A stretch of 64,000 nucleotides of DNA from a virus, in IMG/VR virus record IMGVR_UViG_3300009130_000002. One strand, written 5' to 3'. The translations under genes were made by a program, and so were the position numbers. Below the pieces are notes generated by a model. That model saw only the letters and a list, made by a program, of their open reading frames with translations. It was not told where the DNA came from and made no database searches. Each line of letters opens with the position of its first letter. Position 1 is the first letter of the stretch. Positions 1 through 64,000 of this stretch are shown here, one piece after another.

Positions 1-2
1 CT

Positions 3-3000
3 AGTGCTTTTACCCCTTCAACCACAGCAGCTCCAATAGATGGACTCAATACACTATTTAAAGCGACAACTGATTATGACACATCAGATAGAATGCAAGA
101 TATCATTGGGTTTCACGGAAACGCAACAACTATTGAAAAGGGCTACTATTATACAGGAAACAATAGTTCAAATAATATATTGGTTGGCAATGCAGGAACT
201 GATTTTAATTTTGGCTCAGATAAGTTTACTATAGAATTTTCTGTTAAATTTGATGATGTAAGTCAATACATGGGAATTCTAAAAATTAAGCACCCTTCAG
301 AGAGTAGAAAATATCTAATTATAGATGCACCAGGACCAAACGCTAATGAAGGTTTAAGACTCTATGTAAATGATGGCAGTGGAAGTAACAATAGTTGGAA
401 AACCTATTGGGTTGCAGAACCAAATTTTGAAAACGACAAGTGGTATCATATCGCTATAGTAAGAGATGGAACTGGTTCAGGTGATTGGTATTTCTTTATC
501 AATGGAAAAGAGGAATCAAAATGGAAGCATCCAACTGTTGCTCCAGGGGATCACTATGCGCTAGCTATCCCAGATCTCACTGATGGGATCGAAATTGGGG
601 GCAATTCAGACAACTACATGATGGTCGGCAACATTACAGACATCAGAGTTTCTAAAGGTGTAGCTAGATACACTAGCAACTATAGTGCACCAGTAACAGC
701 AATTGATTCAGATCATAAACTCGTATTAAGTGGTGGAGCAGAAGACGAATCGGATTCCGCTCACACAATAACTTTTAATGGAACTTCAGATGTAGCAACA
801 AAGCGTGGAGATCGTTCTCTATATTTTGATGGGACCGGAGACTACGTTACTATCCCAAGTAGTTCAGATTTTGCACTAGGAACCGGAGATTTTACAATAG
901 AATGCTGGCTGAAATATGAAACTGCAGATACTTTCCCATATGTATTTGATTTTAGAGATGCAGGAGCACAAGGAGTATTCCCTACTTGCTATCTAAGAAG
1001 CGACGATGGTTACAAACCAGTATATTATGTTGATAGCGCACAAAGAATCACATCTTCTGTGAGTTTAACCATCGATACTTGGTATCATCTTGCAATTTCA
1101 AGAGTTAGCGGAACAACAACCATGTATTTGGATGGAGTAGATGTGGGTTCTTTTTCTGATTCTTATGATTATCAAGCAAGCCCTATAAGATTAGGGGCAT
1201 ATAGCAATGGTGATTATGAGTTAACAGGCTACATTAATGATTTTAGAGTTTCTAAAGGCACAGCTAGATATACTAGTGCTTTTGATCTTGAATCTGGAAC
1301 TGGTCTTTTGGATAAAAGTTCAAATTCTCACAGCATAACTCTGTCAGGGAATGCAGCATTAAGTACAGCAGAAAAGAAATTTGGAACACATTCCTTATAT
1401 TTTGCAGCAGACAATGATTACGTAGCCATCACAGATCATTCTGATCTCCAATTTGGAGCAGATGGAGACTTTACAGTTGAATGCTGGTTTAAAGTTCCTA
1501 ATATCACAGCCTATGCGCAGTATCTATGGATTAAACATGATAGTGGAGCATTCGCCAAATTTGGTATGCAAATACAAATTGATGGAACCTTAAGACTCCT
1601 TGCAGCTAACTCTAGCGACAATGCTTACTTAGCGCTTGCTGCAACTTCTGGTCATGCAGCTCTTGATGACAATGAATGGCATCACTGTGCTTTAACTAGA
1701 TCTAGCGGAACAACTAAAATCTGGGTAGACGGCACAGAAAGAATGTCAACTACAGATGCGTATAATCCTAGTTTTGCAGGGCACAACTTCAATATTGGAG
1801 GAACTCCTCTTAATGTATACACAGGCTTAATCAATGGTTATGTTGATGATTTTAGAATTTCAGATACGGCAAGATACACTAGTAACTTCTATCTTGATGC
1901 AGTAACTTATCCTAGTGATCAAAGTTCAAATTCCCATAGTGTAACTCTGTCAGGAAATGCAGCTTTAAGTACAGCTCAAAAGAAATTTGGAACATATTCT
2001 TTATCATTTGATGGCAATGGAGACTATGTCTCTATTGCTGATTCAGATGACTTCCAATTAACAGGTGATTTTACAATTGAAACTTGGGTACGCTTTAATG
2101 CAATTCAAGATTCCTGGTTTGCATGTCAAGCTGTAAACGACAACAATGCATGGGCCTTTGGTTATATGAATTCTGGAAATGGTTTAACATTTAAACATGC
2201 AGAAGGAAGCTGGGGAAGCCCAACAATCCTGGTAGAAGGAGCATGGACCCCATCTACAGGACAATGGTATCATGTTGCAGTTACAAGAAGCGGAAATGAT
2301 TTCAAGTTATTTGTCGATGGCACGCAGGTAGGTAGCACAGTTACAGACACCACTGCTTTTGCAAACTTTGGAGCCCCTGTAGTCTTAGGAGTCTGGGGGA
2401 CAGGTAGTTATTCAGGAAGTCCACTTAATGGATACCTTGATGACTTCCGTATTTCTAGCAGTGCAAGATATACTTCTGCATTTCTAATAGAGGATACAAA
2501 GACACCTCTAGATAAGAAAGGGAATCACACCTTAACTCTTAATGGAGATGCATTGATTACTTCTTCAGGTTCTACAGGTTCTAATGAAAATACCAAGTTT
2601 GGTACAGGAGCTATATATTTTGATGGAAGTGGAGATTATATTTCTACAAGCTCCATGACACTTGATGGGGATTTTACAGTTGAAGCATGGATTAAACCAA
2701 CAACAGCGAACCTGTGTAAGCTAATGACTATTGGAGATATTAAGCAAACTAGTGGTTTTGAACTTTTTAGAGGCGGTGGAACTCCAAGTCTTCGAGTCGA
2801 TACCGGTAACGGGACTGTAAATTCACTGCTCATTCAGGGCTCTGAAGATGTGACTGTAAACTCATGGCAACATGTTGCAGTTGTAAGAAGTGGCTCAACT
2901 TTGACTTTATATAAAGATGGGGTTTCAATTGGATCTACAACTAATTCTGCTACCTTCAGTGGAACACTAATTATTGGAGGAGAATGGTTTGATGGAGCAC

Positions 3001-4661
3001 TCAACGGATCAATGACTGGTTATATGGATGAATTCCGTATCTCAACAAGTGCTCGTTATACAGCAAACTTTACTCCTCAATCAGTAGAACATGATTTGAT
3101 TGATGTTAAAGGTTGGGGTAGCCCAGTTCTTGGAAGCGGAGAAAGAGCACTCTTTGTAAATAAGAATGGTCTTGTAATGAAATCTTCTGATGGAACACTT
3201 ACCAAATTAGATACAACCTCTATAGCTGGAAGGAAACTAAAAGAAGGTGACGAACCTGCTGCAACCGCAGATACAAGTACATTATTATTGCTACACTTTG
3301 AAGGAGATAATAACTCTCAAACGTTTGTAGATTCTTCTAACTATGGACATACTGTAGAAGCAAGAATTGAAAATGGAACCGCAACTGATGTTAAGATGGT
3401 AACCAGCAATAAGAAAATTGGTACCTCTTCTGCATATTTTGATGGAAACTCAGAAGTCTTAAGAGTTGCAGGAAATTCTGCCTTTCAATTAGGAACTGGA
3501 GATTTCACAATAGAAACATGGTATAAGCAGCCAAATGATGGCGGTGAAGATTATGTGTTCGTACTTGGAAGCACGGGAGACTGGGTTATCTTAGCCTCAT
3601 ATATTTCCGGAGGAAATGTATTTTGGGGATATCTCAATGGTTCATCATGGGTTGATACGGTGACCACCTCTGGACAAACTGTCACAGACAATGAATGGCA
3701 TCATATTGCATATGTTAGAGCGTCAGGAACAATGACAATCTATATCGATGGAATTGCTCGTGGAAGTGTGGCTTCTACACATAACTTAACAACAATAATG
3801 GGTTCTGAACCTTTATGGATTGGTGGTTATTATGGAGGAGGAAATCAAGGTCCAAATGTTTACATGGATGAATTTAGATTTTCAGATACTGCTAGATATA
3901 CTGGAGCTTTTACACCCTCAACAACTGCCTTCAAAGTGGCAGGGAAGCCAGCATTATATGTAGCTGCAGGAGAGGACAGTAATACAAAAGCAGCCCTGAT
4001 AGGAGACTCTTTAACTTGTCTTACTGGAAAAACTCTTGCAGATACAGATGCTACGGTTGATACATCAGAAAAGCATTTTGGAGACAGCAGCTTAAAGTGG
4101 CAAAGTTCACAGACCAACTTCTTAAAGTATGATGATCATGATGATTTTCATATTGGAACTGGCGACTTTACAATCGAGGCTTGGATCAAGCCTACATTTG
4201 GAGTTGTTGAACCAATTTCATTCATGTTTGATGGAACCACTAACAATAGATTCGCATTCTATGGGCAGGGAGGAAAGCTAATCTTCTTCTACGTTGAAGG
4301 GGGTTCTTCACAAATTGAATTTAATGCAGGAGCAAGCAGCTTTACCAATAACACTTGGCAGCATGTAGCTATTGTTAGAAGTTCAGGAGACTGGTCAATT
4401 TATGTTGATGGAGTAGCTAAATCACTAACCTTTTCAAACGGAAGTCAAGGTGATGCTCCAAACATTCAGAACTTTGATCGAGGAATGTACATTGGCTATC
4501 AATATTCAGGAAGTCACTGGTATCTTGATGCAAATATTCAGAACTGGAGATTTAGTAAAACCGCTAGGTATACTTCAAACTTTACACCTTCCACAGAGTC
4601 CTTTGACTCAGGTGGATTAATTTATAGAGACCCCAGTGGTGTCAAAACAAAAATTAGCTAA
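3..4661 (+). CDS. Giant LamG/concanavalin-A-like repeat protein, probable tail fibre/receptor-binding protein (5' truncated by window edge)
   Basis: Seven LamG-type repeats (FTIE.W...W.H.A..R...Y.DG...G..D.FR.S..ARYT). The frame is open from base 3 (SAFTPSTTA..., itself a repeat tail), so the Met at 93 is probably not the true start. Confidence 0.85.
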   Translation, partial: SAFTPSTTAAPIDGLNTLFKATTDYDTSDRMQDIIGFHGNATTIEKGYYYTGNNSSNNILVGNAGTDFNFGSDKFTIEFSVKFDDVSQYMGILKIKHPSESRKYLIIDAPGPNANEGLRLYVNDGSGSNNSWKTYWVAEPNFENDKWYHIAIVRDGTGSGDWYFFINGKEESKWKHPTVAPGDHYALAIPDLTDGIEIGGNSDNYMMVGNITDIRVSKGVARYTSNYSAPVTAIDSDHKLVLSGGAEDESDSAHTITFNGTSDVATKRGDRSLYFDGTGDYVTIPSSSDFALGTGDFTIECWLKYETADTFPYVFDFRDAGAQGVFPTCYLRSDDGYKPVYYVDSAQRITSSVSLTIDTWYHLAISRVSGTTTMYLDGVDVGSFSDSYDYQASPIRLGAYSNGDYELTGYINDFRVSKGTARYTSAFDLESGTGLLDKSSNSHSITLSGNAALSTAEKKFGTHSLYFAADNDYVAITDHSDLQFGADGDFTVECWFKVPNITAYAQYLWIKHDSGAFAKFGMQIQIDGTLRLLAANSSDNAYLALAATSGHAALDDNEWHHCALTRSSGTTKIWVDGTERMSTTDAYNPSFAGHNFNIGGTPLNVYTGLINGYVDDFRISDTARYTSNFYLDAVTYPSDQSSNSHSVTLSGNAALSTAQKKFGTYSLSFDGNGDYVSIADSDDFQLTGDFTIETWVRFNAIQDSWFACQAVNDNNAWAFGYMNSGNGLTFKHAEGSWGSPTILVEGAWTPSTGQWYHVAVTRSGNDFKLFVDGTQVGSTVTDTTAFANFGAPVVLGVWGTGSYSGSPLNGYLDDFRISSSARYTSAFLIEDTKTPLDKKGNHTLTLNGDALITSSGSTGSNENTKFGTGAIYFDGSGDYISTSSMTLDGDFTVEAWIKPTTANLCKLMTIGDIKQTSGFELFRGGGTPSLRVDTGNGTVNSLLIQGSEDVTVNSWQHVAVVRSGSTLTLYKDGVSIGSTTNSATFSGTLIIGGEWFDGALNGSMTGYMDEFRISTSARYTANFTPQSVEHDLIDVKGWGSPVLGSGERALFVNKNGLVMKSSDGTLTKLDTTSIAGRKLKEGDEPAATADTSTLLLLHFEGDNNSQTFVDSSNYGHTVEARIENGTATDVKMVTSNKKIGTSSAYFDGNSEVLRVAGNSAFQLGTGDFTIETWYKQPNDGGEDYVFVLGSTGDWVILASYISGGNVFWGYLNGSSWVDTVTTSGQTVTDNEWHHIAYVRASGTMTIYIDGIARGSVASTHNLTTIMGSEPLWIGGYYGGGNQGPNVYMDEFRFSDTARYTGAFTPSTTAFKVAGKPALYVAAGEDSNTKAALIGDSLTCLTGKTLADTDATVDTSEKHFGDSSLKWQSSQTNFLKYDDHDDFHIGTGDFTIEAWIKPTFGVVEPISFMFDGTTNNRFAFYGQGGKLIFFYVEGGSSQIEFNAGASSFTNNTWQHVAIVRSSGDWSIYVDGVAKSLTFSNGSQGDAPNIQNFDRGMYIGYQYSGSHWYLDANIQNWRFSKTARYTSNFTPSTESFDSGGLIYRDPSGVKTKIS
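1315..1999 (+). repeat. Direct repeat inside the LamG gene (1315-1393 vs 1921-1999)
   Basis: 79-nt copies with 9 mismatches counted by eye; encode KSSNSHSITLSGNAALSTAEKKFGTHS / QSSNSHSVTLSGNAALSTAQKKFGTYS. Confidence 0.85.
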
Positions 4662-4679
4662 TTAGGAGGACAAATTAGA

Positions 4680-5750
4680 ATGGCAAATTTTCCAACATCA
4701 CCCGCAGTAGGTGAACAATTTTCAACAAGCAAGGTAACCTACAGATGGAATGGGTCTGCTTGGGACATCGTAGAGGGTGTCAAACAAGGGACAATACAAG
4801 ATAACGGCAGCCCAGTAGGAAGCTTGCAGTTTACAGAAGGTAACGAGCCTGATACTGTAGCAAATTCTTCAAGCATTTATGCCACCTCTAGTGGTATGTT
4901 TGTTAAGAATTCTTCAGGAACAGTGTCCCCACTAATAGCTGGTGCAAGTGCAACTACTACGAGTGTAGAGCTTCCAACTATAACTTCAGCTCCAAGTGGA
5001 ATTGATTCAACAGGACAAATGGTTCACTGGGATAGAAGTGGAGAAAGTACACCCGATGGAAACGTAAAACTATTGCTCACAGGAGATACATCTACTGACG
5101 GCTCTCAGTCTAGTCACAGTATTAGCTATAATGGCAGCACAACAACAAGTACTGAACAAGCTAAATATGGCTCTAAATCTATAAAATTTAGTGGAAGCAC
5201 AGTTTCAATAGCAGATTCCGAAGATTGGAATTTTGGTTCAGGAGACTGGACAGCTGAATGTTGGGTTTATCTGAACGGTACTGGAGGACAAGGGATAATT
5301 AACCAATCTAATCCAGGTGCTAGCTCTAATTCCTCTATGATTATTTGGCTTGATGGAACTGTTGGTATCTATGTTAGCTCTGGAGCTGGTTGGACATACA
5401 ACAATATAAATTCAAATAGTCTTAGTAGTGGTCAATGGATTCATCTTGCAGCTGTTAGATATGGCACATCACTAAAGATGTATGTCAATGGAACGGCAAC
5501 TTCAGATACGACTCTTCCAAGCAACTGGTCTTTAGGTAATTCTTCTTTAGCATTTGAATTAGGAGCACAGGCTGGAGGATCACCTCTCAGCGGATACATG
5601 GATGATGTCCGTATCACAAAAGCAGCACAATATACAGGAAACTTCACCCCTCCAACAGCGCAGCTAACTGCAAGCACAGCTGGAGGAACAAGTGGACTTT
5701 ATTACGTAGCTCCTGACGGAACAGCAACCTTAATTAAGGAAGATTCATAA
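4680..5750 (+). CDS. LamG-domain virion/tail fibre protein
   Basis: N-terminal MANFPTSP...YRWNGSAW motif typical of phage fibre proteins, plus one LamG repeat; preceded by AGGAGG. Confidence 0.8.
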   Translation: MANFPTSPAVGEQFSTSKVTYRWNGSAWDIVEGVKQGTIQDNGSPVGSLQFTEGNEPDTVANSSSIYATSSGMFVKNSSGTVSPLIAGASATTTSVELPTITSAPSGIDSTGQMVHWDRSGESTPDGNVKLLLTGDTSTDGSQSSHSISYNGSTTTSTEQAKYGSKSIKFSGSTVSIADSEDWNFGSGDWTAECWVYLNGTGGQGIINQSNPGASSNSSMIIWLDGTVGIYVSSGAGWTYNNINSNSLSSGQWIHLAAVRYGTSLKMYVNGTATSDTTLPSNWSLGNSSLAFELGAQAGGSPLSGYMDDVRITKAAQYTGNFTPPTAQLTASTAGGTSGLYYVAPDGTATLIKEDS

Positions 5751-5908
5751 TGTTTGAGGGTCTACCACTAACTATCTTTCATGCTACAGTGGTATTGCTT
5801 GGGGGAGTTGTGTTACTCGGCTTTAAATTTCTTGTCGATGTAACACGCTCTCCCAGACCCAGACCTATTAAAGTAAGGAGGAACCCTAATGAGCGCAAAA
5901 GAATGTGA
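5750..5908 (+). CDS. Small membrane protein (52 aa, not in ORF track)
   Basis: TAATG overlap with the upstream stop; MFEGLPLTIFHATVVLLGGVVLLGFKFLV hydrophobic stretch followed by a basic tail. Confidence 0.55.
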   Translation: MFEGLPLTIFHATVVLLGGVVLLGFKFLVDVTRSPRPRPIKVRRNPNERKRM

Positions 5909-5984
5909 ATGTAGTTGCGTTACTACTGAATGTTGCAAGGCAGGAACTTGCGAATGTTGTTCAGAAGTATGCTGCTGCGAATAG
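5889..5984 (+). CDS. Metallothionein-like Cys-rich peptide (31 aa, 11 Cys; not in ORF track)
   Basis: MSAKECECSCVTTECCKAGTCECCSEVCCCE*; strong SD AAGGAGG upstream; fills the gap up to the next gene at 5988. Confidence 0.7.
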   Translation: MSAKECECSCVTTECCKAGTCECCSEVCCCE

Positions 5985-5987
5985 GGA

Positions 5988-6578
5988 ATGGCAAAGAAAC
6001 CATTCGTCGCCCATAGACTAAAAATAAATACTACAGAGATTTCTTCCGATAGAGATCTTTCCCCTAGTATCAATTTCTCAAACAAAATTACAGGAACTTA
6101 CCCGGATGATGGCTTTAAAGTTGGTTACGATAGTGACGACTGCAAGGCCTTTATTCATATAGATGAGTGCGCAGGATTTAAGATCCACATACATCATAAG
6201 GATAGATTTGTAATATCTGATAAAGGTAATATAGGTATAGGGAGACAGCCGACAAACTGTCTACTTCATATAGGAGGTAGCTTAGGCTTGCAATACAAAG
6301 GAATAGATGACAGCCTATATACAATAGAAGGAAAAGACTGTATCATAGGTATAGAGAAGGTTAAGCATAATAACGTAGAGATTACGATACCTAACTCAGA
6401 GAATATAAAAGGTCGAGTTCTTATAATAAAAGACGAAGAAGGACAGGCCAGTCAATATCCAATAACAATAAGAGCAGAAACTCCAAGCTCAATCAATAAT
6501 AAGTTTGAAGTTCATATACAAGAAGACTATGGTAGTCTAACTGTATATTGCAATGGGAGTGACTGGTTCAAAATATAA
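5988..6578 (+). CDS. Probable virion structural/tail-associated protein
   Basis: GNIGIGRQPTNCLLHIGG resembles the GNVGIGT..P...LHV fibre repeat; GRVLIIKDE motif. Confidence 0.5.
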   Translation: MAKKPFVAHRLKINTTEISSDRDLSPSINFSNKITGTYPDDGFKVGYDSDDCKAFIHIDECAGFKIHIHHKDRFVISDKGNIGIGRQPTNCLLHIGGSLGLQYKGIDDSLYTIEGKDCIIGIEKVKHNNVEITIPNSENIKGRVLIIKDEEGQASQYPITIRAETPSSINNKFEVHIQEDYGSLTVYCNGSDWFKI

Positions 6579-6604
6579 AGGAATTACAATGAAGGAATTG
6601 GGTC

Positions 6605-6913
6605 ATGGATATCCTAGAGATGGCATTTGGACTGCTAGGTATGATCATATTTTTTTCCTTTATTGTTGTAATGAGGGTCCTTGGCATACTATCAAGGACA
6701 CACATCAGGCACACAAAGGATGTGACACAGTTGAAAACTCATGAAAAGATAAACGATTTAAACTTTAAGACTCAGGTAGTGGTACATGTCACTGGGTCTG
6801 TAAAGAATAGTGAAAGCGCAGCCCAGATCACACATGATATAGAGGCGGCCTTAAAAGATATCATAAAAGATATAGATGTTAGTGTGAAAGTAAGAGTAGA
6901 AAAGATTGATTAA
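6605..6913 (+). CDS. Hypothetical membrane protein
   Basis: N-terminal hydrophobic helix; AAGGA SD. Confidence 0.6.
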   Translation: MDILEMAFGLLGMIIFFSFIVVMRVLGILSRTHIRHTKDVTQLKTHEKINDLNFKTQVVVHVTGSVKNSESAAQITHDIEAALKDIIKDIDVSVKVRVEKID

Positions 6914-6986
6914 CCCTTGCATCCCGCAAGTAGATCAACTAGATTAGAAACACAAGCTGCCAATGCTTTTTAAAGAAAGGAATTGC

Positions 6987-7865
6987 ATGGCCTACGATAA
7001 TTATGATTTGTTCGGACACGTTGACGAACATTTAACCCGCCCTAAATTCAAAGCTCCCCGAGCTAAAAACTTTTACCCCTCAGAAGCCTCAGTCGTTACT
7101 TATGATCAACATGGAGATAGAGTTGTTCATGGTGGATGTATGCGTGCTGCATACTTTAGGTGCAGTAGCCATGAGTTTGAAAGAATTCCAAATAGTGCCA
7201 GATCTGAGTACATTTTCAAACAAGGAATTGGTGTTGAAAAGATTCTAATTGATCTCTGGAAAGAGATGGGAATCTGGGTAGACAATAATGTAAAGTTTGT
7301 TGATGCTGAAGCTGGAATCTCAGGAGAGCTAGATGCTCTACTGATGGAACCAGATGGAACTGTATATGGTGCAGAGGTAAAGTCTTTCTATGGATACTTT
7401 GCAGAGAAAGAACTCTTTGGGAATAGAAGCACTAAGGCATTTCCAAAAATGCCTCATTTATTACAGACACTTATTTATCTGAACTTCTTTAAGGACAGGC
7501 TTCCCTACTTCAGAATCGTTTACTTTGCTAGAGACTCTGTAAAAAGACGTACCTTCAAGGTTGAACTTCATGAAGAAGGAGATATTATCTATCCGAAGGT
7601 TGAAGGGGAAGTCGTTCGATCATTTACAGTTAATGATATTTATAACAGATATCAAGAGTTACAAACCTTTTTAGATAATGACTTAGTTCCACCAAATGAT
7701 TTTGAATTATTTTATTCAAATGAAAAGATAGAGGACTTCTATAAAAAAGGTAAAGTTGCAAAAACTAAATATGCAAAGTGGAAAGCTGGAAAGCTAGGAC
7801 CACATGAGCAAATTGGTGATTGGAATTGCAGCTACTGTGCTTTTAAAAATGTTTGCTGGTCTTAA
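6987..7865 (+). CDS. PD-(D/E)XK exonuclease, Cas4/AddB-like
   Basis: SGELDALL...GAEVKS catalytic motif, Q..IY motif, C-terminal CSYCAFKNVC; start moved to the Met after GAAAGGA. Confidence 0.75.
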   Translation: MAYDNYDLFGHVDEHLTRPKFKAPRAKNFYPSEASVVTYDQHGDRVVHGGCMRAAYFRCSSHEFERIPNSARSEYIFKQGIGVEKILIDLWKEMGIWVDNNVKFVDAEAGISGELDALLMEPDGTVYGAEVKSFYGYFAEKELFGNRSTKAFPKMPHLLQTLIYLNFFKDRLPYFRIVYFARDSVKRRTFKVELHEEGDIIYPKVEGEVVRSFTVNDIYNRYQELQTFLDNDLVPPNDFELFYSNEKIEDFYKKGKVAKTKYAKWKAGKLGPHEQIGDWNCSYCAFKNVCWS

Positions 7866-7880
7866 CCAGGGGAGTATTCC

Positions 7881-10343
7881 ATGAAAATTGAAAACTATGA
7901 GGAAGTGATTGAAAAAATCCTTCCACACCTACCAGAGTATCTAGATGAGCAGGGAATAGATCCCTCTAAATTATTTTGCTGCATAAATCCAGCACATGAT
8001 GACAAGAACCCTTCTTCGGGAGTGGTTCCTGGAGAAGATGTATTCCATTGCTTCTCTTGTGGTGCCTCAGGAAACATCTTTCATGCTGCACATTACCTAG
8101 AGAATAAGCCTCTAGTGGGTGTTGGTTTCATAACTGAGAACCTAGCATATCTTGCTGAGAAATACGGCTTAGAATTAAAGCATAAGCCTCTCACAGAGGA
8201 AGAGATCTATGAACTAGATACGTATCGAGCATATCAGAATGCATGCGACTACCTCACCATGGGCAACAAACCAGAGTTATTCGATCAAGCAATCGTAGAG
8301 CGTGGTTGGTCAGAGGATATCTGCAAAGAATATGGTGTAGGGAGTATTGGAAGCTACAGAGACTTCAGAGAACACATGAAGGATCTAGGCTTCACAGCAA
8401 GGTTCCAAGATGATGTAGACTTGGGCAGAAAAGAAATCTTTGGACCAGACAGGCTTGTCTTTACCATCAAAGATCCTGGTGGAAGAGCTGTCGGCTTTGC
8501 CTCTAGAAATCTAGAATACAAAGAAGATAGATCTAACGGTGCCAAGTATGTGAATCAAAAACATACAGGTGTTAAGTGTAATATCTACAAAAAGAGTACT
8601 CGTTTATACGGATTGGATTGTCTCCTTAAGAAGCGCAAGAAGGGTAAGCAATCAGTATATATATTTGAAGGTTATTCTGATGTAATTACTGCAGCTCAAC
8701 ATGGGCTTAAGAATACAGTAGGCCTTGGGGGTACAGCATTTAGTCTGGATCAATTGTTTTTACTTAAACAATACAATCTTTATGACATTATCTTGTGCTT
8801 AGATGGAGATGAGGCTGGACAGAATCGTATTGAATCTATTCTAGATACAACACTAGCAGGTCACAAAGACTTGAGAGTTCACATCATAATGATCCCTGAC
8901 GGTAAGGATCCTGATGAATTCATTAGAGAACAAGGTGTTGAAGAGTTTAAAAAGCTCAGAAAATGGACAGCTTTCGAGTGGAGATTGTCCAGGTTTGCAG
9001 AGGATGAAGACGAAGAGATCATCTGCAAGAATATGATCCCCCTTATTGTTAATGAGACCTCTTATATTGCACAAGAAAAAATGTGCGAGATCTTAGCGAA
9101 AGCCACAGGCATTAGCATCAAGGCAATTCAGTCAGAGCTGGAACGTCTACAAAACATTAGAGAAGCTGAGAAAGCTAGAGAACGTCAGAATATTACTGAC
9201 AAGATGGTCAACTTAATCCAGAGAGACCCATCACAAATTGAATTTGTATTACAGGATGCACTTAATGATTTATACAACTTGGCAAATAAATATGATGAAG
9301 ATAATTTCTCCGAACAATCCTGTCTTTCACTTGTCAGAGGAAGAAGAGAATACGAAGAAGCTAAAGATGGAAGCTTTAGTGGCTTTGTTTTGGGCCAGGA
9401 TTTAAAAAGACTAGAAAATGCACTAGCTGGAGACTGGAAAAAAGATGTTTGGTTTTGTCTGGGAGGGAATCCCAACGCAGGAAAGACAAGTTTTCTATGT
9501 AAAATGGCATTTGAAATTGCAAGACATAAAAAACAAAACGATGCATTGGTTATCTATCATAGCATTGACGATACAGCTGAGCAGCTTATACCTAAGTTTG
9601 TTTCTATTGCAGAAGGAAGCAGAGAGTTAACACTGAATCAGGTTATGGATCCTAATTACTATCTTAGAACTGGATATGGAGATGAGCTTTTAGAGAAAAG
9701 AGATATGGGATATAATGTATTTGAATCACTTATCGATGATGGAAGAATCATTCTTAGGGATGCAAACAATGGGAATAGTTTGTCCTATGCGGATGCACAG
9801 ATCCGACACTTTAAAAATAAGTATCCCAACAGAAACATTGTTTATATCTTAGATAACTTTCACAAGCTTCACGACTTTGGTGGTGGAGGAGATGAACGTG
9901 TTCGTTTCAAAAAGGTAAGTAACATGATGAAGAACTTGGCAACCAAGCATCACATCGCAGTTATCACTACTATTGAATACAGAAAGACACAGGGTGGTCG
10001 TAAGGCTACCAATGAAGATATCTCTGAGACAAAACAAATAGAATATGATGCCAACATCATTGCCCACTTGCACAATGAGGTGCATGAAAAGGGAGATGAT
10101 GCAGCAAAATTTCACACAGCTTTAGTTGAAGGTAATCCAGTACGAATGCCAATTATTGAATTAAATATTGGTAAAAATAAAGTAAGTGGATTTAAAAACA
10201 AACTATGGTTTGAATTCTACCCGGACTATTCAGACTTTAAGAATATAGACGAGAGCATTATTCTCGCTAAAGAAGCAGAGGCCGAAGAGAATGCAGCCAC
10301 TAGTTATGAGAAAGCAGGAGAAAGGAATAGTTTATTCGGATGA
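7881..10343 (+). CDS. Fused DNA primase-helicase (CHC2 Zn finger + TOPRIM + DnaB-like SF4 helicase)
   Basis: CINPAHDDKNPS...HCFSC; FEGYSDV, DGDEAG, KDPDE TOPRIM motifs; Walker A GNPNAGKTS; IEYDA and IGKNK helicase motifs. Confidence 0.92.
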   Translation: MKIENYEEVIEKILPHLPEYLDEQGIDPSKLFCCINPAHDDKNPSSGVVPGEDVFHCFSCGASGNIFHAAHYLENKPLVGVGFITENLAYLAEKYGLELKHKPLTEEEIYELDTYRAYQNACDYLTMGNKPELFDQAIVERGWSEDICKEYGVGSIGSYRDFREHMKDLGFTARFQDDVDLGRKEIFGPDRLVFTIKDPGGRAVGFASRNLEYKEDRSNGAKYVNQKHTGVKCNIYKKSTRLYGLDCLLKKRKKGKQSVYIFEGYSDVITAAQHGLKNTVGLGGTAFSLDQLFLLKQYNLYDIILCLDGDEAGQNRIESILDTTLAGHKDLRVHIIMIPDGKDPDEFIREQGVEEFKKLRKWTAFEWRLSRFAEDEDEEIICKNMIPLIVNETSYIAQEKMCEILAKATGISIKAIQSELERLQNIREAEKARERQNITDKMVNLIQRDPSQIEFVLQDALNDLYNLANKYDEDNFSEQSCLSLVRGRREYEEAKDGSFSGFVLGQDLKRLENALAGDWKKDVWFCLGGNPNAGKTSFLCKMAFEIARHKKQNDALVIYHSIDDTAEQLIPKFVSIAEGSRELTLNQVMDPNYYLRTGYGDELLEKRDMGYNVFESLIDDGRIILRDANNGNSLSYADAQIRHFKNKYPNRNIVYILDNFHKLHDFGGGGDERVRFKKVSNMMKNLATKHHIAVITTIEYRKTQGGRKATNEDISETKQIEYDANIIAHLHNEVHEKGDDAAKFHTALVEGNPVRMPIIELNIGKNKVSGFKNKLWFEFYPDYSDFKNIDESIILAKEAEAEENAATSYEKAGERNSLFG

Positions 10344-10585
10344 AAGATTTTAGAGTCAAACTAATGTTCATTGGCCTATTGGCAGCCATTGCACTAGCAT
10401 GGGGTGTAGCCAACTATGTACCCTCTATTATAGAGGCACAACAGCAATGCGTATCACCTAGAGTCATAGACGATATGTCAAAAGAACTTATGATCTGTTA
10501 TGAAAATATAGATAGATGCAATAAGTATTTTGAAGCATGTGTTAATACTTATTTGGGCTTAGATCCAAAAGAGGTAGTTCCATGA
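10340..10585 (+). CDS. Hypothetical protein with N-terminal TM/signal
   Basis: ATGA overlap; hydrophobic N-terminus. Confidence 0.55.
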   Translation: MKDFRVKLMFIGLLAAIALAWGVANYVPSIIEAQQQCVSPRVIDDMSKELMICYENIDRCNKYFEACVNTYLGLDPKEVVP

Positions 10586-11103
10586 ACATTTTTATTCTTG
10601 ATAAAGATCCAAAAACATGCGCCCAATATCATTGTGACAAGCATGTTTTGAAACAAATTCCAGATATAGCAAAAATATTATGCACAGTAATGAGAGAAAG
10701 TGGAATTCCCTACGGTTATACTTCAAGTACCCCGAATCACCCATGTGTAAAATGGGCAGCTGAGGCTGATGGAAATTTCATGTGGTTAAGAGAACTAGGA
10801 ATAGAGCTATGCAAAGAATATTCTTACAGGTATTCTAAAGGAGCTAACGGTGGTCATGCTTCCGAGCATATAATTTTAGACTCTTATCCTAAAAACCTAG
10901 GAGACAGAAACCAAAGAGCTAAAGTAAGAGAACCCGTGGGAATGACACCCCCAGTTCAGTGTGTCCCAGATCATTTCAAATGTAATGATCCAGTAAAGGC
11001 ATATAGAGATTACTATCTCGGAGAGAAATCAGACATTCTTTCTTACACAAAAAGAAATGTTCCCGAATGGATTGAAAAGATGGGAATGGGTGAACACAAA
11101 TAA
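10582..11103 (+). CDS. Pyrimidine-dimer DNA glycosylase/DenV-related protein
   Basis: MNIFILD..P..CAQYHCDKH, NHPC.KW, D.V.AYR.YY motifs of the phage PDG-like family. Confidence 0.75.
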   Translation: MNIFILDKDPKTCAQYHCDKHVLKQIPDIAKILCTVMRESGIPYGYTSSTPNHPCVKWAAEADGNFMWLRELGIELCKEYSYRYSKGANGGHASEHIILDSYPKNLGDRNQRAKVREPVGMTPPVQCVPDHFKCNDPVKAYRDYYLGEKSDILSYTKRNVPEWIEKMGMGEHK

Positions 11104-11129
11104 TTCAAAGCCACCACAGGAGATTTAAA

Positions 11130-12131
11130 ATGAAAGAATACCTAATAATAGGAGTATTAACACTAGGTTTAGTTTTGTGTGGTGGCCTTGTAGTTAAAAT
11201 GAAATTAGATAAATTGCATGCAGAAGAAGTAAGCTCTGAATTAAATAAAAAATTAATGGAAGCAAATCTAGAAATAGGTAGGGCAGAAAGTGAATTTGGA
11301 GACGCCTCACAACATATCAAACACCTAGAGAAGCATCTCAAGAAAGAAATAAAGGAGAGGAATGCCCTCTTAACCAGATATGGAGAGCTTAAGGCAAGAT
11401 ATGATGTAGAAGTGTCTCGTAAAATAGAAACAAGAGTAGAAATAATCAATACAGTAAGTGTGGCAGAATGTCCGTCACTAGGCTTGCTTGAAGAAGGAAG
11501 ATTATATGTTGCAAAAGGTGAAGAATTGGGTGCATTGGATCCTTTCTCGATTAGATACAAAGACCATCGTATTATTATTGGTTGCTCAGTTACTCCAAGA
11601 GTTACTGATGCCGGAATTATCCCCGTGGATATCTCTTATAATTTAAAGCTAAAATTAAAAGCTAATATTATAGAGAGTATTACTCCAAGTGGAGCAATAA
11701 ATAACTATGTAAAGTTATATGAAGTAGATGACAATGGAATTGCAATTGGAGAATTTGAAGTTCAAGATTTCAAAATGATTATTGATGATCAAAGAACTCC
11801 AAGATTTTCTTGGTGGGATCCACATATGGATATAGGTGTCGGGCTAGGACTTAGAGGAAATAGTACAATTGGGAATTTAAACTGGGAAGGCTTAGCTTCC
11901 GTAGGTATCAGCGCAATGAGCTATGGCTTATCAAGCAAAGATCTTGCATGGAAATTCTTAAGATTGTCCCTAGATCTAGGACAAGAAGTATCAGTGGGCT
12001 TAACACCTGTATTGTATAATATAGGTAATGACATTCCACTGTTTACAAACTTATGGATCGGTCCTTTTGGACACTATGGTTTAGCAGATAATGAGTGGGG
12101 GTTTGGTTTGATATTAGGAGCTAATTTGTGA
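11130..12131 (+). CDS. Membrane-anchored coiled-coil protein with beta-rich C-terminus
   Basis: N-terminal TM, heptad region, Gly/aromatic alternating strands at the C-terminus. Confidence 0.5.
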   Translation: MKEYLIIGVLTLGLVLCGGLVVKMKLDKLHAEEVSSELNKKLMEANLEIGRAESEFGDASQHIKHLEKHLKKEIKERNALLTRYGELKARYDVEVSRKIETRVEIINTVSVAECPSLGLLEEGRLYVAKGEELGALDPFSIRYKDHRIIIGCSVTPRVTDAGIIPVDISYNLKLKLKANIIESITPSGAINNYVKLYEVDDNGIAIGEFEVQDFKMIIDDQRTPRFSWWDPHMDIGVGLGLRGNSTIGNLNWEGLASVGISAMSYGLSSKDLAWKFLRLSLDLGQEVSVGLTPVLYNIGNDIPLFTNLWIGPFGHYGLADNEWGFGLILGANL

Positions 12132-12616
12132 CAATACTTGAATGGATTTTTATTACGAGTTTCTCCCTGAGTACTTTTATTTATATAATTTATAAGTATA
12201 AACAAAGAATAGAAGACTCTGTACGGGAGAAATTGAAAGATGAAATTAATACGCAAGCCAATAACGTTATTAATTATAACATGCGTGAGCTTGAAAAAAT
12301 TGTTTCGGAAGTTCCTGAAAAAGTCCTAAAGAGTATTACCTCTTCTTCTAATGTTAAGAAGGGGGCTCTTGGAGAACTCATAGGCTACGTAGAATTAAAA
12401 GCTAACTATGACAGGATTATTCCGCTTGGTAATATTGTAGATTTTATTGGAATTAAATTCGATAAAGAAACCGAGGAAGGTTATATCGATTTTATAGATG
12501 TGAAGACAGGTAAATCAGCGAGACTATCTAAGGATCAGAAAGCCCTACAACAGCTGGTAACAGATAAGAAAATCAACTTTGTGAAAGTGAAGGTTGAAAG
12601 TGAAAATCGACCTTAA
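12128..12616 (+). CDS. Holliday junction resolvase-like endonuclease (archaeal Hjc-related family)
   Basis: KG.LGE...PLGNIVDFIG...FIDVKTG...LSKDQ; N-terminal TM as in this family. Confidence 0.75.
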   Translation: MTILEWIFITSFSLSTFIYIIYKYKQRIEDSVREKLKDEINTQANNVINYNMRELEKIVSEVPEKVLKSITSSSNVKKGALGELIGYVELKANYDRIIPLGNIVDFIGIKFDKETEEGYIDFIDVKTGKSARLSKDQKALQQLVTDKKINFVKVKVESENRP

Positions 12617-13313
12617 ACAATTAAAAACTTTTTCCAGGTGTCCTTTAGCTTTTTGTTTAGATCAAAAAAACAAAGAGGACTTAACTACAGAACAAGAAAG
12701 AATAGTTTCTAACGTAATCTCTAAAGGAATATTACAAGTTATGGAAACTTCTTATCGTGCTGACTGGAGAAAGATTGTTAGTTGGGTTGATAGAGAGGTA
12801 TTTAAAAATTGTAATATATATTGTTCAGAACAATACAGTGCTGCAAAGAAAACCTCTGAGTATATTCTAATGGCAATAGGGGCTTGGTATGATCAGATTT
12901 ACTTGCAATGGTCAACAGAAGCCTTTACAAATGTTCCACTAGGCGTGGAAACTTCAGGTATTTTTGTTGAAGGTAAAGCTGCGGTGATAAATTTAAGAAA
13001 CCCTATAGTATGTACTCAAATAAATACAAATGTCTATGCTACAAAAAAAGAACACTTCAATGATATAGAAACTAGAGGTTTAGCATGGCTAGTAAGTGAA
13101 CATTTGAAGTGTGAAGAGGTAACAATGCAGTGCTTATCTCTTGGAAAAAGAGGCAAGTTAGATATCAATATAGTAAAATATGATAGAAGTTCTTTAAATA
13201 AGACAAGCAGATATATAGACAATATGTGCAGGATCATAAAGAGAAAGCTATACTATCCCTCAATCACAGAGAATTGTACTAGCTGTAAGTTTTATGAAAA
13301 ATGTAATCCATAA
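12594..13313 (+). CDS. PD-(D/E)XK-like (Cas4-like) protein, probably degenerate
   Basis: N-terminal F.RCP and C-terminal CTSCKFYEKC; no clear D..E.K catalytic motif. Confidence 0.5.
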   Translation: MKVKIDLKQLKTFSRCPLAFCLDQKNKEDLTTEQERIVSNVISKGILQVMETSYRADWRKIVSWVDREVFKNCNIYCSEQYSAAKKTSEYILMAIGAWYDQIYLQWSTEAFTNVPLGVETSGIFVEGKAAVINLRNPIVCTQINTNVYATKKEHFNDIETRGLAWLVSEHLKCEEVTMQCLSLGKRGKLDINIVKYDRSSLNKTSRYIDNMCRIIKRKLYYPSITENCTSCKFYEKCNP

Positions 13314-13322
13314 GGAACTACA

Positions 13323-13505
13323 ATGTTGAAAATTAAAGATAAGAACGGCAAAGTTATCGGTACTTTAAAAGATGAAGATACTGAGCCAACGATTGAATGT
13401 ATTAAATGTGAAGGAACTGGATGGAATTTCAAGGACGGAGGTCCACCTTTTCCTGAATGCAATTGCAGAAAAAGAAAGGAAGAAGACAATGCAAACATAT
13501 ACTGA
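13323..13505 (+). CDS. Small Zn-finger protein
   Basis: CIKCEGTG...CNC. Confidence 0.6.
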   Translation: MLKIKDKNGKVIGTLKDEDTEPTIECIKCEGTGWNFKDGGPPFPECNCRKRKEEDNANIY

Positions 13506-13827
13506 TTTTGAAAGAATGAATAATGCGACAATGAGAGCGCAAGAGGCCAAGAAAAAAGAATGCGTAGCTTGTCCAAAGTGTAGCTCACAATGGTTTCAGC
13601 AATTTAGAGTGGGGCGTTTTGTTTCTGATCACAATGTGATTTTAGGACAAGAAGTCCCAGGAGTTGCTGGAGAGATGAGCTATGTAGTGTTAAAATGTAT
13701 ACGTTGTGAAGAGCTATTAGAGCCGCGTATTTTACATTCAACAAGGGATCTAGGAGGAGATGCTTATGATCAATTGTTGGATACACTGGAGGGAGAAGGA
13801 GACATAAGATCGAAACCTGAAGAATAA
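13489..13827 (+). CDS. Zn-ribbon protein
   Basis: CPKC...CIRC; start moved to MQTY after GAAAGGA. Confidence 0.65.
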   Translation: MQTYTDFERMNNATMRAQEAKKKECVACPKCSSQWFQQFRVGRFVSDHNVILGQEVPGVAGEMSYVVLKCIRCEELLEPRILHSTRDLGGDAYDQLLDTLEGEGDIRSKPEE

Positions 13828-13830
13828 AAT

Positions 13831-14148
13831 ATGCGATTCTATATTAAAAATAAAAATATCTTTCCTATGCCTGGAAATCAACACCTAATCCATTTAGCAA
13901 CAATTGGATATGGCTTAAGAGAATTCGTTGTGATGGTTGGAGTAAGGGGAGAGATTAAAGGAAAAGCATATATTGAAGAAGCTGTTTTAAATACAGTAAA
14001 TTACAAAGAAGATGTATTTGCAAATTTAAAATTTATTGATGATGATAATCTTGCAAATGATCTAGCTCAATGGGTTATGGACAAAAACCTATTAGATATG
14101 AAAGAGAGGGGACATGAAGCCTTTGAGCAAGGAATAAGACTATGGTAG
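13831..14148 (+). CDS. Hypothetical protein
   Basis: Co-oriented, tightly packed ORF. Confidence 0.65.
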   Translation: MRFYIKNKNIFPMPGNQHLIHLATIGYGLREFVVMVGVRGEIKGKAYIEEAVLNTVNYKEDVFANLKFIDDDNLANDLAQWVMDKNLLDMKERGHEAFEQGIRLW

Positions 14149-14372
14149 ATAATCAATGGAAGAGTCGTTTTGAAGAAGTTGTTCATGAAAAAAACGACCT
14201 AGAATCTCCTGACTTGCTCAGGAAACGAGAATTAACTTTAATTGTTCTAAAGCATCTTGAGGAAGGTCTAGAAGAACATGAGTATCCAGATTGGGATTCA
14301 AATGATTTTGAGGTGAGCAAGGATGTTGTTACTGCAATATTTGAAGACCCTGAATACTATAAATTTTACTGA
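14142..14372 (+). CDS. Hypothetical acidic protein
   Basis: Co-oriented ORF with SD. Confidence 0.6.
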   Translation: MVDNQWKSRFEEVVHEKNDLESPDLLRKRELTLIVLKHLEEGLEEHEYPDWDSNDFEVSKDVVTAIFEDPEYYKFY

Positions 14373-14379
14373 GGATTAA

Positions 14380-15066
14380 ATGTCAAAGAGATGGACAGAA
14401 GAAGAGAAAGAAATATTAACAAAACTATTAGAGAGACAAGATACTTACACTTATCAAGAACTAGCAGAGGTTTTGTCTCGACCAGTTAGTGGTGTCAGAG
14501 CTATCTGCGCACAATTAAACCTGCAATCCAGCGTAAAGAGAATTAATTCCAGAGGAGAAGAGATACTTTTTACGCTGTTGCGGGAGATTTATCCTTCATT
14601 ATCACTACAAAAACAATACCCTGTAGGAGATAAGCTTCATCTTGATCTCTACATCCCTGATTTAAATTTAGGCTTCGAGTATGATGGGGTACAACATACA
14701 GAAGAGAACTCCTTTTTCCATAAAAATAAAGATGCCTTTTTACGAGGCAAGATATTAGATGAAAAGAAAGAAGATCTCTGTGCTTCTCAAGGAATCCATT
14801 TAATTAGAATAAGTTACGAGGAAAAGCTGACTAAAGATCTGGTGGAATCTAAAATAGAAGCTATTGGTCCTGGTCCTGGAGCTGGGAATTACTCTAGAGA
14901 ATTAAGTGCCAAAGAGAAAAAACAAGTGTATAATAAAAAGTGTTATGAGATGGCAAAAACTAATAGAGATAATTCTGAATATCATAAAGAACTTAAGGAG
15001 CGCCAAAGAAATTACAGGAGGGAAAGATACCTCTACCTCAAGAGTATCAAAAAACAAAATGAATAA
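14380..15066 (+). CDS. HTH + Vsr/DUF559-like endonuclease
   Basis: WTEEE..IL Myb-like start; QYPV...LDLYIPDLNLGFEYDG.QH...D..K...C...GI.LIRI. Confidence 0.75.
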   Translation: MSKRWTEEEKEILTKLLERQDTYTYQELAEVLSRPVSGVRAICAQLNLQSSVKRINSRGEEILFTLLREIYPSLSLQKQYPVGDKLHLDLYIPDLNLGFEYDGVQHTEENSFFHKNKDAFLRGKILDEKKEDLCASQGIHLIRISYEEKLTKDLVESKIEAIGPGPGAGNYSRELSAKEKKQVYNKKCYEMAKTNRDNSEYHKELKERQRNYRRERYLYLKSIKKQNE

Positions 15067-15745
15067 ATATCAAGAAGCTTTAGACTTAATACATATGACA
15101 GATGAGATAGATTTAAGTGAAGAACTTCCTAGACATCCCACAAAAACTTATAAACAAAGAGACCTTTCAAAAATCAAAAGGATAGTTGTCCATACAACTG
15201 ATTGGACAACCACTCCCCAACGAATTGCAGAGTATGATATAGAACCAAATCATATCTCAGATACAGGTTGCGCTGCCATTACCTATCACGATATGATAGG
15301 AACTGACGGTGAAAGATATCACACACTCCCTTATGAAGAAGTCTCTTGGCATGCTGGCATGTGGAACGGAGGTTCCCTTGCTGTGGCCCTTATTTATCGC
15401 TGTAGCAACAAGAAGGGGCAAGATGTCTATGGCCCTAAGCGTAAACTTTTACACTCATTAGAAGTCCATTGTGGACAAATTTGTTTGAAGTTGGGCTTAA
15501 CTCCTGATAAGGTCGTTGGGCATAGAGAATTAAAAGGTACTGGCTGGACAATGTTTAAAGGCAGTAAGCGTTTAAGAAAGACATGTCCAGGACTTAAAGT
15601 TGACTTAGACAGATTGAGAGGAAACATTGCTAGATTTATGCAAATTGTACTTGGAGCTAATGGTTTTTATACAGGTAAAGTCGATGGATTGTTTGGCCCA
15701 CAATCTAAAAAAGCCCTTCAACGTTATCTCTCGCAGGAGTTCTGA
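15059..15745 (+). CDS. N-acetylmuramoyl-L-alanine amidase (endolysin) with C-terminal peptidoglycan-binding motif
   Basis: IVVHT, YH..I, SWHAG, VVGHREL, CPG; VDGLFGPQS..AL..Y; start moved to MNKY. Confidence 0.85.
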   Translation: MNKYQEALDLIHMTDEIDLSEELPRHPTKTYKQRDLSKIKRIVVHTTDWTTTPQRIAEYDIEPNHISDTGCAAITYHDMIGTDGERYHTLPYEEVSWHAGMWNGGSLAVALIYRCSNKKGQDVYGPKRKLLHSLEVHCGQICLKLGLTPDKVVGHRELKGTGWTMFKGSKRLRKTCPGLKVDLDRLRGNIARFMQIVLGANGFYTGKVDGLFGPQSKKALQRYLSQEF

Positions 15746-16317
15746 TGTTTAGAGGCAAGGTCAAATGGAGTCCAGTTGAGATAGATTATCTTAAGAAGAA
15801 TAGAAGTGAGATGTCTATTAATCAACTGACTATAGCATTGGCTAAGTCTAGAAATGCTATTAATAAAAAATTAGATGAAATAGATGGTAAAATTACTACC
15901 ATTAAAAGAAATAAAAAATCTTACATTGGTAAGAGAAAAGACTTAGACGGGCAGTTCATGCGTTCCAGATGGGAAGCAAACGTAGCTCGTTGGTTAAACT
16001 ATAAAAACAGGAGATGGGAATATGAACCCGAAGTTTTCTTTTTTGATGGCATTAAGCATGGAACTGTTTCTTACTTGCCTGATTTCAAGGTTGGAACCTT
16101 ATGGCTTGAAGTTAAGGGACAGCTTGATCCAAAGGGTAAGACTGCTGTACGCAGATTTAAGAAGTTTTATCCTAAGGAATTTAAGAAACTACGGGCAGTC
16201 GTTGGTCGGCGCGGAACTAAAGCGGATCAATTCTTTATAGATATAGGTGTACCTATTATGGCATACTACAATGAACTCGATAAAAAATATAAAGACACTA
16301 TCCCTAATTGGGAATAA
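15745..16317 (+). CDS. HTH + PD-(D/E)XK endonuclease
   Basis: FMRSRWEA..A..L...WEYEP...YLPDF...LEVKG. Confidence 0.75.
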   Translation: MFRGKVKWSPVEIDYLKKNRSEMSINQLTIALAKSRNAINKKLDEIDGKITTIKRNKKSYIGKRKDLDGQFMRSRWEANVARWLNYKNRRWEYEPEVFFFDGIKHGTVSYLPDFKVGTLWLEVKGQLDPKGKTAVRRFKKFYPKEFKKLRAVVGRRGTKADQFFIDIGVPIMAYYNELDKKYKDTIPNWE

Positions 16318-16907
16318 TGAATGTTTTAGAAAATTTTAAAGATCTCTTTGAAGATCTAGTCAATATTACTTATGATACCTACTGGGATCAAGAGCTGTAT
16401 CCAAAAGCTAAGTGCCTAGTTGCCCTCCAAGAAAATCTTCACGAACTATTTAAAACCAGAAAACGCAGCCTTGTTCTAACAAGGGAAGAGATTGAGCAGC
16501 AACTATCCTTGTTGTGGCTTGGTTATGAAGATCAATATTATTCTAATAAGTCAAAGCCAACCTCAAGTATACGTGGCTATCTTACCTATAGATCTATCTG
16601 GGGTATCAGGGATTGGTTAAAATACGAATTAAATATCATAAGAGAATGTCAATTTGTATATCCTGAAGAAGAGCTAGAATATGACTTTAAAATAGATTTG
16701 AATTTTCTAATCAAGGGTGTTAATTATAATTTGTTAGCAGATCTCTCTCCTTATGAGAGATACTTAATTTTCTTAAGATTTAATGAAGATAAGAATTTAA
16801 AAGAAATTGCTCGCATCGTACAAAAAGATTCCCGAATGATTAAAAAACATTTAGGTTCAATACTAACAAAGCTAAAGGATAGTAGTCATAATGGATTACA
16901 AAATTAA
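16308..16907 (+). CDS. Sigma-factor-like protein (sigma70 region-4 HTH)
   Basis: LSPYERYLIFLRF.EDKNLKEIARIV...I.K.L. Confidence 0.6.
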   Translation: MGIMNVLENFKDLFEDLVNITYDTYWDQELYPKAKCLVALQENLHELFKTRKRSLVLTREEIEQQLSLLWLGYEDQYYSNKSKPTSSIRGYLTYRSIWGIRDWLKYELNIIRECQFVYPEEELEYDFKIDLNFLIKGVNYNLLADLSPYERYLIFLRFNEDKNLKEIARIVQKDSRMIKKHLGSILTKLKDSSHNGLQN

Positions 16908-17118
16908 AAAAACTCAAGAAGATTTAATGAAAGATAGTTTATCTTATCCTCCAGAACAAACCACTGTTAAAGTGGCTGTTCCGGGGATAAAAAATTTACA
17001 TATGAAATCAGTAGAAGAGATTGCGGATACATTATCTAATGTAATTAGATCTCAAAATAATGTTACTGAAATTCGTTATGTTTTAGGTGAATATATAGAA
17101 CTTACTGTGGGCTCTTAG
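16891..17118 (+). CDS. Hypothetical protein, last + strand gene
   Basis: Overlaps the upstream gene; converges on the - strand block. Confidence 0.6.
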   Translation: MDYKIKKTQEDLMKDSLSYPPEQTTVKVAVPGIKNLHMKSVEEIADTLSNVIRSQNNVTEIRYVLGEYIELTVGS

Positions 17119-17557
17119 CCTGCATATCCTGCATTAAGGAAGGGATAAGCTTGTTCCAAGTTTGTTCTAGCTCCTCATCGGTTACTACAGCATTTGCTTT
17201 CAGTGTTTCAATGAGTGTTTGTAGATGTGCTTGCGTGGTCCACTGACCAGCAATAGATGACTCCATACTCTTGATGACACCAACGGTATCATGCTGAAGC
17301 ATGTCAATAAACTCATCCATATTCTTTAAAGTTTTCTGGATAGAGTTCATCATATTACACATCTCAGGATAGCCTGAATCTGCATCATATGTTTCGATTG
17401 CTTTATCAAGCATAGATAATCCACCCTTGATTCCTCGCTTAATCATCTCAACATTAATGCCGTCTTTGCCTTCAGGCATTGGCTCTTCATTAAATGAATC
17501 CACAATCGAATCCATTTGTTCTTTTTCTTTATTTGGTAAATCAATTACATTAGACAT
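17102..17557 (-). CDS. Hypothetical protein
   Basis: ORF with GAGGA SD. Confidence 0.65.
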   Translation of the reverse strand: MSNVIDLPNKEKEQMDSIVDSFNEEPMPEGKDGINVEMIKRGIKGGLSMLDKAIETYDADSGYPEMCNMMNSIQKTLKNMDEFIDMLQHDTVGVIKSMESSIAGQWTTQAHLQTLIETLKANAVVTDEELEQTWNKLIPSLMQDMQAKSPQ

Positions 17558-17820
17558 TAATTGTCCTCTTTCTTTGTTGTCTGTTCTTCAAGGAGAACAA
17601 GGTACTCTTCCCATGATGAAACCCCCTCTTTATAGAGTTGAATTCCATCCATATGAGAATTTAAATCCAAATCAATAGACATGGCTTCTTTGTCTTCTGG
17701 TGTGTGTCCAGAGAACCCACACTTCCAACACTCAGGCCAAGCCCAGTTGGTTGATTCATTTATCATAACGACTATAAAATTACCATCACAAATCGGACAT
17801 TTACGAGATACCTTGCTCAT
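17557..17820 (-). CDS. Zn-ribbon protein
   Basis: CPIC...CWKC. Confidence 0.65.
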   Translation of the reverse strand: MSKVSRKCPICDGNFIVVMINESTNWAWPECWKCGFSGHTPEDKEAMSIDLDLNSHMDGIQLYKEGVSSWEEYLVLLEEQTTKKEDN

Positions 17821-17840
17821 ATTACACCTTGAACTTTAAA

Positions 17841-18347
17841 TTATTTTTTTGCTAAACTAGAAATATGCTTTCCAATTAAACTCCATAAACCACCTGCTGA
17901 TGTAGAGATGGCTAAGGCATCTGCTAAAATTCTTTCCCATGGCCAACCAGAAGTCATTCCAACTGCTGCTGAGCCCAAGACTGCAATTCCTGCTGTAATC
18001 CAGGGGACTGCATCAGGAGGGAAAGATGACCAGAAGCTTCTGAGCGTCCAGATAAGAATCATAAGCAACAAGCCCATGACTAACTGGATTTTTCCTGCTT
18101 GAATTGCTTCTAGCATTTGCACACCTAGTACTACTACCTCATTCATATCATTTCCTTCTGGAATTTCTACTACTAAAGGCTCATTAATAATTGGTAAATT
18201 TGTTTGCTTAGTTTCTGAATCAGAAATTTCAACAGTAGGTGCTTCTACTTGTGATTGCCAGTCTTCGCTACTGGGAACCTCAGCAATAGCAAATGCTGCT
18301 GCAGAAATACCTGCTGTAAATAAGCAAATAGTTAATAAATTTTTCAT
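17841..18347 (-). CDS. Membrane protein (signal peptide + about 3 TM helices), holin-like topology
   Basis: Hydrophobic segments; C-terminal GGLWSLIGK. Confidence 0.5.
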   Translation of the reverse strand: MKNLLTICLFTAGISAAAFAIAEVPSSEDWQSQVEAPTVEISDSETKQTNLPIINEPLVVEIPEGNDMNEVVVLGVQMLEAIQAGKIQLVMGLLLMILIWTLRSFWSSFPPDAVPWITAGIAVLGSAAVGMTSGWPWERILADALAISTSAGGLWSLIGKHISSLAKK

Positions 18348-18348
18348 T

Positions 18349-18801
18349 TTAACTCCTAACCTTGGGCTTCTTAGTTTTTCCTTTGGGAATAAAGCCTGGT
18401 TTTTTATAGTTTCCTTTGTGAGGAATCACGAATCTGACTCCTCCCGTGGGATCTTCTATATCTTTTTCATATCGTGGAATGATATGTATATGAAGATGGT
18501 CTATAGTCTGTCCAGCAGCTTTACCCAAGTTCATTCCAATATTATATCCATCAGGATTGTGAAGCTTATCCAGTATAGTCTTTATCGAATGCAAGGCAAG
18601 GAAGGTAGAGATGAATGTTCTTAATGGTAGGTCAAAGAGAGAAGCCATGTGCTCCTTAGGAATAAGCAACACATGGCCTTTATTTACAGGATATTTATCA
18701 TAAATGGCAAAGAAATATTTATCTTCCCAGAGAATTTTTCTATCAGGTTTACAAAATATGCAATCAGATCGTGCACTTATCTGAGTCGCAGTATTTGCCA
18801 C
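18349..18801 (-). CDS. HIT family hydrolase
   Basis: DCIFC, DKYPVNKGHVLLIPK.H, AAGQTIDHLHIHIIPR; start codon uncertain (in-frame GTG at 18801 used). Confidence 0.88.
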   Translation of the reverse strand: MANTATQISARSDCIFCKPDRKILWEDKYFFAIYDKYPVNKGHVLLIPKEHMASLFDLPLRTFISTFLALHSIKTILDKLHNPDGYNIGMNLGKAAGQTIDHLHIHIIPRYEKDIEDPTGGVRFVIPHKGNYKKPGFIPKGKTKKPKVRS

Positions 18802-20752
18802 CTGCTTCAGTGTTTGTATCGCCTTCTTGCTGTAAGAAGACTGGTTTAATCTTCTTTGCAGCAGCTTCATACTCTTCTCTAGTAATCGGTTGAATAGGGG
18901 CATGTTTATATCCGTGTTCTATAAACGGAAGAAAGCTAATTGATTTCAATTTATGATCATAAAGTTCTAAGATCTTTTTGATATCTTTAGCTTCTTCTGG
19001 TTTAAAGTTTATCGTAACAGATACTTGATTGTCTGCCCAGTAGTGTTGCATCTGTGCAGCAATTTCAACTTGTTCCCAGATGGTTAAGTTCTGTACAGAT
19101 CTAGAAAAGTTTTCTTCCTTAACTGGGAAGTAAACAATTGCTGTTGTCTCTGTTTCCCCTTGTTCTATTCTGTATCCAGCATTTCGAAGCGCCGCAGTGA
19201 TAGCTGAGCCCTTGTCAAATCTAATTGTTCTCCAGTAGTACTCCGAATATGGGAAATGAATTCCATGAGTAGAACCGGGGAGAAGTGATACAGTTCCAGA
19301 TGGTTTAACAGATGTGACTTTAATCGACTCAGGTACACACAACCATCTACTGTAAATCCTGTCCAGATTTCTGATATATTGGTATCCTTCATCGCACCAT
19401 CGAAAATGTTCGCGTATGCCGTGTCTCGTAAATGATTGGGCAACTCCAGACTGAGAAGTCCCAATTCGTCTGTTTCGTAACATAACAGCATTTGTACGTT
19501 CGTTGTGTGTCTTAACGAGAGTAACAGTTTTCGCGTATAGATAGGCAAATTTAAGAGTTCTTTGATACTCGTCAAATGATCCATGTCTTGCGGGGAAAGT
19601 TTCTACTAAGCAGCATAACTCATACGACTCCAGAGATTGTTCGGAACATGGGTTAGCTCCTTCGACTAGCATGTCTTTGTAGTCTGGTGGATCACACATC
19701 CGACCATACTCTCTTGCTGTCTTAAGCCAGAAGTATCCAGGCTCACCATTCTTTGCTGTAATATTAGCAAGATTAGAATAGTTTGAGCCCACGTCAACGA
19801 ATACACTATTGTTGCTTGTCCAACGCCATTTATCAAGCATTTCTTGATTAACTTCTGGATCTTTTAATCTTAAAAATTCCTCATCATTTGCTTCACCAAA
19901 CATAATTTCAGCTGAACGTCTTACATTTCCACTGACTACACACCGACCAATAGCATTAAAGATATCTACAATAGCTGTGCTGTTGATCTGCTCTCCAATG
20001 ATGGGATTAAGAATATCTTGTAAATCCTGGACAAGTCTTTCTAATGGAGCCGGTCCAGAGGAAGTTCCTCCGAATCCCTTGATGGGCTGTCCATAGGGTC
20101 TAATTTGATCGTAGCTGATGTTTGAGGGCAACATACCCTTTCCTACGTAGCTATTAAGAACGTCTCTTATAAGCTCAACCCAGCCCTCTCTGGTGTCTGT
20201 TACGGTGTATAGTTCTTTACCTGGTTTAGGTTTTCGAATTTTTACCTTGCCTACTCCTTTGGTATCACCACCTACACCCACTCCTAGCATGCTCATGTCC
20301 ATGAGAAAGCAGAATGGGTCAGCAAAGTCAGTTGAAAGCGCCTTTGTGCTGACAAAGGAGCAGTTATTTAGACAGGCTCCACCTTTTTTCCATAGGAATT
20401 CCGTTCCCATCATCCATAAGCCCCTTCCGGGGGGTAGAAATTTAAAGTCCCAGATTAATTTAAACATTTCCTGGGCAGATTTCTGTGCTTTATTAGCATT
20501 CCATGGGAGACCTAGCTTCTTACAGTGGTAGCGTTGAATAGTATAGGTTCCTTCTACTACTCTCTTAACTGTTTCCCACCACTCTTCTGATCGATTCTCT
20601 TCTAGGATTGGTCTGGCATATGTTCTTTTGTAAGTAACATATCCAATAGGACCCCAGTCTGGCTGTTGTCCTTCGTATTCTTTCATAAAATTTTCATTTA
20701 AATTAAACTTAGAAGCTGAAAGCTCCTTGGGGGCGAATGCTTGATCTGACAT
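18764..20752 (-). CDS. nrdJ: Class II (adenosylcobalamin-dependent) ribonucleotide reductase, monomeric RTPR type
   Basis: FLPPGRGLW, NNC, GNVRRSA, GANPCSEQ.L...ELC.LVE, TSVKPSGTVS, C-terminal CDSDKC. Confidence 0.95.
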   Translation of the reverse strand: MSDQAFAPKELSASKFNLNENFMKEYEGQQPDWGPIGYVTYKRTYARPILEENRSEEWWETVKRVVEGTYTIQRYHCKKLGLPWNANKAQKSAQEMFKLIWDFKFLPPGRGLWMMGTEFLWKKGGACLNNCSFVSTKALSTDFADPFCFLMDMSMLGVGVGGDTKGVGKVKIRKPKPGKELYTVTDTREGWVELIRDVLNSYVGKGMLPSNISYDQIRPYGQPIKGFGGTSSGPAPLERLVQDLQDILNPIIGEQINSTAIVDIFNAIGRCVVSGNVRRSAEIMFGEANDEEFLRLKDPEVNQEMLDKWRWTSNNSVFVDVGSNYSNLANITAKNGEPGYFWLKTAREYGRMCDPPDYKDMLVEGANPCSEQSLESYELCCLVETFPARHGSFDEYQRTLKFAYLYAKTVTLVKTHNERTNAVMLRNRRIGTSQSGVAQSFTRHGIREHFRWCDEGYQYIRNLDRIYSRWLCVPESIKVTSVKPSGTVSLLPGSTHGIHFPYSEYYWRTIRFDKGSAITAALRNAGYRIEQGETETTAIVYFPVKEENFSRSVQNLTIWEQVEIAAQMQHYWADNQVSVTINFKPEEAKDIKKILELYDHKLKSISFLPFIEHGYKHAPIQPITREEYEAAAKKIKPVFLQQEGDTNTEAGGKYCDSDKCTI

Positions 20753-20753
20753 G

Positions 20754-20975
20754 TTATTCCTCTAGGTCTAAAATTATTTGTTTGAATCTATCAATTCTGG
20801 AGGTATCTGACTTTGAAGATGTTCCTCTGATTCTTGCAGTTGTTCCATCAGAAGTTCTATAAATATAAATAACGTCTTCATTGGGTAGCGTGGAGGAAGT
20901 TACGGATAAAACTTTTGTTCCTAGACTGCTAATGTCTATGTACGAAAAATTATCGTAATCATAATCTCCTGCCAT
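20754..20975 (-). CDS. Hypothetical protein
   Basis: Co-oriented ORF. Confidence 0.55.
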   Translation of the reverse strand: MAGDYDYDNFSYIDISSLGTKVLSVTSSTLPNEDVIYIYRTSDGTTARIRGTSSKSDTSRIDRFKQIILDLEE

Positions 20976-21829
20976 TATACCTCAAAAACATCTGCAAACA
21001 GTTGGCTCACTGGGCTACGTTCACTTTTTATCAGCTCAAGTGAAGCAACAAAGGGGCTCTTTTGGGCACCTTTTGAATTCACAAATTTATAGATGCCTGT
21101 TTTTTCTATTTCAATTTTCTCATCTCTTTGTCCTAGGTCGCCCATGATAACAAGTTTACTGCCCTCTGCAACCCTGGTTCCTAAAGTAACCATCTCATGA
21201 TAGTCAAGAGTTTGTACTTCATCAGCAATAATAAAGGCGTCATGCCATGAAGCTCCTCTAATTAACTGTATAGGAATAAACTCAATTCTATATTGGTGCA
21301 CTAGGTCAACAACTGCATTTGGGTTTCCCCCGAGCATGAACTCTAGGTTACATAAATAGTTCTGTAGATATGGTCTAAACTTTTCATCCACATCTCCAGG
21401 TAATGCACCTAAGCCATGCTTTCCAACCCAGCTCATTGGTCTGGTAAGAATAATTCTTTGATATTTTTCTCTGTCCATTGCCTCTATTGCAGCAGCTAGA
21501 GTCAATAATGTTTTTCCTGTTCCCGCACGTCCTGTCAATGTGACGACTTTAATTTCATCATCAAGGAGCGCATCCATTGCCATACGTTGTTCTTTATTTC
21601 TTGGATAAAGATTTTGACATGAGATATTTACATCAAGAAGAATAAGCTCTCCCTTTTCTACCTTAGCTAAGGCGGAAGAGCTTTGTCCCGTAATATCTTT
21701 ACATACAACGTATAGATTTTCGGGACAGTCTCGGACTTCCTCCCAAAGAGGAATAACTTTATTCTCATATAAAGAATTAATAACAGATTGTTCTACTTCT
21801 AGAACTTTAACACCAGTGTAAGCTTCCAC
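20975..21829 (-). CDS. phoH: PhoH-like ATPase
   Basis: PRN.EQ, GRAGTGKT, RGASW, DEVQ, GD..Q.D. Confidence 0.92.
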   Translation of the reverse strand: MEAYTGVKVLEVEQSVINSLYENKVIPLWEEVRDCPENLYVVCKDITGQSSSALAKVEKGELILLDVNISCQNLYPRNKEQRMAMDALLDDEIKVVTLTGRAGTGKTLLTLAAAIEAMDREKYQRIILTRPMSWVGKHGLGALPGDVDEKFRPYLQNYLCNLEFMLGGNPNAVVDLVHQYRIEFIPIQLIRGASWHDAFIIADEVQTLDYHEMVTLGTRVAEGSKLVIMGDLGQRDEKIEIEKTGIYKFVNSKGAQKSPFVASLELIKSERSPVSQLFADVFEV

Positions 21830-21832
21830 TAG

Positions 21833-22213
21833 TTATTCTTTCCAGCCCTGCTCTTTCAGTAGGGTTTTTATGTCTGGGGGTTGCCAGCCTTCTGGCTTAA
21901 GTAGTTTGCCATCAGCTCTGTTATTTCCAGGGGATTTTGCCATGTTGGTTTTTTGAACTTCCTGCCAGATAGGTTCAATGTCCACCCCTGTTGCAATTGC
22001 GGTACCTAGGAGTACGTAAATAGAATCTGTTATTGCGTCCACGAATGAAGGGAAATCATTCTCTTCACAAGCTTCCTTAAGCTCTAGTACTTCTTCTTCT
22101 ACTAGAGCGATTCGTAATTTCATAGTATCTTCATCAGAAAAACCAGGGTCATCCCCGATTTTTTGTTCAAACTTTTTGTGGAACTGTTCCACGTCCTGTT
22201 GCCAGTTATTCAT
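21833..22213 (-). CDS. MazG-like NTP pyrophosphohydrolase (PRA-PH/DR2231 type)
   Basis: V..FH..F, EE..EL, DAITD..YV..G, V...NM.K, DGK.LKP..W..PD. Confidence 0.85.
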   Translation of the reverse strand: MNNWQQDVEQFHKKFEQKIGDDPGFSDEDTMKLRIALVEEEVLELKEACEENDFPSFVDAITDSIYVLLGTAIATGVDIEPIWQEVQKTNMAKSPGNNRADGKLLKPEGWQPPDIKTLLKEQGWKE

Positions 22214-22222
22214 TATCTATCC

Positions 22223-22429
22223 TTAGAGATCTAATAAGTTTTTTTCAATTGCCTCTTCAAGCCAAGCTTGAAATCTTTTATTGGACCATCTCTTTAGTCC
22301 TTGTTCTTTTTTAAACCAGATTTGAAATTCATCAGGAATATCTAAAACCATTTCTGATGTTCCGTCGTCTAGTTCTTTTACTTCAACAATTTTCAAAGTA
22401 AACATTGGTGAATCTTTAGATTTTGTCAT
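22223..22429 (-). CDS. Hypothetical protein
   Basis: Co-oriented ORF; start moved to MTKS. Confidence 0.55.
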   Translation of the reverse strand: MTKSKDSPMFTLKIVEVKELDDGTSEMVLDIPDEFQIWFKKEQGLKRWSNKRFQAWLEEAIEKNLLDL

Positions 22430-22814
22430 CACAGCCGTCCTCGATGTCATTAATAATTGCCTCCCATCTCTTTAAAGATTTATTAGTATTATCTTCGCTA
22501 AAATAGGATAGGTAAATAGAAACTTCTCCTATTTTACCTGGCAAATAAATCTCTAACATTCCAGTTGCTTTTAGCTCTGTAATTTTTTGAATAGGGCTGT
22601 AAGCACATGTTTTATGTTCTATGTCTAGAGATTTCATCTCCCAGAAAGCGATTTGATTTTCTATTACCTTTAAATAGTCTAAGTAGCCTTGAAATTCAAG
22701 CATTAATAAGGGTCGCATAGAACCTGTATAGCTAAGTAAGCCATTACATATCTCTGCCCACTTACCTTTAATTCTTTGAACAATCTTAAGTTCTTCTTGA
22801 TTCAAGTGTCTCAT
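22416..22814 (-). CDS. Hypothetical protein
   Basis: Co-oriented, overlapping neighbours. Confidence 0.6.
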   Translation of the reverse strand: MRHLNQEELKIVQRIKGKWAEICNGLLSYTGSMRPLLMLEFQGYLDYLKVIENQIAFWEMKSLDIEHKTCAYSPIQKITELKATGMLEIYLPGKIGEVSIYLSYFSEDNTNKSLKRWEAIINDIEDGCDDKI

Positions 22815-23946
22815 CGTTTGAGTGAGGCCATTCTACGAAGCTAAAGCCCCAGATAGGCTCCTCAGGTGTTACAAAGAAGTAACCCTGTCTAGCTGTATCC
22901 TCCTTGCCCATTTGTTCTGCGAGATCGTCAGGACCACACATGCAGCCATTACACATCACAAAACGTCCGAGCCAGTTTCCTACATGCCACTCATGCCAAT
23001 GACCATGAACCATAAAATCAAATTGCTTGCCAGCTATCCATCCAGCAACCTTTTCTCTCATATTGGAGGTTCCTGTATGTTTTACTCCATGGTGATTAGC
23101 CATTCCAATTCTATCTTTAACTAAGAAGGTTCGGAATGTATCAAAGTTGCAATTCATAATGATTTTATCATCATTATATTTTTTTGCTATCATGCTGACA
23201 ATCATATAGACAACATTATCCCAGTTTGTTTTTTCATTGGCAGTCTTACTAACTCTACCATGATTTCCAGGAACTGTTTCTATTCTAACTACAGTATCAG
23301 GGAATAAAGCTCTAAACTTTAATATCATTTCCCAAGTAGATTCTGCACAAACCTGAGTTTGTTCAATTGCAGAGCATTCAATATGATTGTTTTGTGTAGG
23401 GTAAATGTCTTCACCTTCAACCAGATCTCCTGCTAAAATAACTACGATTTCATCTAAGTCATTAAGTTTACTTGTTTTTAGCTTTAAATTATCTGGAATA
23501 CTAAGTAATCTTTTCTTAGCCTCTTCCATATTAAACCACTTAGTATGTTTACCAAAATGAAGGTCAGAAAGTACCAAACATAGAGAAGTCCCATTAGTTT
23601 GGGGAGGAATTTTGTGAGTTAAAGTAGTGTATTCTGTTTGAGCTAAATCAACTAAGCCTTCCAGCCATAGCCTTGCTTTCTCTTTATTTTCTTTTTTCTT
23701 TTGAGCTAAGTCTGTCTGTCCTAATAAAGAACCTGGATTTAGTAATGTTTCAATATTATTTTCAAAGTCATCCTCATCAGGTTCGTTTGAGTAAGCATCT
23801 CTTAGTTTTTTAATTTTCTTTTGTAAAGAGTCGTAGGTTCTTTGTGAAGAACCAAAGTAATTACAAAATTCTAAGTAAGCTTCTTTAGTGCTAAGCTCTA
23901 AGCATTGAGATAAAATTTCTATCTCTTGATCTGTCCAATGTTTCAT
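22786..23946 (-). CDS. Calcineurin-like metallophosphoesterase with N-terminal HTH
   Basis: SDLHFG, GDLVEG, GNHGR, NHHG, GHWH. Confidence 0.88.
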   Translation of the reverse strand: MKHWTDQEIEILSQCLELSTKEAYLEFCNYFGSSQRTYDSLQKKIKKLRDAYSNEPDEDDFENNIETLLNPGSLLGQTDLAQKKKENKEKARLWLEGLVDLAQTEYTTLTHKIPPQTNGTSLCLVLSDLHFGKHTKWFNMEEAKKRLLSIPDNLKLKTSKLNDLDEIVVILAGDLVEGEDIYPTQNNHIECSAIEQTQVCAESTWEMILKFRALFPDTVVRIETVPGNHGRVSKTANEKTNWDNVVYMIVSMIAKKYNDDKIIMNCNFDTFRTFLVKDRIGMANHHGVKHTGTSNMREKVAGWIAGKQFDFMVHGHWHEWHVGNWLGRFVMCNGCMCGPDDLAEQMGKEDTARQGYFFVTPEEPIWGFSFVEWPHSNDETLESRRT

Positions 23947-24131
23947 GAGGATTCCTTTGCCTTTTCATCATCATTAGAAGGTTCAGGAAGTCCTTTGTGG
24001 ATACAGTATCCAGCACCTGCAAGAATAAATAATGGCCAAGCATGTATAAATAAATATAAAATGCCTACCCCAATTGAAATTCCAATTCCTAATGAGATTA
24101 AGTTAAAATTAAAGTTATTGTCTTTGTCCAT
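23943..24131 (-). CDS. Small membrane protein
   Basis: Two hydrophobic segments. Confidence 0.6.
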   Translation of the reverse strand: MDKDNNFNFNLISLGIGISIGVGILYLFIHAWPLFILAGAGYCIHKGLPEPSNDDEKAKESS

Positions 24132-26754
24132 TTTTTATATGGTCCAGTTTAGTTATAAAGTTTTCAATATTATCAATTGCAAAAGAATACAAGGGGTTGA
24201 ATTTTGTTTTGTCTTTAGCAATAAACGTTAAACAAACTTCACTTGTTGAGCCTTTATATTCCTTTACTAAATTGATAATTTTTTCCATATGTTCAATTGG
24301 GCATTCAATAACTGTTTTGCTTGCAGTGTCTAATGATTCTAACTCTAATGGTTGTATTTTTTCAATGATAAATTTAGTTATTTTTTCATTTTCTGTACTA
24401 GTAACCTCTGTTGAGCCAATAAAGACCAAGGGTACACCTTCTTGTAAGTGCTCCTTGCATCTTGTATAGTTCCGAGGAAAACAGACTGCTTCAATACTTC
24501 CCGTAAGATCTTCTAAAACAAAAAAGGCCATTTGTTTTTTAGATTTAGTTGTAATCTCTTTTATATTTGTAATTACTGCACCAAGATTAACTTTAATTTT
24601 GCCGGTAAATTCTTTTAAAGAATCTATACTAAAGAAATTTTTAGAATAATTTTTTGGATCAAAATTTCCAAGAGGATGATTTGTTATATAAAACCCAAGT
24701 AACTCATATTCAGCTTGATATAATTCTTTTTCACTTAGCTCTGGAAGACAATTAATTTCTGGAAACTCAGGTTCTTCTGGCATAACTGGAAGCTTAAAGG
24801 GCTTTAATGTTTTGCCTTTATCAGATAGTATTCCATTCTCAATATCATTTAGACGTTTATTAAATGCCTCTAATTTACGATGATAGGTCTCCATTTTTCT
24901 TTCATAGGATTTTTGATTTTTTCTGTAATCCCAGACAAGAGTAATGGCCTCTAACAAAGAGGCTCTACTTCTACCTAAAGAGTCGAAACAACCTGACTTA
25001 ACTAATGATTCAATTTTTAGCTTGTTGATAACAGAAAGGTCTACTCGCTGAGAGAAATCTTCAAAGTTTTTAAAAGGATTCCCTTCTCTCTCCTGCATGA
25101 TTGTGGCAACGGGAGTTTCTCCGAGGTTCTTAATGGGGCTTAATCCAAAGCGAATGTTATCATCACCATCAACATAAAATAAATTTTTACTTTTATTGAT
25201 ATCTGGAGGCAGAACATTAATCCCTATGCGACGACACTCTGCCAAGCACTTAATCATCTCATCTCTGTTGCCAGATTCAGAGATCATTACTGCACACATA
25301 AATTCTCTTGGATAATGAGTCTTTAACCATGCAGTTTGATATGTAATGTAAGCATAAGCTGCAGCGTGACTCTTATTAAATGCATAGTCACTAAAGGCAA
25401 CGATATCATCCCAGATTTTATTAGCCTTATCTAGTGGATAACCGTTAGCTTCCCAGCCTTTTTTAAAGGCTTCTTCTTGTTCTTTAAGGGTGTCGGTTTC
25501 TTTTTTTCCGATGGCACGTCTGAGAAGATCAGCATCGGCCATACTAAAACCAGCAAGCTGTTTAACAATTTCAAGGACTTGCTCCTGATAAATAATCCAT
25601 CCAGCTGTAGGTTGTAGAATGGGTTCTAGTTCTGGAATTAAATATTTTGGCTCACTATTGCCTGCTCTAATATCAAGATAGGTTTCTTTATAATCAGATC
25701 CTAAAGGACCAGGACGATAAATAGCAACCAAGGCAATAAGATCTTCAAGACAATCCGGTCTAATCTGAACAAGAAGGTCTCTCATACCAGAGCTTGCTTC
25801 TAATTGGAAGACTCCAGTTGCATTACCTTGCCTTAGGTTCTTGTAAGTTTCAGGATCGTTGAGATCAATAGAATCAATAGTAAAATCTCCCACGTTGTCA
25901 TGTCGTTCCTTAATTAAATCAACACATCTGTGGATTTTACTTAGAGCATCTAGTCCTAGGAAATCAAACTTGATCAGACCATACTGTTCAATGTTTTTCA
26001 TTTCCCACTGAGTGGTTACTTCTCCACTCCTACCTAAGAATAGAGGTACAGTATTGTGCAAGGAATCATTTGAGATAACAATTCCAGATGCATGTACCCC
26101 GGAACTGGAGATAATATCTTCCAGCTTACAAGCCCAGCGTAATGTTTCACCTTCAGGTCCATTTGATTTACTATATTGTCCTAATTTTTTAACTTTTTCA
26201 ATTGAAGTTTCTAATTTTTGTGGCTTACCATGAATAGGTTCTAGCAATAATCTAGAAAGCTCATCACCTACAGAGTAAGGATGTCCTAATGTTCTTGCAA
26301 CATTTCTTACCGCAGCCTTGGCTCTTTGTAAATTAAATGTTCCAATGTGGGCAACACGGTCGTCACCATATTTTTGAGTAACATAATCTATAACCCTATC
26401 TCGATATCGTTTCTCGAAATCAACATCAATATCAGGCATAGATAAACGAGCAGGATTTAGAAAACGTTCGAAAATTAACCCGAGTTTTATAGGGTCTAAG
26501 TTTGTAATCCCCAAACAATAACAACAGAGACTACCAGCTCCTGATCCTCGACCAGGACCAACATAGATATCGTTTTCTTTTGCCCAGTTAATAAAGTCTT
26601 GAACAATTAGGAAGTATCCAGAGTACCCCATCTTATGAATGACAGAGATCTCATAATTCAACCTATCTATATACTCTTGATCTGTATGTAAATTTTTATT
26701 TTTTAATCCGCTTAAGCATTTGAATTTAAAATAGTTATCAAGAGTTCTCCCCAT
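24115..26754 (-). CDS. dnaE: DNA polymerase III alpha (DnaE-type), polymerase core + OB fold, lacking the PHP domain
   Basis: YFLIVQDF, GPGRGSGAGSL, FERFLNP.R.SMPDIDVDF, KFDFLGL, FNKSHAAAY, LEDLTG. Confidence 0.95.
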   Translation of the reverse strand: MGRTLDNYFKFKCLSGLKNKNLHTDQEYIDRLNYEISVIHKMGYSGYFLIVQDFINWAKENDIYVGPGRGSGAGSLCCYCLGITNLDPIKLGLIFERFLNPARLSMPDIDVDFEKRYRDRVIDYVTQKYGDDRVAHIGTFNLQRAKAAVRNVARTLGHPYSVGDELSRLLLEPIHGKPQKLETSIEKVKKLGQYSKSNGPEGETLRWACKLEDIISSSGVHASGIVISNDSLHNTVPLFLGRSGEVTTQWEMKNIEQYGLIKFDFLGLDALSKIHRCVDLIKERHDNVGDFTIDSIDLNDPETYKNLRQGNATGVFQLEASSGMRDLLVQIRPDCLEDLIALVAIYRPGPLGSDYKETYLDIRAGNSEPKYLIPELEPILQPTAGWIIYQEQVLEIVKQLAGFSMADADLLRRAIGKKETDTLKEQEEAFKKGWEANGYPLDKANKIWDDIVAFSDYAFNKSHAAAYAYITYQTAWLKTHYPREFMCAVMISESGNRDEMIKCLAECRRIGINVLPPDINKSKNLFYVDGDDNIRFGLSPIKNLGETPVATIMQEREGNPFKNFEDFSQRVDLSVINKLKIESLVKSGCFDSLGRSRASLLEAITLVWDYRKNQKSYERKMETYHRKLEAFNKRLNDIENGILSDKGKTLKPFKLPVMPEEPEFPEINCLPELSEKELYQAEYELLGFYITNHPLGNFDPKNYSKNFFSIDSLKEFTGKIKVNLGAVITNIKEITTKSKKQMAFFVLEDLTGSIEAVCFPRNYTRCKEHLQEGVPLVFIGSTEVTSTENEKITKFIIEKIQPLELESLDTASKTVIECPIEHMEKIINLVKEYKGSTSEVCLTFIAKDKTKFNPLYSFAIDNIENFITKLDHIKNGQRQ

Positions 26755-27226
26755 GTCTTTTTCTTTCTAGCTCCTCTAGGAACCAGTTACGCATCCAGGT
26801 TTTGGGCCAAGGATATAAATAATGTTTTGATAGTAATTTTACAACCCAATCAACATCTGTTTCGTTTTCAATGTTGGCTTCAAGATAAGCTTCTCGTTCA
26901 AATTTCCACCGAAAATAAGAGAACAAGAACGGCAAGGGACATAATAAGTATAAAAATAAGTATAGCGGAACTCCATATTGATTATATTGTTTTACATGTA
27001 CCATCTCATGCTTAACTATCTTGTAGTGTCTAATAGATAGTGGAGACTTAACTCCTGTTGGATAGTAAATCTTATTACCAATTGTAGTCCAAAGATTTGT
27101 CATAAATGCAGGATAAATCAAGCCGATAATTCGCATTAACAAAGAATTCTTCTTATTGATAAACTCTACATCTTCATCAATATATCCACCAAATCCCTTT
27201 TTAACTCGTAAGGTCACTCTGCGCAT
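26738..27226 (-). CDS. HExxH Zn-metallopeptidase-like protein lying between the two dnaE halves
   Basis: KHEMVHVKQY...FEREAY; TM-like segment; start at MRRV after AAAGGGA. Confidence 0.65.
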   Translation of the reverse strand: MRRVTLRVKKGFGGYIDEDVEFINKKNSLLMRIIGLIYPAFMTNLWTTIGNKIYYPTGVKSPLSIRHYKIVKHEMVHVKQYNQYGVPLYLFLYLLCPLPFLFSYFRWKFEREAYLEANIENETDVDWVVKLLSKHYLYPWPKTWMRNWFLEELERKRHGENS

Positions 27227-28241
27227 TCCCTTTACTCCATTCTCTAAATTGTTCATAGTCTGGTTCTTTAGTGATATCAAAATAAGGCATCTGATATTCT
27301 CCTAAAGTAATATTCAGGTTGCACATCTTAGGAATCTCTAAGGTATTATAAAAAGATTCCTCTGAACCTATTTTTTGAGCGGCTTCAAGCATTTCTTCAG
27401 GAGATCTGAGGTAAACACCGTCACCATATACATCAGTTTTATTACACCCATCTTCGTCACCTTCATACTCATCAAGAGTCTTTTTAAACTGCTGTGCCAT
27501 GATTAAATTGTGTGCTCGCTTGTCTTCCTTTGTTAAGAAGTGAGCATCAGCAGTAATAACAAGAGGAATATTTTCTGTTTTAGATGTTTTAATTGCCCAG
27601 TTATTAAATTTTTGCTGAGCTGGCATAATATTATCTTGTATTTCTAGGTACAATCTCCCATCAAAGATATCATAAAGCTTATTTAGTCTTTTTAAGGCAA
27701 ATTCTTGATAATCATAAGGTTTTAGTTTTTCATTAACATAATTTTGCATTGCTAAATCGTATTCTTCTTGAGATAACCCTTTTCTTGTGGGTTTTTTAGG
27801 GAATCCCTTCTTTGCAATGACTCCTCCGAGACAAGCAGTCGTAGCAACAATGCCTTCAGCTCTTGTTTCGAAATGCTTTTCCCAAATTCGTGGTTTATAA
27901 TAAAAATTATGTAAATTTGCTTGGTTTGTCATCCAAATAAGATTCTCAAAACCTTTTTCATTCATGGCTATGAGAATCATATGGTTGTTGTCTTTAGTTT
28001 TGACTTCAGAGTCGTCAGGATCTTCTGTGACGTAAGCTTCGACACCAACTAAGGGGTTGATTCCATATTTCTTTGCATGTTTGTAGAACTCAATAGAGCC
28101 GTGCATAACACCATGATCAGTAAGAGCACAAGAACTCATGCCTAATTCGACTACTCTTTGACAGAGCTTGTCAATTTTATTTAAACCATCAAGGATACTG
28201 TATTCTGAATGAACATGTAGGTGACAAAAGTCTTGAGACAT
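27201..28241 (-). CDS. dnaE: DnaE N-terminal PHP domain encoded as a separate gene
   Basis: HLHVHSEYSILDG, TDHG, GVEAY, H, TACLGG, DAH; start at MSQD by TAATG coupling. Confidence 0.92.
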   Translation of the reverse strand: MSQDFCHLHVHSEYSILDGLNKIDKLCQRVVELGMSSCALTDHGVMHGSIEFYKHAKKYGINPLVGVEAYVTEDPDDSEVKTKDNNHMILIAMNEKGFENLIWMTNQANLHNFYYKPRIWEKHFETRAEGIVATTACLGGVIAKKGFPKKPTRKGLSQEEYDLAMQNYVNEKLKPYDYQEFALKRLNKLYDIFDGRLYLEIQDNIMPAQQKFNNWAIKTSKTENIPLVITADAHFLTKEDKRAHNLIMAQQFKKTLDEYEGDEDGCNKTDVYGDGVYLRSPEEMLEAAQKIGSEESFYNTLEIPKMCNLNITLGEYQMPYFDITKEPDYEQFREWSKGNAQSDLTS

Positions 28242-28477
28242 TACTTCTTTTTTTCTTTCTTTTCTATTGCTGCATAGTGAACCTGTATAGTTACTTCGCA
28301 AGCAAGTTTCCATAGATCCTCATAAGAGGAAACAGCATAGCCTAAAGGAATGTAGGTGGTTTCACTTGTAAATTGTACAAGTAGTAAAGTTCCATCCTCT
28401 TTTCTCACTATACTTATGTTGTATTTAGATAATAAACTAGCCATGCCTAGCTGGCTATAAAGCGCATCATCCCCCAT
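28241..28477 (-). CDS. Hypothetical protein
   Basis: Stop overlaps the PHP-gene start. Confidence 0.55.
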   Translation of the reverse strand: MGDDALYSQLGMASLLSKYNISIVRKEDGTLLLVQFTSETTYIPLGYAVSSYEDLWKLACEVTIQVHYAAIEKKEKKK

Positions 28478-28504
28478 GATGTCATTGTATCATGGTTTAT
28501 TTAA

Positions 28505-28855
28505 TTAACTATCTTCTAGTAGATCACAGTATCTATTTTTCCAGACTTCCCTATCTTTCTTTGGTTCATCTGTTATTAACTTTAAAGTTTTTCCTAAATT
28601 CATTTCTTGGGAAAGATGGAGGAAGGTGCTTTCAGCTAGCTCCACCTTATCTCCCCAATTATATTCTTCATCAAGATGTTTTATCCATTTTTTAATGTGT
28701 GCTGTTGTTGTTCTGGAATATTTTTTCTGCGTAACATATATGGTTCCAACTTCTTCATCGTATGCAGCTACTGGAGTATCATATGAATAGAATAAATGAA
28801 AATCCTTAGAGATTATCTCTGTTTCATTGTTGCCATGTTTCTTAATCATGTCCAC
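28505..28855 (-). CDS. Hypothetical phage protein
   Basis: YSYDTPVA...YSRTTT.HI motif common in phage proteins. Confidence 0.65.
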   Translation of the reverse strand: MDMIKKHGNNETEIISKDFHLFYSYDTPVAAYDEEVGTIYVTQKKYSRTTTAHIKKWIKHLDEEYNWGDKVELAESTFLHLSQEMNLGKTLKLITDEPKKDREVWKNRYCDLLEDS

Positions 28856-28867
28856 TTTCTTTCTTTA

Positions 28868-29089
28868 TCAGGTCTCAAACACACTGTCCAATTCATTAAT
28901 TAATACTAAGTACACTTCAGTCTTTGAATAGCCATTATCAGATAGCTCCTTAAGATATTTTCTAAATTCATAAGGCAGACTGGAATGAATAAATAACCTG
29001 CGTGAGAATCGTGTTCCTACTTCGCCAGCTTTAGCATTATAATCATCGATATTGCCACGATAATCTCGGATAGGTTCGCAATTGTCCAT
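28868..29089 (-). CDS. Hypothetical protein
   Basis: Co-oriented ORF. Confidence 0.55.
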   Translation of the reverse strand: MDNCEPIRDYRGNIDDYNAKAGEVGTRFSRRLFIHSSLPYEFRKYLKELSDNGYSKTEVYLVLINELDSVFET

Positions 29090-29091
29090 GA

Positions 29092-29262
29092 CTATTCTTT
29101 ATCAAGTTCTATTAGCATGTCTTCTGTGACTACTTCGTCTTCTTCCCTATCAATAAGATTGGTAAGCCTACGTTGTGCTTCTGCTAATACCTCATCGTTA
29201 ATGTCTCCGTAGTGACCCATATCTTCACTAACTTCCATGATGAAGTCTTTCATTCTTCCCAT
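29092..29262 (-). CDS. Small acidic protein (56 aa, not in ORF track)
   Basis: MGRMKDFIMEVSEDMGHYGD...; fills the gap exactly; GAGGAG upstream. Confidence 0.6.
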   Translation of the reverse strand: MGRMKDFIMEVSEDMGHYGDINDEVLAEAQRRLTNLIDREEDEVVTEDMLIELDKE

Positions 29263-29440
29263 CTTCTTGCTCCTCGTCTAAGTAATATCTATATGCATCT
29301 GCATAAACGGTATTGATTTTAGGATATGCACCACCGCTTACAGCAATTGCTCCACAAGTACACATCTCATAATGATCTTCATTTTTTCCCCTAGGGGTCG
29401 CTAAACATTCTTTACATTGAAATAGATAGTCATTTAACAT
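29228..29440 (-). CDS. Small Zn-binding protein, paralogue of the adjacent gene
   Basis: CKEC-x13-CTCGAIAVSGG. Confidence 0.6.
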   Translation of the reverse strand: MLNDYLFQCKECLATPRGKNEDHYEMCTCGAIAVSGGAYPKINTVYADAYRYYLDEEQEDGKNERLHHGS

Positions 29441-29630
29441 TTGTGTTATCCTCCACGTATTCATAACGAGCTTCATCGTGGTAGGATATCTTTGTGTAGT
29501 CACCACCGCCATCAATTGCAATCATTTTGCATTTGCACCATTTGAAATCATGTCTATACATGCTTTGGATAATATCCTCGCATGTCATACATTTAATTTT
29601 AGGTCCGGGATTGTGGTTGTAACCGTACAA
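29430..29630 (-). CDS. Small Zn-binding protein
   Basis: CMTC..II.S..RHDF..CKC..IAIDGG. Confidence 0.7.
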   Translation of the reverse strand: MYGYNHNPGPKIKCMTCEDIIQSMYRHDFKWCKCKMIAIDGGGDYTKISYHDEARYEYVEDNTNVK

Positions 29631-29633
29631 AAT

Positions 29634-29945
29634 TTACTCCATGTCATCAATGATAGCTTCAAATCTAGTCTTTGGAACCGGATTGAATTCAAACATTTGT
29701 TTGGTTGCTTTGTCAATAGGAACGGTTACTTTTGCATATAATCTGTAGAGAATTGTATCTTGATCTAAGATTTCTTTGATAAGACTACTAAATTTATATG
29801 CGGCGGGGTATGCAAGGAGCACTCTTCTTCTTAAAAGAGTTTCAATTTCTTCTAGATCTACTTCTTGTTCTAATTCGCAATGCTCTTCTGCCAATACTTG
29901 TATATCTATAGTACTAGAACGTAATTTCTTTACGTGAGAAGTCAT
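29634..29945 (-). CDS. Hypothetical protein
   Basis: Co-oriented ORF. Confidence 0.6.
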   Translation of the reverse strand: MTSHVKKLRSSTIDIQVLAEEHCELEQEVDLEEIETLLRRRVLLAYPAAYKFSSLIKEILDQDTILYRLYAKVTVPIDKATKQMFEFNPVPKTRFEAIIDDME

Positions 29946-29960
29946 ACAAAAAGTATAGCT

Positions 29961-30236
29961 TTAAATATGTGAATTGTCTAAGTCATATCCAAGCTTTGCT
30001 TTTAATTCATCAATTTTTTCAGCAAGTTCAACTCCACGACCGCCTGCATGCTTAAAAGCTATCTCGGCTTCTTTCAATTCATTTTCAAGAAGTTCCCTTG
30101 ACATCTGACGTTGAATTTTTCTTAACACTTGTTTTGCATGCTTTTCACTCATCTTTGTGGAGATCTCTCCGTAATTTCTAAGGGCTTCTCTTGAAGTAAG
30201 AACGCCCTTAGCCATATCTATACAAACCATACACAT
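29961..30236 (-). CDS. Hypothetical protein
   Basis: Start moved to MCMVC just after the upstream stop. Confidence 0.6.
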   Translation of the reverse strand: MCMVCIDMAKGVLTSREALRNYGEISTKMSEKHAKQVLRKIQRQMSRELLENELKEAEIAFKHAGGRGVELAEKIDELKAKLGYDLDNSHI

Positions 30237-30237
30237 A

Positions 30238-30714
30238 TTAAAACCCAAAGAACTTAGCCACCTTACGTCCAAAGGTAACTTTTTGTTTCTTTCCAACAGG
30301 TTTCTCTTCTACTGCGGCCTGGATTGTGATCTGTTCTGTAAGATTCATGTCTTTTGGAGTCACTTCTTCTTCTACAATAGGATTTAGAATTGGAAGAGCT
30401 TCTTTTTTTACTGGCTTGGCTTTAACAGGAAGCGTTCCATTTTCTTTCATCATCCAGTAGCGAAATCCTTCTGCGATTTCATCTTCTTTTTCTGATGGTT
30501 GAGTAGTTAATACAGAGCGATAAACACTAAGCTCTGGGTTTGTTTTCATTAACTCTCTTGCTTTAATTTTCCTAGTCTTTTGATCATGTCCTTCAGAAGA
30601 TCCCCAAATATCTAAGATAGATTCGTACTCTTCGTTTAGTTTTTTTAATTGAAGGTACCGATCCTTTTTAATTTTTCTTCTAGGAATATAAACTTGTTCT
30701 TCATTGTTTGACAT
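30238..30714 (-). CDS. Hypothetical protein
   Basis: ORF with GAGGA SD. Confidence 0.65.
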   Translation of the reverse strand: MSNNEEQVYIPRRKIKKDRYLQLKKLNEEYESILDIWGSSEGHDQKTRKIKARELMKTNPELSVYRSVLTTQPSEKEDEIAEGFRYWMMKENGTLPVKAKPVKKEALPILNPIVEEEVTPKDMNLTEQITIQAAVEEKPVGKKQKVTFGRKVAKFFGF

Positions 30715-30782
30715 TTATATAGTTTTCCTCGTTTTTAATTTTGATTTTTCGCCTGAAAAAATAATTTCCAATTTTGCCCCTA

Positions 30783-31013
30783 TTAAGGAACTTCTTTCAT
30801 CATCTCAACAGACAGCATAACCGTTGCTCCTACCTTGATAGCTTTTCTTGAATCAGAATTGTTTTTATTGTCATCAAGTTCTAGCCATTTTTGTGCATTG
30901 ATAGTTCCCAGATTTATATTTGCACTTGGGTCATTCCTAAGAATGACCGCTTTAACTGCCTCTAGTAACTCCTCATAGGTAATTTCATATGTATGGGTGG
31001 TGTACTTATTCAT
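30783..31013 (-). CDS. Hypothetical protein
   Basis: Co-oriented ORF. Confidence 0.6.
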   Translation of the reverse strand: MNKYTTHTYEITYEELLEAVKAVILRNDPSANINLGTINAQKWLELDDNKNNSDSRKAIKVGATVMLSVEMMKEVP

Positions 31014-31233
31014 TTGATTCTCTTGGTTCGAAATTAGATTCTAGTGAGAACAGGATGTCCTCTGCATGTGCGAGTTGTTCTGCAAAGCCTGCAACGGTTT
31101 CTAGCATATCAGGGTGATCTGCTACACCTACAGGAGCCTTCATAAACACCTGCATATTTGCAATTGCTTCTAATTTCTTTGCTTCATAGCGAGCTTTCAA
31201 TGCTTGATACATCGGATTGTTCAATAAATTCAT
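31006..31233 (-). CDS. Conserved phage hypothetical protein
   Basis: AL...Y.A....A.AN..V.....VGVADHPD motif familiar from large phages. Confidence 0.65.
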   Translation of the reverse strand: MNLLNNPMYQALKARYEAKKLEAIANMQVFMKAPVGVADHPDMLETVAGFAEQLAHAEDILFSLESNFEPRESNE

Positions 31234-32251
31234 CAGTTTCTCCTTCTAAAGGGAGTGGAACCCCTTGTAAGATTTGTTCAATCTCTTTATACACATTAGG
31301 GTTTTCTTGTAAATAGGTAGAGGTTTTTCCTTTACCTTGACCAATATTGTCCCCTTTATATGAAAACCAAGCACCTGCTTTTTTGATAATGCCTTCGCTT
31401 GCAGCAGAATCAATAAGATCTGCACATTTATCAATCCCTATACCATATTGAATAGTAAACATGGCATCTCTAAATGGCGCAGCTACCTTATTCTTTACAA
31501 TTCTAGCTCTAGTTACATTGCCAACAAACTCAACGTCTTTGCCTGTACCTTCTTTGAGCTTTTCTACTCTTCGGACATCAACACGTTGACTAGCATAGTA
31601 TTTAAGAGATTCTCCTCCAGATGTGGTCTCTGGATTGCCAAACATAACACCAATCTTCATTCTCAATTGATTAATAAAGATAACTGTGGTCTCATTTGCA
31701 TGACTGGTTGGAGCAAGCAAACGCATTGCTTGACTCATTAGGCGAGACTGTCTTCCGACATGATTGTCTCCAATATCGCCATCTACTTCTGCCTTGGGAG
31801 TTAAAGCCGCTACAGAATCTATAACAACTAAGTCTAAAGACCCTGTCTTAATTAATTCTTGTGCTACCTGAAGTGCTTCTTCTCCATGGTTTGGTTGAGA
31901 AAAGATTAGGGCATCTATATCAATTCCAATTGCTTCTGCATAAATAGGATCAAAAGCATGTTCCATATCGATAAAGGCTGCAAAGCCTCCTTCTTTTTGT
32001 ACCTCTGCGATAGCATGCAAGGCAAGTGTTGTTTTACCGCTAGACTCGGGACCATAAATTTCAACGATCCGTCCTTTAGCCCAGCCACCTCCAAGAGCCT
32101 TGTTTAAGCTGTAGCACCCTGAAGATAGCTTCTCAATCTTAGGGATATCATTGTCTCCAAAAATAACAGAACCTACACCAATGGTATTGTTGATATTTTT
32201 GATAGCAATTTTAAGTGCCTCTTCTTTTCCTACGGGTGCTTTCTTAGCCAT
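31184..32251 (-). CDS. recA: RecA recombinase
   Basis: GRIVEIYGPESSGKTT, VVIDSVAAL, FINQLRMKIGVMFGNPETT.GG, KNKVAAPF. Confidence 0.97.
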   Translation of the reverse strand: MAKKAPVGKEEALKIAIKNINNTIGVGSVIFGDNDIPKIEKLSSGCYSLNKALGGGWAKGRIVEIYGPESSGKTTLALHAIAEVQKEGGFAAFIDMEHAFDPIYAEAIGIDIDALIFSQPNHGEEALQVAQELIKTGSLDLVVIDSVAALTPKAEVDGDIGDNHVGRQSRLMSQAMRLLAPTSHANETTVIFINQLRMKIGVMFGNPETTSGGESLKYYASQRVDVRRVEKLKEGTGKDVEFVGNVTRARIVKNKVAAPFRDAMFTIQYGIGIDKCADLIDSAASEGIIKKAGAWFSYKGDNIGQGKGKTSTYLQENPNVYKEIEQILQGVPLPLEGETDEFIEQSDVSSIESSL

Positions 32252-32591
32252 TGTTTTTTCTTTCTACTTGTGCAAAACGTTGCCGTATTTTTCTTCTTAA
32301 CCATTCTATATCTATATCAACTAATTCTAATAGTTGAGAAGGGGAAACAATTTGATACCCCCACTTTATATAGTAAGTATCGCTAAATATAAAATCTTTT
32401 GCTGTTTCCCAAGTGTATTGCAAACTTGCAGTTTTGCTATTGTAAAGTGATAAGTAATCTCTTGAAGCTTGTTCAACTATTTTTAAAATAATAAGTCTAC
32501 ACTCTTCAATATTCGGAGTGTAATCTGATAGATAAAATTCTATCCCTTTATATTCATAAGTTTTATCATATCTATCTTTTAAGGGGGGCAC
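32244..32591 (-). CDS. Hypothetical protein
   Basis: GTG start with SD. Confidence 0.6.
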   Translation of the reverse strand: MPPLKDRYDKTYEYKGIEFYLSDYTPNIEECRLIILKIVEQASRDYLSLYNSKTASLQYTWETAKDFIFSDTYYIKWGYQIVSPSQLLELVDIDIEWLRRKIRQRFAQVERKNNG

Positions 32592-32592
32592 C

Positions 32593-32615
32593 CCTCGTTC
32601 CTTTTGAGAACGAGG
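32593..32615 (-). promoter_or_regulatory. 8-bp hairpin overlapping the ribosome-binding site of 32244-32591
   Basis: CCTCGTTC/GAACGAGG perfect stem, 7-nt loop, ending 1 nt before GTG. Confidence 0.45.
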
Positions 32616-32625
32616 AGCTATAGTT

Positions 32626-33084
32626 TTACTCTGCTGCTACAGATTCTTCTGTCTGAGTTTCCTCTGACATAACAACATCTTCTGTAGTTCCTGCTAAGCC
32701 ATCTAACCTTTGTGCAATTGCAGCAACAGCTCGACCTACCTCATGGAGGAGTCGATCACCAGACATTTGCTGATCGTCATAGACTCGATTGACTTTACGA
32801 CTAGCGTGTTGGTGAATACCTAGTAACTCTACTAGGCCTTTGTTTTGCCCAAAGAGTTCGAATACGAATCGGTCTTCTTGTGTTAGACCTACGACGTAGC
32901 CGATCTTCAGATCTTCTAGAGCGACAGAGGTCGCGTTTCCTCCTTCGGAAGTAACACCTTCTGCTGCTACTTCTACTGCTTCTGCAGCTGCTTCTACTGT
33001 CTGTGTGACAGTGTCTGTTTTGGTTGATGACTTTTTTGTACGTTTACTTTTCTTAGTAGTTGACATGATTTTTCCTTTGTCCAT
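32626..33084 (-). CDS. Hypothetical protein (basic N-terminus, acidic C-terminus)
   Basis: Co-oriented ORF. Confidence 0.65.
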   Translation of the reverse strand: MDKGKIMSTTKKSKRTKKSSTKTDTVTQTVEAAAEAVEVAAEGVTSEGGNATSVALEDLKIGYVVGLTQEDRFVFELFGQNKGLVELLGIHQHASRKVNRVYDDQQMSGDRLLHEVGRAVAAIAQRLDGLAGTTEDVVMSEETQTEESVAAE

Positions 33085-33107
33085 TAATTCATAATGAATG
33101 TATTGGG

Positions 33108-33683
33108 TTATAACATTTTTCTTGTAATATTATCAAGAAATTTCTCATTATTGAGAGATTTTAATTCTGTTGCGATATTCATGCTAGCATTTTCAATTAA
33201 TTTTCTGCAAGTAGAAAGATGATCTAGTATGTCTTTCCAGAATTTGCTCTCAATATCAGCAATAGTTTGAGCAGAGTCAAGGTCTTCATTATCAACTCTT
33301 GCCATTGTTTCTAGTGTTGCTGCTGCTGGTAGTTTCTTTTTCTCGCTTTTATATTGCTGAACAATAGTCCAGAACTTGTCATTGTATGCTGCAGTAGTTC
33401 CACGTTTAATAATTTGTGCTTTTGCAGTTGCAATTGCCTGGAAGAATGCAGCTTCTTGATTGAGTTGTATTAGACGCATAGATAATTCTTTGCATAAACT
33501 AGGTGTTAAATTATCTGTAGGAATTCTAATCTTAAAGTGTTTTTCCCAGTGATCCATTGGCTCACCGTTAATTAATAACTGTTTTTTCATATTATCTGCA
33601 AAAATTTGATGAACTTGTTTTCCTGTCATCAATTTATTCAATAAAATTTGAGCTTTTTCTTGTGGATTTTCTTCTGTTGACAT
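33108..33683 (-). CDS. Hypothetical helical protein
   Basis: TAATG coupling; helical composition. Confidence 0.65.
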   Translation of the reverse strand: MSTEENPQEKAQILLNKLMTGKQVHQIFADNMKKQLLINGEPMDHWEKHFKIRIPTDNLTPSLCKELSMRLIQLNQEAAFFQAIATAKAQIIKRGTTAAYNDKFWTIVQQYKSEKKKLPAAATLETMARVDNEDLDSAQTIADIESKFWKDILDHLSTCRKLIENASMNIATELKSLNNEKFLDNITRKML

Positions 33684-34144
33684 TAAATTTCCTTTAAAAT
33701 TTCTTCGTACCTGTCTTCTGTAGCTTCTTGTCTTTTATTCCTTAAATTATCTAAATCTTTTAGGACTAAGCTATTTGGACCGCTAAAGCTAATGCTTCTA
33801 CATAGAGATATTTCAAATGGGTTATCCCACCAGTATCCTTCTAATTCTACATCAGAATGGTCTTCTCCAATTCTTATAAAGTAGAAATCAGAAGCAGGAT
33901 CATCTCCAGGTAGATTTTCTATAAAATTCATAACAGATTGAATGGATTCATAAGAGTCATACCATTTAATACTTGGCCAATGGAAGAAGATTCCATTTTC
34001 ATCTTGAGGATCTTCAAATTCTGTAGAAATTTCACACCAATTATCAAATAGTTCTTTGGCAGGACTATTAAAAACAACCACTTCTAGGAATTTTTTTAGA
34101 TGTTTTGCTTTTAAAGCAAGAAGTACTTCACTTCGGTAACCCAT
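33683..34144 (-). CDS. Conserved phage hypothetical protein
   Basis: MGYRSEV, KWY..Y, FIRIGED..D.E motifs. Confidence 0.7.
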   Translation of the reverse strand: MGYRSEVLLALKAKHLKKFLEVVVFNSPAKELFDNWCEISTEFEDPQDENGIFFHWPSIKWYDSYESIQSVMNFIENLPGDDPASDFYFIRIGEDHSDVELEGYWWDNPFEISLCRSISFSGPNSLVLKDLDNLRNKRQEATEDRYEEILKEI

Positions 34145-34265
34145 CTGGTTTTTCCTTTTTTTGTTTTTCTCTTTCTACTTGCTGCTTTACCTTTAAGAGT
34201 TCAAATTCATAAAGGGCTTTCCATCCTGTTTCCGTAGTCGGTCTCCAATTGTCTAGTTTACTCAT
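34128..34265 (-). CDS. Small protein (45 aa, not in ORF track)
   Basis: MSKLDNWRPTTETGWKALYEFELL...; start overlaps the upstream gene end; fills the gap. Confidence 0.55.
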   Translation of the reverse strand: MSKLDNWRPTTETGWKALYEFELLKVKQQVEREKQKKEKPDGLPK

Positions 34266-34530
34266 CGATAATTTCTTTCTTATCAAAAACTGGAAGCTCA
34301 TCTAAGAATTTAGTTGTTGGATCACTAACGACTGAATGCCAAGTCATTAATTCTATTTCAGAATTAGGTTGTAACAAGCCTTGATCTTCTGCATGATCTA
34401 CAATGTTCAGGACTGCATCTTGCATTGAATGAATTGCATCTTTGTTGTCAGAATTAGATTCAATAATGTTATTTGGATCTATATAATAAACATCAACAAG
34501 TAATTGAACTTTATAAATTTTATCAGTCAT
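34258..34530 (-). CDS. Hypothetical protein
   Basis: ATGA coupling to the radical SAM gene. Confidence 0.6.
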   Translation of the reverse strand: MTDKIYKVQLLVDVYYIDPNNIIESNSDNKDAIHSMQDAVLNIVDHAEDQGLLQPNSEIELMTWHSVVSDPTTKFLDELPVFDKKEIIDE

Positions 34531-35642
34531 AATATTTCCTTAAGAATGTCTCTAGTAATTTGTTCCGCTCTGCTTAAACGCAAAGAATCCAGGGTATCTT
34601 TTGATTTATCATAATCATCAACAAGATGACAAGGAGCATCTTCAAAATCATAACGATTTCTAGAATCCCTAATGTTTTGAATGATTGCTCCAGTTGTTAA
34701 TCCAGGATGCTTGGCAATAGAAGAGTCACCATATGCACAACCAGTTACTGACCCATTAGGCCAGATTTGAAATCTAGAAATCCCAGAGGAACATCCATAG
34801 CCAGTTCGTTTAAATTTTTCTACATCTTTTAAGCAGCCATCAACATTAATTTTAGATTTGATACGAGCAGGTAATTCCTCAAACATCTCTTCTATATAAA
34901 ATCTATCATTTGCCATATTGTTTTGGCTTTTAATTAAAGTATTGTTATCTCTTGCTTTTCCTACAGGATCCTTGTAGATTACGAGATAGATATGATCAAC
35001 GATATCTCCAATGTCTATAAGATGTTGGACATGACGAGAGATAGTTCTTTTGGTTACATTTCTAGGAATAAGATAGTTATAATTAACTGGAGTTTCTTTT
35101 CTGATTTCTTTAAGAAGATTTCTTGTGATGCTATTGTTAGTTAATTGACTAAAGTTGATCATATCAAGAAGATGACCTGGAAAAGACAAGCTCTTCCAGG
35201 TATCTTCAGTATTAAAAGACTCCCGATACCAATTGCTATTGCGTTTGGCACTATCAACATAAGAGAGATAGGTATTAATTGTATGGAAAGTCATATGCAT
35301 TTTTGGCATAACAACGTTTTTAAACTTAGCCTTATAGATCAGGTTAAAAACTTGATCATATAATGTTAACATATGGTTTCTATATCTTCTTTCAGTAGGG
35401 AGATCGTCCATGGCTATGGTAATTTCATTAGCCCAGGCAAGTTCACCCTCACAGAACGTTTTAATTACGCCAAATTGTTCTGTGAGTGGTGTTACAAGAT
35501 CTTTTAAGTGCTCTTCTCCAGTTGCACTTCTTTCTTTTACGTAACACCCTTTACATTTCCTTGCACACCATGGTGTGGGTTGTAGGAATAGTGTATGAAC
35601 TTCTACTCTAGAAGAAAGTTTGTTGATAATCGGGAGTCTCAT
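34527..35642 (-). CDS. Radical SAM protein with SPASM/twitch-like C-terminus
   Basis: CARKCKGC (CxxxCxxC); GCSSGISRFQIWPNGSVTGC. Confidence 0.8.
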   Translation of the reverse strand: MRLPIINKLSSRVEVHTLFLQPTPWCARKCKGCYVKERSATGEEHLKDLVTPLTEQFGVIKTFCEGELAWANEITIAMDDLPTERRYRNHMLTLYDQVFNLIYKAKFKNVVMPKMHMTFHTINTYLSYVDSAKRNSNWYRESFNTEDTWKSLSFPGHLLDMINFSQLTNNSITRNLLKEIRKETPVNYNYLIPRNVTKRTISRHVQHLIDIGDIVDHIYLVIYKDPVGKARDNNTLIKSQNNMANDRFYIEEMFEELPARIKSKINVDGCLKDVEKFKRTGYGCSSGISRFQIWPNGSVTGCAYGDSSIAKHPGLTTGAIIQNIRDSRNRYDFEDAPCHLVDDYDKSKDTLDSLRLSRAEQITRDILKEIL

Positions 35643-35654
35643 TTTATCATCTCT

Positions 35655-36602
35655 CTAAATTAAATTATGCCACCTTGAATCCTTAACTTGAATTGGAACA
35701 TCTTCAGAACTGTTAAATGGATCTTCAGGTATAATGACAGCATCTTTTATGATCATTGCAACTGCTACATTCCATTTTCTATTAGCTCTTTGAACATTAA
35801 AATGAAGCTCAGGCTTTATGGTTGCTTTCATTTGTTCAACAGAAAAGACTGCAGTTTTAAAATCAGTAAAGACATCTGTATCTCTTACTCTATAGCTTGG
35901 TGATACAAGATAAGCTCCAGGAAAACCTAAGCCATCTCCGTCCCCAAAGCTGTTTAAGTAAGCTAAGTGCTGTGGGGACCCCATTATAAAAATATTTTTA
36001 CCAGGAAATGTTCTTCTAATTTTTTCTACCTTTTCTTTTATTTGTCCAAAATTTAATTTTTGGACATAATTAAATTGTTCAAGGTAAGAAATAAATCTAG
36101 TTTTTTCATACTGATAGTATTGACCAACAGCATTCTTGATACAGTAACTAATATCAGATAAGTTTTTGCATTTTTTTATTTCAAAAACTTTATGATAAAT
36201 TTTAGAAGAGTGTCCGGTTTGTAATTCTTTTATAATATTCTCTGGATGATTAAGTTCTAGAGGATGCAATGTATTATTTGTTGTTCGTTCTTCTTCTAAT
36301 TTATCTAGATAAGTTGAATCATTTACTGGAGGTAAATCAACAGAGCTAAGCTCAATGGAAGTTGGGACCTCTTTGAAGCCTTTAAAGATAGATGTTTTTG
36401 CTCCATCCTGACCTAAGTAAGGAAAGTTAGGAATGGTATCATATCTTTGAATAGTATAGTCATGCTTAGGAATATATTTAAAAATATTTTCTTCAAGGTT
36501 TATATTTTCTATGTTAAAGCATGAAAGATACAGTTCTAATTCTGTTTCTGTTGGTAAAAGGTTTGGTTTAAAGTTTGTTCTAGTTGGTTCAGTTAATCTC
36601 AT
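35655..36602 (-). CDS. Hypothetical protein
   Basis: 315-aa co-oriented ORF. Confidence 0.7.
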   Translation of the reverse strand: MRLTEPTRTNFKPNLLPTETELELYLSCFNIENINLEENIFKYIPKHDYTIQRYDTIPNFPYLGQDGAKTSIFKGFKEVPTSIELSSVDLPPVNDSTYLDKLEEERTTNNTLHPLELNHPENIIKELQTGHSSKIYHKVFEIKKCKNLSDISYCIKNAVGQYYQYEKTRFISYLEQFNYVQKLNFGQIKEKVEKIRRTFPGKNIFIMGSPQHLAYLNSFGDGDGLGFPGAYLVSPSYRVRDTDVFTDFKTAVFSVEQMKATIKPELHFNVQRANRKWNVAVAMIIKDAVIIPEDPFNSSEDVPIQVKDSRWHNLI

Positions 36603-36621
36603 ATTTTTACCAAAAGCTTAG

Positions 36622-36647
36622 GCCCCCCGCTAAATCTTGCGGGGGGC
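36622..36647 (-). terminator. GC-rich hairpin, probable intrinsic terminator
   Basis: GCCCCCCGC/GCGGGGGGC 9-bp stem, 8-nt loop, just after the stop at 36655; only a weak U-run follows. Confidence 0.6.
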
Positions 36648-36654
36648 AGATAAA

Positions 36655-36933
36655 TTAATTAGATGAATAAACCATATCTTTTACGGTCTCAATTGCATTT
36701 CGGAAATCTCTAATATTTCCCTCAAGTTTACCGTTAATATAATTCATCACTACCCCTTGAACTTCAGGGGTTTTATCAAAGTGAAAGCGCTTTACCTTAC
36801 CTTGATGTCCTTCTTTAGTTACTTCTGTTACTTGAAATTCCTGAGAAATAAGCACTGCAGTTGTATAAAAATCTGTCGTGCTATATCCATTTTCAGTATT
36901 ATCGAGTACGAGATCTTGAATTTCTTTTCCCAT
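36655..36933 (-). CDS. Hypothetical protein (DUF5659-like)
   Basis: T.D.Y.TA.L......K.F.F......Y..G.L.....F..A pattern. Confidence 0.6.
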   Translation of the reverse strand: MGKEIQDLVLDNTENGYSTTDFYTTAVLISQEFQVTEVTKEGHQGKVKRFHFDKTPEVQGVVMNYINGKLEGNIRDFRNAIETVKDMVYSSN

Positions 36934-37133
36934 TACTCATCTCCTTCCATGTTATTAATATAATCTGGCAATTCTTCTGGAACACAGTATTCTTCAGTGA
37001 ACTGTGTTTCCACTTCGTCGTTATCAGCTACCAGGGCTTTTGTGATATCTGTACACTTTGTTCCCATAACACCTTCTACTTCATAGGTTACTTCTTGTGT
37101 TTCGGGATTAATTTTTACAATTACTTTTGACAT
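36933..37133 (-). CDS. DUF2997 family protein
   Basis: IVKI......V..EVEGV.G.KC..IT.AL. Confidence 0.75.
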   Translation of the reverse strand: MSKVIVKINPETQEVTYEVEGVMGTKCTDITKALVADNDEVETQFTEEYCVPEELPDYINNMEGDE

Positions 37134-37151
37134 TGAATCTTCCTTTTAATC

Positions 37152-37550
37152 TCATGAATAACGTTCGAAGTTGATAGTAATTAAACCATCTTCTCCAATT
37201 TTTGCTTCTTCATTATCAGTACAGAAAAAGTTCTGTTCTTCTAGATTTGTAAATGCTTCTTCAACAGCATAAGCAGTGGAAAGATCCTTTACAAATTTTT
37301 CATTACGACCATAATAGCCTTTGAGTTTTCTGTCACCTGAGTGCCAAAAATCTCCAACCATAGCATAGGTTCCGTCTTTTTGACGAGCCAAGCCAACGGC
37401 ATCATCAATTTTCAATTGAGCTGCCTCTGTTGTTCCATATTGAGTGATTGTAAAGTCACCCTCTTGAGCTTCAAAGCCCATTCTTTTTAGTGCTTTTTTA
37501 ATAACTGATTGGTTATTTAATTTTGTTTTAACTGTAGTCCAATGACTCAT
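37152..37550 (-). CDS. DUF1257 (Ycf35-like) family protein
   Basis: MSHWTTVKTKL......KAL..MGF, G.....DG.Y..V.DFW, Q/AYA. Confidence 0.8.
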   Translation of the reverse strand: MSHWTTVKTKLNNQSVIKKALKRMGFEAQEGDFTITQYGTTEAAQLKIDDAVGLARQKDGTYAMVGDFWHSGDRKLKGYYGRNEKFVKDLSTAYAVEEAFTNLEEQNFFCTDNEEAKIGEDGLITINFERYS

Positions 37551-37567
37551 ATCATCCATCCTTTACT

Positions 37568-39370
37568 TTAAAGATCTGAGAACCTATTATCTACTGCTTC
37601 TTTGGTAGTTTTAGACTCTTCTTTTTTAGTCTGTTTGAAAACACCTACGTCGTCAATAGCTTCATCAATATTTAATTTTTTTCCTGAAGTAGTTTTTACA
37701 CTCTTCTTTTTGGTTTGTAATGCATTTTGCATAGCGTATGAACTAGCAAATCTAAAAGAACCTCTTGCCTTGTCTCTAAGTTTCTTAACTTTTTCTTGCA
37801 TAACCTTAGAGATTGGTTTTGTATCTGTGATGGCACCAAGAAGATTTTTCAAAGTTAAATCTTTTTTATCCTGATAGAAGGAAGCAGCAATTCCATCTTT
37901 AATTGCTTTTTCAATTTCTGCTCCTGTAAATCCCTCAGTAACAGAAATTAAAACTTTCTTATGTTGTTCAAACTTGTCAAGTTCTCTTCCTCTTTTATTG
38001 AGATGGATGGCAAAAATATCCCATCGTTCTTCAGGTCCAGGAAGATCAACAAAAAATACCTCATTAAAACGTCGAATAAATTCAGGTGGCAGCATGGTAA
38101 TATCATTTGCAGTTGCAATAATAGTAACACCTTCCATTCCATCCTGCATTGCAGTCAGGAGAGTACCGAAGACTCTTGCAAGAGTACCACCATCTGAAAA
38201 GTTGCTGGACTTAGTTCCGCTTAGAGATTTTTCAACCTCATCAATCCACAGAACACAAGGAGACATCGCCTCTGCTTGTTTGATAACATCCCTCATCTTA
38301 GATTCGGAACCACCAACAAGCCCAGTCATAACCTTACCGACATCCAATCTAAGTAAGGGCACTTGCCATAGCCGACCAATAGCCTTAGCAAGTAATGATT
38401 TTCCGGTTCCAGGAACCCCGGTCAAGAGGATTCCTTTTAACGGTTCCACTCCGAAGGCTTTAGCTTCAGGTGTATAAGCTCTAGAATATTTTCCTAAATA
38501 ATCTTTAACCATATCAAGTCCACCAACATCTCCCATTGCTACGGGAGCATTGATGAACTCTAAAATTTCAGATTTTCTAAGTAATTGTTTCTTATCCATA
38601 AGAAGCTTGTTTGCATCAAGCTTATTCATATGAGTAATTGAAGTTGAAATAGCGTTATCAATTTCAATCAAAGTCAAGCCCTGCAAAGCCTTAACAAAAG
38701 CTTGAATATCATCTGTATCATAATCAAGCTGTGTATACTTTTTCTTCCCTTTGGTGCTCGCATTCATATGACTAACAACTTCAGTAAGATGGCCTTCAAT
38801 TACATTTTTTGATGGCAGCTCATATCTAACAACTGAAGTTTGTTTTTCTAATGTAGGAGGGATTCCTGCACGATTACCCCCTGCTCCATGAGCTAGCAGA
38901 GGACTCAGGATAATTAAAGTTTTCCCTGTTCCAATCAGATGTTCATACATATCTCTGATTTGTCTTGGGATAGGTTCTCCTAGAACTGTATGAAAATCTC
39001 TCATGATAAAACAAGTGCCTTTGCTTTCACTTGATCTATGCATTTCACAGATTCTCTTTAATGCTTTTTGAGGATTCCAAGTTCCATCATCTTCTCCAGA
39101 AGCTCTTTCTGTAGAAAGTTGTTGGTCTTGTCTGATCAGTCCTTGGTAAGCAGACCAAAGCCATACATCCCTCTTACAAGGATTTGCAATAGCTTCGATA
39201 AAATCATTAATAAATCTATTTTCTTCGTGAGTTAATACCCAGATGATGGGTGCACGGCCCCTAATTAATGCAAGAATTTCTTCCATTGCATTTTCATAGT
39301 TCGGTGATTTTTCTGGTTGGGGAAGTTCAATTTCAACAGAAGGAGATTCTGTTGTAATAATTTCTGACAT
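37568..39370 (-). CDS. Ycf46-like AAA+ ATPase
   Basis: N-terminal degenerate AAA domain (THEE.R, RDFH); VGGLD..K, GILLTGVPGTGKSL.AK, LWIDEVEK, PPEF.RRF.EVFFVDLP, GAEIE. Confidence 0.88.
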   Translation of the reverse strand: MSEIITTESPSVEIELPQPEKSPNYENAMEEILALIRGRAPIIWVLTHEENRFINDFIEAIANPCKRDVWLWSAYQGLIRQDQQLSTERASGEDDGTWNPQKALKRICEMHRSSESKGTCFIMRDFHTVLGEPIPRQIRDMYEHLIGTGKTLIILSPLLAHGAGGNRAGIPPTLEKQTSVVRYELPSKNVIEGHLTEVVSHMNASTKGKKKYTQLDYDTDDIQAFVKALQGLTLIEIDNAISTSITHMNKLDANKLLMDKKQLLRKSEILEFINAPVAMGDVGGLDMVKDYLGKYSRAYTPEAKAFGVEPLKGILLTGVPGTGKSLLAKAIGRLWQVPLLRLDVGKVMTGLVGGSESKMRDVIKQAEAMSPCVLWIDEVEKSLSGTKSSNFSDGGTLARVFGTLLTAMQDGMEGVTIIATANDITMLPPEFIRRFNEVFFVDLPGPEERWDIFAIHLNKRGRELDKFEQHKKVLISVTEGFTGAEIEKAIKDGIAASFYQDKKDLTLKNLLGAITDTKPISKVMQEKVKKLRDKARGSFRFASSYAMQNALQTKKKSVKTTSGKKLNIDEAIDDVGVFKQTKKEESKTTKEAVDNRFSDL

Positions 39371-39387
39371 ATTTCTAATCCTTGTTT

Positions 39388-39975
39388 TTATATCTTGTTT
39401 GAATAAACTATTGTAAACTCATTTATATCTAAAACATCCATGGCAAATTTTAAAGCATAAAGTTCTTCAAAAGTTATATTAATATCAGTTTCACTTGTTT
39501 CTGGTTTAATAGATATTTGAATAGTTTTTCCATTTTTTGTTGTTGAAATCCACTTGTTGATATTTTTTTCAACAAGTGTCTGTTCTAACCTCTTAAGATC
39601 TTTTAAATTTTTGCCTGGTAAAGGGTCAATTACTTTTTCATCTTCTGAATGGTTAACTATATTTTTATTATCTATTATGTCTTTTAGAAGCATTAATTTT
39701 TTCAATGCTTCTTGTCTGGATGATTCGTTTTCAGCTTTTTGATGTAAAGACTTTACTTCTGGAAGATTGATTACTTCTTTTGCTTTTAGATCTTTAGCTA
39801 ACCTTGAACATTTAGATCCAAATAAGAATAAGATATGTTCTTTAGTGTCTTCTAAATTAATATCATAATATCTGAGATCTTTAATAACAACATGTTCTTC
39901 AGTAACAACCTTTACTATTTTTCTAATTAACTCAAAATCTCTTTCTTGAAGTCCTACGCCATAAGCTTTATACAT
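39388..39975 (-). CDS. Hypothetical protein
   Basis: Co-oriented ORF. Confidence 0.65.
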   Translation of the reverse strand: MYKAYGVGLQERDFELIRKIVKVVTEEHVVIKDLRYYDINLEDTKEHILFLFGSKCSRLAKDLKAKEVINLPEVKSLHQKAENESSRQEALKKLMLLKDIIDNKNIVNHSEDEKVIDPLPGKNLKDLKRLEQTLVEKNINKWISTTKNGKTIQISIKPETSETDINITFEELYALKFAMDVLDINEFTIVYSNKI

Positions 39976-39976
39976 T

Positions 39977-40546
39977 TTATCCTTCTAAAATATCTGAAAT
40001 CCTTTTCATATTACAGTTTTTATAGCTTTTTGTTTCTGAGGAGCCATAAGGTAATTCTATTCTTCCAAAATAAATTTGTCGCTGGTAGTCACTATGTAAA
40101 GCAATAAGTTTTCCGTCTTCCAGCATGTGTTCATTTTTTAAAATTAACTTAGAGATTAATTTTGGAATATATCCAATTTCTTTCCAAGTTTGTATAGAAA
40201 AACCAGGAGGAGATTTACTGCTATCTTGGAATACAATTCCAATTCTTACTGCAAATTTATCATAAGGATTACTGGGTTCTGGTTTTAAGATTACTTTATG
40301 AGTTTTTCCTAAAGGATATTTCTTTTTCTCAGAGTTAAAAGAGATAGCTTTTTGATACATTGATCTGTATAAAATTGAACGGTTAACACCTTCGCTATTT
40401 CTTTGAGTATATCCTGCTGGAATTATATAAAGTTTTTGTTTTTCAGTGTCGTCAACGATTCTGTTTCTCCAGTAAATATTGCTATCAAAGCCTGCTGGAG
40501 AAATAAATCCTTGTGAAAGTTCTTCTAATGGAGTAATTAATTTCAT
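39977..40546 (-). CDS. HIRAN domain protein
   Basis: VILKPEPSNPYDKFAVRI...IGYIPK. Confidence 0.8.
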   Translation of the reverse strand: MKLITPLEELSQGFISPAGFDSNIYWRNRIVDDTEKQKLYIIPAGYTQRNSEGVNRSILYRSMYQKAISFNSEKKKYPLGKTHKVILKPEPSNPYDKFAVRIGIVFQDSSKSPPGFSIQTWKEIGYIPKLISKLILKNEHMLEDGKLIALHSDYQRQIYFGRIELPYGSSETKSYKNCNMKRISDILEG

Positions 40547-40568
40547 CTCATCTCCTTGGTAGTTCTAT

Positions 40569-41174
40569 TTATTCATCATCTCCATCTAAAATGGAAGTTA
40601 AATCTTCTTGAGAGATTTCACCTTGTTCAACTAAATTTTCTAGAATTTCTTTTGGATCCATTCCAAGCAGAGCACCCATAGTTGCTGCAGATCCTGCTTT
40701 TGCTTTTCTTTGAATATCTTCAATTTCTTCTTCAGAAATTTCTTCTTCAAAAGTTTGAATAACTAACTTTTTCTGTTGAACAAACTTCAATAAGAGAAAA
40801 GCCATAGACATCATATTAACTAATGCAACCCTAGAGGTCTCATTTGCTAAAAAGAATGCAGTATGTCGAATGCCAAGCATTCTTCCTAAGCCACTAACAA
40901 CAGATTGTGCCATCAACGGCATGATTTGATCAACAAACTGATTTGCTTCTTTGTCTTCAAGCTTCTCTTCTATATAAGATAGAAGCTGTTCGATAACTTC
41001 TGAAAGCTCGACCTTATCTTCGTCTTCGTCATACAATTCAACATGAACTGTAGTTCCTTTGACTTTGTTAATCATAACCATTTTGAAAACTTCTTCAGGG
41101 CTCATAGCCTCTTCGTCTTCAAAAAGTTGTTCAATCTCATCTTCATCAAAATTTGTTTCATCAAATTGACTCAT
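40569..41174 (-). CDS. Acidic hypothetical protein
   Basis: Glu/Asp-rich; GAGGAG SD. Confidence 0.7.
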   Translation of the reverse strand: MSQFDETNFDEDEIEQLFEDEEAMSPEEVFKMVMINKVKGTTVHVELYDEDEDKVELSEVIEQLLSYIEEKLEDKEANQFVDQIMPLMAQSVVSGLGRMLGIRHTAFFLANETSRVALVNMMSMAFLLLKFVQQKKLVIQTFEEEISEEEIEDIQRKAKAGSAATMGALLGMDPKEILENLVEQGEISQEDLTSILDGDDE

Positions 41175-41222
41175 GAAAATCTCCTCACAAAAATTTTTCT
41201 AATTTTGCTCTATATAGGGTTT

Positions 41223-41570
41223 TTACGCAGTGTGCCATTGCGCTTGTTTTAAATGCAGAAAATTCTTTTCTGTTAATTTCAATTGAGGAATTGGATTATT
41301 AAATCCTTCAGGTTTAATACTTGAAAAATCAGCAGTTCTGATTAAAAAGACTTCCCCAGATTTTATTAAATTTTCCCAATGATTTTTTCTATCTTTTGGG
41401 ACGAACATGTTTGCATGATAGTAGTGAATCTTGTGGAAACCTTTTCCTTTATCTTTTATTGGCTCTTGACTTACAACATCAAAGCTCGCGAAAAATCCTT
41501 GATCATTCCAAGGTACAAATTGTAATTTGGATTGAGAAGGAATTGCTACTAAACCATTACATTGCAACAT
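41223..41570 (-). CDS. Probable OB-fold (SSB-like) protein
   Basis: Beta-strand pattern, F.VV, Y...MFVP; weak resemblance only. Confidence 0.4.
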   Translation of the reverse strand: MLQCNGLVAIPSQSKLQFVPWNDQGFFASFDVVSQEPIKDKGKGFHKIHYYHANMFVPKDRKNHWENLIKSGEVFLIRTADFSSIKPEGFNNPIPQLKLTEKNFLHLKQAQWHTA

Positions 41571-42273
41571 CTTTATTCTCGTTAAATTTTAAGGAAAGAA
41601 GCCTATTCCACCAGAGTCGATTTTGTTGGCTAACTTCACTGTGTTCTTTTTCCCATCTAAATAGATCTGTATAGCCTTCTACTTCAATAAAGGTTTTTAA
41701 TCTAATTGCTTGCATTGATTTGGTATAAATACCATATTGTCTGGGAGAACATGCTGTTTTTAAGACTTTCAGAAGTCTATAAAGATAAAGTACGTCTCCT
41801 GCAGCATATTCTAATTGTCTAGAAGATAATTTCTCTTCATCCCATTTAGAATGATCAATTCTCTTATTAATGTGAATATCTAAGATATTTTTTAAAGAAT
41901 TGCCTAAACCAGAACTATATTGAGGGAATGCGATTTTCATTAAAGTTTTGGTACAATGAATATCTGTTCCTAGTTCTGTCATTAAGCCCATTTTCAAAAA
42001 AGCTAAATCAAAAGCTGCATTATGGAAAATAAATCCAATATCGCTTCTTTCTAGTAGTTGTATTAATAACTGGCTATTTGAATCTGGTTTTTTGATAATA
42101 AAGACTTCCCCAGATATAGTAGCGATTTGAACTAAAAACAAGGAGTTGTCTCTATAGTCTAAACCCCCTGTTTCTGTATCAATAGATAAGTATCGCTCTA
42201 TACTTAATCTTTCTAAGATTTCTGGTGTTAAATCTAAATCATATACTTCTAAGCTTTTGAGGCCTTTCATCAT
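41557..42273 (-). CDS. DEDD 3'-5' exonuclease (RNase D/PolA proofreading-like)
   Basis: SIDTET, FHNAAFD, HCTK, YAAGDV. Confidence 0.88.
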   Translation of the reverse strand: MMKGLKSLEVYDLDLTPEILERLSIERYLSIDTETGGLDYRDNSLFLVQIATISGEVFIIKKPDSNSQLLIQLLERSDIGFIFHNAAFDLAFLKMGLMTELGTDIHCTKTLMKIAFPQYSSGLGNSLKNILDIHINKRIDHSKWDEEKLSSRQLEYAAGDVLYLYRLLKVLKTACSPRQYGIYTKSMQAIRLKTFIEVEGYTDLFRWEKEHSEVSQQNRLWWNRLLSLKFNENKDVAM

Positions 42274-42293
42274 TTGTTAATGTATATCCTTTT

Positions 42294-42911
42294 CTAATGA
42301 TTTGAGACTCCTAATAAATTTTGAGCCATATCATTTGCTTGCTTGAGTTCAGGAGTGCTGTTTCTTGGTTTCCAATTAAAGGTAACAGAAGTCTTAGGAA
42401 GACTTTGTGCTAATTCCAGAATCAAGTCTCTTTTGTGTTTCAATTTTTCATCATTACATTTCTTATGACCGTTTAATTGATCTACGACCAGTAAACTGTC
42501 TGAAATTACATTAATAGGAACTGTGATATTTGCTCCACCACACAAATCTATTAGTGCTGATAAAGAGAAAAATATTGCATCATATTCTGCCTGATTGTTT
42601 GTGTTAGCTTTGCAAAAACGAGCAGTACTTAAGTTGGCTTGTTCTTTTTTTGCAAAATCAATAACGAATCCAACAGCAGATGGACCCCCAGGATTTTTAA
42701 GAATAGAGGCATCACATGAAATAGTGATACAGTTACCATACAAAGAGTTGATTTTTTGAGGAAGTGGATCTTCCTCCTCTAACCCTAATGCTATTGTTTG
42801 TATTTTTTCTAAAAAATCATATGTGCTATTTAAAATTACTTTTGTAGAATTAAAATAGTCATCAATCATTGATGCTATAGCGAATAAGCGTTTATTTTCT
42901 TCGCTTTGCAT
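42294..42911 (-). CDS. rnhA: Ribonuclease HI-like protein
   Basis: CDAS...NPGG, TNNQAEY.A, SDSLLVV.QL.G, W.PR..N/S...AN.MA. Confidence 0.85.
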   Translation of the reverse strand: MQSEENKRLFAIASMIDDYFNSTKVILNSTYDFLEKIQTIALGLEEEDPLPQKINSLYGNCITISCDASILKNPGGPSAVGFVIDFAKKEQANLSTARFCKANTNNQAEYDAIFFSLSALIDLCGGANITVPINVISDSLLVVDQLNGHKKCNDEKLKHKRDLILELAQSLPKTSVTFNWKPRNSTPELKQANDMAQNLLGVSNH

Positions 42912-42912
42912 T

Positions 42913-43434
42913 TCAGCCCCATTTTAACATTTGAGGAACTGCTGCTTGAAGCAGTTCTTTCATCACAATTAATTCATCTCCAGAAAGTGGAACTTGATGT
43001 GATTTGGTATTTCCTGCTGCAGTATAAGAAGCTCGAACCATACACCCATTAATTGTACCTTTGGGAGATACAAGGTTAAGGTTCTTTTTAACTAGGCCCT
43101 GAGACTCGCTCTTTGCCCCTGGATCGTGCATAATGCTGCATTCTTGACCTGTGTATAGGGAATGAAGAATCTTCCCCACATCGGTCACTGAGAGCGCTAA
43201 AACAATCTTATTTTCCCAGTCATAAACATTTCGATCTTTAGTGCTGGTAATTTCCATGAAAATTGTTCCTTCTCGGATTTTCCATCCATCACGTAAGGAG
43301 CCATTTTCCATAGCTTCATATCCGGTATAATCTTTATTTTTACCAGAATAGAAATGTGGAGGTTGTAAATTCAATTGAATTGCTCCCCATTTTCCAGCCA
43401 TCCCTTTGTAAATTGCATATTGTAGAGGTCTCAT
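42913..43434 (-). CDS. Whirly-family ssDNA-binding protein
   Basis: AIYKG, EG, YDW..K....LSVT..G.I, C...HDP, G.V.K.L, P....E, P..L.W: same order and similar spacing as the plant Whirly domain, recalled from memory. Confidence 0.75.
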   Translation of the reverse strand: MRPLQYAIYKGMAGKWGAIQLNLQPPHFYSGKNKDYTGYEAMENGSLRDGWKIREGTIFMEITSTKDRNVYDWENKIVLALSVTDVGKILHSLYTGQECSIMHDPGAKSESQGLVKKNLNLVSPKGTINGCMVRASYTAAGNTKSHQVPLSGDELIVMKELLQAAVPQMLKWG

Positions 43435-43435
43435 T

Positions 43436-43774
43436 TTATTCCCTTTCTTTTATATTGGTTTTTTCGTAATCATTAAACCAGTTTGTAACTTCAAGTCCTT
43501 GAAGCATGAGTGCAGTTCCAACTGTAGGATCTGTGTAGTATTTCTTTTTGAGGCTATCTATATCTGGTCCTGTTGTTTGATGACCCTCAATAGCAGCCCC
43601 AAGGGAATAACCTAAATTTCCATAAACTACAAGTAATTCTCCTACTGTAGGACGATATTCTTGAAATAATCCTAATAATTTTTCTAATAATTCAGAAGAT
43701 CTTTCAGGATCAAATTGTAATGTTTTTTGTGGATTTTTATCTATTTTTGACATTAAAGTTCCAGTTGTTCCCAT
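43436..43774 (-). CDS. Hypothetical protein
   Basis: Co-oriented ORF. Confidence 0.65.
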   Translation of the reverse strand: MGTTGTLMSKIDKNPQKTLQFDPERSSELLEKLLGLFQEYRPTVGELLVVYGNLGYSLGAAIEGHQTTGPDIDSLKKKYYTDPTVGTALMLQGLEVTNWFNDYEKTNIKERE

Positions 43775-44208
43775 CTGGCAGATTTATGATCTAAACCTAT
43801 TTTAATTGTGTTACTAGCTTCAATTGCTTGACTTGCAGTCTTAAAAACTAAACATCTGTTTGTTAAGTCTTCTGCCAAACACTCTATAGAGCGGCTTTTA
43901 AGTAAAGGATTATCTTCTTCTGCATAAACAGAAGATACTTTATCAATTTCAGCTTTAATTCTATTTTTCATCCAAATCCTAGTGTTTCTAGTTCTTTGAA
44001 TTCTAAGACTTAGATAAAAGTTGCTTTTGATAGTATAAATAGAACCAACTTGATACCACTCACCTTTTCTTAAGGTAAAAGAGGACATTCTCGAATGAAA
44101 GTCTGGAAATTTCTTTGAAACGAATTCTAGTTTCTGATTACCTGCAGAAGATATAACGTTATCAGTTAAAACTATAAAATCGTTTTTCTTAGGAATACAA
44201 ATTTGCAT
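43753..44208 (-). CDS. Hypothetical protein
   Basis: Co-oriented ORF. Confidence 0.6.
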   Translation of the reverse strand: MQICIPKKNDFIVLTDNVISSAGNQKLEFVSKKFPDFHSRMSSFTLRKGEWYQVGSIYTIKSNFYLSLRIQRTRNTRIWMKNRIKAEIDKVSSVYAEEDNPLLKSRSIECLAEDLTNRCLVFKTASQAIEASNTIKIGLDHKSARWEQLEL

Positions 44209-44248
44209 AATTACAAGTATATACTTTTATGCAATTTTTTTGAAGAAT

Positions 44249-44950
44249 TTATTTTGCTTTCTTTCTAGACTTTTTTCTAGTGGTTTTTTTCTTTGGTCTA
44301 ACTCTAGCTTCAGTAATTTGATCACAAAGACCATGAAGTTTCATCTCATTGGGGGTAAGCCAATTATCTGTTTCTTTCAATAAATTAGTTGTGATTTGAG
44401 CTTGAGTAGAATAACGGCTATGACGTAATAAATGATCTAAATCTTTTTGATATTCAATGTCTTCTGCCTTACGGCTTGCTACTAATTCTGAATAATTTCC
44501 AGCTGTTCCAGTGGAAAATTCATGAATCATTGCTACGGAATTTGGAGACATGATTCTTTCATCCCCTGCAATGAAAATAGAAGTAGCCATTGAAGCAATT
44601 TCACCAATTGCAACTGTTCTAATTGGATTTTTAACAAATTCCATAATATCAATAAATGCCCATCCGGCATCTGTGTAACCACCAGGACTATTGATTAAAA
44701 TTTGAATTGTATCTGTAAAATTTGGATTAAAGTGTAAAGTCAAAAGCTTCTTATAAGCTCTGTCTAGGGTAGCTTTAGTAATGATGCTGTTAATAAAGAT
44801 AATACCTCTATCTTCTAGCTCTAAATTATCCCTAGCTTGCATGAGCTGAAGGAGTTCCAAAGGGAATTCCATTTGTTCTTGTTCTTCTTCTTGAACAAAA
44901 TCACTATTTTCATTTTTTTCTTTTAATTTGGAGCTATGAATTCTAAGCAT
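44249..44950 (-). CDS. clpP: ClpP-like serine protease
   Basis: INSPGG, ASMA (Ser), MIHE (His), DNWLTP.E...GL.D (Asp). Confidence 0.88.
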   Translation of the reverse strand: MLRIHSSKLKEKNENSDFVQEEEQEQMEFPLELLQLMQARDNLELEDRGIIFINSIITKATLDRAYKKLLTLHFNPNFTDTIQILINSPGGYTDAGWAFIDIMEFVKNPIRTVAIGEIASMATSIFIAGDERIMSPNSVAMIHEFSTGTAGNYSELVASRKAEDIEYQKDLDHLLRHSRYSTQAQITTNLLKETDNWLTPNEMKLHGLCDQITEARVRPKKKTTRKKSRKKAK

Positions 44951-44966
44951 TGTTTTTCCTTAATAA

Positions 44967-45233
44967 CTATACATTTGCCTTTGTGGGGTATGAGTCTGAA
45001 TAAATTATTTTCACTGCACCTTCTTTTCGAACGGTCTTCCAATGAAATTGTGAAATATCTTGTTCTTTATTTACGGAATCTCCTGATTTGAAGGTAACAC
45101 CTTCGCTTAATTGTACAGGAATTTCCATTTCTACCCAACCTTCTTTTTCATCAAAGGAAATTGGATATTTAACTAATTTTTCGTCTAAAAGAACAGCAAT
45201 AATCTTTCTTTCAGTTTGTTGTGTTTTTGTCAT
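44967..45233 (-). CDS. Hypothetical protein
   Basis: Start at MTKT after GGTGGAG. Confidence 0.6.
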   Translation of the reverse strand: MTKTQQTERKIIAVLLDEKLVKYPISFDEKEGWVEMEIPVQLSEGVTFKSGDSVNKEQDISQFHWKTVRKEGAVKIIYSDSYPTKANV

Positions 45234-45363
45234 CGACAACTCCACCTAAGTCTACAATAAATTTGTGAAATTGGTCAACCCATGTTTGATCTTTGTGATC
45301 AACATTCACAATTGGACTAGGTCCAGAATTTTCTGAATTTTTATCTTTTTTTTCATCTGGCAT
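45211..45363 (-). CDS. Small protein (50 aa, not in ORF track)
   Basis: MPDEKKDKNSENSGPSPIV...; fills the gap; GGGAGA upstream. Confidence 0.5.
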   Translation of the reverse strand: MPDEKKDKNSENSGPSPIVNVDHKDQTWVDQFHKFIVDLGGVVDDKNTTN

Positions 45364-45364
45364 A

Positions 45365-45577
45365 TTAATCTCCCATATGTTTAATTTTAAAATAATTTGC
45401 TAAATCTTTGATTTTTTGAACAAAACTATCTAATTCGATTTTTTTCTTGTTTAAGTTTTGATTTTTATAGATGTAGTTTAAATAACTACTAGCTTGCGCA
45501 ATTGTAAGGCCTAATTCGTCTTTTTCAATATCTTTAATGTTATTTTCTATAATTTTTTCAAGGTTAGGATCAGTCAT
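45365..45577 (-). CDS. Hypothetical protein
   Basis: Overlaps the iscS end. Confidence 0.55.
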   Translation of the reverse strand: MTDPNLEKIIENNIKDIEKDELGLTIAQASSYLNYIYKNQNLNKKKIELDSFVQKIKDLANYFKIKHMGD

Positions 45578-46652
45578 AAAGTAATTCCTTAATAGTATTA
45601 GTTAATATAATTACACCTTTTTCAATTTCTTCCCATGTATTCTCAGGTGACAAAGAGATACGAATTGTTGATAAAGCATCTTCTGGTTTTATCTTCATGG
45701 CAGACAAGACATGTGAAGGAACAATTTCTTTGGAATTACATGCAGATCCAGCAGATACAGCAAGGCCTTTATCGCTTAATTCCATTAGTAATTCTGATGC
45801 ATCAATTCCTTTAAATCTTATGCTCATTATTCCGGGAAGTCGCCGAATAGTTTTAATATTATATTTATAATCTACTTTCAATTTTTTTATATAATGTGTT
45901 AATCGTTTTTTAAAGAACTGCTCTTTAAGTATTGCATCTATTTTTCTTTGATTAAGATTTAAAGAAGCTAATGTTTTTGCAAATGCATAAGCTAAAGGCA
46001 CTTGAGGAGTTCCTAAGTAAGGAAGCTCGAATTCAACATCGTTTTTTACCCATAAACAAGCAATCCCCTTTGGGGCTCCAAATTTGTGACCTGACATAGT
46101 TAAAAAGTCACATTGCATTTTTTGGACATCTATAGGTAATTTTCCAGCAGCTTGAACTGCATCTATATGATAAAGGGCTTTTTTGAGTTTTGGTTTTATA
46201 ATATCAATTGGTTGAATTACGCCAGTTTCATTATTGACATAAAGAATAGAAAATAACTTTGTCTTATAAGTTATTTTATCCTGTAATTCTTTAATACAGA
46301 TTAACCCATTATTTAAAGGGTTAATCATATTGTCTTCTCTGCTATATTTGTAGATAGATTTATGTGCTGTATTCATGCAGATAAATGAGTCTGAAGACTG
46401 GGGCGCATATCTAAGGGCATTTTTTATTACGAAATAATTAGCTAAAGAGGCACTGCTCATCCAGAAAATTTTTCCGTTATGTCCATTTATGTGATCTTTT
46501 ACTAAATTCTCTGATTCTAGTAGGATTTTTTTCGCTTCAAGGCCTGAAGCATGTATGCTATTTGGATTAGCATAAGGAGCTTTTTCAATTGCAAGTAATG
46601 CAATTGGTTTAATAGGGGTTGTTGCTGCATGATCAAAATAGATCATATTCAA
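45570..46652 (-). CDS. iscS: Cysteine desulfurase (IscS/NifS, PLP-dependent)
   Basis: YFDHAATTP, NNETG.IQP, DAVQA.GK, SGHKF.APKG (PLP Lys), SAGSAC (catalytic Cys), PSHVL.AM. Confidence 0.92.
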   Translation of the reverse strand: MNMIYFDHAATTPIKPIALLAIEKAPYANPNSIHASGLEAKKILLESENLVKDHINGHNGKIFWMSSASLANYFVIKNALRYAPQSSDSFICMNTAHKSIYKYSREDNMINPLNNGLICIKELQDKITYKTKLFSILYVNNETGVIQPIDIIKPKLKKALYHIDAVQAAGKLPIDVQKMQCDFLTMSGHKFGAPKGIACLWVKNDVEFELPYLGTPQVPLAYAFAKTLASLNLNQRKIDAILKEQFFKKRLTHYIKKLKVDYKYNIKTIRRLPGIMSIRFKGIDASELLMELSDKGLAVSAGSACNSKEIVPSHVLSAMKIKPEDALSTIRISLSPENTWEEIEKGVIILTNTIKELLYD

Positions 46653-46658
46653 TACCTG

Positions 46659-47246
46659 TTATAAAAAATTCTGCCAATAATCATTTTGAACTCTATCAAA
46701 AGGTGTCCCTATATGTGATTTCCATTCTGGAGCAATAGGTTTTTTTAAAAGTTCCCATCCAAGTTGATCAAGTGTTTGACTTCCTTTCCTACCATTACAG
46801 TATTTGCAGGAAGTTACAACATTTTCCCAATTACTTTTTCCACCTTTACTCTTCGGATGTACGTGATCTAAAGTTTTAATACTTGTTTTGCAGTTTGTTC
46901 CACAATATTGGCACTTATTATTATCTCTTTTATAAATATTGTGTCGTGAATATTTAACTGTTTTAATGATGTCAATTCCTGCATTAGTATCTATTTTGAC
47001 AACACGAGGTATATAAATGCTAATAGAAGGAGAAGAGACCTTTCCAACATATTTTGAAGCTTCAAAAGGGAAACTATCTAATATTTTCGAATGCTCTACC
47101 CATTCTGTTAAATTTCTTACAGTGTACTGTTCATCTACTACGGTAGCTTTGCCAGTATATAGGGCGCAAATAGCATCTTTTGCTATCCCTACTTTTACAG
47201 CTAAAAAATACTTATTTAATATTAAAACTTCGCTACAGAGACTCAT
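46659..47246 (-). CDS. HNH endonuclease
   Basis: VLILN, RD..KCQYCG, TLDHVHPKSKGG...W.N.V..C..CN..KG. Confidence 0.9.
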   Translation of the reverse strand: MSLCSEVLILNKYFLAVKVGIAKDAICALYTGKATVVDEQYTVRNLTEWVEHSKILDSFPFEASKYVGKVSSPSISIYIPRVVKIDTNAGIDIIKTVKYSRHNIYKRDNNKCQYCGTNCKTSIKTLDHVHPKSKGGKSNWENVVTSCKYCNGRKGSQTLDQLGWELLKKPIAPEWKSHIGTPFDRVQNDYWQNFL

Positions 47247-48066
47247 ATCTTAATTTTTTGTGAAAAAAGTAATCGCTTAATTTATGGTAAGTAACTTCAT
47301 CAATAGATCTTATATAGGCTAAATATCCTCTTGTTACAGGATCTATTTCTTCTTTATTTAAGGCAAGAGTGTTTAACCTTGCTCTTATTAGTCTTTTTAT
47401 TTGTCTTCTAGAAATAGAATCAAGACTTACTCCTGCTACAATTTTAGCATCGTTATTGCCTCGACCATACCATTTTGTTTTCTTTTTATTGATTGGAAAG
47501 CCTGCGCTTTGAATCATTCCTTTGATTAACTCAATTAATCTCCATTCTCTTTCATTTGCTTTTGTAGATAAGTTTAAGTCGTCCATATATCTTGTATATG
47601 TGTAACCATTTCTACTAGCTGCTTGACTTACATAATAATCTACAGAAGTTAGAACAATATTGCATATAATTGGACTGGTTGGAGCCCCAGTTGGAAGCAT
47701 TCCTCTTCCTTGCCATTGAATAAAACAATAATCTAAATTATTTAGCATTTTTTGTTTAATAGCCCCATCTGGGAAATTATTATCAATAGCTTGATGTGCC
47801 ATAAATGGAGTAATATTTTGATAGCAATTAGAAATATCTACTTTCAATAGATATTTTGCTCCTAAATGAGGAAGGGCAGCGTCAATAGGACCACTTCCCT
47901 TTTTACAAGAGCAAGCCTCATGTAGGGGGAAATGTTCATAAAGTTCTATTAGAGATTTTTGTTTTTGTTTAAGTTCTAGAGAAGGTTGTTGAATTAATCT
48001 TTTCTTAGGAGAGTTCTTTTGACCGATGTAATAAATATCATAATTTTTTTGGATTCTTTCTTCCAT
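47233..48066 (-). CDS. Reverse transcriptase, retron-type
   Basis: R.I..P...LK..Q; DAALPH (NAxxH-like); KVDISNCY; LPTGAPTSP...N; YTRYMDDLNLS; N.KKT; VAGV (VTG-like). Confidence 0.88.
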   Translation of the reverse strand: MEERIQKNYDIYYIGQKNSPKKRLIQQPSLELKQKQKSLIELYEHFPLHEACSCKKGSGPIDAALPHLGAKYLLKVDISNCYQNITPFMAHQAIDNNFPDGAIKQKMLNNLDYCFIQWQGRGMLPTGAPTSPIICNIVLTSVDYYVSQAASRNGYTYTRYMDDLNLSTKANEREWRLIELIKGMIQSAGFPINKKKTKWYGRGNNDAKIVAGVSLDSISRRQIKRLIRARLNTLALNKEEIDPVTRGYLAYIRSIDEVTYHKLSDYFFHKKLRYESL

Positions 48067-48433
48067 TTGATGAATTTCTCTTTTGATAGTTATTATTTCC
48101 AGGTCTTTTGCCTTTTTTGAAATTTTGTTTTCTTCTTTTCTTTTTCAAAAAAGGTTTTCGTTCTTTTTTCTGCATTAATTCTTTTAATGAAGAGCCTGCT
48201 TTCGCAGCTTTTAGACCAGTAATTCTTTCGTAACAAATAGCACAAACGTTTATTTCTTTTGCTATTTCCCAACCTTCGATTTCTTCAACAATGCCTCTCT
48301 TTTTACCCTTTCTTATAATTCTCTTATAAGTTTTGGGTCTTCTTTCGACAATAATTGAATTTCTAGGCTGTCTAAGGGGAGTATTGGGAGTCCCCCCTTT
48401 TGATTTACAATGATGGGCTTGACATTTATACAC
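48038..48433 (-). CDS. Basic Cys-containing protein overlapping the RT start
   Basis: GTG start; CQAHHC...GWEIAKE..VCAIC; Lys/Arg-rich tail. Confidence 0.6.
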   Translation of the reverse strand: MYKCQAHHCKSKGGTPNTPLRQPRNSIIVERRPKTYKRIIRKGKKRGIVEEIEGWEIAKEINVCAICYERITGLKAAKAGSSLKELMQKKERKPFLKKKRRKQNFKKGKRPGNNNYQKRNSSNGRKNPKKL

Positions 48434-48961
48434 AATAATGATCTTTCTAAATCTAAATGACCCTGAGGGAGGGAAAAAGATTCAAAGTAAATTTAGTTCT
48501 AAAAGCAAAGGTGGTCAAGCTTTATTTTTAGAGTGACCCAAAATTTTCTTTGAATTTGTTCTTTTTCCGTCTGACTCAGTTTGTTTAGAATTGGCCAGGT
48601 TAGAATTAATTAATAAATTAATTAATTATTACCCTGTCCCCGGAAAATTAATTAGTTTTGAAAACAGTTTAAACTGAATTCCTCTACCGGTTAATTTCCG
48701 GGAATTAGTCCCGAAGAATTGGTTTCCCAAAATAGGATTTATATCCCAACTATGGGAAACCAATTCGGTTCGTAAGCTTACCTAGGTACCGGTACCTCCT
48801 CCTGATTAACCCCGATGGGTCTGCAGTAACTGGTAACCATGTCCTTAGGGTCTTAAAGAACTAAACCAAACTTTACCTAGATCATGAAGTAGGTTTCTTA
48901 CCTAGTTCATGATCTAGTCTTGTGATCATCAGCTTAGCGAATACGCTTAGCTATTCTTATT
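48434..48961 (-). ncRNA. Highly structured non-coding region upstream of the RT operon (candidate msr-msd ncRNA; alternatively an origin)
   Basis: At least six inverted repeats: 48472-48568, 48604-48627, 48639-48702, 48716-48766, 48784-48797, 48877-48917, 48931-48952; no ORF of 60 aa or more. Confidence 0.5.
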
Positions 48962-49405
48962 TTATTTAATTTTGTTCAATCCACAGGTGCATTTTGCTTT
49001 TCCGTGCAATCTGCCTACTGCTTTTTGCAGATAAATGTCGCAATTCGATTTGTGAGTTACAAAGGGAAGAATTCCTTGTCTATACTCTTTTTGTTCTTTG
49101 TTCTTTATTGTAATTTTTTGCTTTAAAGATTTGATATCTTTGGAAGCAATTTTAATAACTTCTACTAATTCTTGATTTTTTAATCTTTCATTAGTTAAGA
49201 GTTCTCTTAAGCTTATTACTTTTTGTTTATATTGATCAAGCATTGCAAAAGCTGAAGGGGGTGTGCTTTTCGGTAAACCAAACTCAGCTGCTAACAAACT
49301 AGAGGTATATTCCTTGTCATCTGGACTCCATTTCCAAGAATTAACAAATTGAGTTGGATTTCTAAATTCATTTTTTTCATAATCAAATGTTGTATAATTA
49401 CTCAT
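48962..49405 (-). CDS. Hypothetical coiled-coil protein
   Basis: Start moved to MSNY. Confidence 0.6.
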   Translation of the reverse strand: MSNYTTFDYEKNEFRNPTQFVNSWKWSPDDKEYTSSLLAAEFGLPKSTPPSAFAMLDQYKQKVISLRELLTNERLKNQELVEVIKIASKDIKSLKQKITIKNKEQKEYRQGILPFVTHKSNCDIYLQKAVGRLHGKAKCTCGLNKIK

Positions 49406-49760
49406 ATTTTGGACACCATGTGGAATGTGTTGTTTTTGCTTTTTCTCCTCCGCATTCACAGCGAGGATTAAACTTATCATTTTTTTCTTCAGCGAACCAA
49501 TCGATAATGCATTCTTGAAGAAAACCTGTTCGCTTCCATTGATGGGGACTATAGAATGTTGATTGTTTATTAGGAAATTTTACTGTTTTTAAAGTTTTAT
49601 TAGGAAATAATGAATCTACCAAAAAATAATATTCTGTTACTTCGGTAATTACGCCTTCTGCCCAATCTCCTGATTGACCAAAATCCCTATTGTTGAGCCA
49701 TCGAGGTTTATATCCATTAGGATCAACTTCGAATTTAACATAATCACCTTCTCTAAACAT
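49398..49760 (-). CDS. Hypothetical protein (SH3/KOW-like start, C-terminal Cys motif)
   Basis: F.EGDYV; CECG.....HS.WCP. Confidence 0.65.
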   Translation of the reverse strand: MFREGDYVKFEVDPNGYKPRWLNNRDFGQSGDWAEGVITEVTEYYFLVDSLFPNKTLKTVKFPNKQSTFYSPHQWKRTGFLQECIIDWFAEEKNDKFNPRCECGGEKAKTTHSTWCPKYE

Positions 49761-49772
49761 TTTACTCTCTTT

Positions 49773-50069
49773 TCATATGAGCCATGAGTCCCAACTATCA
49801 TCTGCTTGTTGTTGTTCATCTAGATAGTCTTGTAATAATTTATAACCATTAACATCTGGAGGTTTTAAATCATCAGAACTTTTCTTTTTTAATTTGACTG
49901 GCTTATCAGTTACCTCATTTCTGAAACATTTAACTGGATTTCCGTCATAATCATGAACTTTAACTAAAATATAACTTTCAGTGGAAAGAATTCGACCTTC
50001 CTTTCCTCCTAAGTTTGTGTTTTTATCCCAAAATGGATCTTTTAAATATACCCTATCTCCTTTTTTCAT
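49773..50069 (-). CDS. KOW/SH3-like small protein
   Basis: MKKGDRV......G..G.I. Confidence 0.6.
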   Translation of the reverse strand: MKKGDRVYLKDPFWDKNTNLGGKEGRILSTESYILVKVHDYDGNPVKCFRNEVTDKPVKLKKKSSDDLKPPDVNGYKLLQDYLDEQQQADDSWDSWLI

Positions 50070-50110
50070 TACTTACCCCCTGTAAGTTAATGATAAAATA
50101 AGGATTAGAG

Positions 50111-50566
50111 TTATTCAACTAGATTTTGGAATCTATTTTTCTGGTTTGTGGTCATTTTCTGTTTTGCTTTTGGAAGTTCTTGAAATAGAGCTTCAATAGG
50201 CAAGGATTCATCTATTGTCTTATTCGGAGTGCGTGTATCGGGCGCATCAAGGACGACAGTGCTTGCAAAGATCGTATCTTTGAAAGTAACATAGCCCTTC
50301 TGCAATTTTGATTCTTTTAATCTTTTTGCAGATCTTTTTGCTGCCATTTCGGTAAAGAAAATACCTTTATGAGCAATAATTGGCTTATTCGCAGTCTTTT
50401 TTCCAAAGAATGTATAGATTTGAAAACCATCTTGAGAAGCTAATTTTTCTTGCCCAATGATAGCTTCTCCTCTTTTTAGTTTCTGAATGAATATAGTATA
50501 AAATTTATTTGAACCGTCTGTAACCTTATGAAGGTTCGCATAAGGAGCCTGGATTTTTTCTGTCAT
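50111..50566 (-). CDS. WGR-domain-like protein
   Basis: SNKFYTI, FFGK, A.R....K..KGY. Confidence 0.6.
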   Translation of the reverse strand: MTEKIQAPYANLHKVTDGSNKFYTIFIQKLKRGEAIIGQEKLASQDGFQIYTFFGKKTANKPIIAHKGIFFTEMAAKRSAKRLKESKLQKGYVTFKDTIFASTVVLDAPDTRTPNKTIDESLPIEALFQELPKAKQKMTTNQKNRFQNLVE

Positions 50567-50627
50567 TAAAACACTCCCGCGTTACCATTGTTCGAATGGA
50601 TAAAAAAATAAAAAAAAATTGATTTGA

Positions 50628-50719
50628 AAATTGAGTTAGGGATGAACTAGAAGAAAAAGTTTCTAGTCCATCCCATCTCGTCCTCATTATTAAGTCTGAG
50701 GAGGACTATAACTCAATTT
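50628..50719 (-). ncRNA. Three-way-junction RNA-like element
   Basis: P1 50628-38/50709-19 (11 bp), P2 50680-85/50701-06, P3 50639-52/50661-74 (14 bp; its single mismatch is G-U only on the - strand). Confidence 0.5.
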
Positions 50720-50792
50720 ATTTCCATCAAATGTTCATGATCTAAACTTGACGAAGCATCAAGCTTTATTCGCTACCAGATACTTGAATTAA

Positions 50793-51023
50793 TTAATAAT
50801 TACAAATACCTGTTACTTCCCCTTTATTCATTTGAACAAATGGAAGATAAAAGCCTCTAGTAAGATTCCCTTTTACGGTTCTTACTGTTCCGGCAGAAAC
50901 CTCTAATTTCGAGGTAATGGATTCAGTATCCTTGCCCTTAATAAGCATCTTAATGATCTTACAGGAGGCTGGATATTTTTTAGTAAATTCTGTACGTGTT
51001 TGTCTTAAAGTTTTATTAGACAT
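50793..51023 (-). CDS. Small HTH DNA-binding protein
   Basis: LIKG.DTESI...LEVS.GTVRTVK (LuxR/sigma4-like HTH). Confidence 0.6.
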   Translation of the reverse strand: MSNKTLRQTRTEFTKKYPASCKIIKMLIKGKDTESITSKLEVSAGTVRTVKGNLTRGFYLPFVQMNKGEVTGICNY

Positions 51024-51034
51024 ATAAAGTTCCT

Positions 51035-51856
51035 TTAGTTAAATAATTGTATTCTCTTGTTAATTACAAGATCTAATATTGAAGATAAGATATCTTTTGA
51101 GCAAGTATCTGGTAAGCGAGTTGTAATTGAAGCCTTATTGACTTCATCTATTAGAAATTCCATTTCTTTTGCAGTCCCTGTAATTTCTTTTTCTGTCAAT
51201 TTTGTTTTGTTATAATGAGAAGTTTTATAATTGTAAAATACCTGTTTACCAATAGGAAGTTTAGCGTATTGAGGATATTCTTCCCAAATTGAGTTAAAGT
51301 TTACAATATATTCTTCTTCTCTTAGAAAAATAATAGCCTGAAGCAATCTATAATAAGACATGATTATTTTTCTTTGATCTGTTCTATCTTTTTGCCAATT
51401 GTTTAAAACATATGTTTTGGCAGATTTCCCAATTTTACTAGTGATTCCTTTTTGAAAAAGATCAGAGATATCTTTTAAATCAGGATCTCTATAAAATGAA
51501 GAAAGATATAAAATATCATATGCAACAATAGAACCTTTTAAATATAGAGATAAAAATTTCCAAACTTCAAAGGATGTTATGCTGAATTTTTTATTTTTAT
51601 TATCTTCAGGAACTAACTTAAGATCTTTATCAAATGACATTCTTACAATGTCTTTTGTTTGTTTGAATTCTGGATGTTGTAAATAATCTTTAGTATTTTC
51701 AATATGAATTCCCGCAAATTCTTCATTGGTTTTAAATGATAAACCATAAACATTAGAACCTGTTTTGCTAAAAGACAAAGGGGGATTTTTTTTAAAGAAT
51801 GTATTTTGAGTAATAAAATCTGTAAATTCTAAATTAGAAATTGTTTTTTGTGTCAT
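51035..51856 (-). CDS. Pol-beta-superfamily nucleotidyltransferase-like protein (Nuc-transf/RlaP-like), catalytic Asp residues apparently lost
   Basis: GS.VYGL, FE..KF..L..KG, YRLL; the expected SDxD reads TNEE. Confidence 0.55.
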   Translation of the reverse strand: MTQKTISNLEFTDFITQNTFFKKNPPLSFSKTGSNVYGLSFKTNEEFAGIHIENTKDYLQHPEFKQTKDIVRMSFDKDLKLVPEDNKNKKFSITSFEVWKFLSLYLKGSIVAYDILYLSSFYRDPDLKDISDLFQKGITSKIGKSAKTYVLNNWQKDRTDQRKIIMSYYRLLQAIIFLREEEYIVNFNSIWEEYPQYAKLPIGKQVFYNYKTSHYNKTKLTEKEITGTAKEMEFLIDEVNKASITTRLPDTCSKDILSSILDLVINKRIQLFN

Positions 51857-51872
51857 GAGAGTTGTTACTTTA

Positions 51873-52046
51873 TTATGTAATTTTAAGAGAATTCATAACT
51901 TCGATTAAGTTATTTCGTTTCTCCAGAAGAGAAGAGAGTTCTTTTTGCAAGATTTCCCTCTTCTCTTCTGTGAGAAAAAAGTCGAATTCCAACCTATGGG
52001 TTATTGAAAGTATTCTGCTTGTCAATTGCCTCAAGGTTAGTTCCAC
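51873..52046 (-). CDS. Small coiled-coil protein (57 aa, not in ORF track)
   Basis: AAGGA-N6-GTG; MELTLRQLTSRILSITHRLEFDFFLTEEKREILQKELSSLLEKRNNLIEVMNSLKIT*. Confidence 0.5.
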   Translation of the reverse strand: MELTLRQLTSRILSITHRLEFDFFLTEEKREILQKELSSLLEKRNNLIEVMNSLKIT

Positions 52047-52055
52047 TTTTATTCC

Positions 52056-52403
52056 TTAGAAAGGAACATTTTGTTGATTAAAGTTAGATGGAGATTGTGG
52101 TTGAGTTGTATTTCCAGTCACTGAATTATATTTTTCAATTACCATTTGGGTTACTTTTGTCTGAAAATCAGCATCTTTAATTACCCAAGAAGGATAGAAA
52201 ACTTGTTCGGTTCCACCTTCTTCATTTTTCTTCTCACCAAATCGTCCGTCTGCACCTACAAACAAACCATTCTTTCCATTCCAAAGTTTACCATTTAAAT
52301 GAACGCTGTCATTATAGGTAATGCGACAATTTGCCTTTAATTTAGAACCTGGTTTTGGATTCTTAAGAGGCCAAACTTGCACTTCTGTTACTTCTAAAGT
52401 CAT
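52056..52403 (-). CDS. SpoVG-like nucleic-acid-binding protein
   Basis: EVT.V.V.P......LKA...IT..D.....G......NGLFV......K.....F.P. Confidence 0.7.
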   Translation of the reverse strand: MTLEVTEVQVWPLKNPKPGSKLKANCRITYNDSVHLNGKLWNGKNGLFVGADGRFGEKKNEEGGTEQVFYPSWVIKDADFQTKVTQMVIEKYNSVTGNTTQPQSPSNFNQQNVPF

Positions 52404-52414
52404 TTTTATTTCCT

Positions 52415-53191
52415 TTACTTAAAATGTGCTCTGTAATCTTCTAAATAACCGAGCACTCTTATCGCATAATCTTTTGTTTCCTCTGGATAATTACGATATT
52501 CTTTAGCTAATACTTTTGCAACATAATTTGGACCTGCATTATAAGCTCTAATGGCAAGATCAATATTTTCATCAAATTTTGTTAGCATTTTTCTAAGATA
52601 AAATGTTCCGAATTGAACATTTGTACCAATGTGATAAATATTTGTATATCTTTTTCCGATATCCCCAGCACATTCTCTAGCTGTTCCTGGCATTAACTGC
52701 ATTAAGCCTTGGGCTCCTGCATGAGATACTGCCTTAGGATTAAAAGCTGATTCCTGTGTTGTTACTGCAAGTATAAGTGGAATTTCTACATCATATTCAG
52801 CAGAAAAATCAACAACTGCAGTTGCATATCGAGTTAAATCAACAATATTCATATATTTTTTATATTTTTTATTATTTATAAAATTCTTAGTAATAAGTCT
52901 AACTTTTTTAATTTTAGCCCATCGTTTACTTTTAGAATTTATTGCAACATCTATTGAGTTTATTTTATTATTCAAGAGATTTTGTTCTTTTTCAAAACTG
53001 TCTCTATTATTTTGAAGAAGATCAGATAATTCAGTTACTTTTAAATGAATATCTTGAATTTCTTGTTGATTATCTATTAGAGAATTTTTTTTATATTCTT
53101 CTATTTGTTTTTGTTGAGTATTGTAAACAGCATAGAACAATATAGACATAATAGTAATTACAACTATTAGATCGATTTTGCTTTTGATCAT
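52415..53191 (-). CDS. Membrane-anchored lytic transglycosylase (SLT domain)
   Basis: QESAFNPKAVS.AGA.GLMQLMP.TA, N...G..YL..ML, AYNAGP, ET..Y. Confidence 0.92.
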   Translation of the reverse strand: MIKSKIDLIVVITIMSILFYAVYNTQQKQIEEYKKNSLIDNQQEIQDIHLKVTELSDLLQNNRDSFEKEQNLLNNKINSIDVAINSKSKRWAKIKKVRLITKNFINNKKYKKYMNIVDLTRYATAVVDFSAEYDVEIPLILAVTTQESAFNPKAVSHAGAQGLMQLMPGTARECAGDIGKRYTNIYHIGTNVQFGTFYLRKMLTKFDENIDLAIRAYNAGPNYVAKVLAKEYRNYPEETKDYAIRVLGYLEDYRAHFK

Positions 53192-53205
53192 GTTGTTTCT
53201 TTATT

Positions 53206-53577
53206 TTAATGAAATGTTTTCAAAGCTTCAGGATTTGCAAGTAGAAAATTCTTTCTATGAAAAGTTAGAACTTTAAGAAAGTGATTAACTCTATTTTCCT
53301 CTTTTTCAAAATGATCTAAAGGATCTTTTGGGATATAAGCTACATTTTTAGACCAATTAACAAAATCTGTAGGATTACATTCGCTAATAGTTTTATTTAA
53401 AAATTTACTTGCACTAGTTTTATCAGGGATAGATAAAACAATATCTCCCATTCTAGTTTGAGGTTTTTTCTTAACTTTAGGTTCTTTGGCTTTTACGCTT
53501 TTGCAACTTTTAATTTTTGCATTTGCGATATCACTAAAATCTAAATCAAGTTCAGACTTATCCTTTTTGGACATCAT
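53206..53577 (-). CDS. Hypothetical basic protein
   Basis: Co-oriented ORF. Confidence 0.6.
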   Translation of the reverse strand: MMSKKDKSELDLDFSDIANAKIKSCKSVKAKEPKVKKKPQTRMGDIVLSIPDKTSASKFLNKTISECNPTDFVNWSKNVAYIPKDPLDHFEKEENRVNHFLKVLTFHRKNFLLANPEALKTFH

Positions 53578-54982
53578 TTTGTTTCTTTCTTTCTAGCTTA
53601 TTAAGCATATTGAATATTTCACCTTTACACATTCTATAGTAAAACCAAATGACTTGCCATTCTTCTTTTAGAATTTTAGTCAAGCCTTTGATTTCAATAT
53701 TTCTTAGAGTTTTTCCAAGATTTGTTAGAATATCTGAATCTAATGATTCTAATGCAGAATGCAAGGTAGTTTCAATAAGATCAAGAACTTTTTGAGTTTG
53801 AATATTTTGAGTTAATTTCTTAGGATTTAATAAATCATTTTTACGTAATTGAGTAATATTATCAAATGGTCTTGCAAACCAAATTTGTCTTGCTTGCTTA
53901 TCTGTAATGTTTAAGTACTTTTTAAGGTCTGAAATTGAAGCTTTATTCAAATTCAAGTCTTTGAACATAATTGTTGGTGCAAATTTTCTTTTCAAGCCTT
54001 TATATCTTAACCAATGTGAAGAATCTGTTTGGTCAAGATACTTAGAATACATTAATGAACCAAATTTCTTTATAGAAGAATAAGGCTGATTTCCTTTTTT
54101 GAATTCTTTTATCCAAGCATCTTCATTAAGATTGATTAATTTATGTATTGGATTCTTATTTCTAGTTTTTCTTGCTTGCTCTTGATAAGTTTGACAGTAA
54201 TCCTGATCTATCTTTTCTAAAGCCTCAATTATTGTCCCCTCAGGGCTCATGAGTTGCATTCCTAGGAAGTTACGACCAGAAGCTAACTCAACTATCATAT
54301 TCTGTAAACAAGAGCGTGTATAGGCAGATTTGAAAGTCATTTGATCTAATAACTCTTCTGCCCATTCTGCAAAATCTTCAGTAATAGTATCCCAATCTCT
54401 ATTTATTATTTGAAGAACTTGCTCTATTTTTGATTTATCTGGATGATATTCTGGAATGTAGTCATAAAGAAAAGTTTTTGACTCCCCCATATAGATATAT
54501 AGTGGTTTTGGAGTAGAAGGAACGTCCCAATGCTTATGCATTTGTGGGAACTTTTCCCAGTCATGATAAGGAATTGGAATACCAACATCAGCAATATCTT
54601 CTGATTTTTGTCTACGTTCTACTTCTTTATCAAATTCTTCTCTTAAGACTTTGATATATTCTGGATCTATATCTTTATTTTTAAAATTATTTAAAACTTT
54701 CGCTTTAAAAGCTGCATCTAGGTTTTCTTCAGATCCTAAATTGAAGGGATCTGTGTCTCTTTGAAAAGGATTATCTTCTATTCTGAAGATTGCTCCTGTA
54801 TTAGACATATGAAGCAACAAATCCCATAATTGTCTTTGTGCACTAGATAGTGATTGAACGTGTTCTAAAACTGCATCTCCAATAGATGCCAAGTAATTAT
54901 CTTCATCAGAGCCCCCCTCTTGAGCCGGTAGATTAAAAATTAAATCATTTTCATTCTCTTTTTCCTCTAATAAATTTTTCAC
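53558..54982 (-). CDS. Large protein with C-terminal helix-hairpin-helix (ComEA-like) motif
   Basis: LNLNKAS..DL......I....A..I...RPF..I..L. Confidence 0.6.
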   Translation of the reverse strand: MKNLLEEKENENDLIFNLPAQEGGSDEDNYLASIGDAVLEHVQSLSSAQRQLWDLLLHMSNTGAIFRIEDNPFQRDTDPFNLGSEENLDAAFKAKVLNNFKNKDIDPEYIKVLREEFDKEVERRQKSEDIADVGIPIPYHDWEKFPQMHKHWDVPSTPKPLYIYMGESKTFLYDYIPEYHPDKSKIEQVLQIINRDWDTITEDFAEWAEELLDQMTFKSAYTRSCLQNMIVELASGRNFLGMQLMSPEGTIIEALEKIDQDYCQTYQEQARKTRNKNPIHKLINLNEDAWIKEFKKGNQPYSSIKKFGSLMYSKYLDQTDSSHWLRYKGLKRKFAPTIMFKDLNLNKASISDLKKYLNITDKQARQIWFARPFDNITQLRKNDLLNPKKLTQNIQTQKVLDLIETTLHSALESLDSDILTNLGKTLRNIEIKGLTKILKEEWQVIWFYYRMCKGEIFNMLNKLERKKQNDVQKG

Positions 54983-55020
54983 TAAGTAATTTCCTTTAAG
55001 ATTTGAACAGAAAGTTTGAA

Positions 55021-55149
55021 AATCAAAAATACCCTAAAAAACCAATAAAGAAGAAGACCTTTAACAGATTGCTCTATTAAAGGTCGAATTTCTCTTTACA
55101 AATAACTACAACTTCTAGTTCCCAATAGAAAGTTATTTGTTTTTTGATT
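55021..55149 (-). ncRNA. Multi-stem leader structure upstream of 53558-54982
   Basis: P1 55021-29/55141-49; 10-bp stem 55098-107/55131-140; 13-bp GCAA-capped hairpin 55056-55085. Confidence 0.45.
55056..55085 (-). terminator. GNRA-capped hairpin followed by U-rich run (possible terminator/attenuator)
   Basis: GACCUUUAAUAGA-GCAA-UCUGUUAAAGGUC then UUCUUCUUUAUU on the - strand. Confidence 0.45.
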
Positions 55150-55201
55150 CTCCCCCCCAACTGTTCTGAATTCATGTCAAATCATGGGGATACCATTTTA
55201 T

Positions 55202-55225
55202 TTAACCTTATAATATTAAGGTTAA
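55202..55225. promoter_or_regulatory. AT-rich palindrome, possible operator
   Basis: TTAACCTTA-N6-TAAGGTTAA, with TATAAT at 55209-55214. Confidence 0.35.
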
Positions 55226-55293
55226 TTATTATTTGAAAAATATTACTAGTTTTAATATTGATATGGATAGAATAAAGAAAATATTGAATAAAT

Positions 55294-55755
55294 TTATTCA
55301 GAATTTTCTTTATCTTGTTCTGAAGTGTTAACTGATGTTTCATTGACAAACCCTTGAAATAATTGCTGCATGTCAGTGAAACGATTAATTACATTTTGCA
55401 AATCAGATAATTGATCAGTAATTTTAGTTACTTGTTCTATATCCTCTATTGGAGGAATATCTGATTTTTGAGTCTCTGGCAAGGTAATAGCTGTTTGTAA
55501 TATTCTACTTAAGCCTTGACTTGCCATGCTAGAAAGTACCGTATTTAAATCAATTGGAAAAATTTCAGTTAAAGATTCCAACAATTGAACTACTGTATTA
55601 GGCACTTTAAGTTTAATTTGATATTCAGTATATTGAATAGGTTTAGCTTCAAATGCTTCAGAAGCTAACTGAATACCTATTTCTCTTAACTTTTCTTGAT
55701 CAAATAAGCTTAATAACTTATTAAAATCATAATTTTTTTCTGTTTCATTCGTCAT
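55294..55755 (-). CDS. Hypothetical protein (possible ribbon-helix-helix segment)
   Basis: YQIKLKVP..V..LL..L pattern. Confidence 0.6.
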   Translation of the reverse strand: MTNETEKNYDFNKLLSLFDQEKLREIGIQLASEAFEAKPIQYTEYQIKLKVPNTVVQLLESLTEIFPIDLNTVLSSMASQGLSRILQTAITLPETQKSDIPPIEDIEQVTKITDQLSDLQNVINRFTDMQQLFQGFVNETSVNTSEQDKENSE

Positions 55756-56089
55756 TGTTTGCTGTATCTGGAAGTATTAATTTTAATGGGATAGGTATTC
55801 CACTCCAATCATATCGATCTTGGGCTTGACCCCTAAGAACTAAATAAGGAGTATTATCTACATCCCAAGCATTACATTCTCCATTAATTTTATTAAAATT
55901 GCAATGATAATTTACAGATAAATTCCAACCATGATCTTTAATTAGAGAAGAAAATAGCTGACAGTTTTTAACTGCATCTCCATATTCTTCTGATGTAAAA
56001 ACATGTGTTTCAGATGCCTTACATTCACATGGAATCCATGTATGTTGAAACATATCTAACTGAAAAAAGTTATTCGCTGATATCTTCAA
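55745..56089 (-). CDS. Hypothetical protein
   Basis: Co-oriented ORF; start uncertain. Confidence 0.6.
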   Translation of the reverse strand: MKISANNFFQLDMFQHTWIPCECKASETHVFTSEEYGDAVKNCQLFSSLIKDHGWNLSVNYHCNFNKINGECNAWDVDNTPYLVLRGQAQDRYDWSGIPIPLKLILPDTANNDE

Positions 56090-57173
56090 AGATCTGCTCC
56101 ATTCTGCTTTGGTAATTGTCGAATAATCCGATCATCTTACCTGCAGCCTGTTCGACCTTTGTTCTTTGAAATAATGGAAGAGTTTGTGCCATATCCAAAA
56201 TTGCACTTGCAACTTGTGCTTGCTTTAAATCTTCTTCATGTTCCCACTCTTCATGAAGAATTTGTGCCATTCTATTTGGAAATTCAAGAATGGTTTGCAT
56301 ATAAGTTAAAGCATATTTTGGATCAATTTTAGTATTAAAGGCTTCTTCTAGTTGTATAATTCCAACTTGTGCAATTTCTGAACATGTTACTAACATTTGT
56401 AGAATACGCTCAGAATCAATATTGCCTCTATGTACAATTTTCATATCTACATTTTGTTTTGTAAGAGATGATCTATTTACAAATAATACATCATTTCTAT
56501 AAACAACAGGTTCGATCCAGATAGAAGAACAACCTACTTCGCTATTTGAAATGATCATACCGGCAGAATAAGTTACTTCCGTATTTTCACCTTCATTATG
56601 AATAATTTGGGTATTATTAAAGCGAATATGGAGTCTAGTAATGTGATCATCATATTCATATAAAGAATATGAGACATTATCATCTTGATCAAGTTCATTC
56701 ATTAAAATCGGAAATAATTGATCATCATCAAATACAGAATAGCTTGCAGATAAGATAGCTCTTACAGGAGTATTGTAAGAGGTTTGTTCTTCTCCTTCTT
56801 CTGCTTCTTCAATTGGAGATGAAGGATTTAATCTAAATAGATAATTAGGTTCATTATTTCTTTTTTGACCAGCAATTTCATTTGCGGTAGCTTCATTACA
56901 AAAATTAAAGTTATCAACCATTAGTTGATGAGCTTCCCAGCCTTCTAGTCTACGCCAATAATGGCTTGAAAGCTTAACTCTTGTTAAGAGCTGAGAAAAG
57001 GCATGAGTACTAAATTCTGCAGTACCTAAAGCATAATTGAAAAGAACTCTTGAATCGTCATCATTTGTTGAACATACAAGTTCATTAAATGGAACGATCA
57101 CATCTAAAAAATTTTCAGATCTAGTATTAATAGCATTACGAAGTTCATCTGAATCAGGATTCATTAATTGCAT
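56070..57173 (-). CDS. DUF932-like protein
   Basis: VRA.LS..Y...D, G.IISNSEVG..S..I.P...R, ..H.G. Confidence 0.7.
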   Translation of the reverse strand: MQLMNPDSDELRNAINTRSENFLDVIVPFNELVCSTNDDDSRVLFNYALGTAEFSTHAFSQLLTRVKLSSHYWRRLEGWEAHQLMVDNFNFCNEATANEIAGQKRNNEPNYLFRLNPSSPIEEAEEGEEQTSYNTPVRAILSASYSVFDDDQLFPILMNELDQDDNVSYSLYEYDDHITRLHIRFNNTQIIHNEGENTEVTYSAGMIISNSEVGCSSIWIEPVVYRNDVLFVNRSSLTKQNVDMKIVHRGNIDSERILQMLVTCSEIAQVGIIQLEEAFNTKIDPKYALTYMQTILEFPNRMAQILHEEWEHEEDLKQAQVASAILDMAQTLPLFQRTKVEQAAGKMIGLFDNYQSRMEQIFEDISE

Positions 57174-57708
57174 TATTGTCTTCCTTTAATTGGCAATGTA
57201 ACATGAGGAAATTATTTCCATTTCCTGCATTTTTTCTAACAATGTTAAAATCAAATTTATTTGGATTAGATTTTATTTCTTTAACTAACATTTCCTGGCT
57301 TTCATATGTTGAAAACCAGTTATGCTCAATAAGATATTGAGCAGTTTCAATTGGGCATGGAATATAATAAACTTTAGCAATGTAATCTTTACCATCTTTA
57401 TTTACAAATTGGAAATCTTTTAAATTTCCTTGTGTTTTAAAGATTAAAACTCGCCATTGTTTATAAGTTTTTGTTGCTTTTGGAATTGAACGACCATTAA
57501 TATCTTTTGATTTTAATGGAAGGCCTTGAGGTCTCAAATCCTGAGAAGAATTTTCTTTATATTGTTTTGAAATAATTTGATAAATTAAAAGTTCTTTATT
57601 TTCTTCAGTTTCTTGGATATCCGAAGAAGCCATATCTTTTAATGTATGAAATGGTAAAGATTCTAAATGTAAAAATTTTTCAATATCTTCAGGTGATTCA
57701 AGAATCAT
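57154..57708 (-). CDS. Hypothetical protein
   Basis: Co-oriented ORF. Confidence 0.65.
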   Translation of the reverse strand: MILESPEDIEKFLHLESLPFHTLKDMASSDIQETEENKELLIYQIISKQYKENSSQDLRPQGLPLKSKDINGRSIPKATKTYKQWRVLIFKTQGNLKDFQFVNKDGKDYIAKVYYIPCPIETAQYLIEHNWFSTYESQEMLVKEIKSNPNKFDFNIVRKNAGNGNNFLMLHCQLKEDNNAINES

Positions 57709-57736
57709 TTCATTTTCTTTTCGGTAAGTGAGTAAT

Positions 57737-58087
57737 TTACTCGGGTTTGGGTTTGTCTTTATCTGCCTGTAAGACCTTTGTTTTTTTGGTTAATCCAAAA
57801 ACTAATAATTTTTCTTCTAGAATTTTATTAAAAATATCTTCATGTTGCTTAGCAAGTTGATAACCTTGCTGAGTGGTAGTATAAATTTTTTCAAAATTAT
57901 CCTGCATTAGAACAATAGTCTCATTAGTTTTTTGTACAGCTTCGCCTAATTTCATCAGATTGTTTTCTAATTCTGCAATTTTTATTTTTAAAAATAAAAT
58001 CTCTTCTGAATCAGATGAAGATTTTGTTGTTTTTTTCTTAGGAAAAAATCTTTGAAAAAATTGAGAAATTAATAATTTGAACTTCAT
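57737..58087 (-). CDS. Coiled-coil hypothetical protein
   Basis: Heptad pattern. Confidence 0.6.
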   Translation of the reverse strand: MKFKLLISQFFQRFFPKKKTTKSSSDSEEILFLKIKIAELENNLMKLGEAVQKTNETIVLMQDNFEKIYTTTQQGYQLAKQHEDIFNKILEEKLLVFGLTKKTKVLQADKDKPKPE

Positions 58088-58109
58088 ATGAATATACTAA
58101 CTTGAGGTT

Positions 58110-58667
58110 TTAAAAAGGCAAGTCGTCTTCTATTTCATATTGTCTATAATAAGTATTTAAAGATAAATGCCAATTATGAGTGTTATCAATTGATTCTAAG
58201 AAGGAATTTACTTTTGAAGTTTTAACAGAATAAGTATCTGTAGAATATGAAAATATCTTTGTAATCCCATCAAATAGATTTATTTTTTCTAGAATATAAT
58301 CTACTTGATTCCTAATTTTTTGTTTTTCATATTTATCTGGAGGATTCCAATTGGATATATATGGATGCAATCTATCTATTTCTAGATTGGTTAAGGCTTT
58401 TTTTAGAAAATACTTATATTTATATTGTATTTTTATAGGCCATCTTTGATAAATATCACGATAAGGTGTAGTTACTATATAGGGAATATTATATTGGAAA
58501 GCTATACTTGCAGCTTCAAGTTCAGGTCCAGGAAGTAAACTAGTATAAACAACTTTAGTGTTTTTGATATCTTCTATTAGGGAATTAATATCCCAATCAA
58601 CTTTAGGTTTATTGAGTCTTGGAATAATTGGATCTGCAATAACTAAAATTTGATTGTATTTAATCAC
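58110..58667 (-). CDS. SLOG/DUF1273-like protein
   Basis: G.E..AA..A....IPY....PY......W....Y...L pattern. Confidence 0.5.
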   Translation of the reverse strand: MIKYNQILVIADPIIPRLNKPKVDWDINSLIEDIKNTKVVYTSLLPGPELEAASIAFQYNIPYIVTTPYRDIYQRWPIKIQYKYKYFLKKALTNLEIDRLHPYISNWNPPDKYEKQKIRNQVDYILEKINLFDGITKIFSYSTDTYSVKTSKVNSFLESIDNTHNWHLSLNTYYRQYEIEDDLPF

Positions 58668-58832
58668 TTACATTTCCTTGTAATCGTTTTTTATATTAAA
58701 TTCCTTGAGTTCAAATTCTTTATAATCATCGAAATTAACATAACGATATTTGGGGGGTTTAGAAAAAATACGAAGAAGAGAACACAGAACGATAAAGAAG
58801 GTGAGAATCATAGCAATCAGAATAAATGTCAT
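58668..58832 (-). CDS. Small membrane protein (54 aa, not in ORF track)
   Basis: ATGA overlap; MTFILIAMILTFFIVLCSLLRIF hydrophobic helix. Confidence 0.55.
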   Translation of the reverse strand: MTFILIAMILTFFIVLCSLLRIFSKPPKYRYVNFDDYKEFELKEFNIKNDYKEM

Positions 58833-59122
58833 TTTTCTTTTTTCCGTTCAAAATAAACTTTAAGAGTGTCATTTGTTTGATCAAGCAAATATACTACAAA
58901 AGTAGCAAATATAGCTCCGAATAAAAATGAAAACATATTTTCAGTAACTATTAGCATATAGAGAATCAATAAAGAAGCCCATATGGTAGCAAAGAAAACA
59001 GTTAAATATTTACTACGTCTATGATGTTTTCTTGTATAAAAAAATAACTCTTGCACTTCATTAAAAGTGTAAGTTCTTTCTTTAATTTCATTTAGTCTTT
59101 GTTTGTCCATTTGATTTTTCAC
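58829..59122 (-). CDS. Two-TM membrane protein
   Basis: Two hydrophobic segments. Confidence 0.6.
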   Translation of the reverse strand: MKNQMDKQRLNEIKERTYTFNEVQELFFYTRKHHRRSKYLTVFFATIWASLLILYMLIVTENMFSFLFGAIFATFVVYLLDQTNDTLKVYFERKKEK

Positions 59123-59363
59123 AATTTTTACTTGGGGTACCCGTTGTTGTTACATATTCAGTTTCATTATACATAATAAAACATCTGCAACCAGGGGGCA
59201 TTTGGGCAGGAAAATAATAATCACCTTCCCTATAGAGGATCATAAGACCTTCGTCTTGCTTACAACCGAGAGTAAGGGGGGATTTTATTTCTTTTTGGAT
59301 GGGGAGGCAACCAGAAAAGAGAATGCTAATTGTTAAAAGGACTCCAATTTGGAAGTTCAACAT
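59088..59363 (-). CDS. Probable lipoprotein
   Basis: Signal peptide ending ILFSG-C (lipobox). Confidence 0.55.
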   Translation of the reverse strand: MLNFQIGVLLTISILFSGCLPIQKEIKSPLTLGCKQDEGLMILYREGDYYFPAQMPPGCRCFIMYNETEYVTTTGTPSKNCEKSNGQTKTK

Positions 59364-59610
59364 CTTTAGGTTCTTCTTTCTGATTGTTAAGTATTAATAT
59401 TGCTTTCTTATGACAAGAAATTAAATATTGTTTAATTTTATTAAGAGTTTCTTGTGTAAAAAGAAATTCTTTAACTAAGAGATCTTTCGAAAAATGTTTC
59501 TTTTTTGCTATAGCGTTTAGGTTTCTTTCGTCAATAGCTGACTTAGGAGTAAACCAATAAACTTTATCAGTATCATAAACTATATAATAAGAATGTTTCT
59601 TTTTAGGCAT
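59326..59610 (-). CDS. Hypothetical protein
   Basis: Start moved to MPKK. Confidence 0.55.
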   Translation of the reverse strand: MPKKKHSYYIVYDTDKVYWFTPKSAIDERNLNAIAKKKHFSKDLLVKEFLFTQETLNKIKQYLISCHKKAILILNNQKEEPKDVELPNWSPFNN

Positions 59611-59845
59611 TTTCAAATTTATTTTTAATAAGAGAAAGCTGAACAATTGCTTTGTCTATAAGATGTATTCTTTTTTTATTGAAATGAGTAATATCGTTTA
59701 AATTTTCAATGACTTCCATTAAATCTGAGAGGGTCATATCTGCTTTAAGTTTAGGATCACAATCTGTACAAGTTAATTGATGTATAGTGATCCATTGTTG
59801 TTCGCAATAAGGACAACTAATCATATCAATGACCTCTTTGTTCAT
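59603..59845 (-). CDS. Zn-finger protein
   Basis: CPYC...CTDC. Confidence 0.6.
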   Translation of the reverse strand: MNKEVIDMISCPYCEQQWITIHQLTCTDCDPKLKADMTLSDLMEVIENLNDITHFNKKRIHLIDKAIVQLSLIKNKFENA

Positions 59846-60201
59846 GTATGTTGATTTAAGTCTTTAGGATCTTTTAAATATTTAAAACACCAATATGGAT
59901 CTTCATATACAGGAATTCCAAGTTTTTCAGCTTCTGCAATTTCACCTTTTGTTCCTTCAGATGTTTCCCATCCAGGAACCAAGAGAACTACATCACATCT
60001 CCTCATAAGTTCAAGAGTTCCATCAATAAAGTGTTGTTCTGTATTTAATCCTTCAAAGTGAGCGCTATTTAGATGAGGGCATACAGCTGCATGACCTGCT
60101 TTCCATACTTGCATAGCAACTTCTTTTGCACAGTCAATATGATATTGAATTTGATAAGGGTGAGTATCCCTATATTTTCCAGCTACATAAACTACTTTCA
60201 T
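59842..60201 (-). CDS. DUF4406/nucleoside 2-deoxyribosyltransferase-like protein
   Basis: VYVAGKY, P..N, L..CD.V....GWE.S.G...E...A; start at MKVV. Confidence 0.75.
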   Translation of the reverse strand: MKVVYVAGKYRDTHPYQIQYHIDCAKEVAMQVWKAGHAAVCPHLNSAHFEGLNTEQHFIDGTLELMRRCDVVLLVPGWETSEGTKGEIAEAEKLGIPVYEDPYWCFKYLKDPKDLNQHT

Positions 60202-60202
60202 A

Positions 60203-60592
60203 TTAAGCTTTAATTCCACTTGTGATATCTTTTGATAATTCAACAATTTCTTTATATAGATTTGCAAGTTCAGTATCTAAAGCTTTTCTTGCATTTGTTA
60301 CTGAATCTACATGAGCAGTTACCATCATATTTTCTAATTCTTTTTTAAAAGAATTTCCTTGAGCGATTTTAGATAAAAGTTGTTCATCTATATCTACATC
60401 CTTGATGATTCCATGATTATCAACATGTACGGTAACTAATCCTGCTCCAGCAGTACCTGTATAAGTAGAACTAGCTAATTTAACTTGGATATCTGTTACA
60501 ATTTTTAAAAATCTTGCTCTATAAGGTTCTGGAATCTTAGATATTTCAGTATTAAAAAGATTAGATGTTAATGCTTCAAAGTTCATAGTCAT
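60203..60592 (-). CDS. YbaB/EbfC-like nucleoid-associated protein
   Basis: TGTAGAGLVTV.V...G.I..V.ID..L......LE.....A...A. Confidence 0.75.
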   Translation of the reverse strand: MTMNFEALTSNLFNTEISKIPEPYRARFLKIVTDIQVKLASSTYTGTAGAGLVTVHVDNHGIIKDVDIDEQLLSKIAQGNSFKKELENMMVTAHVDSVTNARKALDTELANLYKEIVELSKDITSGIKA

Positions 60593-60647
60593 AATTACAC
60601 CTCAATGTAATTTATTATTAGAGTAAATAAAAAGTCAATAGTTATAT

Positions 60648-61556
60648 TCAATTAGATTGTATAGCTTTCATTAAAACTGGTCGCATTTTCTTAATGGATT
60701 CATTTAGTTTTTTGGTATATCCAGGAGTGTTTCGGTCAGATTTTCCTTTGAGAAAATCTGTAATAGTAGCTTCTCCAAATGTTTCATGAAAATCAACGTT
60801 ACCATCAATGGTAGGTAATCTGAATGTCTTAAATGAGTTACTAAGATTACGAACATTTCTTAGATTATAAGTGAAATCATCTTTATATCGATTTAATAGC
60901 TTAGTTACATACAGTTCTGTTTCTGTAGCTTGTTCATTGGTTATCAATTGTTGATGAACCATATAATGAATAACTGCAAGTTGTCTCATAAGCTTATAAA
61001 ATAAAGCAATACCAAATAAGGTTTGGCATTCTTGCATTTCTTTTTTCATAAAATGAGTATCAAATCTTGAAAGTAAAGATTGAGTATCAATATTATCTGG
61101 AGAATAAAGATATTTAAAAACATTATCAAGATCAGCAAGATAAATAATTTGATCTAAAATATTATCTAACTCAACAAAAATATTTTCTGCATTAAGTTGA
61201 TAAGTTTGAGTTAGTGTATCTATAAAGTCTTCATAAATATCAACTTCTAAAAAAGTAGTTTCATGAAGGATTCCAGGACTTATAGTTCTATCAACTTTTC
61301 CTGTTTTTGCTAAAACATCAAAACCAAGATCTTCACGATACAATTCTGCAGTAGCAATCATATCATATACTTTTTCTTTTTTGATATAATTTATTCCTGA
61401 AAGCTGATTTTTATGAGCATCATTTATCAATTGAATGGTATTAATTTTAGTTTGTCTTTCAAGAACATCAGCATGAAGCTCAGCTTCCATCTCAAGGATA
61501 CTTCTTTTAGGAGTTCTTCCCCAAAGAGAATCTGTATTAAATACTTTACTTTGCAT
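60648..61556 (-). CDS. Hypothetical protein
   Basis: 302-aa co-oriented ORF. Confidence 0.7.
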   Translation of the reverse strand: MQSKVFNTDSLWGRTPKRSILEMEAELHADVLERQTKINTIQLINDAHKNQLSGINYIKKEKVYDMIATAELYREDLGFDVLAKTGKVDRTISPGILHETTFLEVDIYEDFIDTLTQTYQLNAENIFVELDNILDQIIYLADLDNVFKYLYSPDNIDTQSLLSRFDTHFMKKEMQECQTLFGIALFYKLMRQLAVIHYMVHQQLITNEQATETELYVTKLLNRYKDDFTYNLRNVRNLSNSFKTFRLPTIDGNVDFHETFGEATITDFLKGKSDRNTPGYTKKLNESIKKMRPVLMKAIQSN

Positions 61557-61566
61557 GTTTTGGCCT

Positions 61567-61812
61567 CTAAATTTTTATATAGGTAAGAATGGTATCAAGA
61601 GGAATACCAAACAAATTAACAAGAAGAAAAACCACAACACCGATAAAAATTGAAATAGAAATGAGAAAACAGGTGGATTCGAGGAAGATCCAGGCTGGAT
61701 ACATAAGCCAGCCAGTATGTCTATGCATACTAGTTTCCCATGATTTTCCAACAGATGAAATTATGGAAACTAACCAAACCATCATAACAATTGTTTGAAG
61801 AGAAATTTTCAT
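61567..61812 (-). CDS. Membrane protein
   Basis: Two hydrophobic segments; AAGGA SD. Confidence 0.6.
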   Translation of the reverse strand: MKISLQTIVMMVWLVSIISSVGKSWETSMHRHTGWLMYPAWIFLESTCFLISISIFIGVVVFLLVNLFGIPLDTILTYIKI

Positions 61813-61825
61813 ATTTTTCCTTAAT

Positions 61826-61902
61826 TGGCGCGTCCAGCAGGACTCGAACCTGCAACCCCCGGCTTAGAAGGCCGGTGCTCTATCCAGTTGAGCTATGGAC
61901 GC
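61826..61902 (-). tRNA. tRNA-Arg(TCT) with encoded CCA
   Basis: GCGTCCA/TGGACGC acceptor; CCGGC-CT-TCT-AA-GCCGG anticodon arm; GGTTCGAG T-loop. Confidence 0.97.
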
Positions 61903-61903
61903 T

Positions 61904-61990
61904 TGGTGCTTCGGGCCGGAGTCGAACCGGCACGCTTTTCACGGCGACGGATTTTAAGTCCGTTGTGTCTACCAATTCCACCACCGAAGC
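61904..61990 (-). tRNA. tRNA-Leu(TAA) with long variable arm and encoded CCA
   Basis: GCTTCGG/CCGAAGC acceptor; ACGGA-CT-TAA-AA-TCCGT anticodon arm; GGTTCGAC T-loop. Confidence 0.97.
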
Positions 61991-62931
61991 TACTCTTTAA
62001 GCTTATCTACTACTGTTTGTATTAAATAAGAATTCTCATATATATATTGAGTTGTTGCGGATACAAGAGCTTTCATATTCTTTTCGCTTGCATTATCCAT
62101 TTTCCTTAAGTTTTCAGGAAGATCGAATTGCAATCTAGTATATGTTCCTCCGTCAGCTTCACATAGAGTTTTGGTTTGATGATTAATAGCATCACCAATT
62201 CCATCTAAGATGACATCGCTAACTGGAGAAGCCCATTGCATTAAGCCCCATTTTTTTGTTTGTTCATAAGGGTATAGTTCTCCATAATGCCCATTTCCAA
62301 TAGAAATAATATCCACTTTAGCATTTCTATTTTTCTTTTTGGTTAAGGTATATGCAGATAATGCTGGGTTAACAGCAAAAATTCCACCATCAATAAGATT
62401 GAACATGTTGTTTTCTGTTCTTGCTTGGACAGATGGAAAGTAAGTAGGAACACTTGAGGTTCCCATACATACTTCTACCATTTTTACATATTTGGTAGTA
62501 TCTTCTTTGCTAGAAAAAACAACTGGCCAACCTGATCTTAAATCATAAGTACAAAGGATAACTTCAATAAGGGCTTTATCTAGAGTAGTTTCTCCAAACT
62601 TCTCTGTTAGCACCTTTTGAAGTCCATCAATAGGATACTTTGGTCCAATCAATCCCCATAATGTTTTGACTTTATGCCAAAAACTACTACTAAAGACTTC
62701 TGTTCCTAATACATTATATGTATCAATAATGTCTTGAGTGTTATATTTGGGATTACCATTTTCATCTGGAATAGCTAAACCACACGAAATTAAACCTCCA
62801 GTTGAGGTTCCTGTTAAAACATCAACATATTCATGTATAGGTTTATCTAATCTAGACTCAATTTCTTTTAAAATAGTTGAACCTACAATTCCTTTGATTC
62901 CACCTCCATCTATACTTATGATTTTTACCAT
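61990..62931 (-). CDS. Patatin-like phospholipase
   Basis: DGGGIKG, GTSTG (GxSxG), S.PTYF, DGG...NP. Confidence 0.92.
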   Translation of the reverse strand: MVKIISIDGGGIKGIVGSTILKEIESRLDKPIHEYVDVLTGTSTGGLISCGLAIPDENGNPKYNTQDIIDTYNVLGTEVFSSSFWHKVKTLWGLIGPKYPIDGLQKVLTEKFGETTLDKALIEVILCTYDLRSGWPVVFSSKEDTTKYVKMVEVCMGTSSVPTYFPSVQARTENNMFNLIDGGIFAVNPALSAYTLTKKKNRNAKVDIISIGNGHYGELYPYEQTKKWGLMQWASPVSDVILDGIGDAINHQTKTLCEADGGTYTRLQFDLPENLRKMDNASEKNMKALVSATTQYIYENSYLIQTVVDKLKE

Positions 62932-62934
62932 TTA

Positions 62935-63153
62935 TTATTTTCCTTTTATATACCTATCATGGTATCCCTCAGGATACCTTTCATGCCTTACAGAAACCCA
63001 TCTTGGAGGGTTATTGCAAAGTCTTTCAAAATTTAAATCTGCTTGTCTTTTGTTGCATCTACTACAGACTCTATATTCTTTAGAGAATATCTTATGAAAG
63101 TCATGAACGAATTCCCATTCATGGAGCCCTAATGCACATAACATTTTAAACAT
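62935..63153 (-). CDS. DUF1660-like small protein
   Basis: LC.LGLH.W...C.RC. Confidence 0.6.
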   Translation of the reverse strand: MFKMLCALGLHEWEFVHDFHKIFSKEYRVCSRCNKRQADLNFERLCNNPPRWVSVRHERYPEGYHDRYIKGK

Positions 63154-63167
63154 GATAGACCTTTTGA

Positions 63168-63548
63168 TTAGTATACGGAAGGTGTTTGTTGAAAATAAGT
63201 ATATCCGAAATCAGAATTTGATTTTTCTTCTATTGCTTGACCACAAGATGAACATTGTTTTGGATCATGCAAATTATGTTTCTTTTCATAAGCTGTAATT
63301 GCAGCCATTACTCTTGAATAAGCAACCTCATGACTAAGGCATACTTGCCAACTGCTTGTTCCATCTTTTGTGTTATTTATTTGGAGTTTGTAATGAGGTG
63401 GCAATGTTGAATATGGTTCATACCAATTCACATAATATGCGTAAACTTCATCACCTACAGTGCATTGTGTAGCGCTCCATCGACCATTATCGAAAGGAGC
63501 TTGGAAATAAACAGTTTCCCATTTGGGTTCAACATATTCTTTTTTCAT
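63168..63548 (-). CDS. Hypothetical protein
   Basis: ATGA coupling; GAGGG SD. Confidence 0.6.
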   Translation of the reverse strand: MKKEYVEPKWETVYFQAPFDNGRWSATQCTVGDEVYAYYVNWYEPYSTLPPHYKLQINNTKDGTSSWQVCLSHEVAYSRVMAAITAYEKKHNLHDPKQCSSCGQAIEEKSNSDFGYTYFQQTPSVY

Positions 63549-63619
63549 TTATCTTCCCTCTTGGCTAGATAATAAATTAACAAACATATCAAGGTGTATG
63601 TAAAATAGCCCCAAGTCAT
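63545..63619 (-). CDS. Tiny membrane peptide (24 aa)
   Basis: MTWGYFTYTLICLLIYYLAKREDK*; ATGA overlaps at both ends. Confidence 0.45.
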   Translation of the reverse strand: MTWGYFTYTLICLLIYYLAKREDK

Positions 63620-63999
63620 AAGGCTGGTAAAGAGTTGACTTCAGCTAGTTTTTTATTTAATTCTTTTTGAAATTTATCAATAGAAGTTTTTAACTTTTTT
63701 TGTTCTTTCAGGTCTGTTCTTAATTGTGCTTCAATTAGAACAATACCTTTTGCTGCAAGATCATCAGCATGGAATCTATTTCTGTTTCGGAATGTGTCAT
63801 CAAATTGATGTTGAGCACGTTTCCAATTATTGTTTGAACAAATTTGAGAACAAGTTTCATACCATTCTTTATCGATGGCATAAGCAATTTTTTGTAAATC
63901 TTCTTGTGCGCGAGCAAAAACTTCTGTTAAGAATTCTTCTTTTTCTCTAGCGCATTCTAGCTTGTAACCTAAAGAATCAATATCTGATAATAATTGCTG
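63616..63999 (-). CDS. Partial hypothetical protein running off the window edge
   Basis: Open frame QQLLSDIDSLGYKLEC...NSLPAL*. Confidence 0.6.
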   Translation of the reverse strand, partial: QQLLSDIDSLGYKLECAREKEEFLTEVFARAQEDLQKIAYAIDKEWYETCSQICSNNNWKRAQHQFDDTFRNRNRFHADDLAAKGIVLIEAQLRTDLKEQKKLKTSIDKFQKELNKKLAEVNSLPAL

Positions 64000-64000
64000 T

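Follow-up and report, generated by a model that had tools for sequence, protein, structure and literature searches.

Whirly proteins have been described as plant-specific or unique to plants in papers up to 2026 (PMC9070903, PMC6963530, PMC12230644, bioRxiv 10.64898/2026.10.24.761589). The plant members act on single-stranded DNA (ssDNA) in organelles: StWHY2 is a tetramer that binds ssDNA non-specifically and melts DNA (PMC7549692, PMC3245945), and homologous recombination in chloroplasts involves cooperation between WHY1/3, RNase H1C and RecA1, all of which are recruited to shared sites (PMC8266629). In vitro, purified Whirlies boost the strand-exchange activity of organellar RecA (AtRecA), an effect not seen with canonical mtSSBs (bioRxiv 10.64898/2026.10.24.761589). 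Some proteins with a Whirly fold prefer RNA, among them MRP1/2 and ChmC, a homotetrameric nucleic-acid-binding protein of nucleus-forming jumbo phages that is built from beta-beta-beta-alpha repeats and carries a disordered, N/G-rich, condensate-forming C-terminal tail. The corresponding domains of Shedu and Menshen serve as sensors joined to nucleases; like ChmC, they were identified through structure alone and lack sequence similarity to Whirly. It is thus already known that Whirly-fold phage and defence proteins exist, and databases already auto-label certain phage proteins as Whirly (A0A6J5NR37 and Uroviricota entries in the ESM Atlas). In targeted literature searches we found no paper on true phage or archaeal Whirly members. 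What the locus described here adds is a conserved cassette of Whirly and an upstream gene that we call u112, a parallel between a phage Whirly/RNase H/RecA set and that of the chloroplast, and an archaeal branch of the family.

The locus lies in a 64,000-nucleotide stretch of viral DNA, the whole of which was analysed and is called the window below (IMG/VR virus record IMGVR_UViG_3300009130_000002). It covers only part of a genome that measures at least 150 kb; the source replicon is a large uncultured marine tailed phage. The genes around Whirly, all in the same orientation, are as follows:

46659..48066, minus strand: retron-type reverse transcriptase (RT, 47233-48066) with an HNH nuclease (46659-47246)
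43436..43774, minus strand: u112, an acidic four-helix protein (pI 5.0), conserved as the upstream partner of Whirly
42913..43434, minus strand: Whirly-family protein of 173 aa, pI 9.0, recognised from the ORF list, PF08536, its fold and its motifs
42294..42911, minus strand: RNase H (type 1) of 205 aa (PF00075, E=1.5e-7; phrog_531)
41557..42273, minus strand: stand-alone DEDDy 3'-5' exonuclease of 238 aa (PF01612, E=1.1e-21)
39977..40546, minus strand: HIRAN-like protein (Pfam 23.1 bits, just below the cut-off of 24.7)

In the ORF listing of the window the Whirly frame has borders at exactly 42913-43434. An earlier note on this DNA had read it as a Whirly-family protein in a phage, and the reading is borne out. 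The protein matches Pfam PF08536 (Whirly) at 66.2 bits (E=3.5e-18; gathering score 23), over profile positions 27-135 of 136, and the only other match in the Pfam scan was weak and spurious. All of the motifs quoted in the note are present (AIYKG, EG, YDWENKIVLALSVTDVGKI, C..MHDP, QGLVKKNL, VPLSGDE and P.ML.W). PHROGs holds no family for the protein. Among PDB sequences, significant phmmer matches were confined to plant Whirly proteins, six solved plant WHY sequences, with AtWHY2 at 1.3e-10, StWhy2 at 4e-10, PBF-2 p24 at 6e-9 and WHY3/WHY1 at about 1e-7. An AlphaFold2 monomer model, with 61 homologues as input, reached a pLDDT of 96.2 and a pTM of 0.88 and has the two four-stranded antiparallel sheets, each followed by a helix, that characterise the Whirly fold. 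Superposition on plant WHY likewise agreed with the note: Foldseek placed the model on StWhy2, WHY1 and WHY3 with E of about 1e-12 and TM of 0.78-0.83, and VIA-align gave Z of 19-20 over 153 residues at an rmsd of 2.1-2.3 Å and 24-28% identity. The Pfam, PDB-sequence and fold evidence together rule out a chance or frame artefact. The protein matches none of PF00436 (OB-fold SSB), PF08804 (gp32) and PF10991 (gp2.5-like); its fold is Whirly, not OB.

The gene encodes a bare Whirly domain, which begins 5 residues ahead of strand 1 and stops 1 residue past the conserved tryptophan, and neither an N-terminal transit peptide nor an acidic or aromatic C-terminal tail is seen in the model and alignment. 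We aligned it with Solanum and Arabidopsis WHY2, Nicotiana WHY1, a moss, chlorophytes, archaeal members and phage forms. Residues common to phage, plant and archaeal members are Y9, K10, G56, Y71, W73, K76, H103, D104, K117, E154 and W172, and the window protein has Y9, K10, Y71, D72, W73, K76, H103, D104, P105 and W172, positions that are at least 90% conserved across phage, green-lineage and archaeal sequences. It hence keeps the family-wide motifs, namely YK in strand 1, YDWxxK, HDP and the C-terminal W, and a C-terminal helix predicted at 152-169 is conserved in the alignment. In plant WHY the KGKAAL motif is required for ssDNA binding and for assembly of 24-mers, which its second lysine drives. 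In all aligned phage members this motif is split by an insertion of 4-5 residues (YKG-MAGKW-GAIQL in the window protein), and between strands 2 and 3 the phage forms have a beta-hairpin made of about 20 additional residues. Given that KGKAAL is also reported to be missing from green algae and Marchantia (PMC9070903), the motif marks a plant subgroup and not the Whirly family. The window protein is a Whirly-family member outside the higher-plant WHY1/WHY2 subgroup, and because of the split motif and the insertion its binding mode and cooperativity may differ from those of the plant proteins. The protein is basic, its pI of 9.0 is also the family median, and this value is no more than compatible with ssDNA binding. 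As a separate observation, the strand 2-3 insertion holds four cysteines (CxC..CxxC..C-like) in the P0183 and P0159 clades (L017:10001-10630, L020:3882-4403), which suggests a zinc knuckle grafted onto the Whirly fold.

The fold alone would also allow the protein to work mainly as an RNA-binding regulator of phage transcripts, as ChmC does in nucleus-forming jumbo phages. ChmC and MRP1/2, which share the fold, bind RNA, as does plant WHY1 (PMC9070903), and in VIA-align MRP1/2 reach a Z of 14.9 with the window model. This is clearly below the Z of about 20 for the ssDNA-binding plant WHY proteins, however, as is the 8.4 of Pur-alpha, and the identity to MRP1/2 is 8%, compared with the 24-28% to plant WHY. 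The model has no disordered condensate-forming tail like that of ChmC, and the neighbouring genes encode enzymes of DNA metabolism. We regard a mainly RNA-directed role as highly improbable.

The RNase H and the 3'-5' exonuclease, which the earlier note had placed beside Whirly, are both real. The Whirly ATG follows the u112 stop codon after 1 nt and the RNase H start codon lies 1 nt past the Whirly stop, the spacers reading TAA-A-ATG and TGA-A-ATG with SD-like motifs. The genes for u112, Whirly, RNase H and the exonuclease are probably co-transcribed. Candidate catalytic residues of the RNase H are D67, E109, D138 and D194, and the exonuclease carries the motifs DxE (32-34), NAAFD (85-89) and YxxxD (156-160). 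The HIRAN-like gene is a further conserved, co-oriented member of the block. At stalled forks, HIRAN domains bind the 3' ends of ssDNA, and a protein of this kind would suit a fork or repair module. The whole arrangement, ClpP-u112-Whirly-RNase H-exonuclease-...-HIRAN-like-...-Ycf46-type AAA, is conserved down to about 45% Whirly identity.

A synteny table made by tblastn over all fetched loci identifies u112, rather than RNase H, as the most constant neighbour of Whirly. In 17 phage loci the gene immediately upstream of Whirly is a u112 orthologue, even in the most divergent loci (L015, L004 and L017/L018), where Whirly identity falls to 28-34%. The ORF upstream of Whirly in L020 was also considered as an orthologue and did not align. 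The u112 model (pLDDT 82) consists of four helices and gave no match in Pfam, PHROG, PDB sequences, Foldseek or a Foldseek-independent VIA fold search. No UvsY-like match appeared, and a Rad52-fold annealase is excluded by the all-helical model. Its constant position makes u112 a candidate partner of Whirly. RNase H follows Whirly in 9 distinct loci (L001, L003, L005, L007-L012) and is absent next to it in L006, L013, L014, L015 and L017, and the position of the exonuclease is conserved in L001, L003, L007, L009, L010 and L012. In the closest relative (L007:6535-7160 / L016:8535-9160) the RNase H is only 43% identical to that of the window (42294-42911), and the flanking genes are 67-94% identical, most of them 76-94%. 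The RNase H slot thus seems to have been replaced or to be evolving much faster than its flanks.

The RT and HNH pair lies 3.2 kb upstream of Whirly in the same orientation, and a comparable pair is found 3-6 kb upstream, again co-oriented, in L001, L003 and L005 as well as in the window. Together with the RNase H that adjoins Whirly and the presence of an RT in 4 of 5 Whirly-bearing IMG/VR records, this would fit a Whirly that serves a retron-like RT by binding its ssDNA product while the RNase H removes the RNA template. However, a NifS-like gene, ClpP and several further ORFs, all of them unrelated, intervene between RT and Whirly, and it is u112 and not the RT that accompanies Whirly most constantly. 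Whirly is also kept where no RT is detectable, both in the 91%-complete record G001 and in L017, which has none in the 10 kb upstream. Hence, service to an RT appears very unlikely.

Beyond the Whirly block, the window contains the following replication genes and cargo:

31184..32251, minus strand: RecA, bacterial-type (PF00154, E=4.5e-109)
24115..28313, minus strand: split DnaE-type Pol III alpha (PHP ORF 27201-28313, core 24115-26754)
7881..10343, plus strand: DnaG-DnaB fusion primase-helicase
10582-11103, plus strand: DenV-type pyrimidine-dimer glycosylase (cargo)
60203-60592, minus strand: YbaB/EbfC DNA-binding protein (cargo)
52056-52403, minus strand: SpoVG-like protein, just below the cut-off (cargo)
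18349-18903, minus strand: HIT hydrolase (cargo)
61990-62931, minus strand: patatin-like phospholipase (cargo)
45570-46652, minus strand: NifS/IscS-like aminotransferase (cargo)

The phage genes of the window further include baseplate and fibre proteins, RNR and a ClpP-type protease that resembles a head protease. PhoH, MazG, two nucleases (one Cas4-like, the other an SbcD-like exonuclease) and two tRNAs are also present. Between the PHP-domain ORF and the DnaE core ORF lies an ORF of 180 aa. Among 50,697 records of GenBank phages, neither tblastn of the Whirly protein nor megablast of 14 kb around the gene gave a match, and the DnaE core shares no more than 40% identity with that of any cultured or deposited phage. 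The relatives comprise nine IMG/VR contigs and metagenomic contigs that reach about 205 kb. In relatives (G001, G002, L006) the genes for RecA, DnaE, the AAA ATPase and RNR are interrupted; long open frames contain the RecA matches in split form, and AAA ATPase and RNR have intein/LAGLIDADG matches.

A cellular host gene was considered and rejected. The single cellular match was contig NZCX01000010.1 (L016, 61,922 bp) of the DPANN archaeal MAG 'Candidatus Pacearchaeota archaeon isolate ARS1160', with a Whirly protein 94% identical to that of the window. PF08536 occurs in 1 of 401 genomes of the Pacearchaeota phylum, the one that holds this contig, apart from one sub-threshold match with internal stops, and the contig corresponds to an IMG/VR viral record; it is therefore probably a phage contig and a binning error.

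RecA and DnaE are present in all five of the Whirly-bearing IMG/VR records, in which Whirly identity ranges from 34 to 94%. In the same five related viral records, one of which is 91% complete, there is no PF00436 over threshold, no PF08804 gp32 and no PF10991 gp2.5-type protein. Neither did hmmscan of nearly all window ORFs of at least 100 aa reveal a canonical SSB in this partial genome. One candidate, ORF 10582-11103, which matches phrog_624 ('DNA binding protein'), turned out to be the DenV-type glycosylase. These absences, and the position of the gene in the replication region, would agree with Whirly being the sole replicative SSB of the phage, a non-OB-fold stand-in for SSB or gp32 at the DnaE lagging strand. 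Against this, Whirly has no acidic C-terminal docking tail of the kind used by SSB, gp32 and gp2.5, a host SSB could serve instead, and the 91%-complete record holds a weak OB-fold candidate (L021:1414-2031, 14.6-15.8 bits to PF00436, no SSB PHROG). Moreover, our six-frame family search with PF00075 missed an RNase H known to be present in G005, so divergent members escape it, and given that the genome is visible only in part, the missing SSB is weak evidence. We consider a sole-SSB role possible, though on the unlikely side; Whirly may instead be accessory to another SSB. The earlier note's broader reading of the protein as a phage SSB analogue is plausible. Family membership, fold, synteny and co-occurrence are directly established.

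The reading that we prefer, and hold to be likely, is that of an ssDNA-binding Whirly that acts in phage replication and recombination. From the plant proteins and the gene neighbourhood we infer tetramer formation, ssDNA binding and a link to RecA and RNase H. Homology with plant WHY1/2/3 makes a homotetramer most likely; it would bind ssDNA without sequence preference and coat it at forks, resected ends and R-loops. In this way it would assist replication and repair that depend on RecA and are driven by recombination, and would keep illegitimate annealing down. RNase H would remove RNA:DNA hybrids or primers, and the exonuclease would process 3' ends by trimming or proofreading. The setting would be the replication/recombination region of a phage that brings its own DnaE, DnaG-DnaB primase-helicase and RecA. 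The phage encodes the trio of Whirly, RNase H and RecA; Whirly and RNase H are adjacent, and the RecA gene lies 11 kb away. The presence of the three in one phage genome parallels the WHY1/3-RNH1C-RecA1 set of chloroplasts, and RecA is the proposed functional partner of Whirly. Points against the preferred reading are the distance to RecA, the loci that have no RNase H next to Whirly, the split KGKAAL motif with the insertion between strands 2 and 3, and the RNA preference of some Whirly-fold proteins. The analogy with T7-like organellar enzymes that the earlier note had drawn is a misfit for this phage, given that its replisome, which includes RecA, a DnaG-DnaB fusion and a DnaE-type Pol III alpha, is of the bacterial type.

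Searched exhaustively with phmmer, 1.84 billion cluster representatives yielded 332 clusters with E<=0.001. About 100 of them (clustered at 50% identity), short and free of targeting peptides, outrank the first eukaryote, Tetraselmis, and distant short forms lie in phage-like contexts with RNR, dUTPase, ThyX, ClpP and T4_Y16D. A cellular archaeal PF08536 clade also emerged (L026:6473-6964, L022:2745-3728), with only 17 clusters. Its genes stand beside ribosomal proteins S8e, S3Ae and S15, TFB, Trm1 and TrmB in L026 and beside FEN1 and a PIN gene in L022, and the S3Ae of L026 was placed near Thermoproteota or Thermoplasmatota in the ESM Atlas. One archaeal member has a long P/Q-rich N-terminal extension. 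No bacterial cellular homologue was seen; the scan of cellular genome contigs used one peptide pattern, by which cellular genomes are under-sampled.

In a maximum-likelihood tree of 70 rows (LG+C20+F+G4, unrooted), a branch with support 88/93 has the green-lineage sequences and four unknowns on one side and the phage and archaeal sequences on the other. The archaeal clade is supported at 100/100 and groups weakly with some phage clades, and the window protein falls in an 8-member phage clade at 97/88. Holding all phage rows together costs 4.9 log-likelihood units and is not rejected (AU p=0.335). The eukaryotic, phage and archaeal branches fit three clans on the unrooted tree, and because the tree has no root the direction of transfer is open. 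For the same reasons the phage origin of organellar Whirly, at which the earlier note had hinted, is unsupported as stated.

Transfer from phages to plants is compatible with the far greater diversity of the phage sequences and with the lack of bacterial cellular homologues, and the cellular archaeal branch is a further possible source. A tentative scenario, which we judge doubtful overall, is that Whirly arose in prokaryotic viruses (or archaea) and that the ancestor of green plants took it over to maintain its organelle genomes, so that u112-Whirly-RNase H-exonuclease together with RecA would be ancestral to WHY-RNH1C-RecA1. The reverse would be a single capture of Whirly by phages from a green alga or an archaeon, with phages not the donors to plants. 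The eukaryotic cluster and the phage set can each form one clan, so a single transfer fits in either direction, and a cellular archaeal clade with weak ties to some phage clades does exist. However, the phage members are far more numerous and divergent, the phage-specific partner gene u112 is present in deep branches, no bacterial cellular homologue was seen and bacterial phages have little chance to acquire algal genes. We find such a capture unlikely.

A true relative of Whirly in phages makes both its mechanism and its origin testable there. With a large, deeply divergent phage branch and a small archaeal one, the origin of an abundant nucleoid protein of plant organelles becomes testable phylogenetically. 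Being compact and having neither targeting peptides nor tails, the phage and archaeal versions are handy for biochemical and structural studies of the Whirly tetramer on ssDNA and of its assistance to RecA. In addition, phages of the window type may replicate with a non-OB-fold SSB, and u112 offers a concrete starting point in the search for a new accessory factor.

Among known systems, OB-fold SSB (PF00436), T4 gp32 and T7 gp2.5 probably share the role of coating ssDNA in replication and recombination, but their fold is unrelated and the window protein has no acidic tail of their kind. ChmC (PhiPA3 gp61, Chimalliviridae) and the sPC4/Whirly-fold N-terminal domains of Shedu and Menshen belong to the same broad fold superfamily; compared with the published description of ChmC, the window model differs in having no disordered tail. 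Trypanosome MRP1/MRP2 and Pur-alpha have a Whirly-like fold but differ in their low identity (8-10%), their Pfam families and their binding of RNA or GGN repeats. Auto-labelled phage members of the same family are the 'Whirly transcription factor' entries of uncultured Caudovirales, such as UniProt A0A6J5NR37 with only 25% identity to the window protein, and the 'Whirly transcription factor domain-containing protein' clusters of the ESM Atlas (Uroviricota). The plant organellar WHY proteins (StWHY1 = PBF-2 p24, StWHY2 and AtWHY1/2/3; 1l3a, 3n1h, 4koo, 4kop, 4koq) share PF08536 and the fold over its full length. In contrast to them, the window protein is phage-encoded and has a phage-specific upstream partner, u112; it has neither transit peptide nor acidic or aromatic tail, its KGKAAL is split and it carries the additional hairpin between strands 2 and 3. 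Like them, it has YK at strand 1, YDWxxK, HDP and a C-terminal helix that ends in W, and as in the partner set of chloroplast WHY, a bacterial-type RecA and an RNase H are encoded in the same phage genome.
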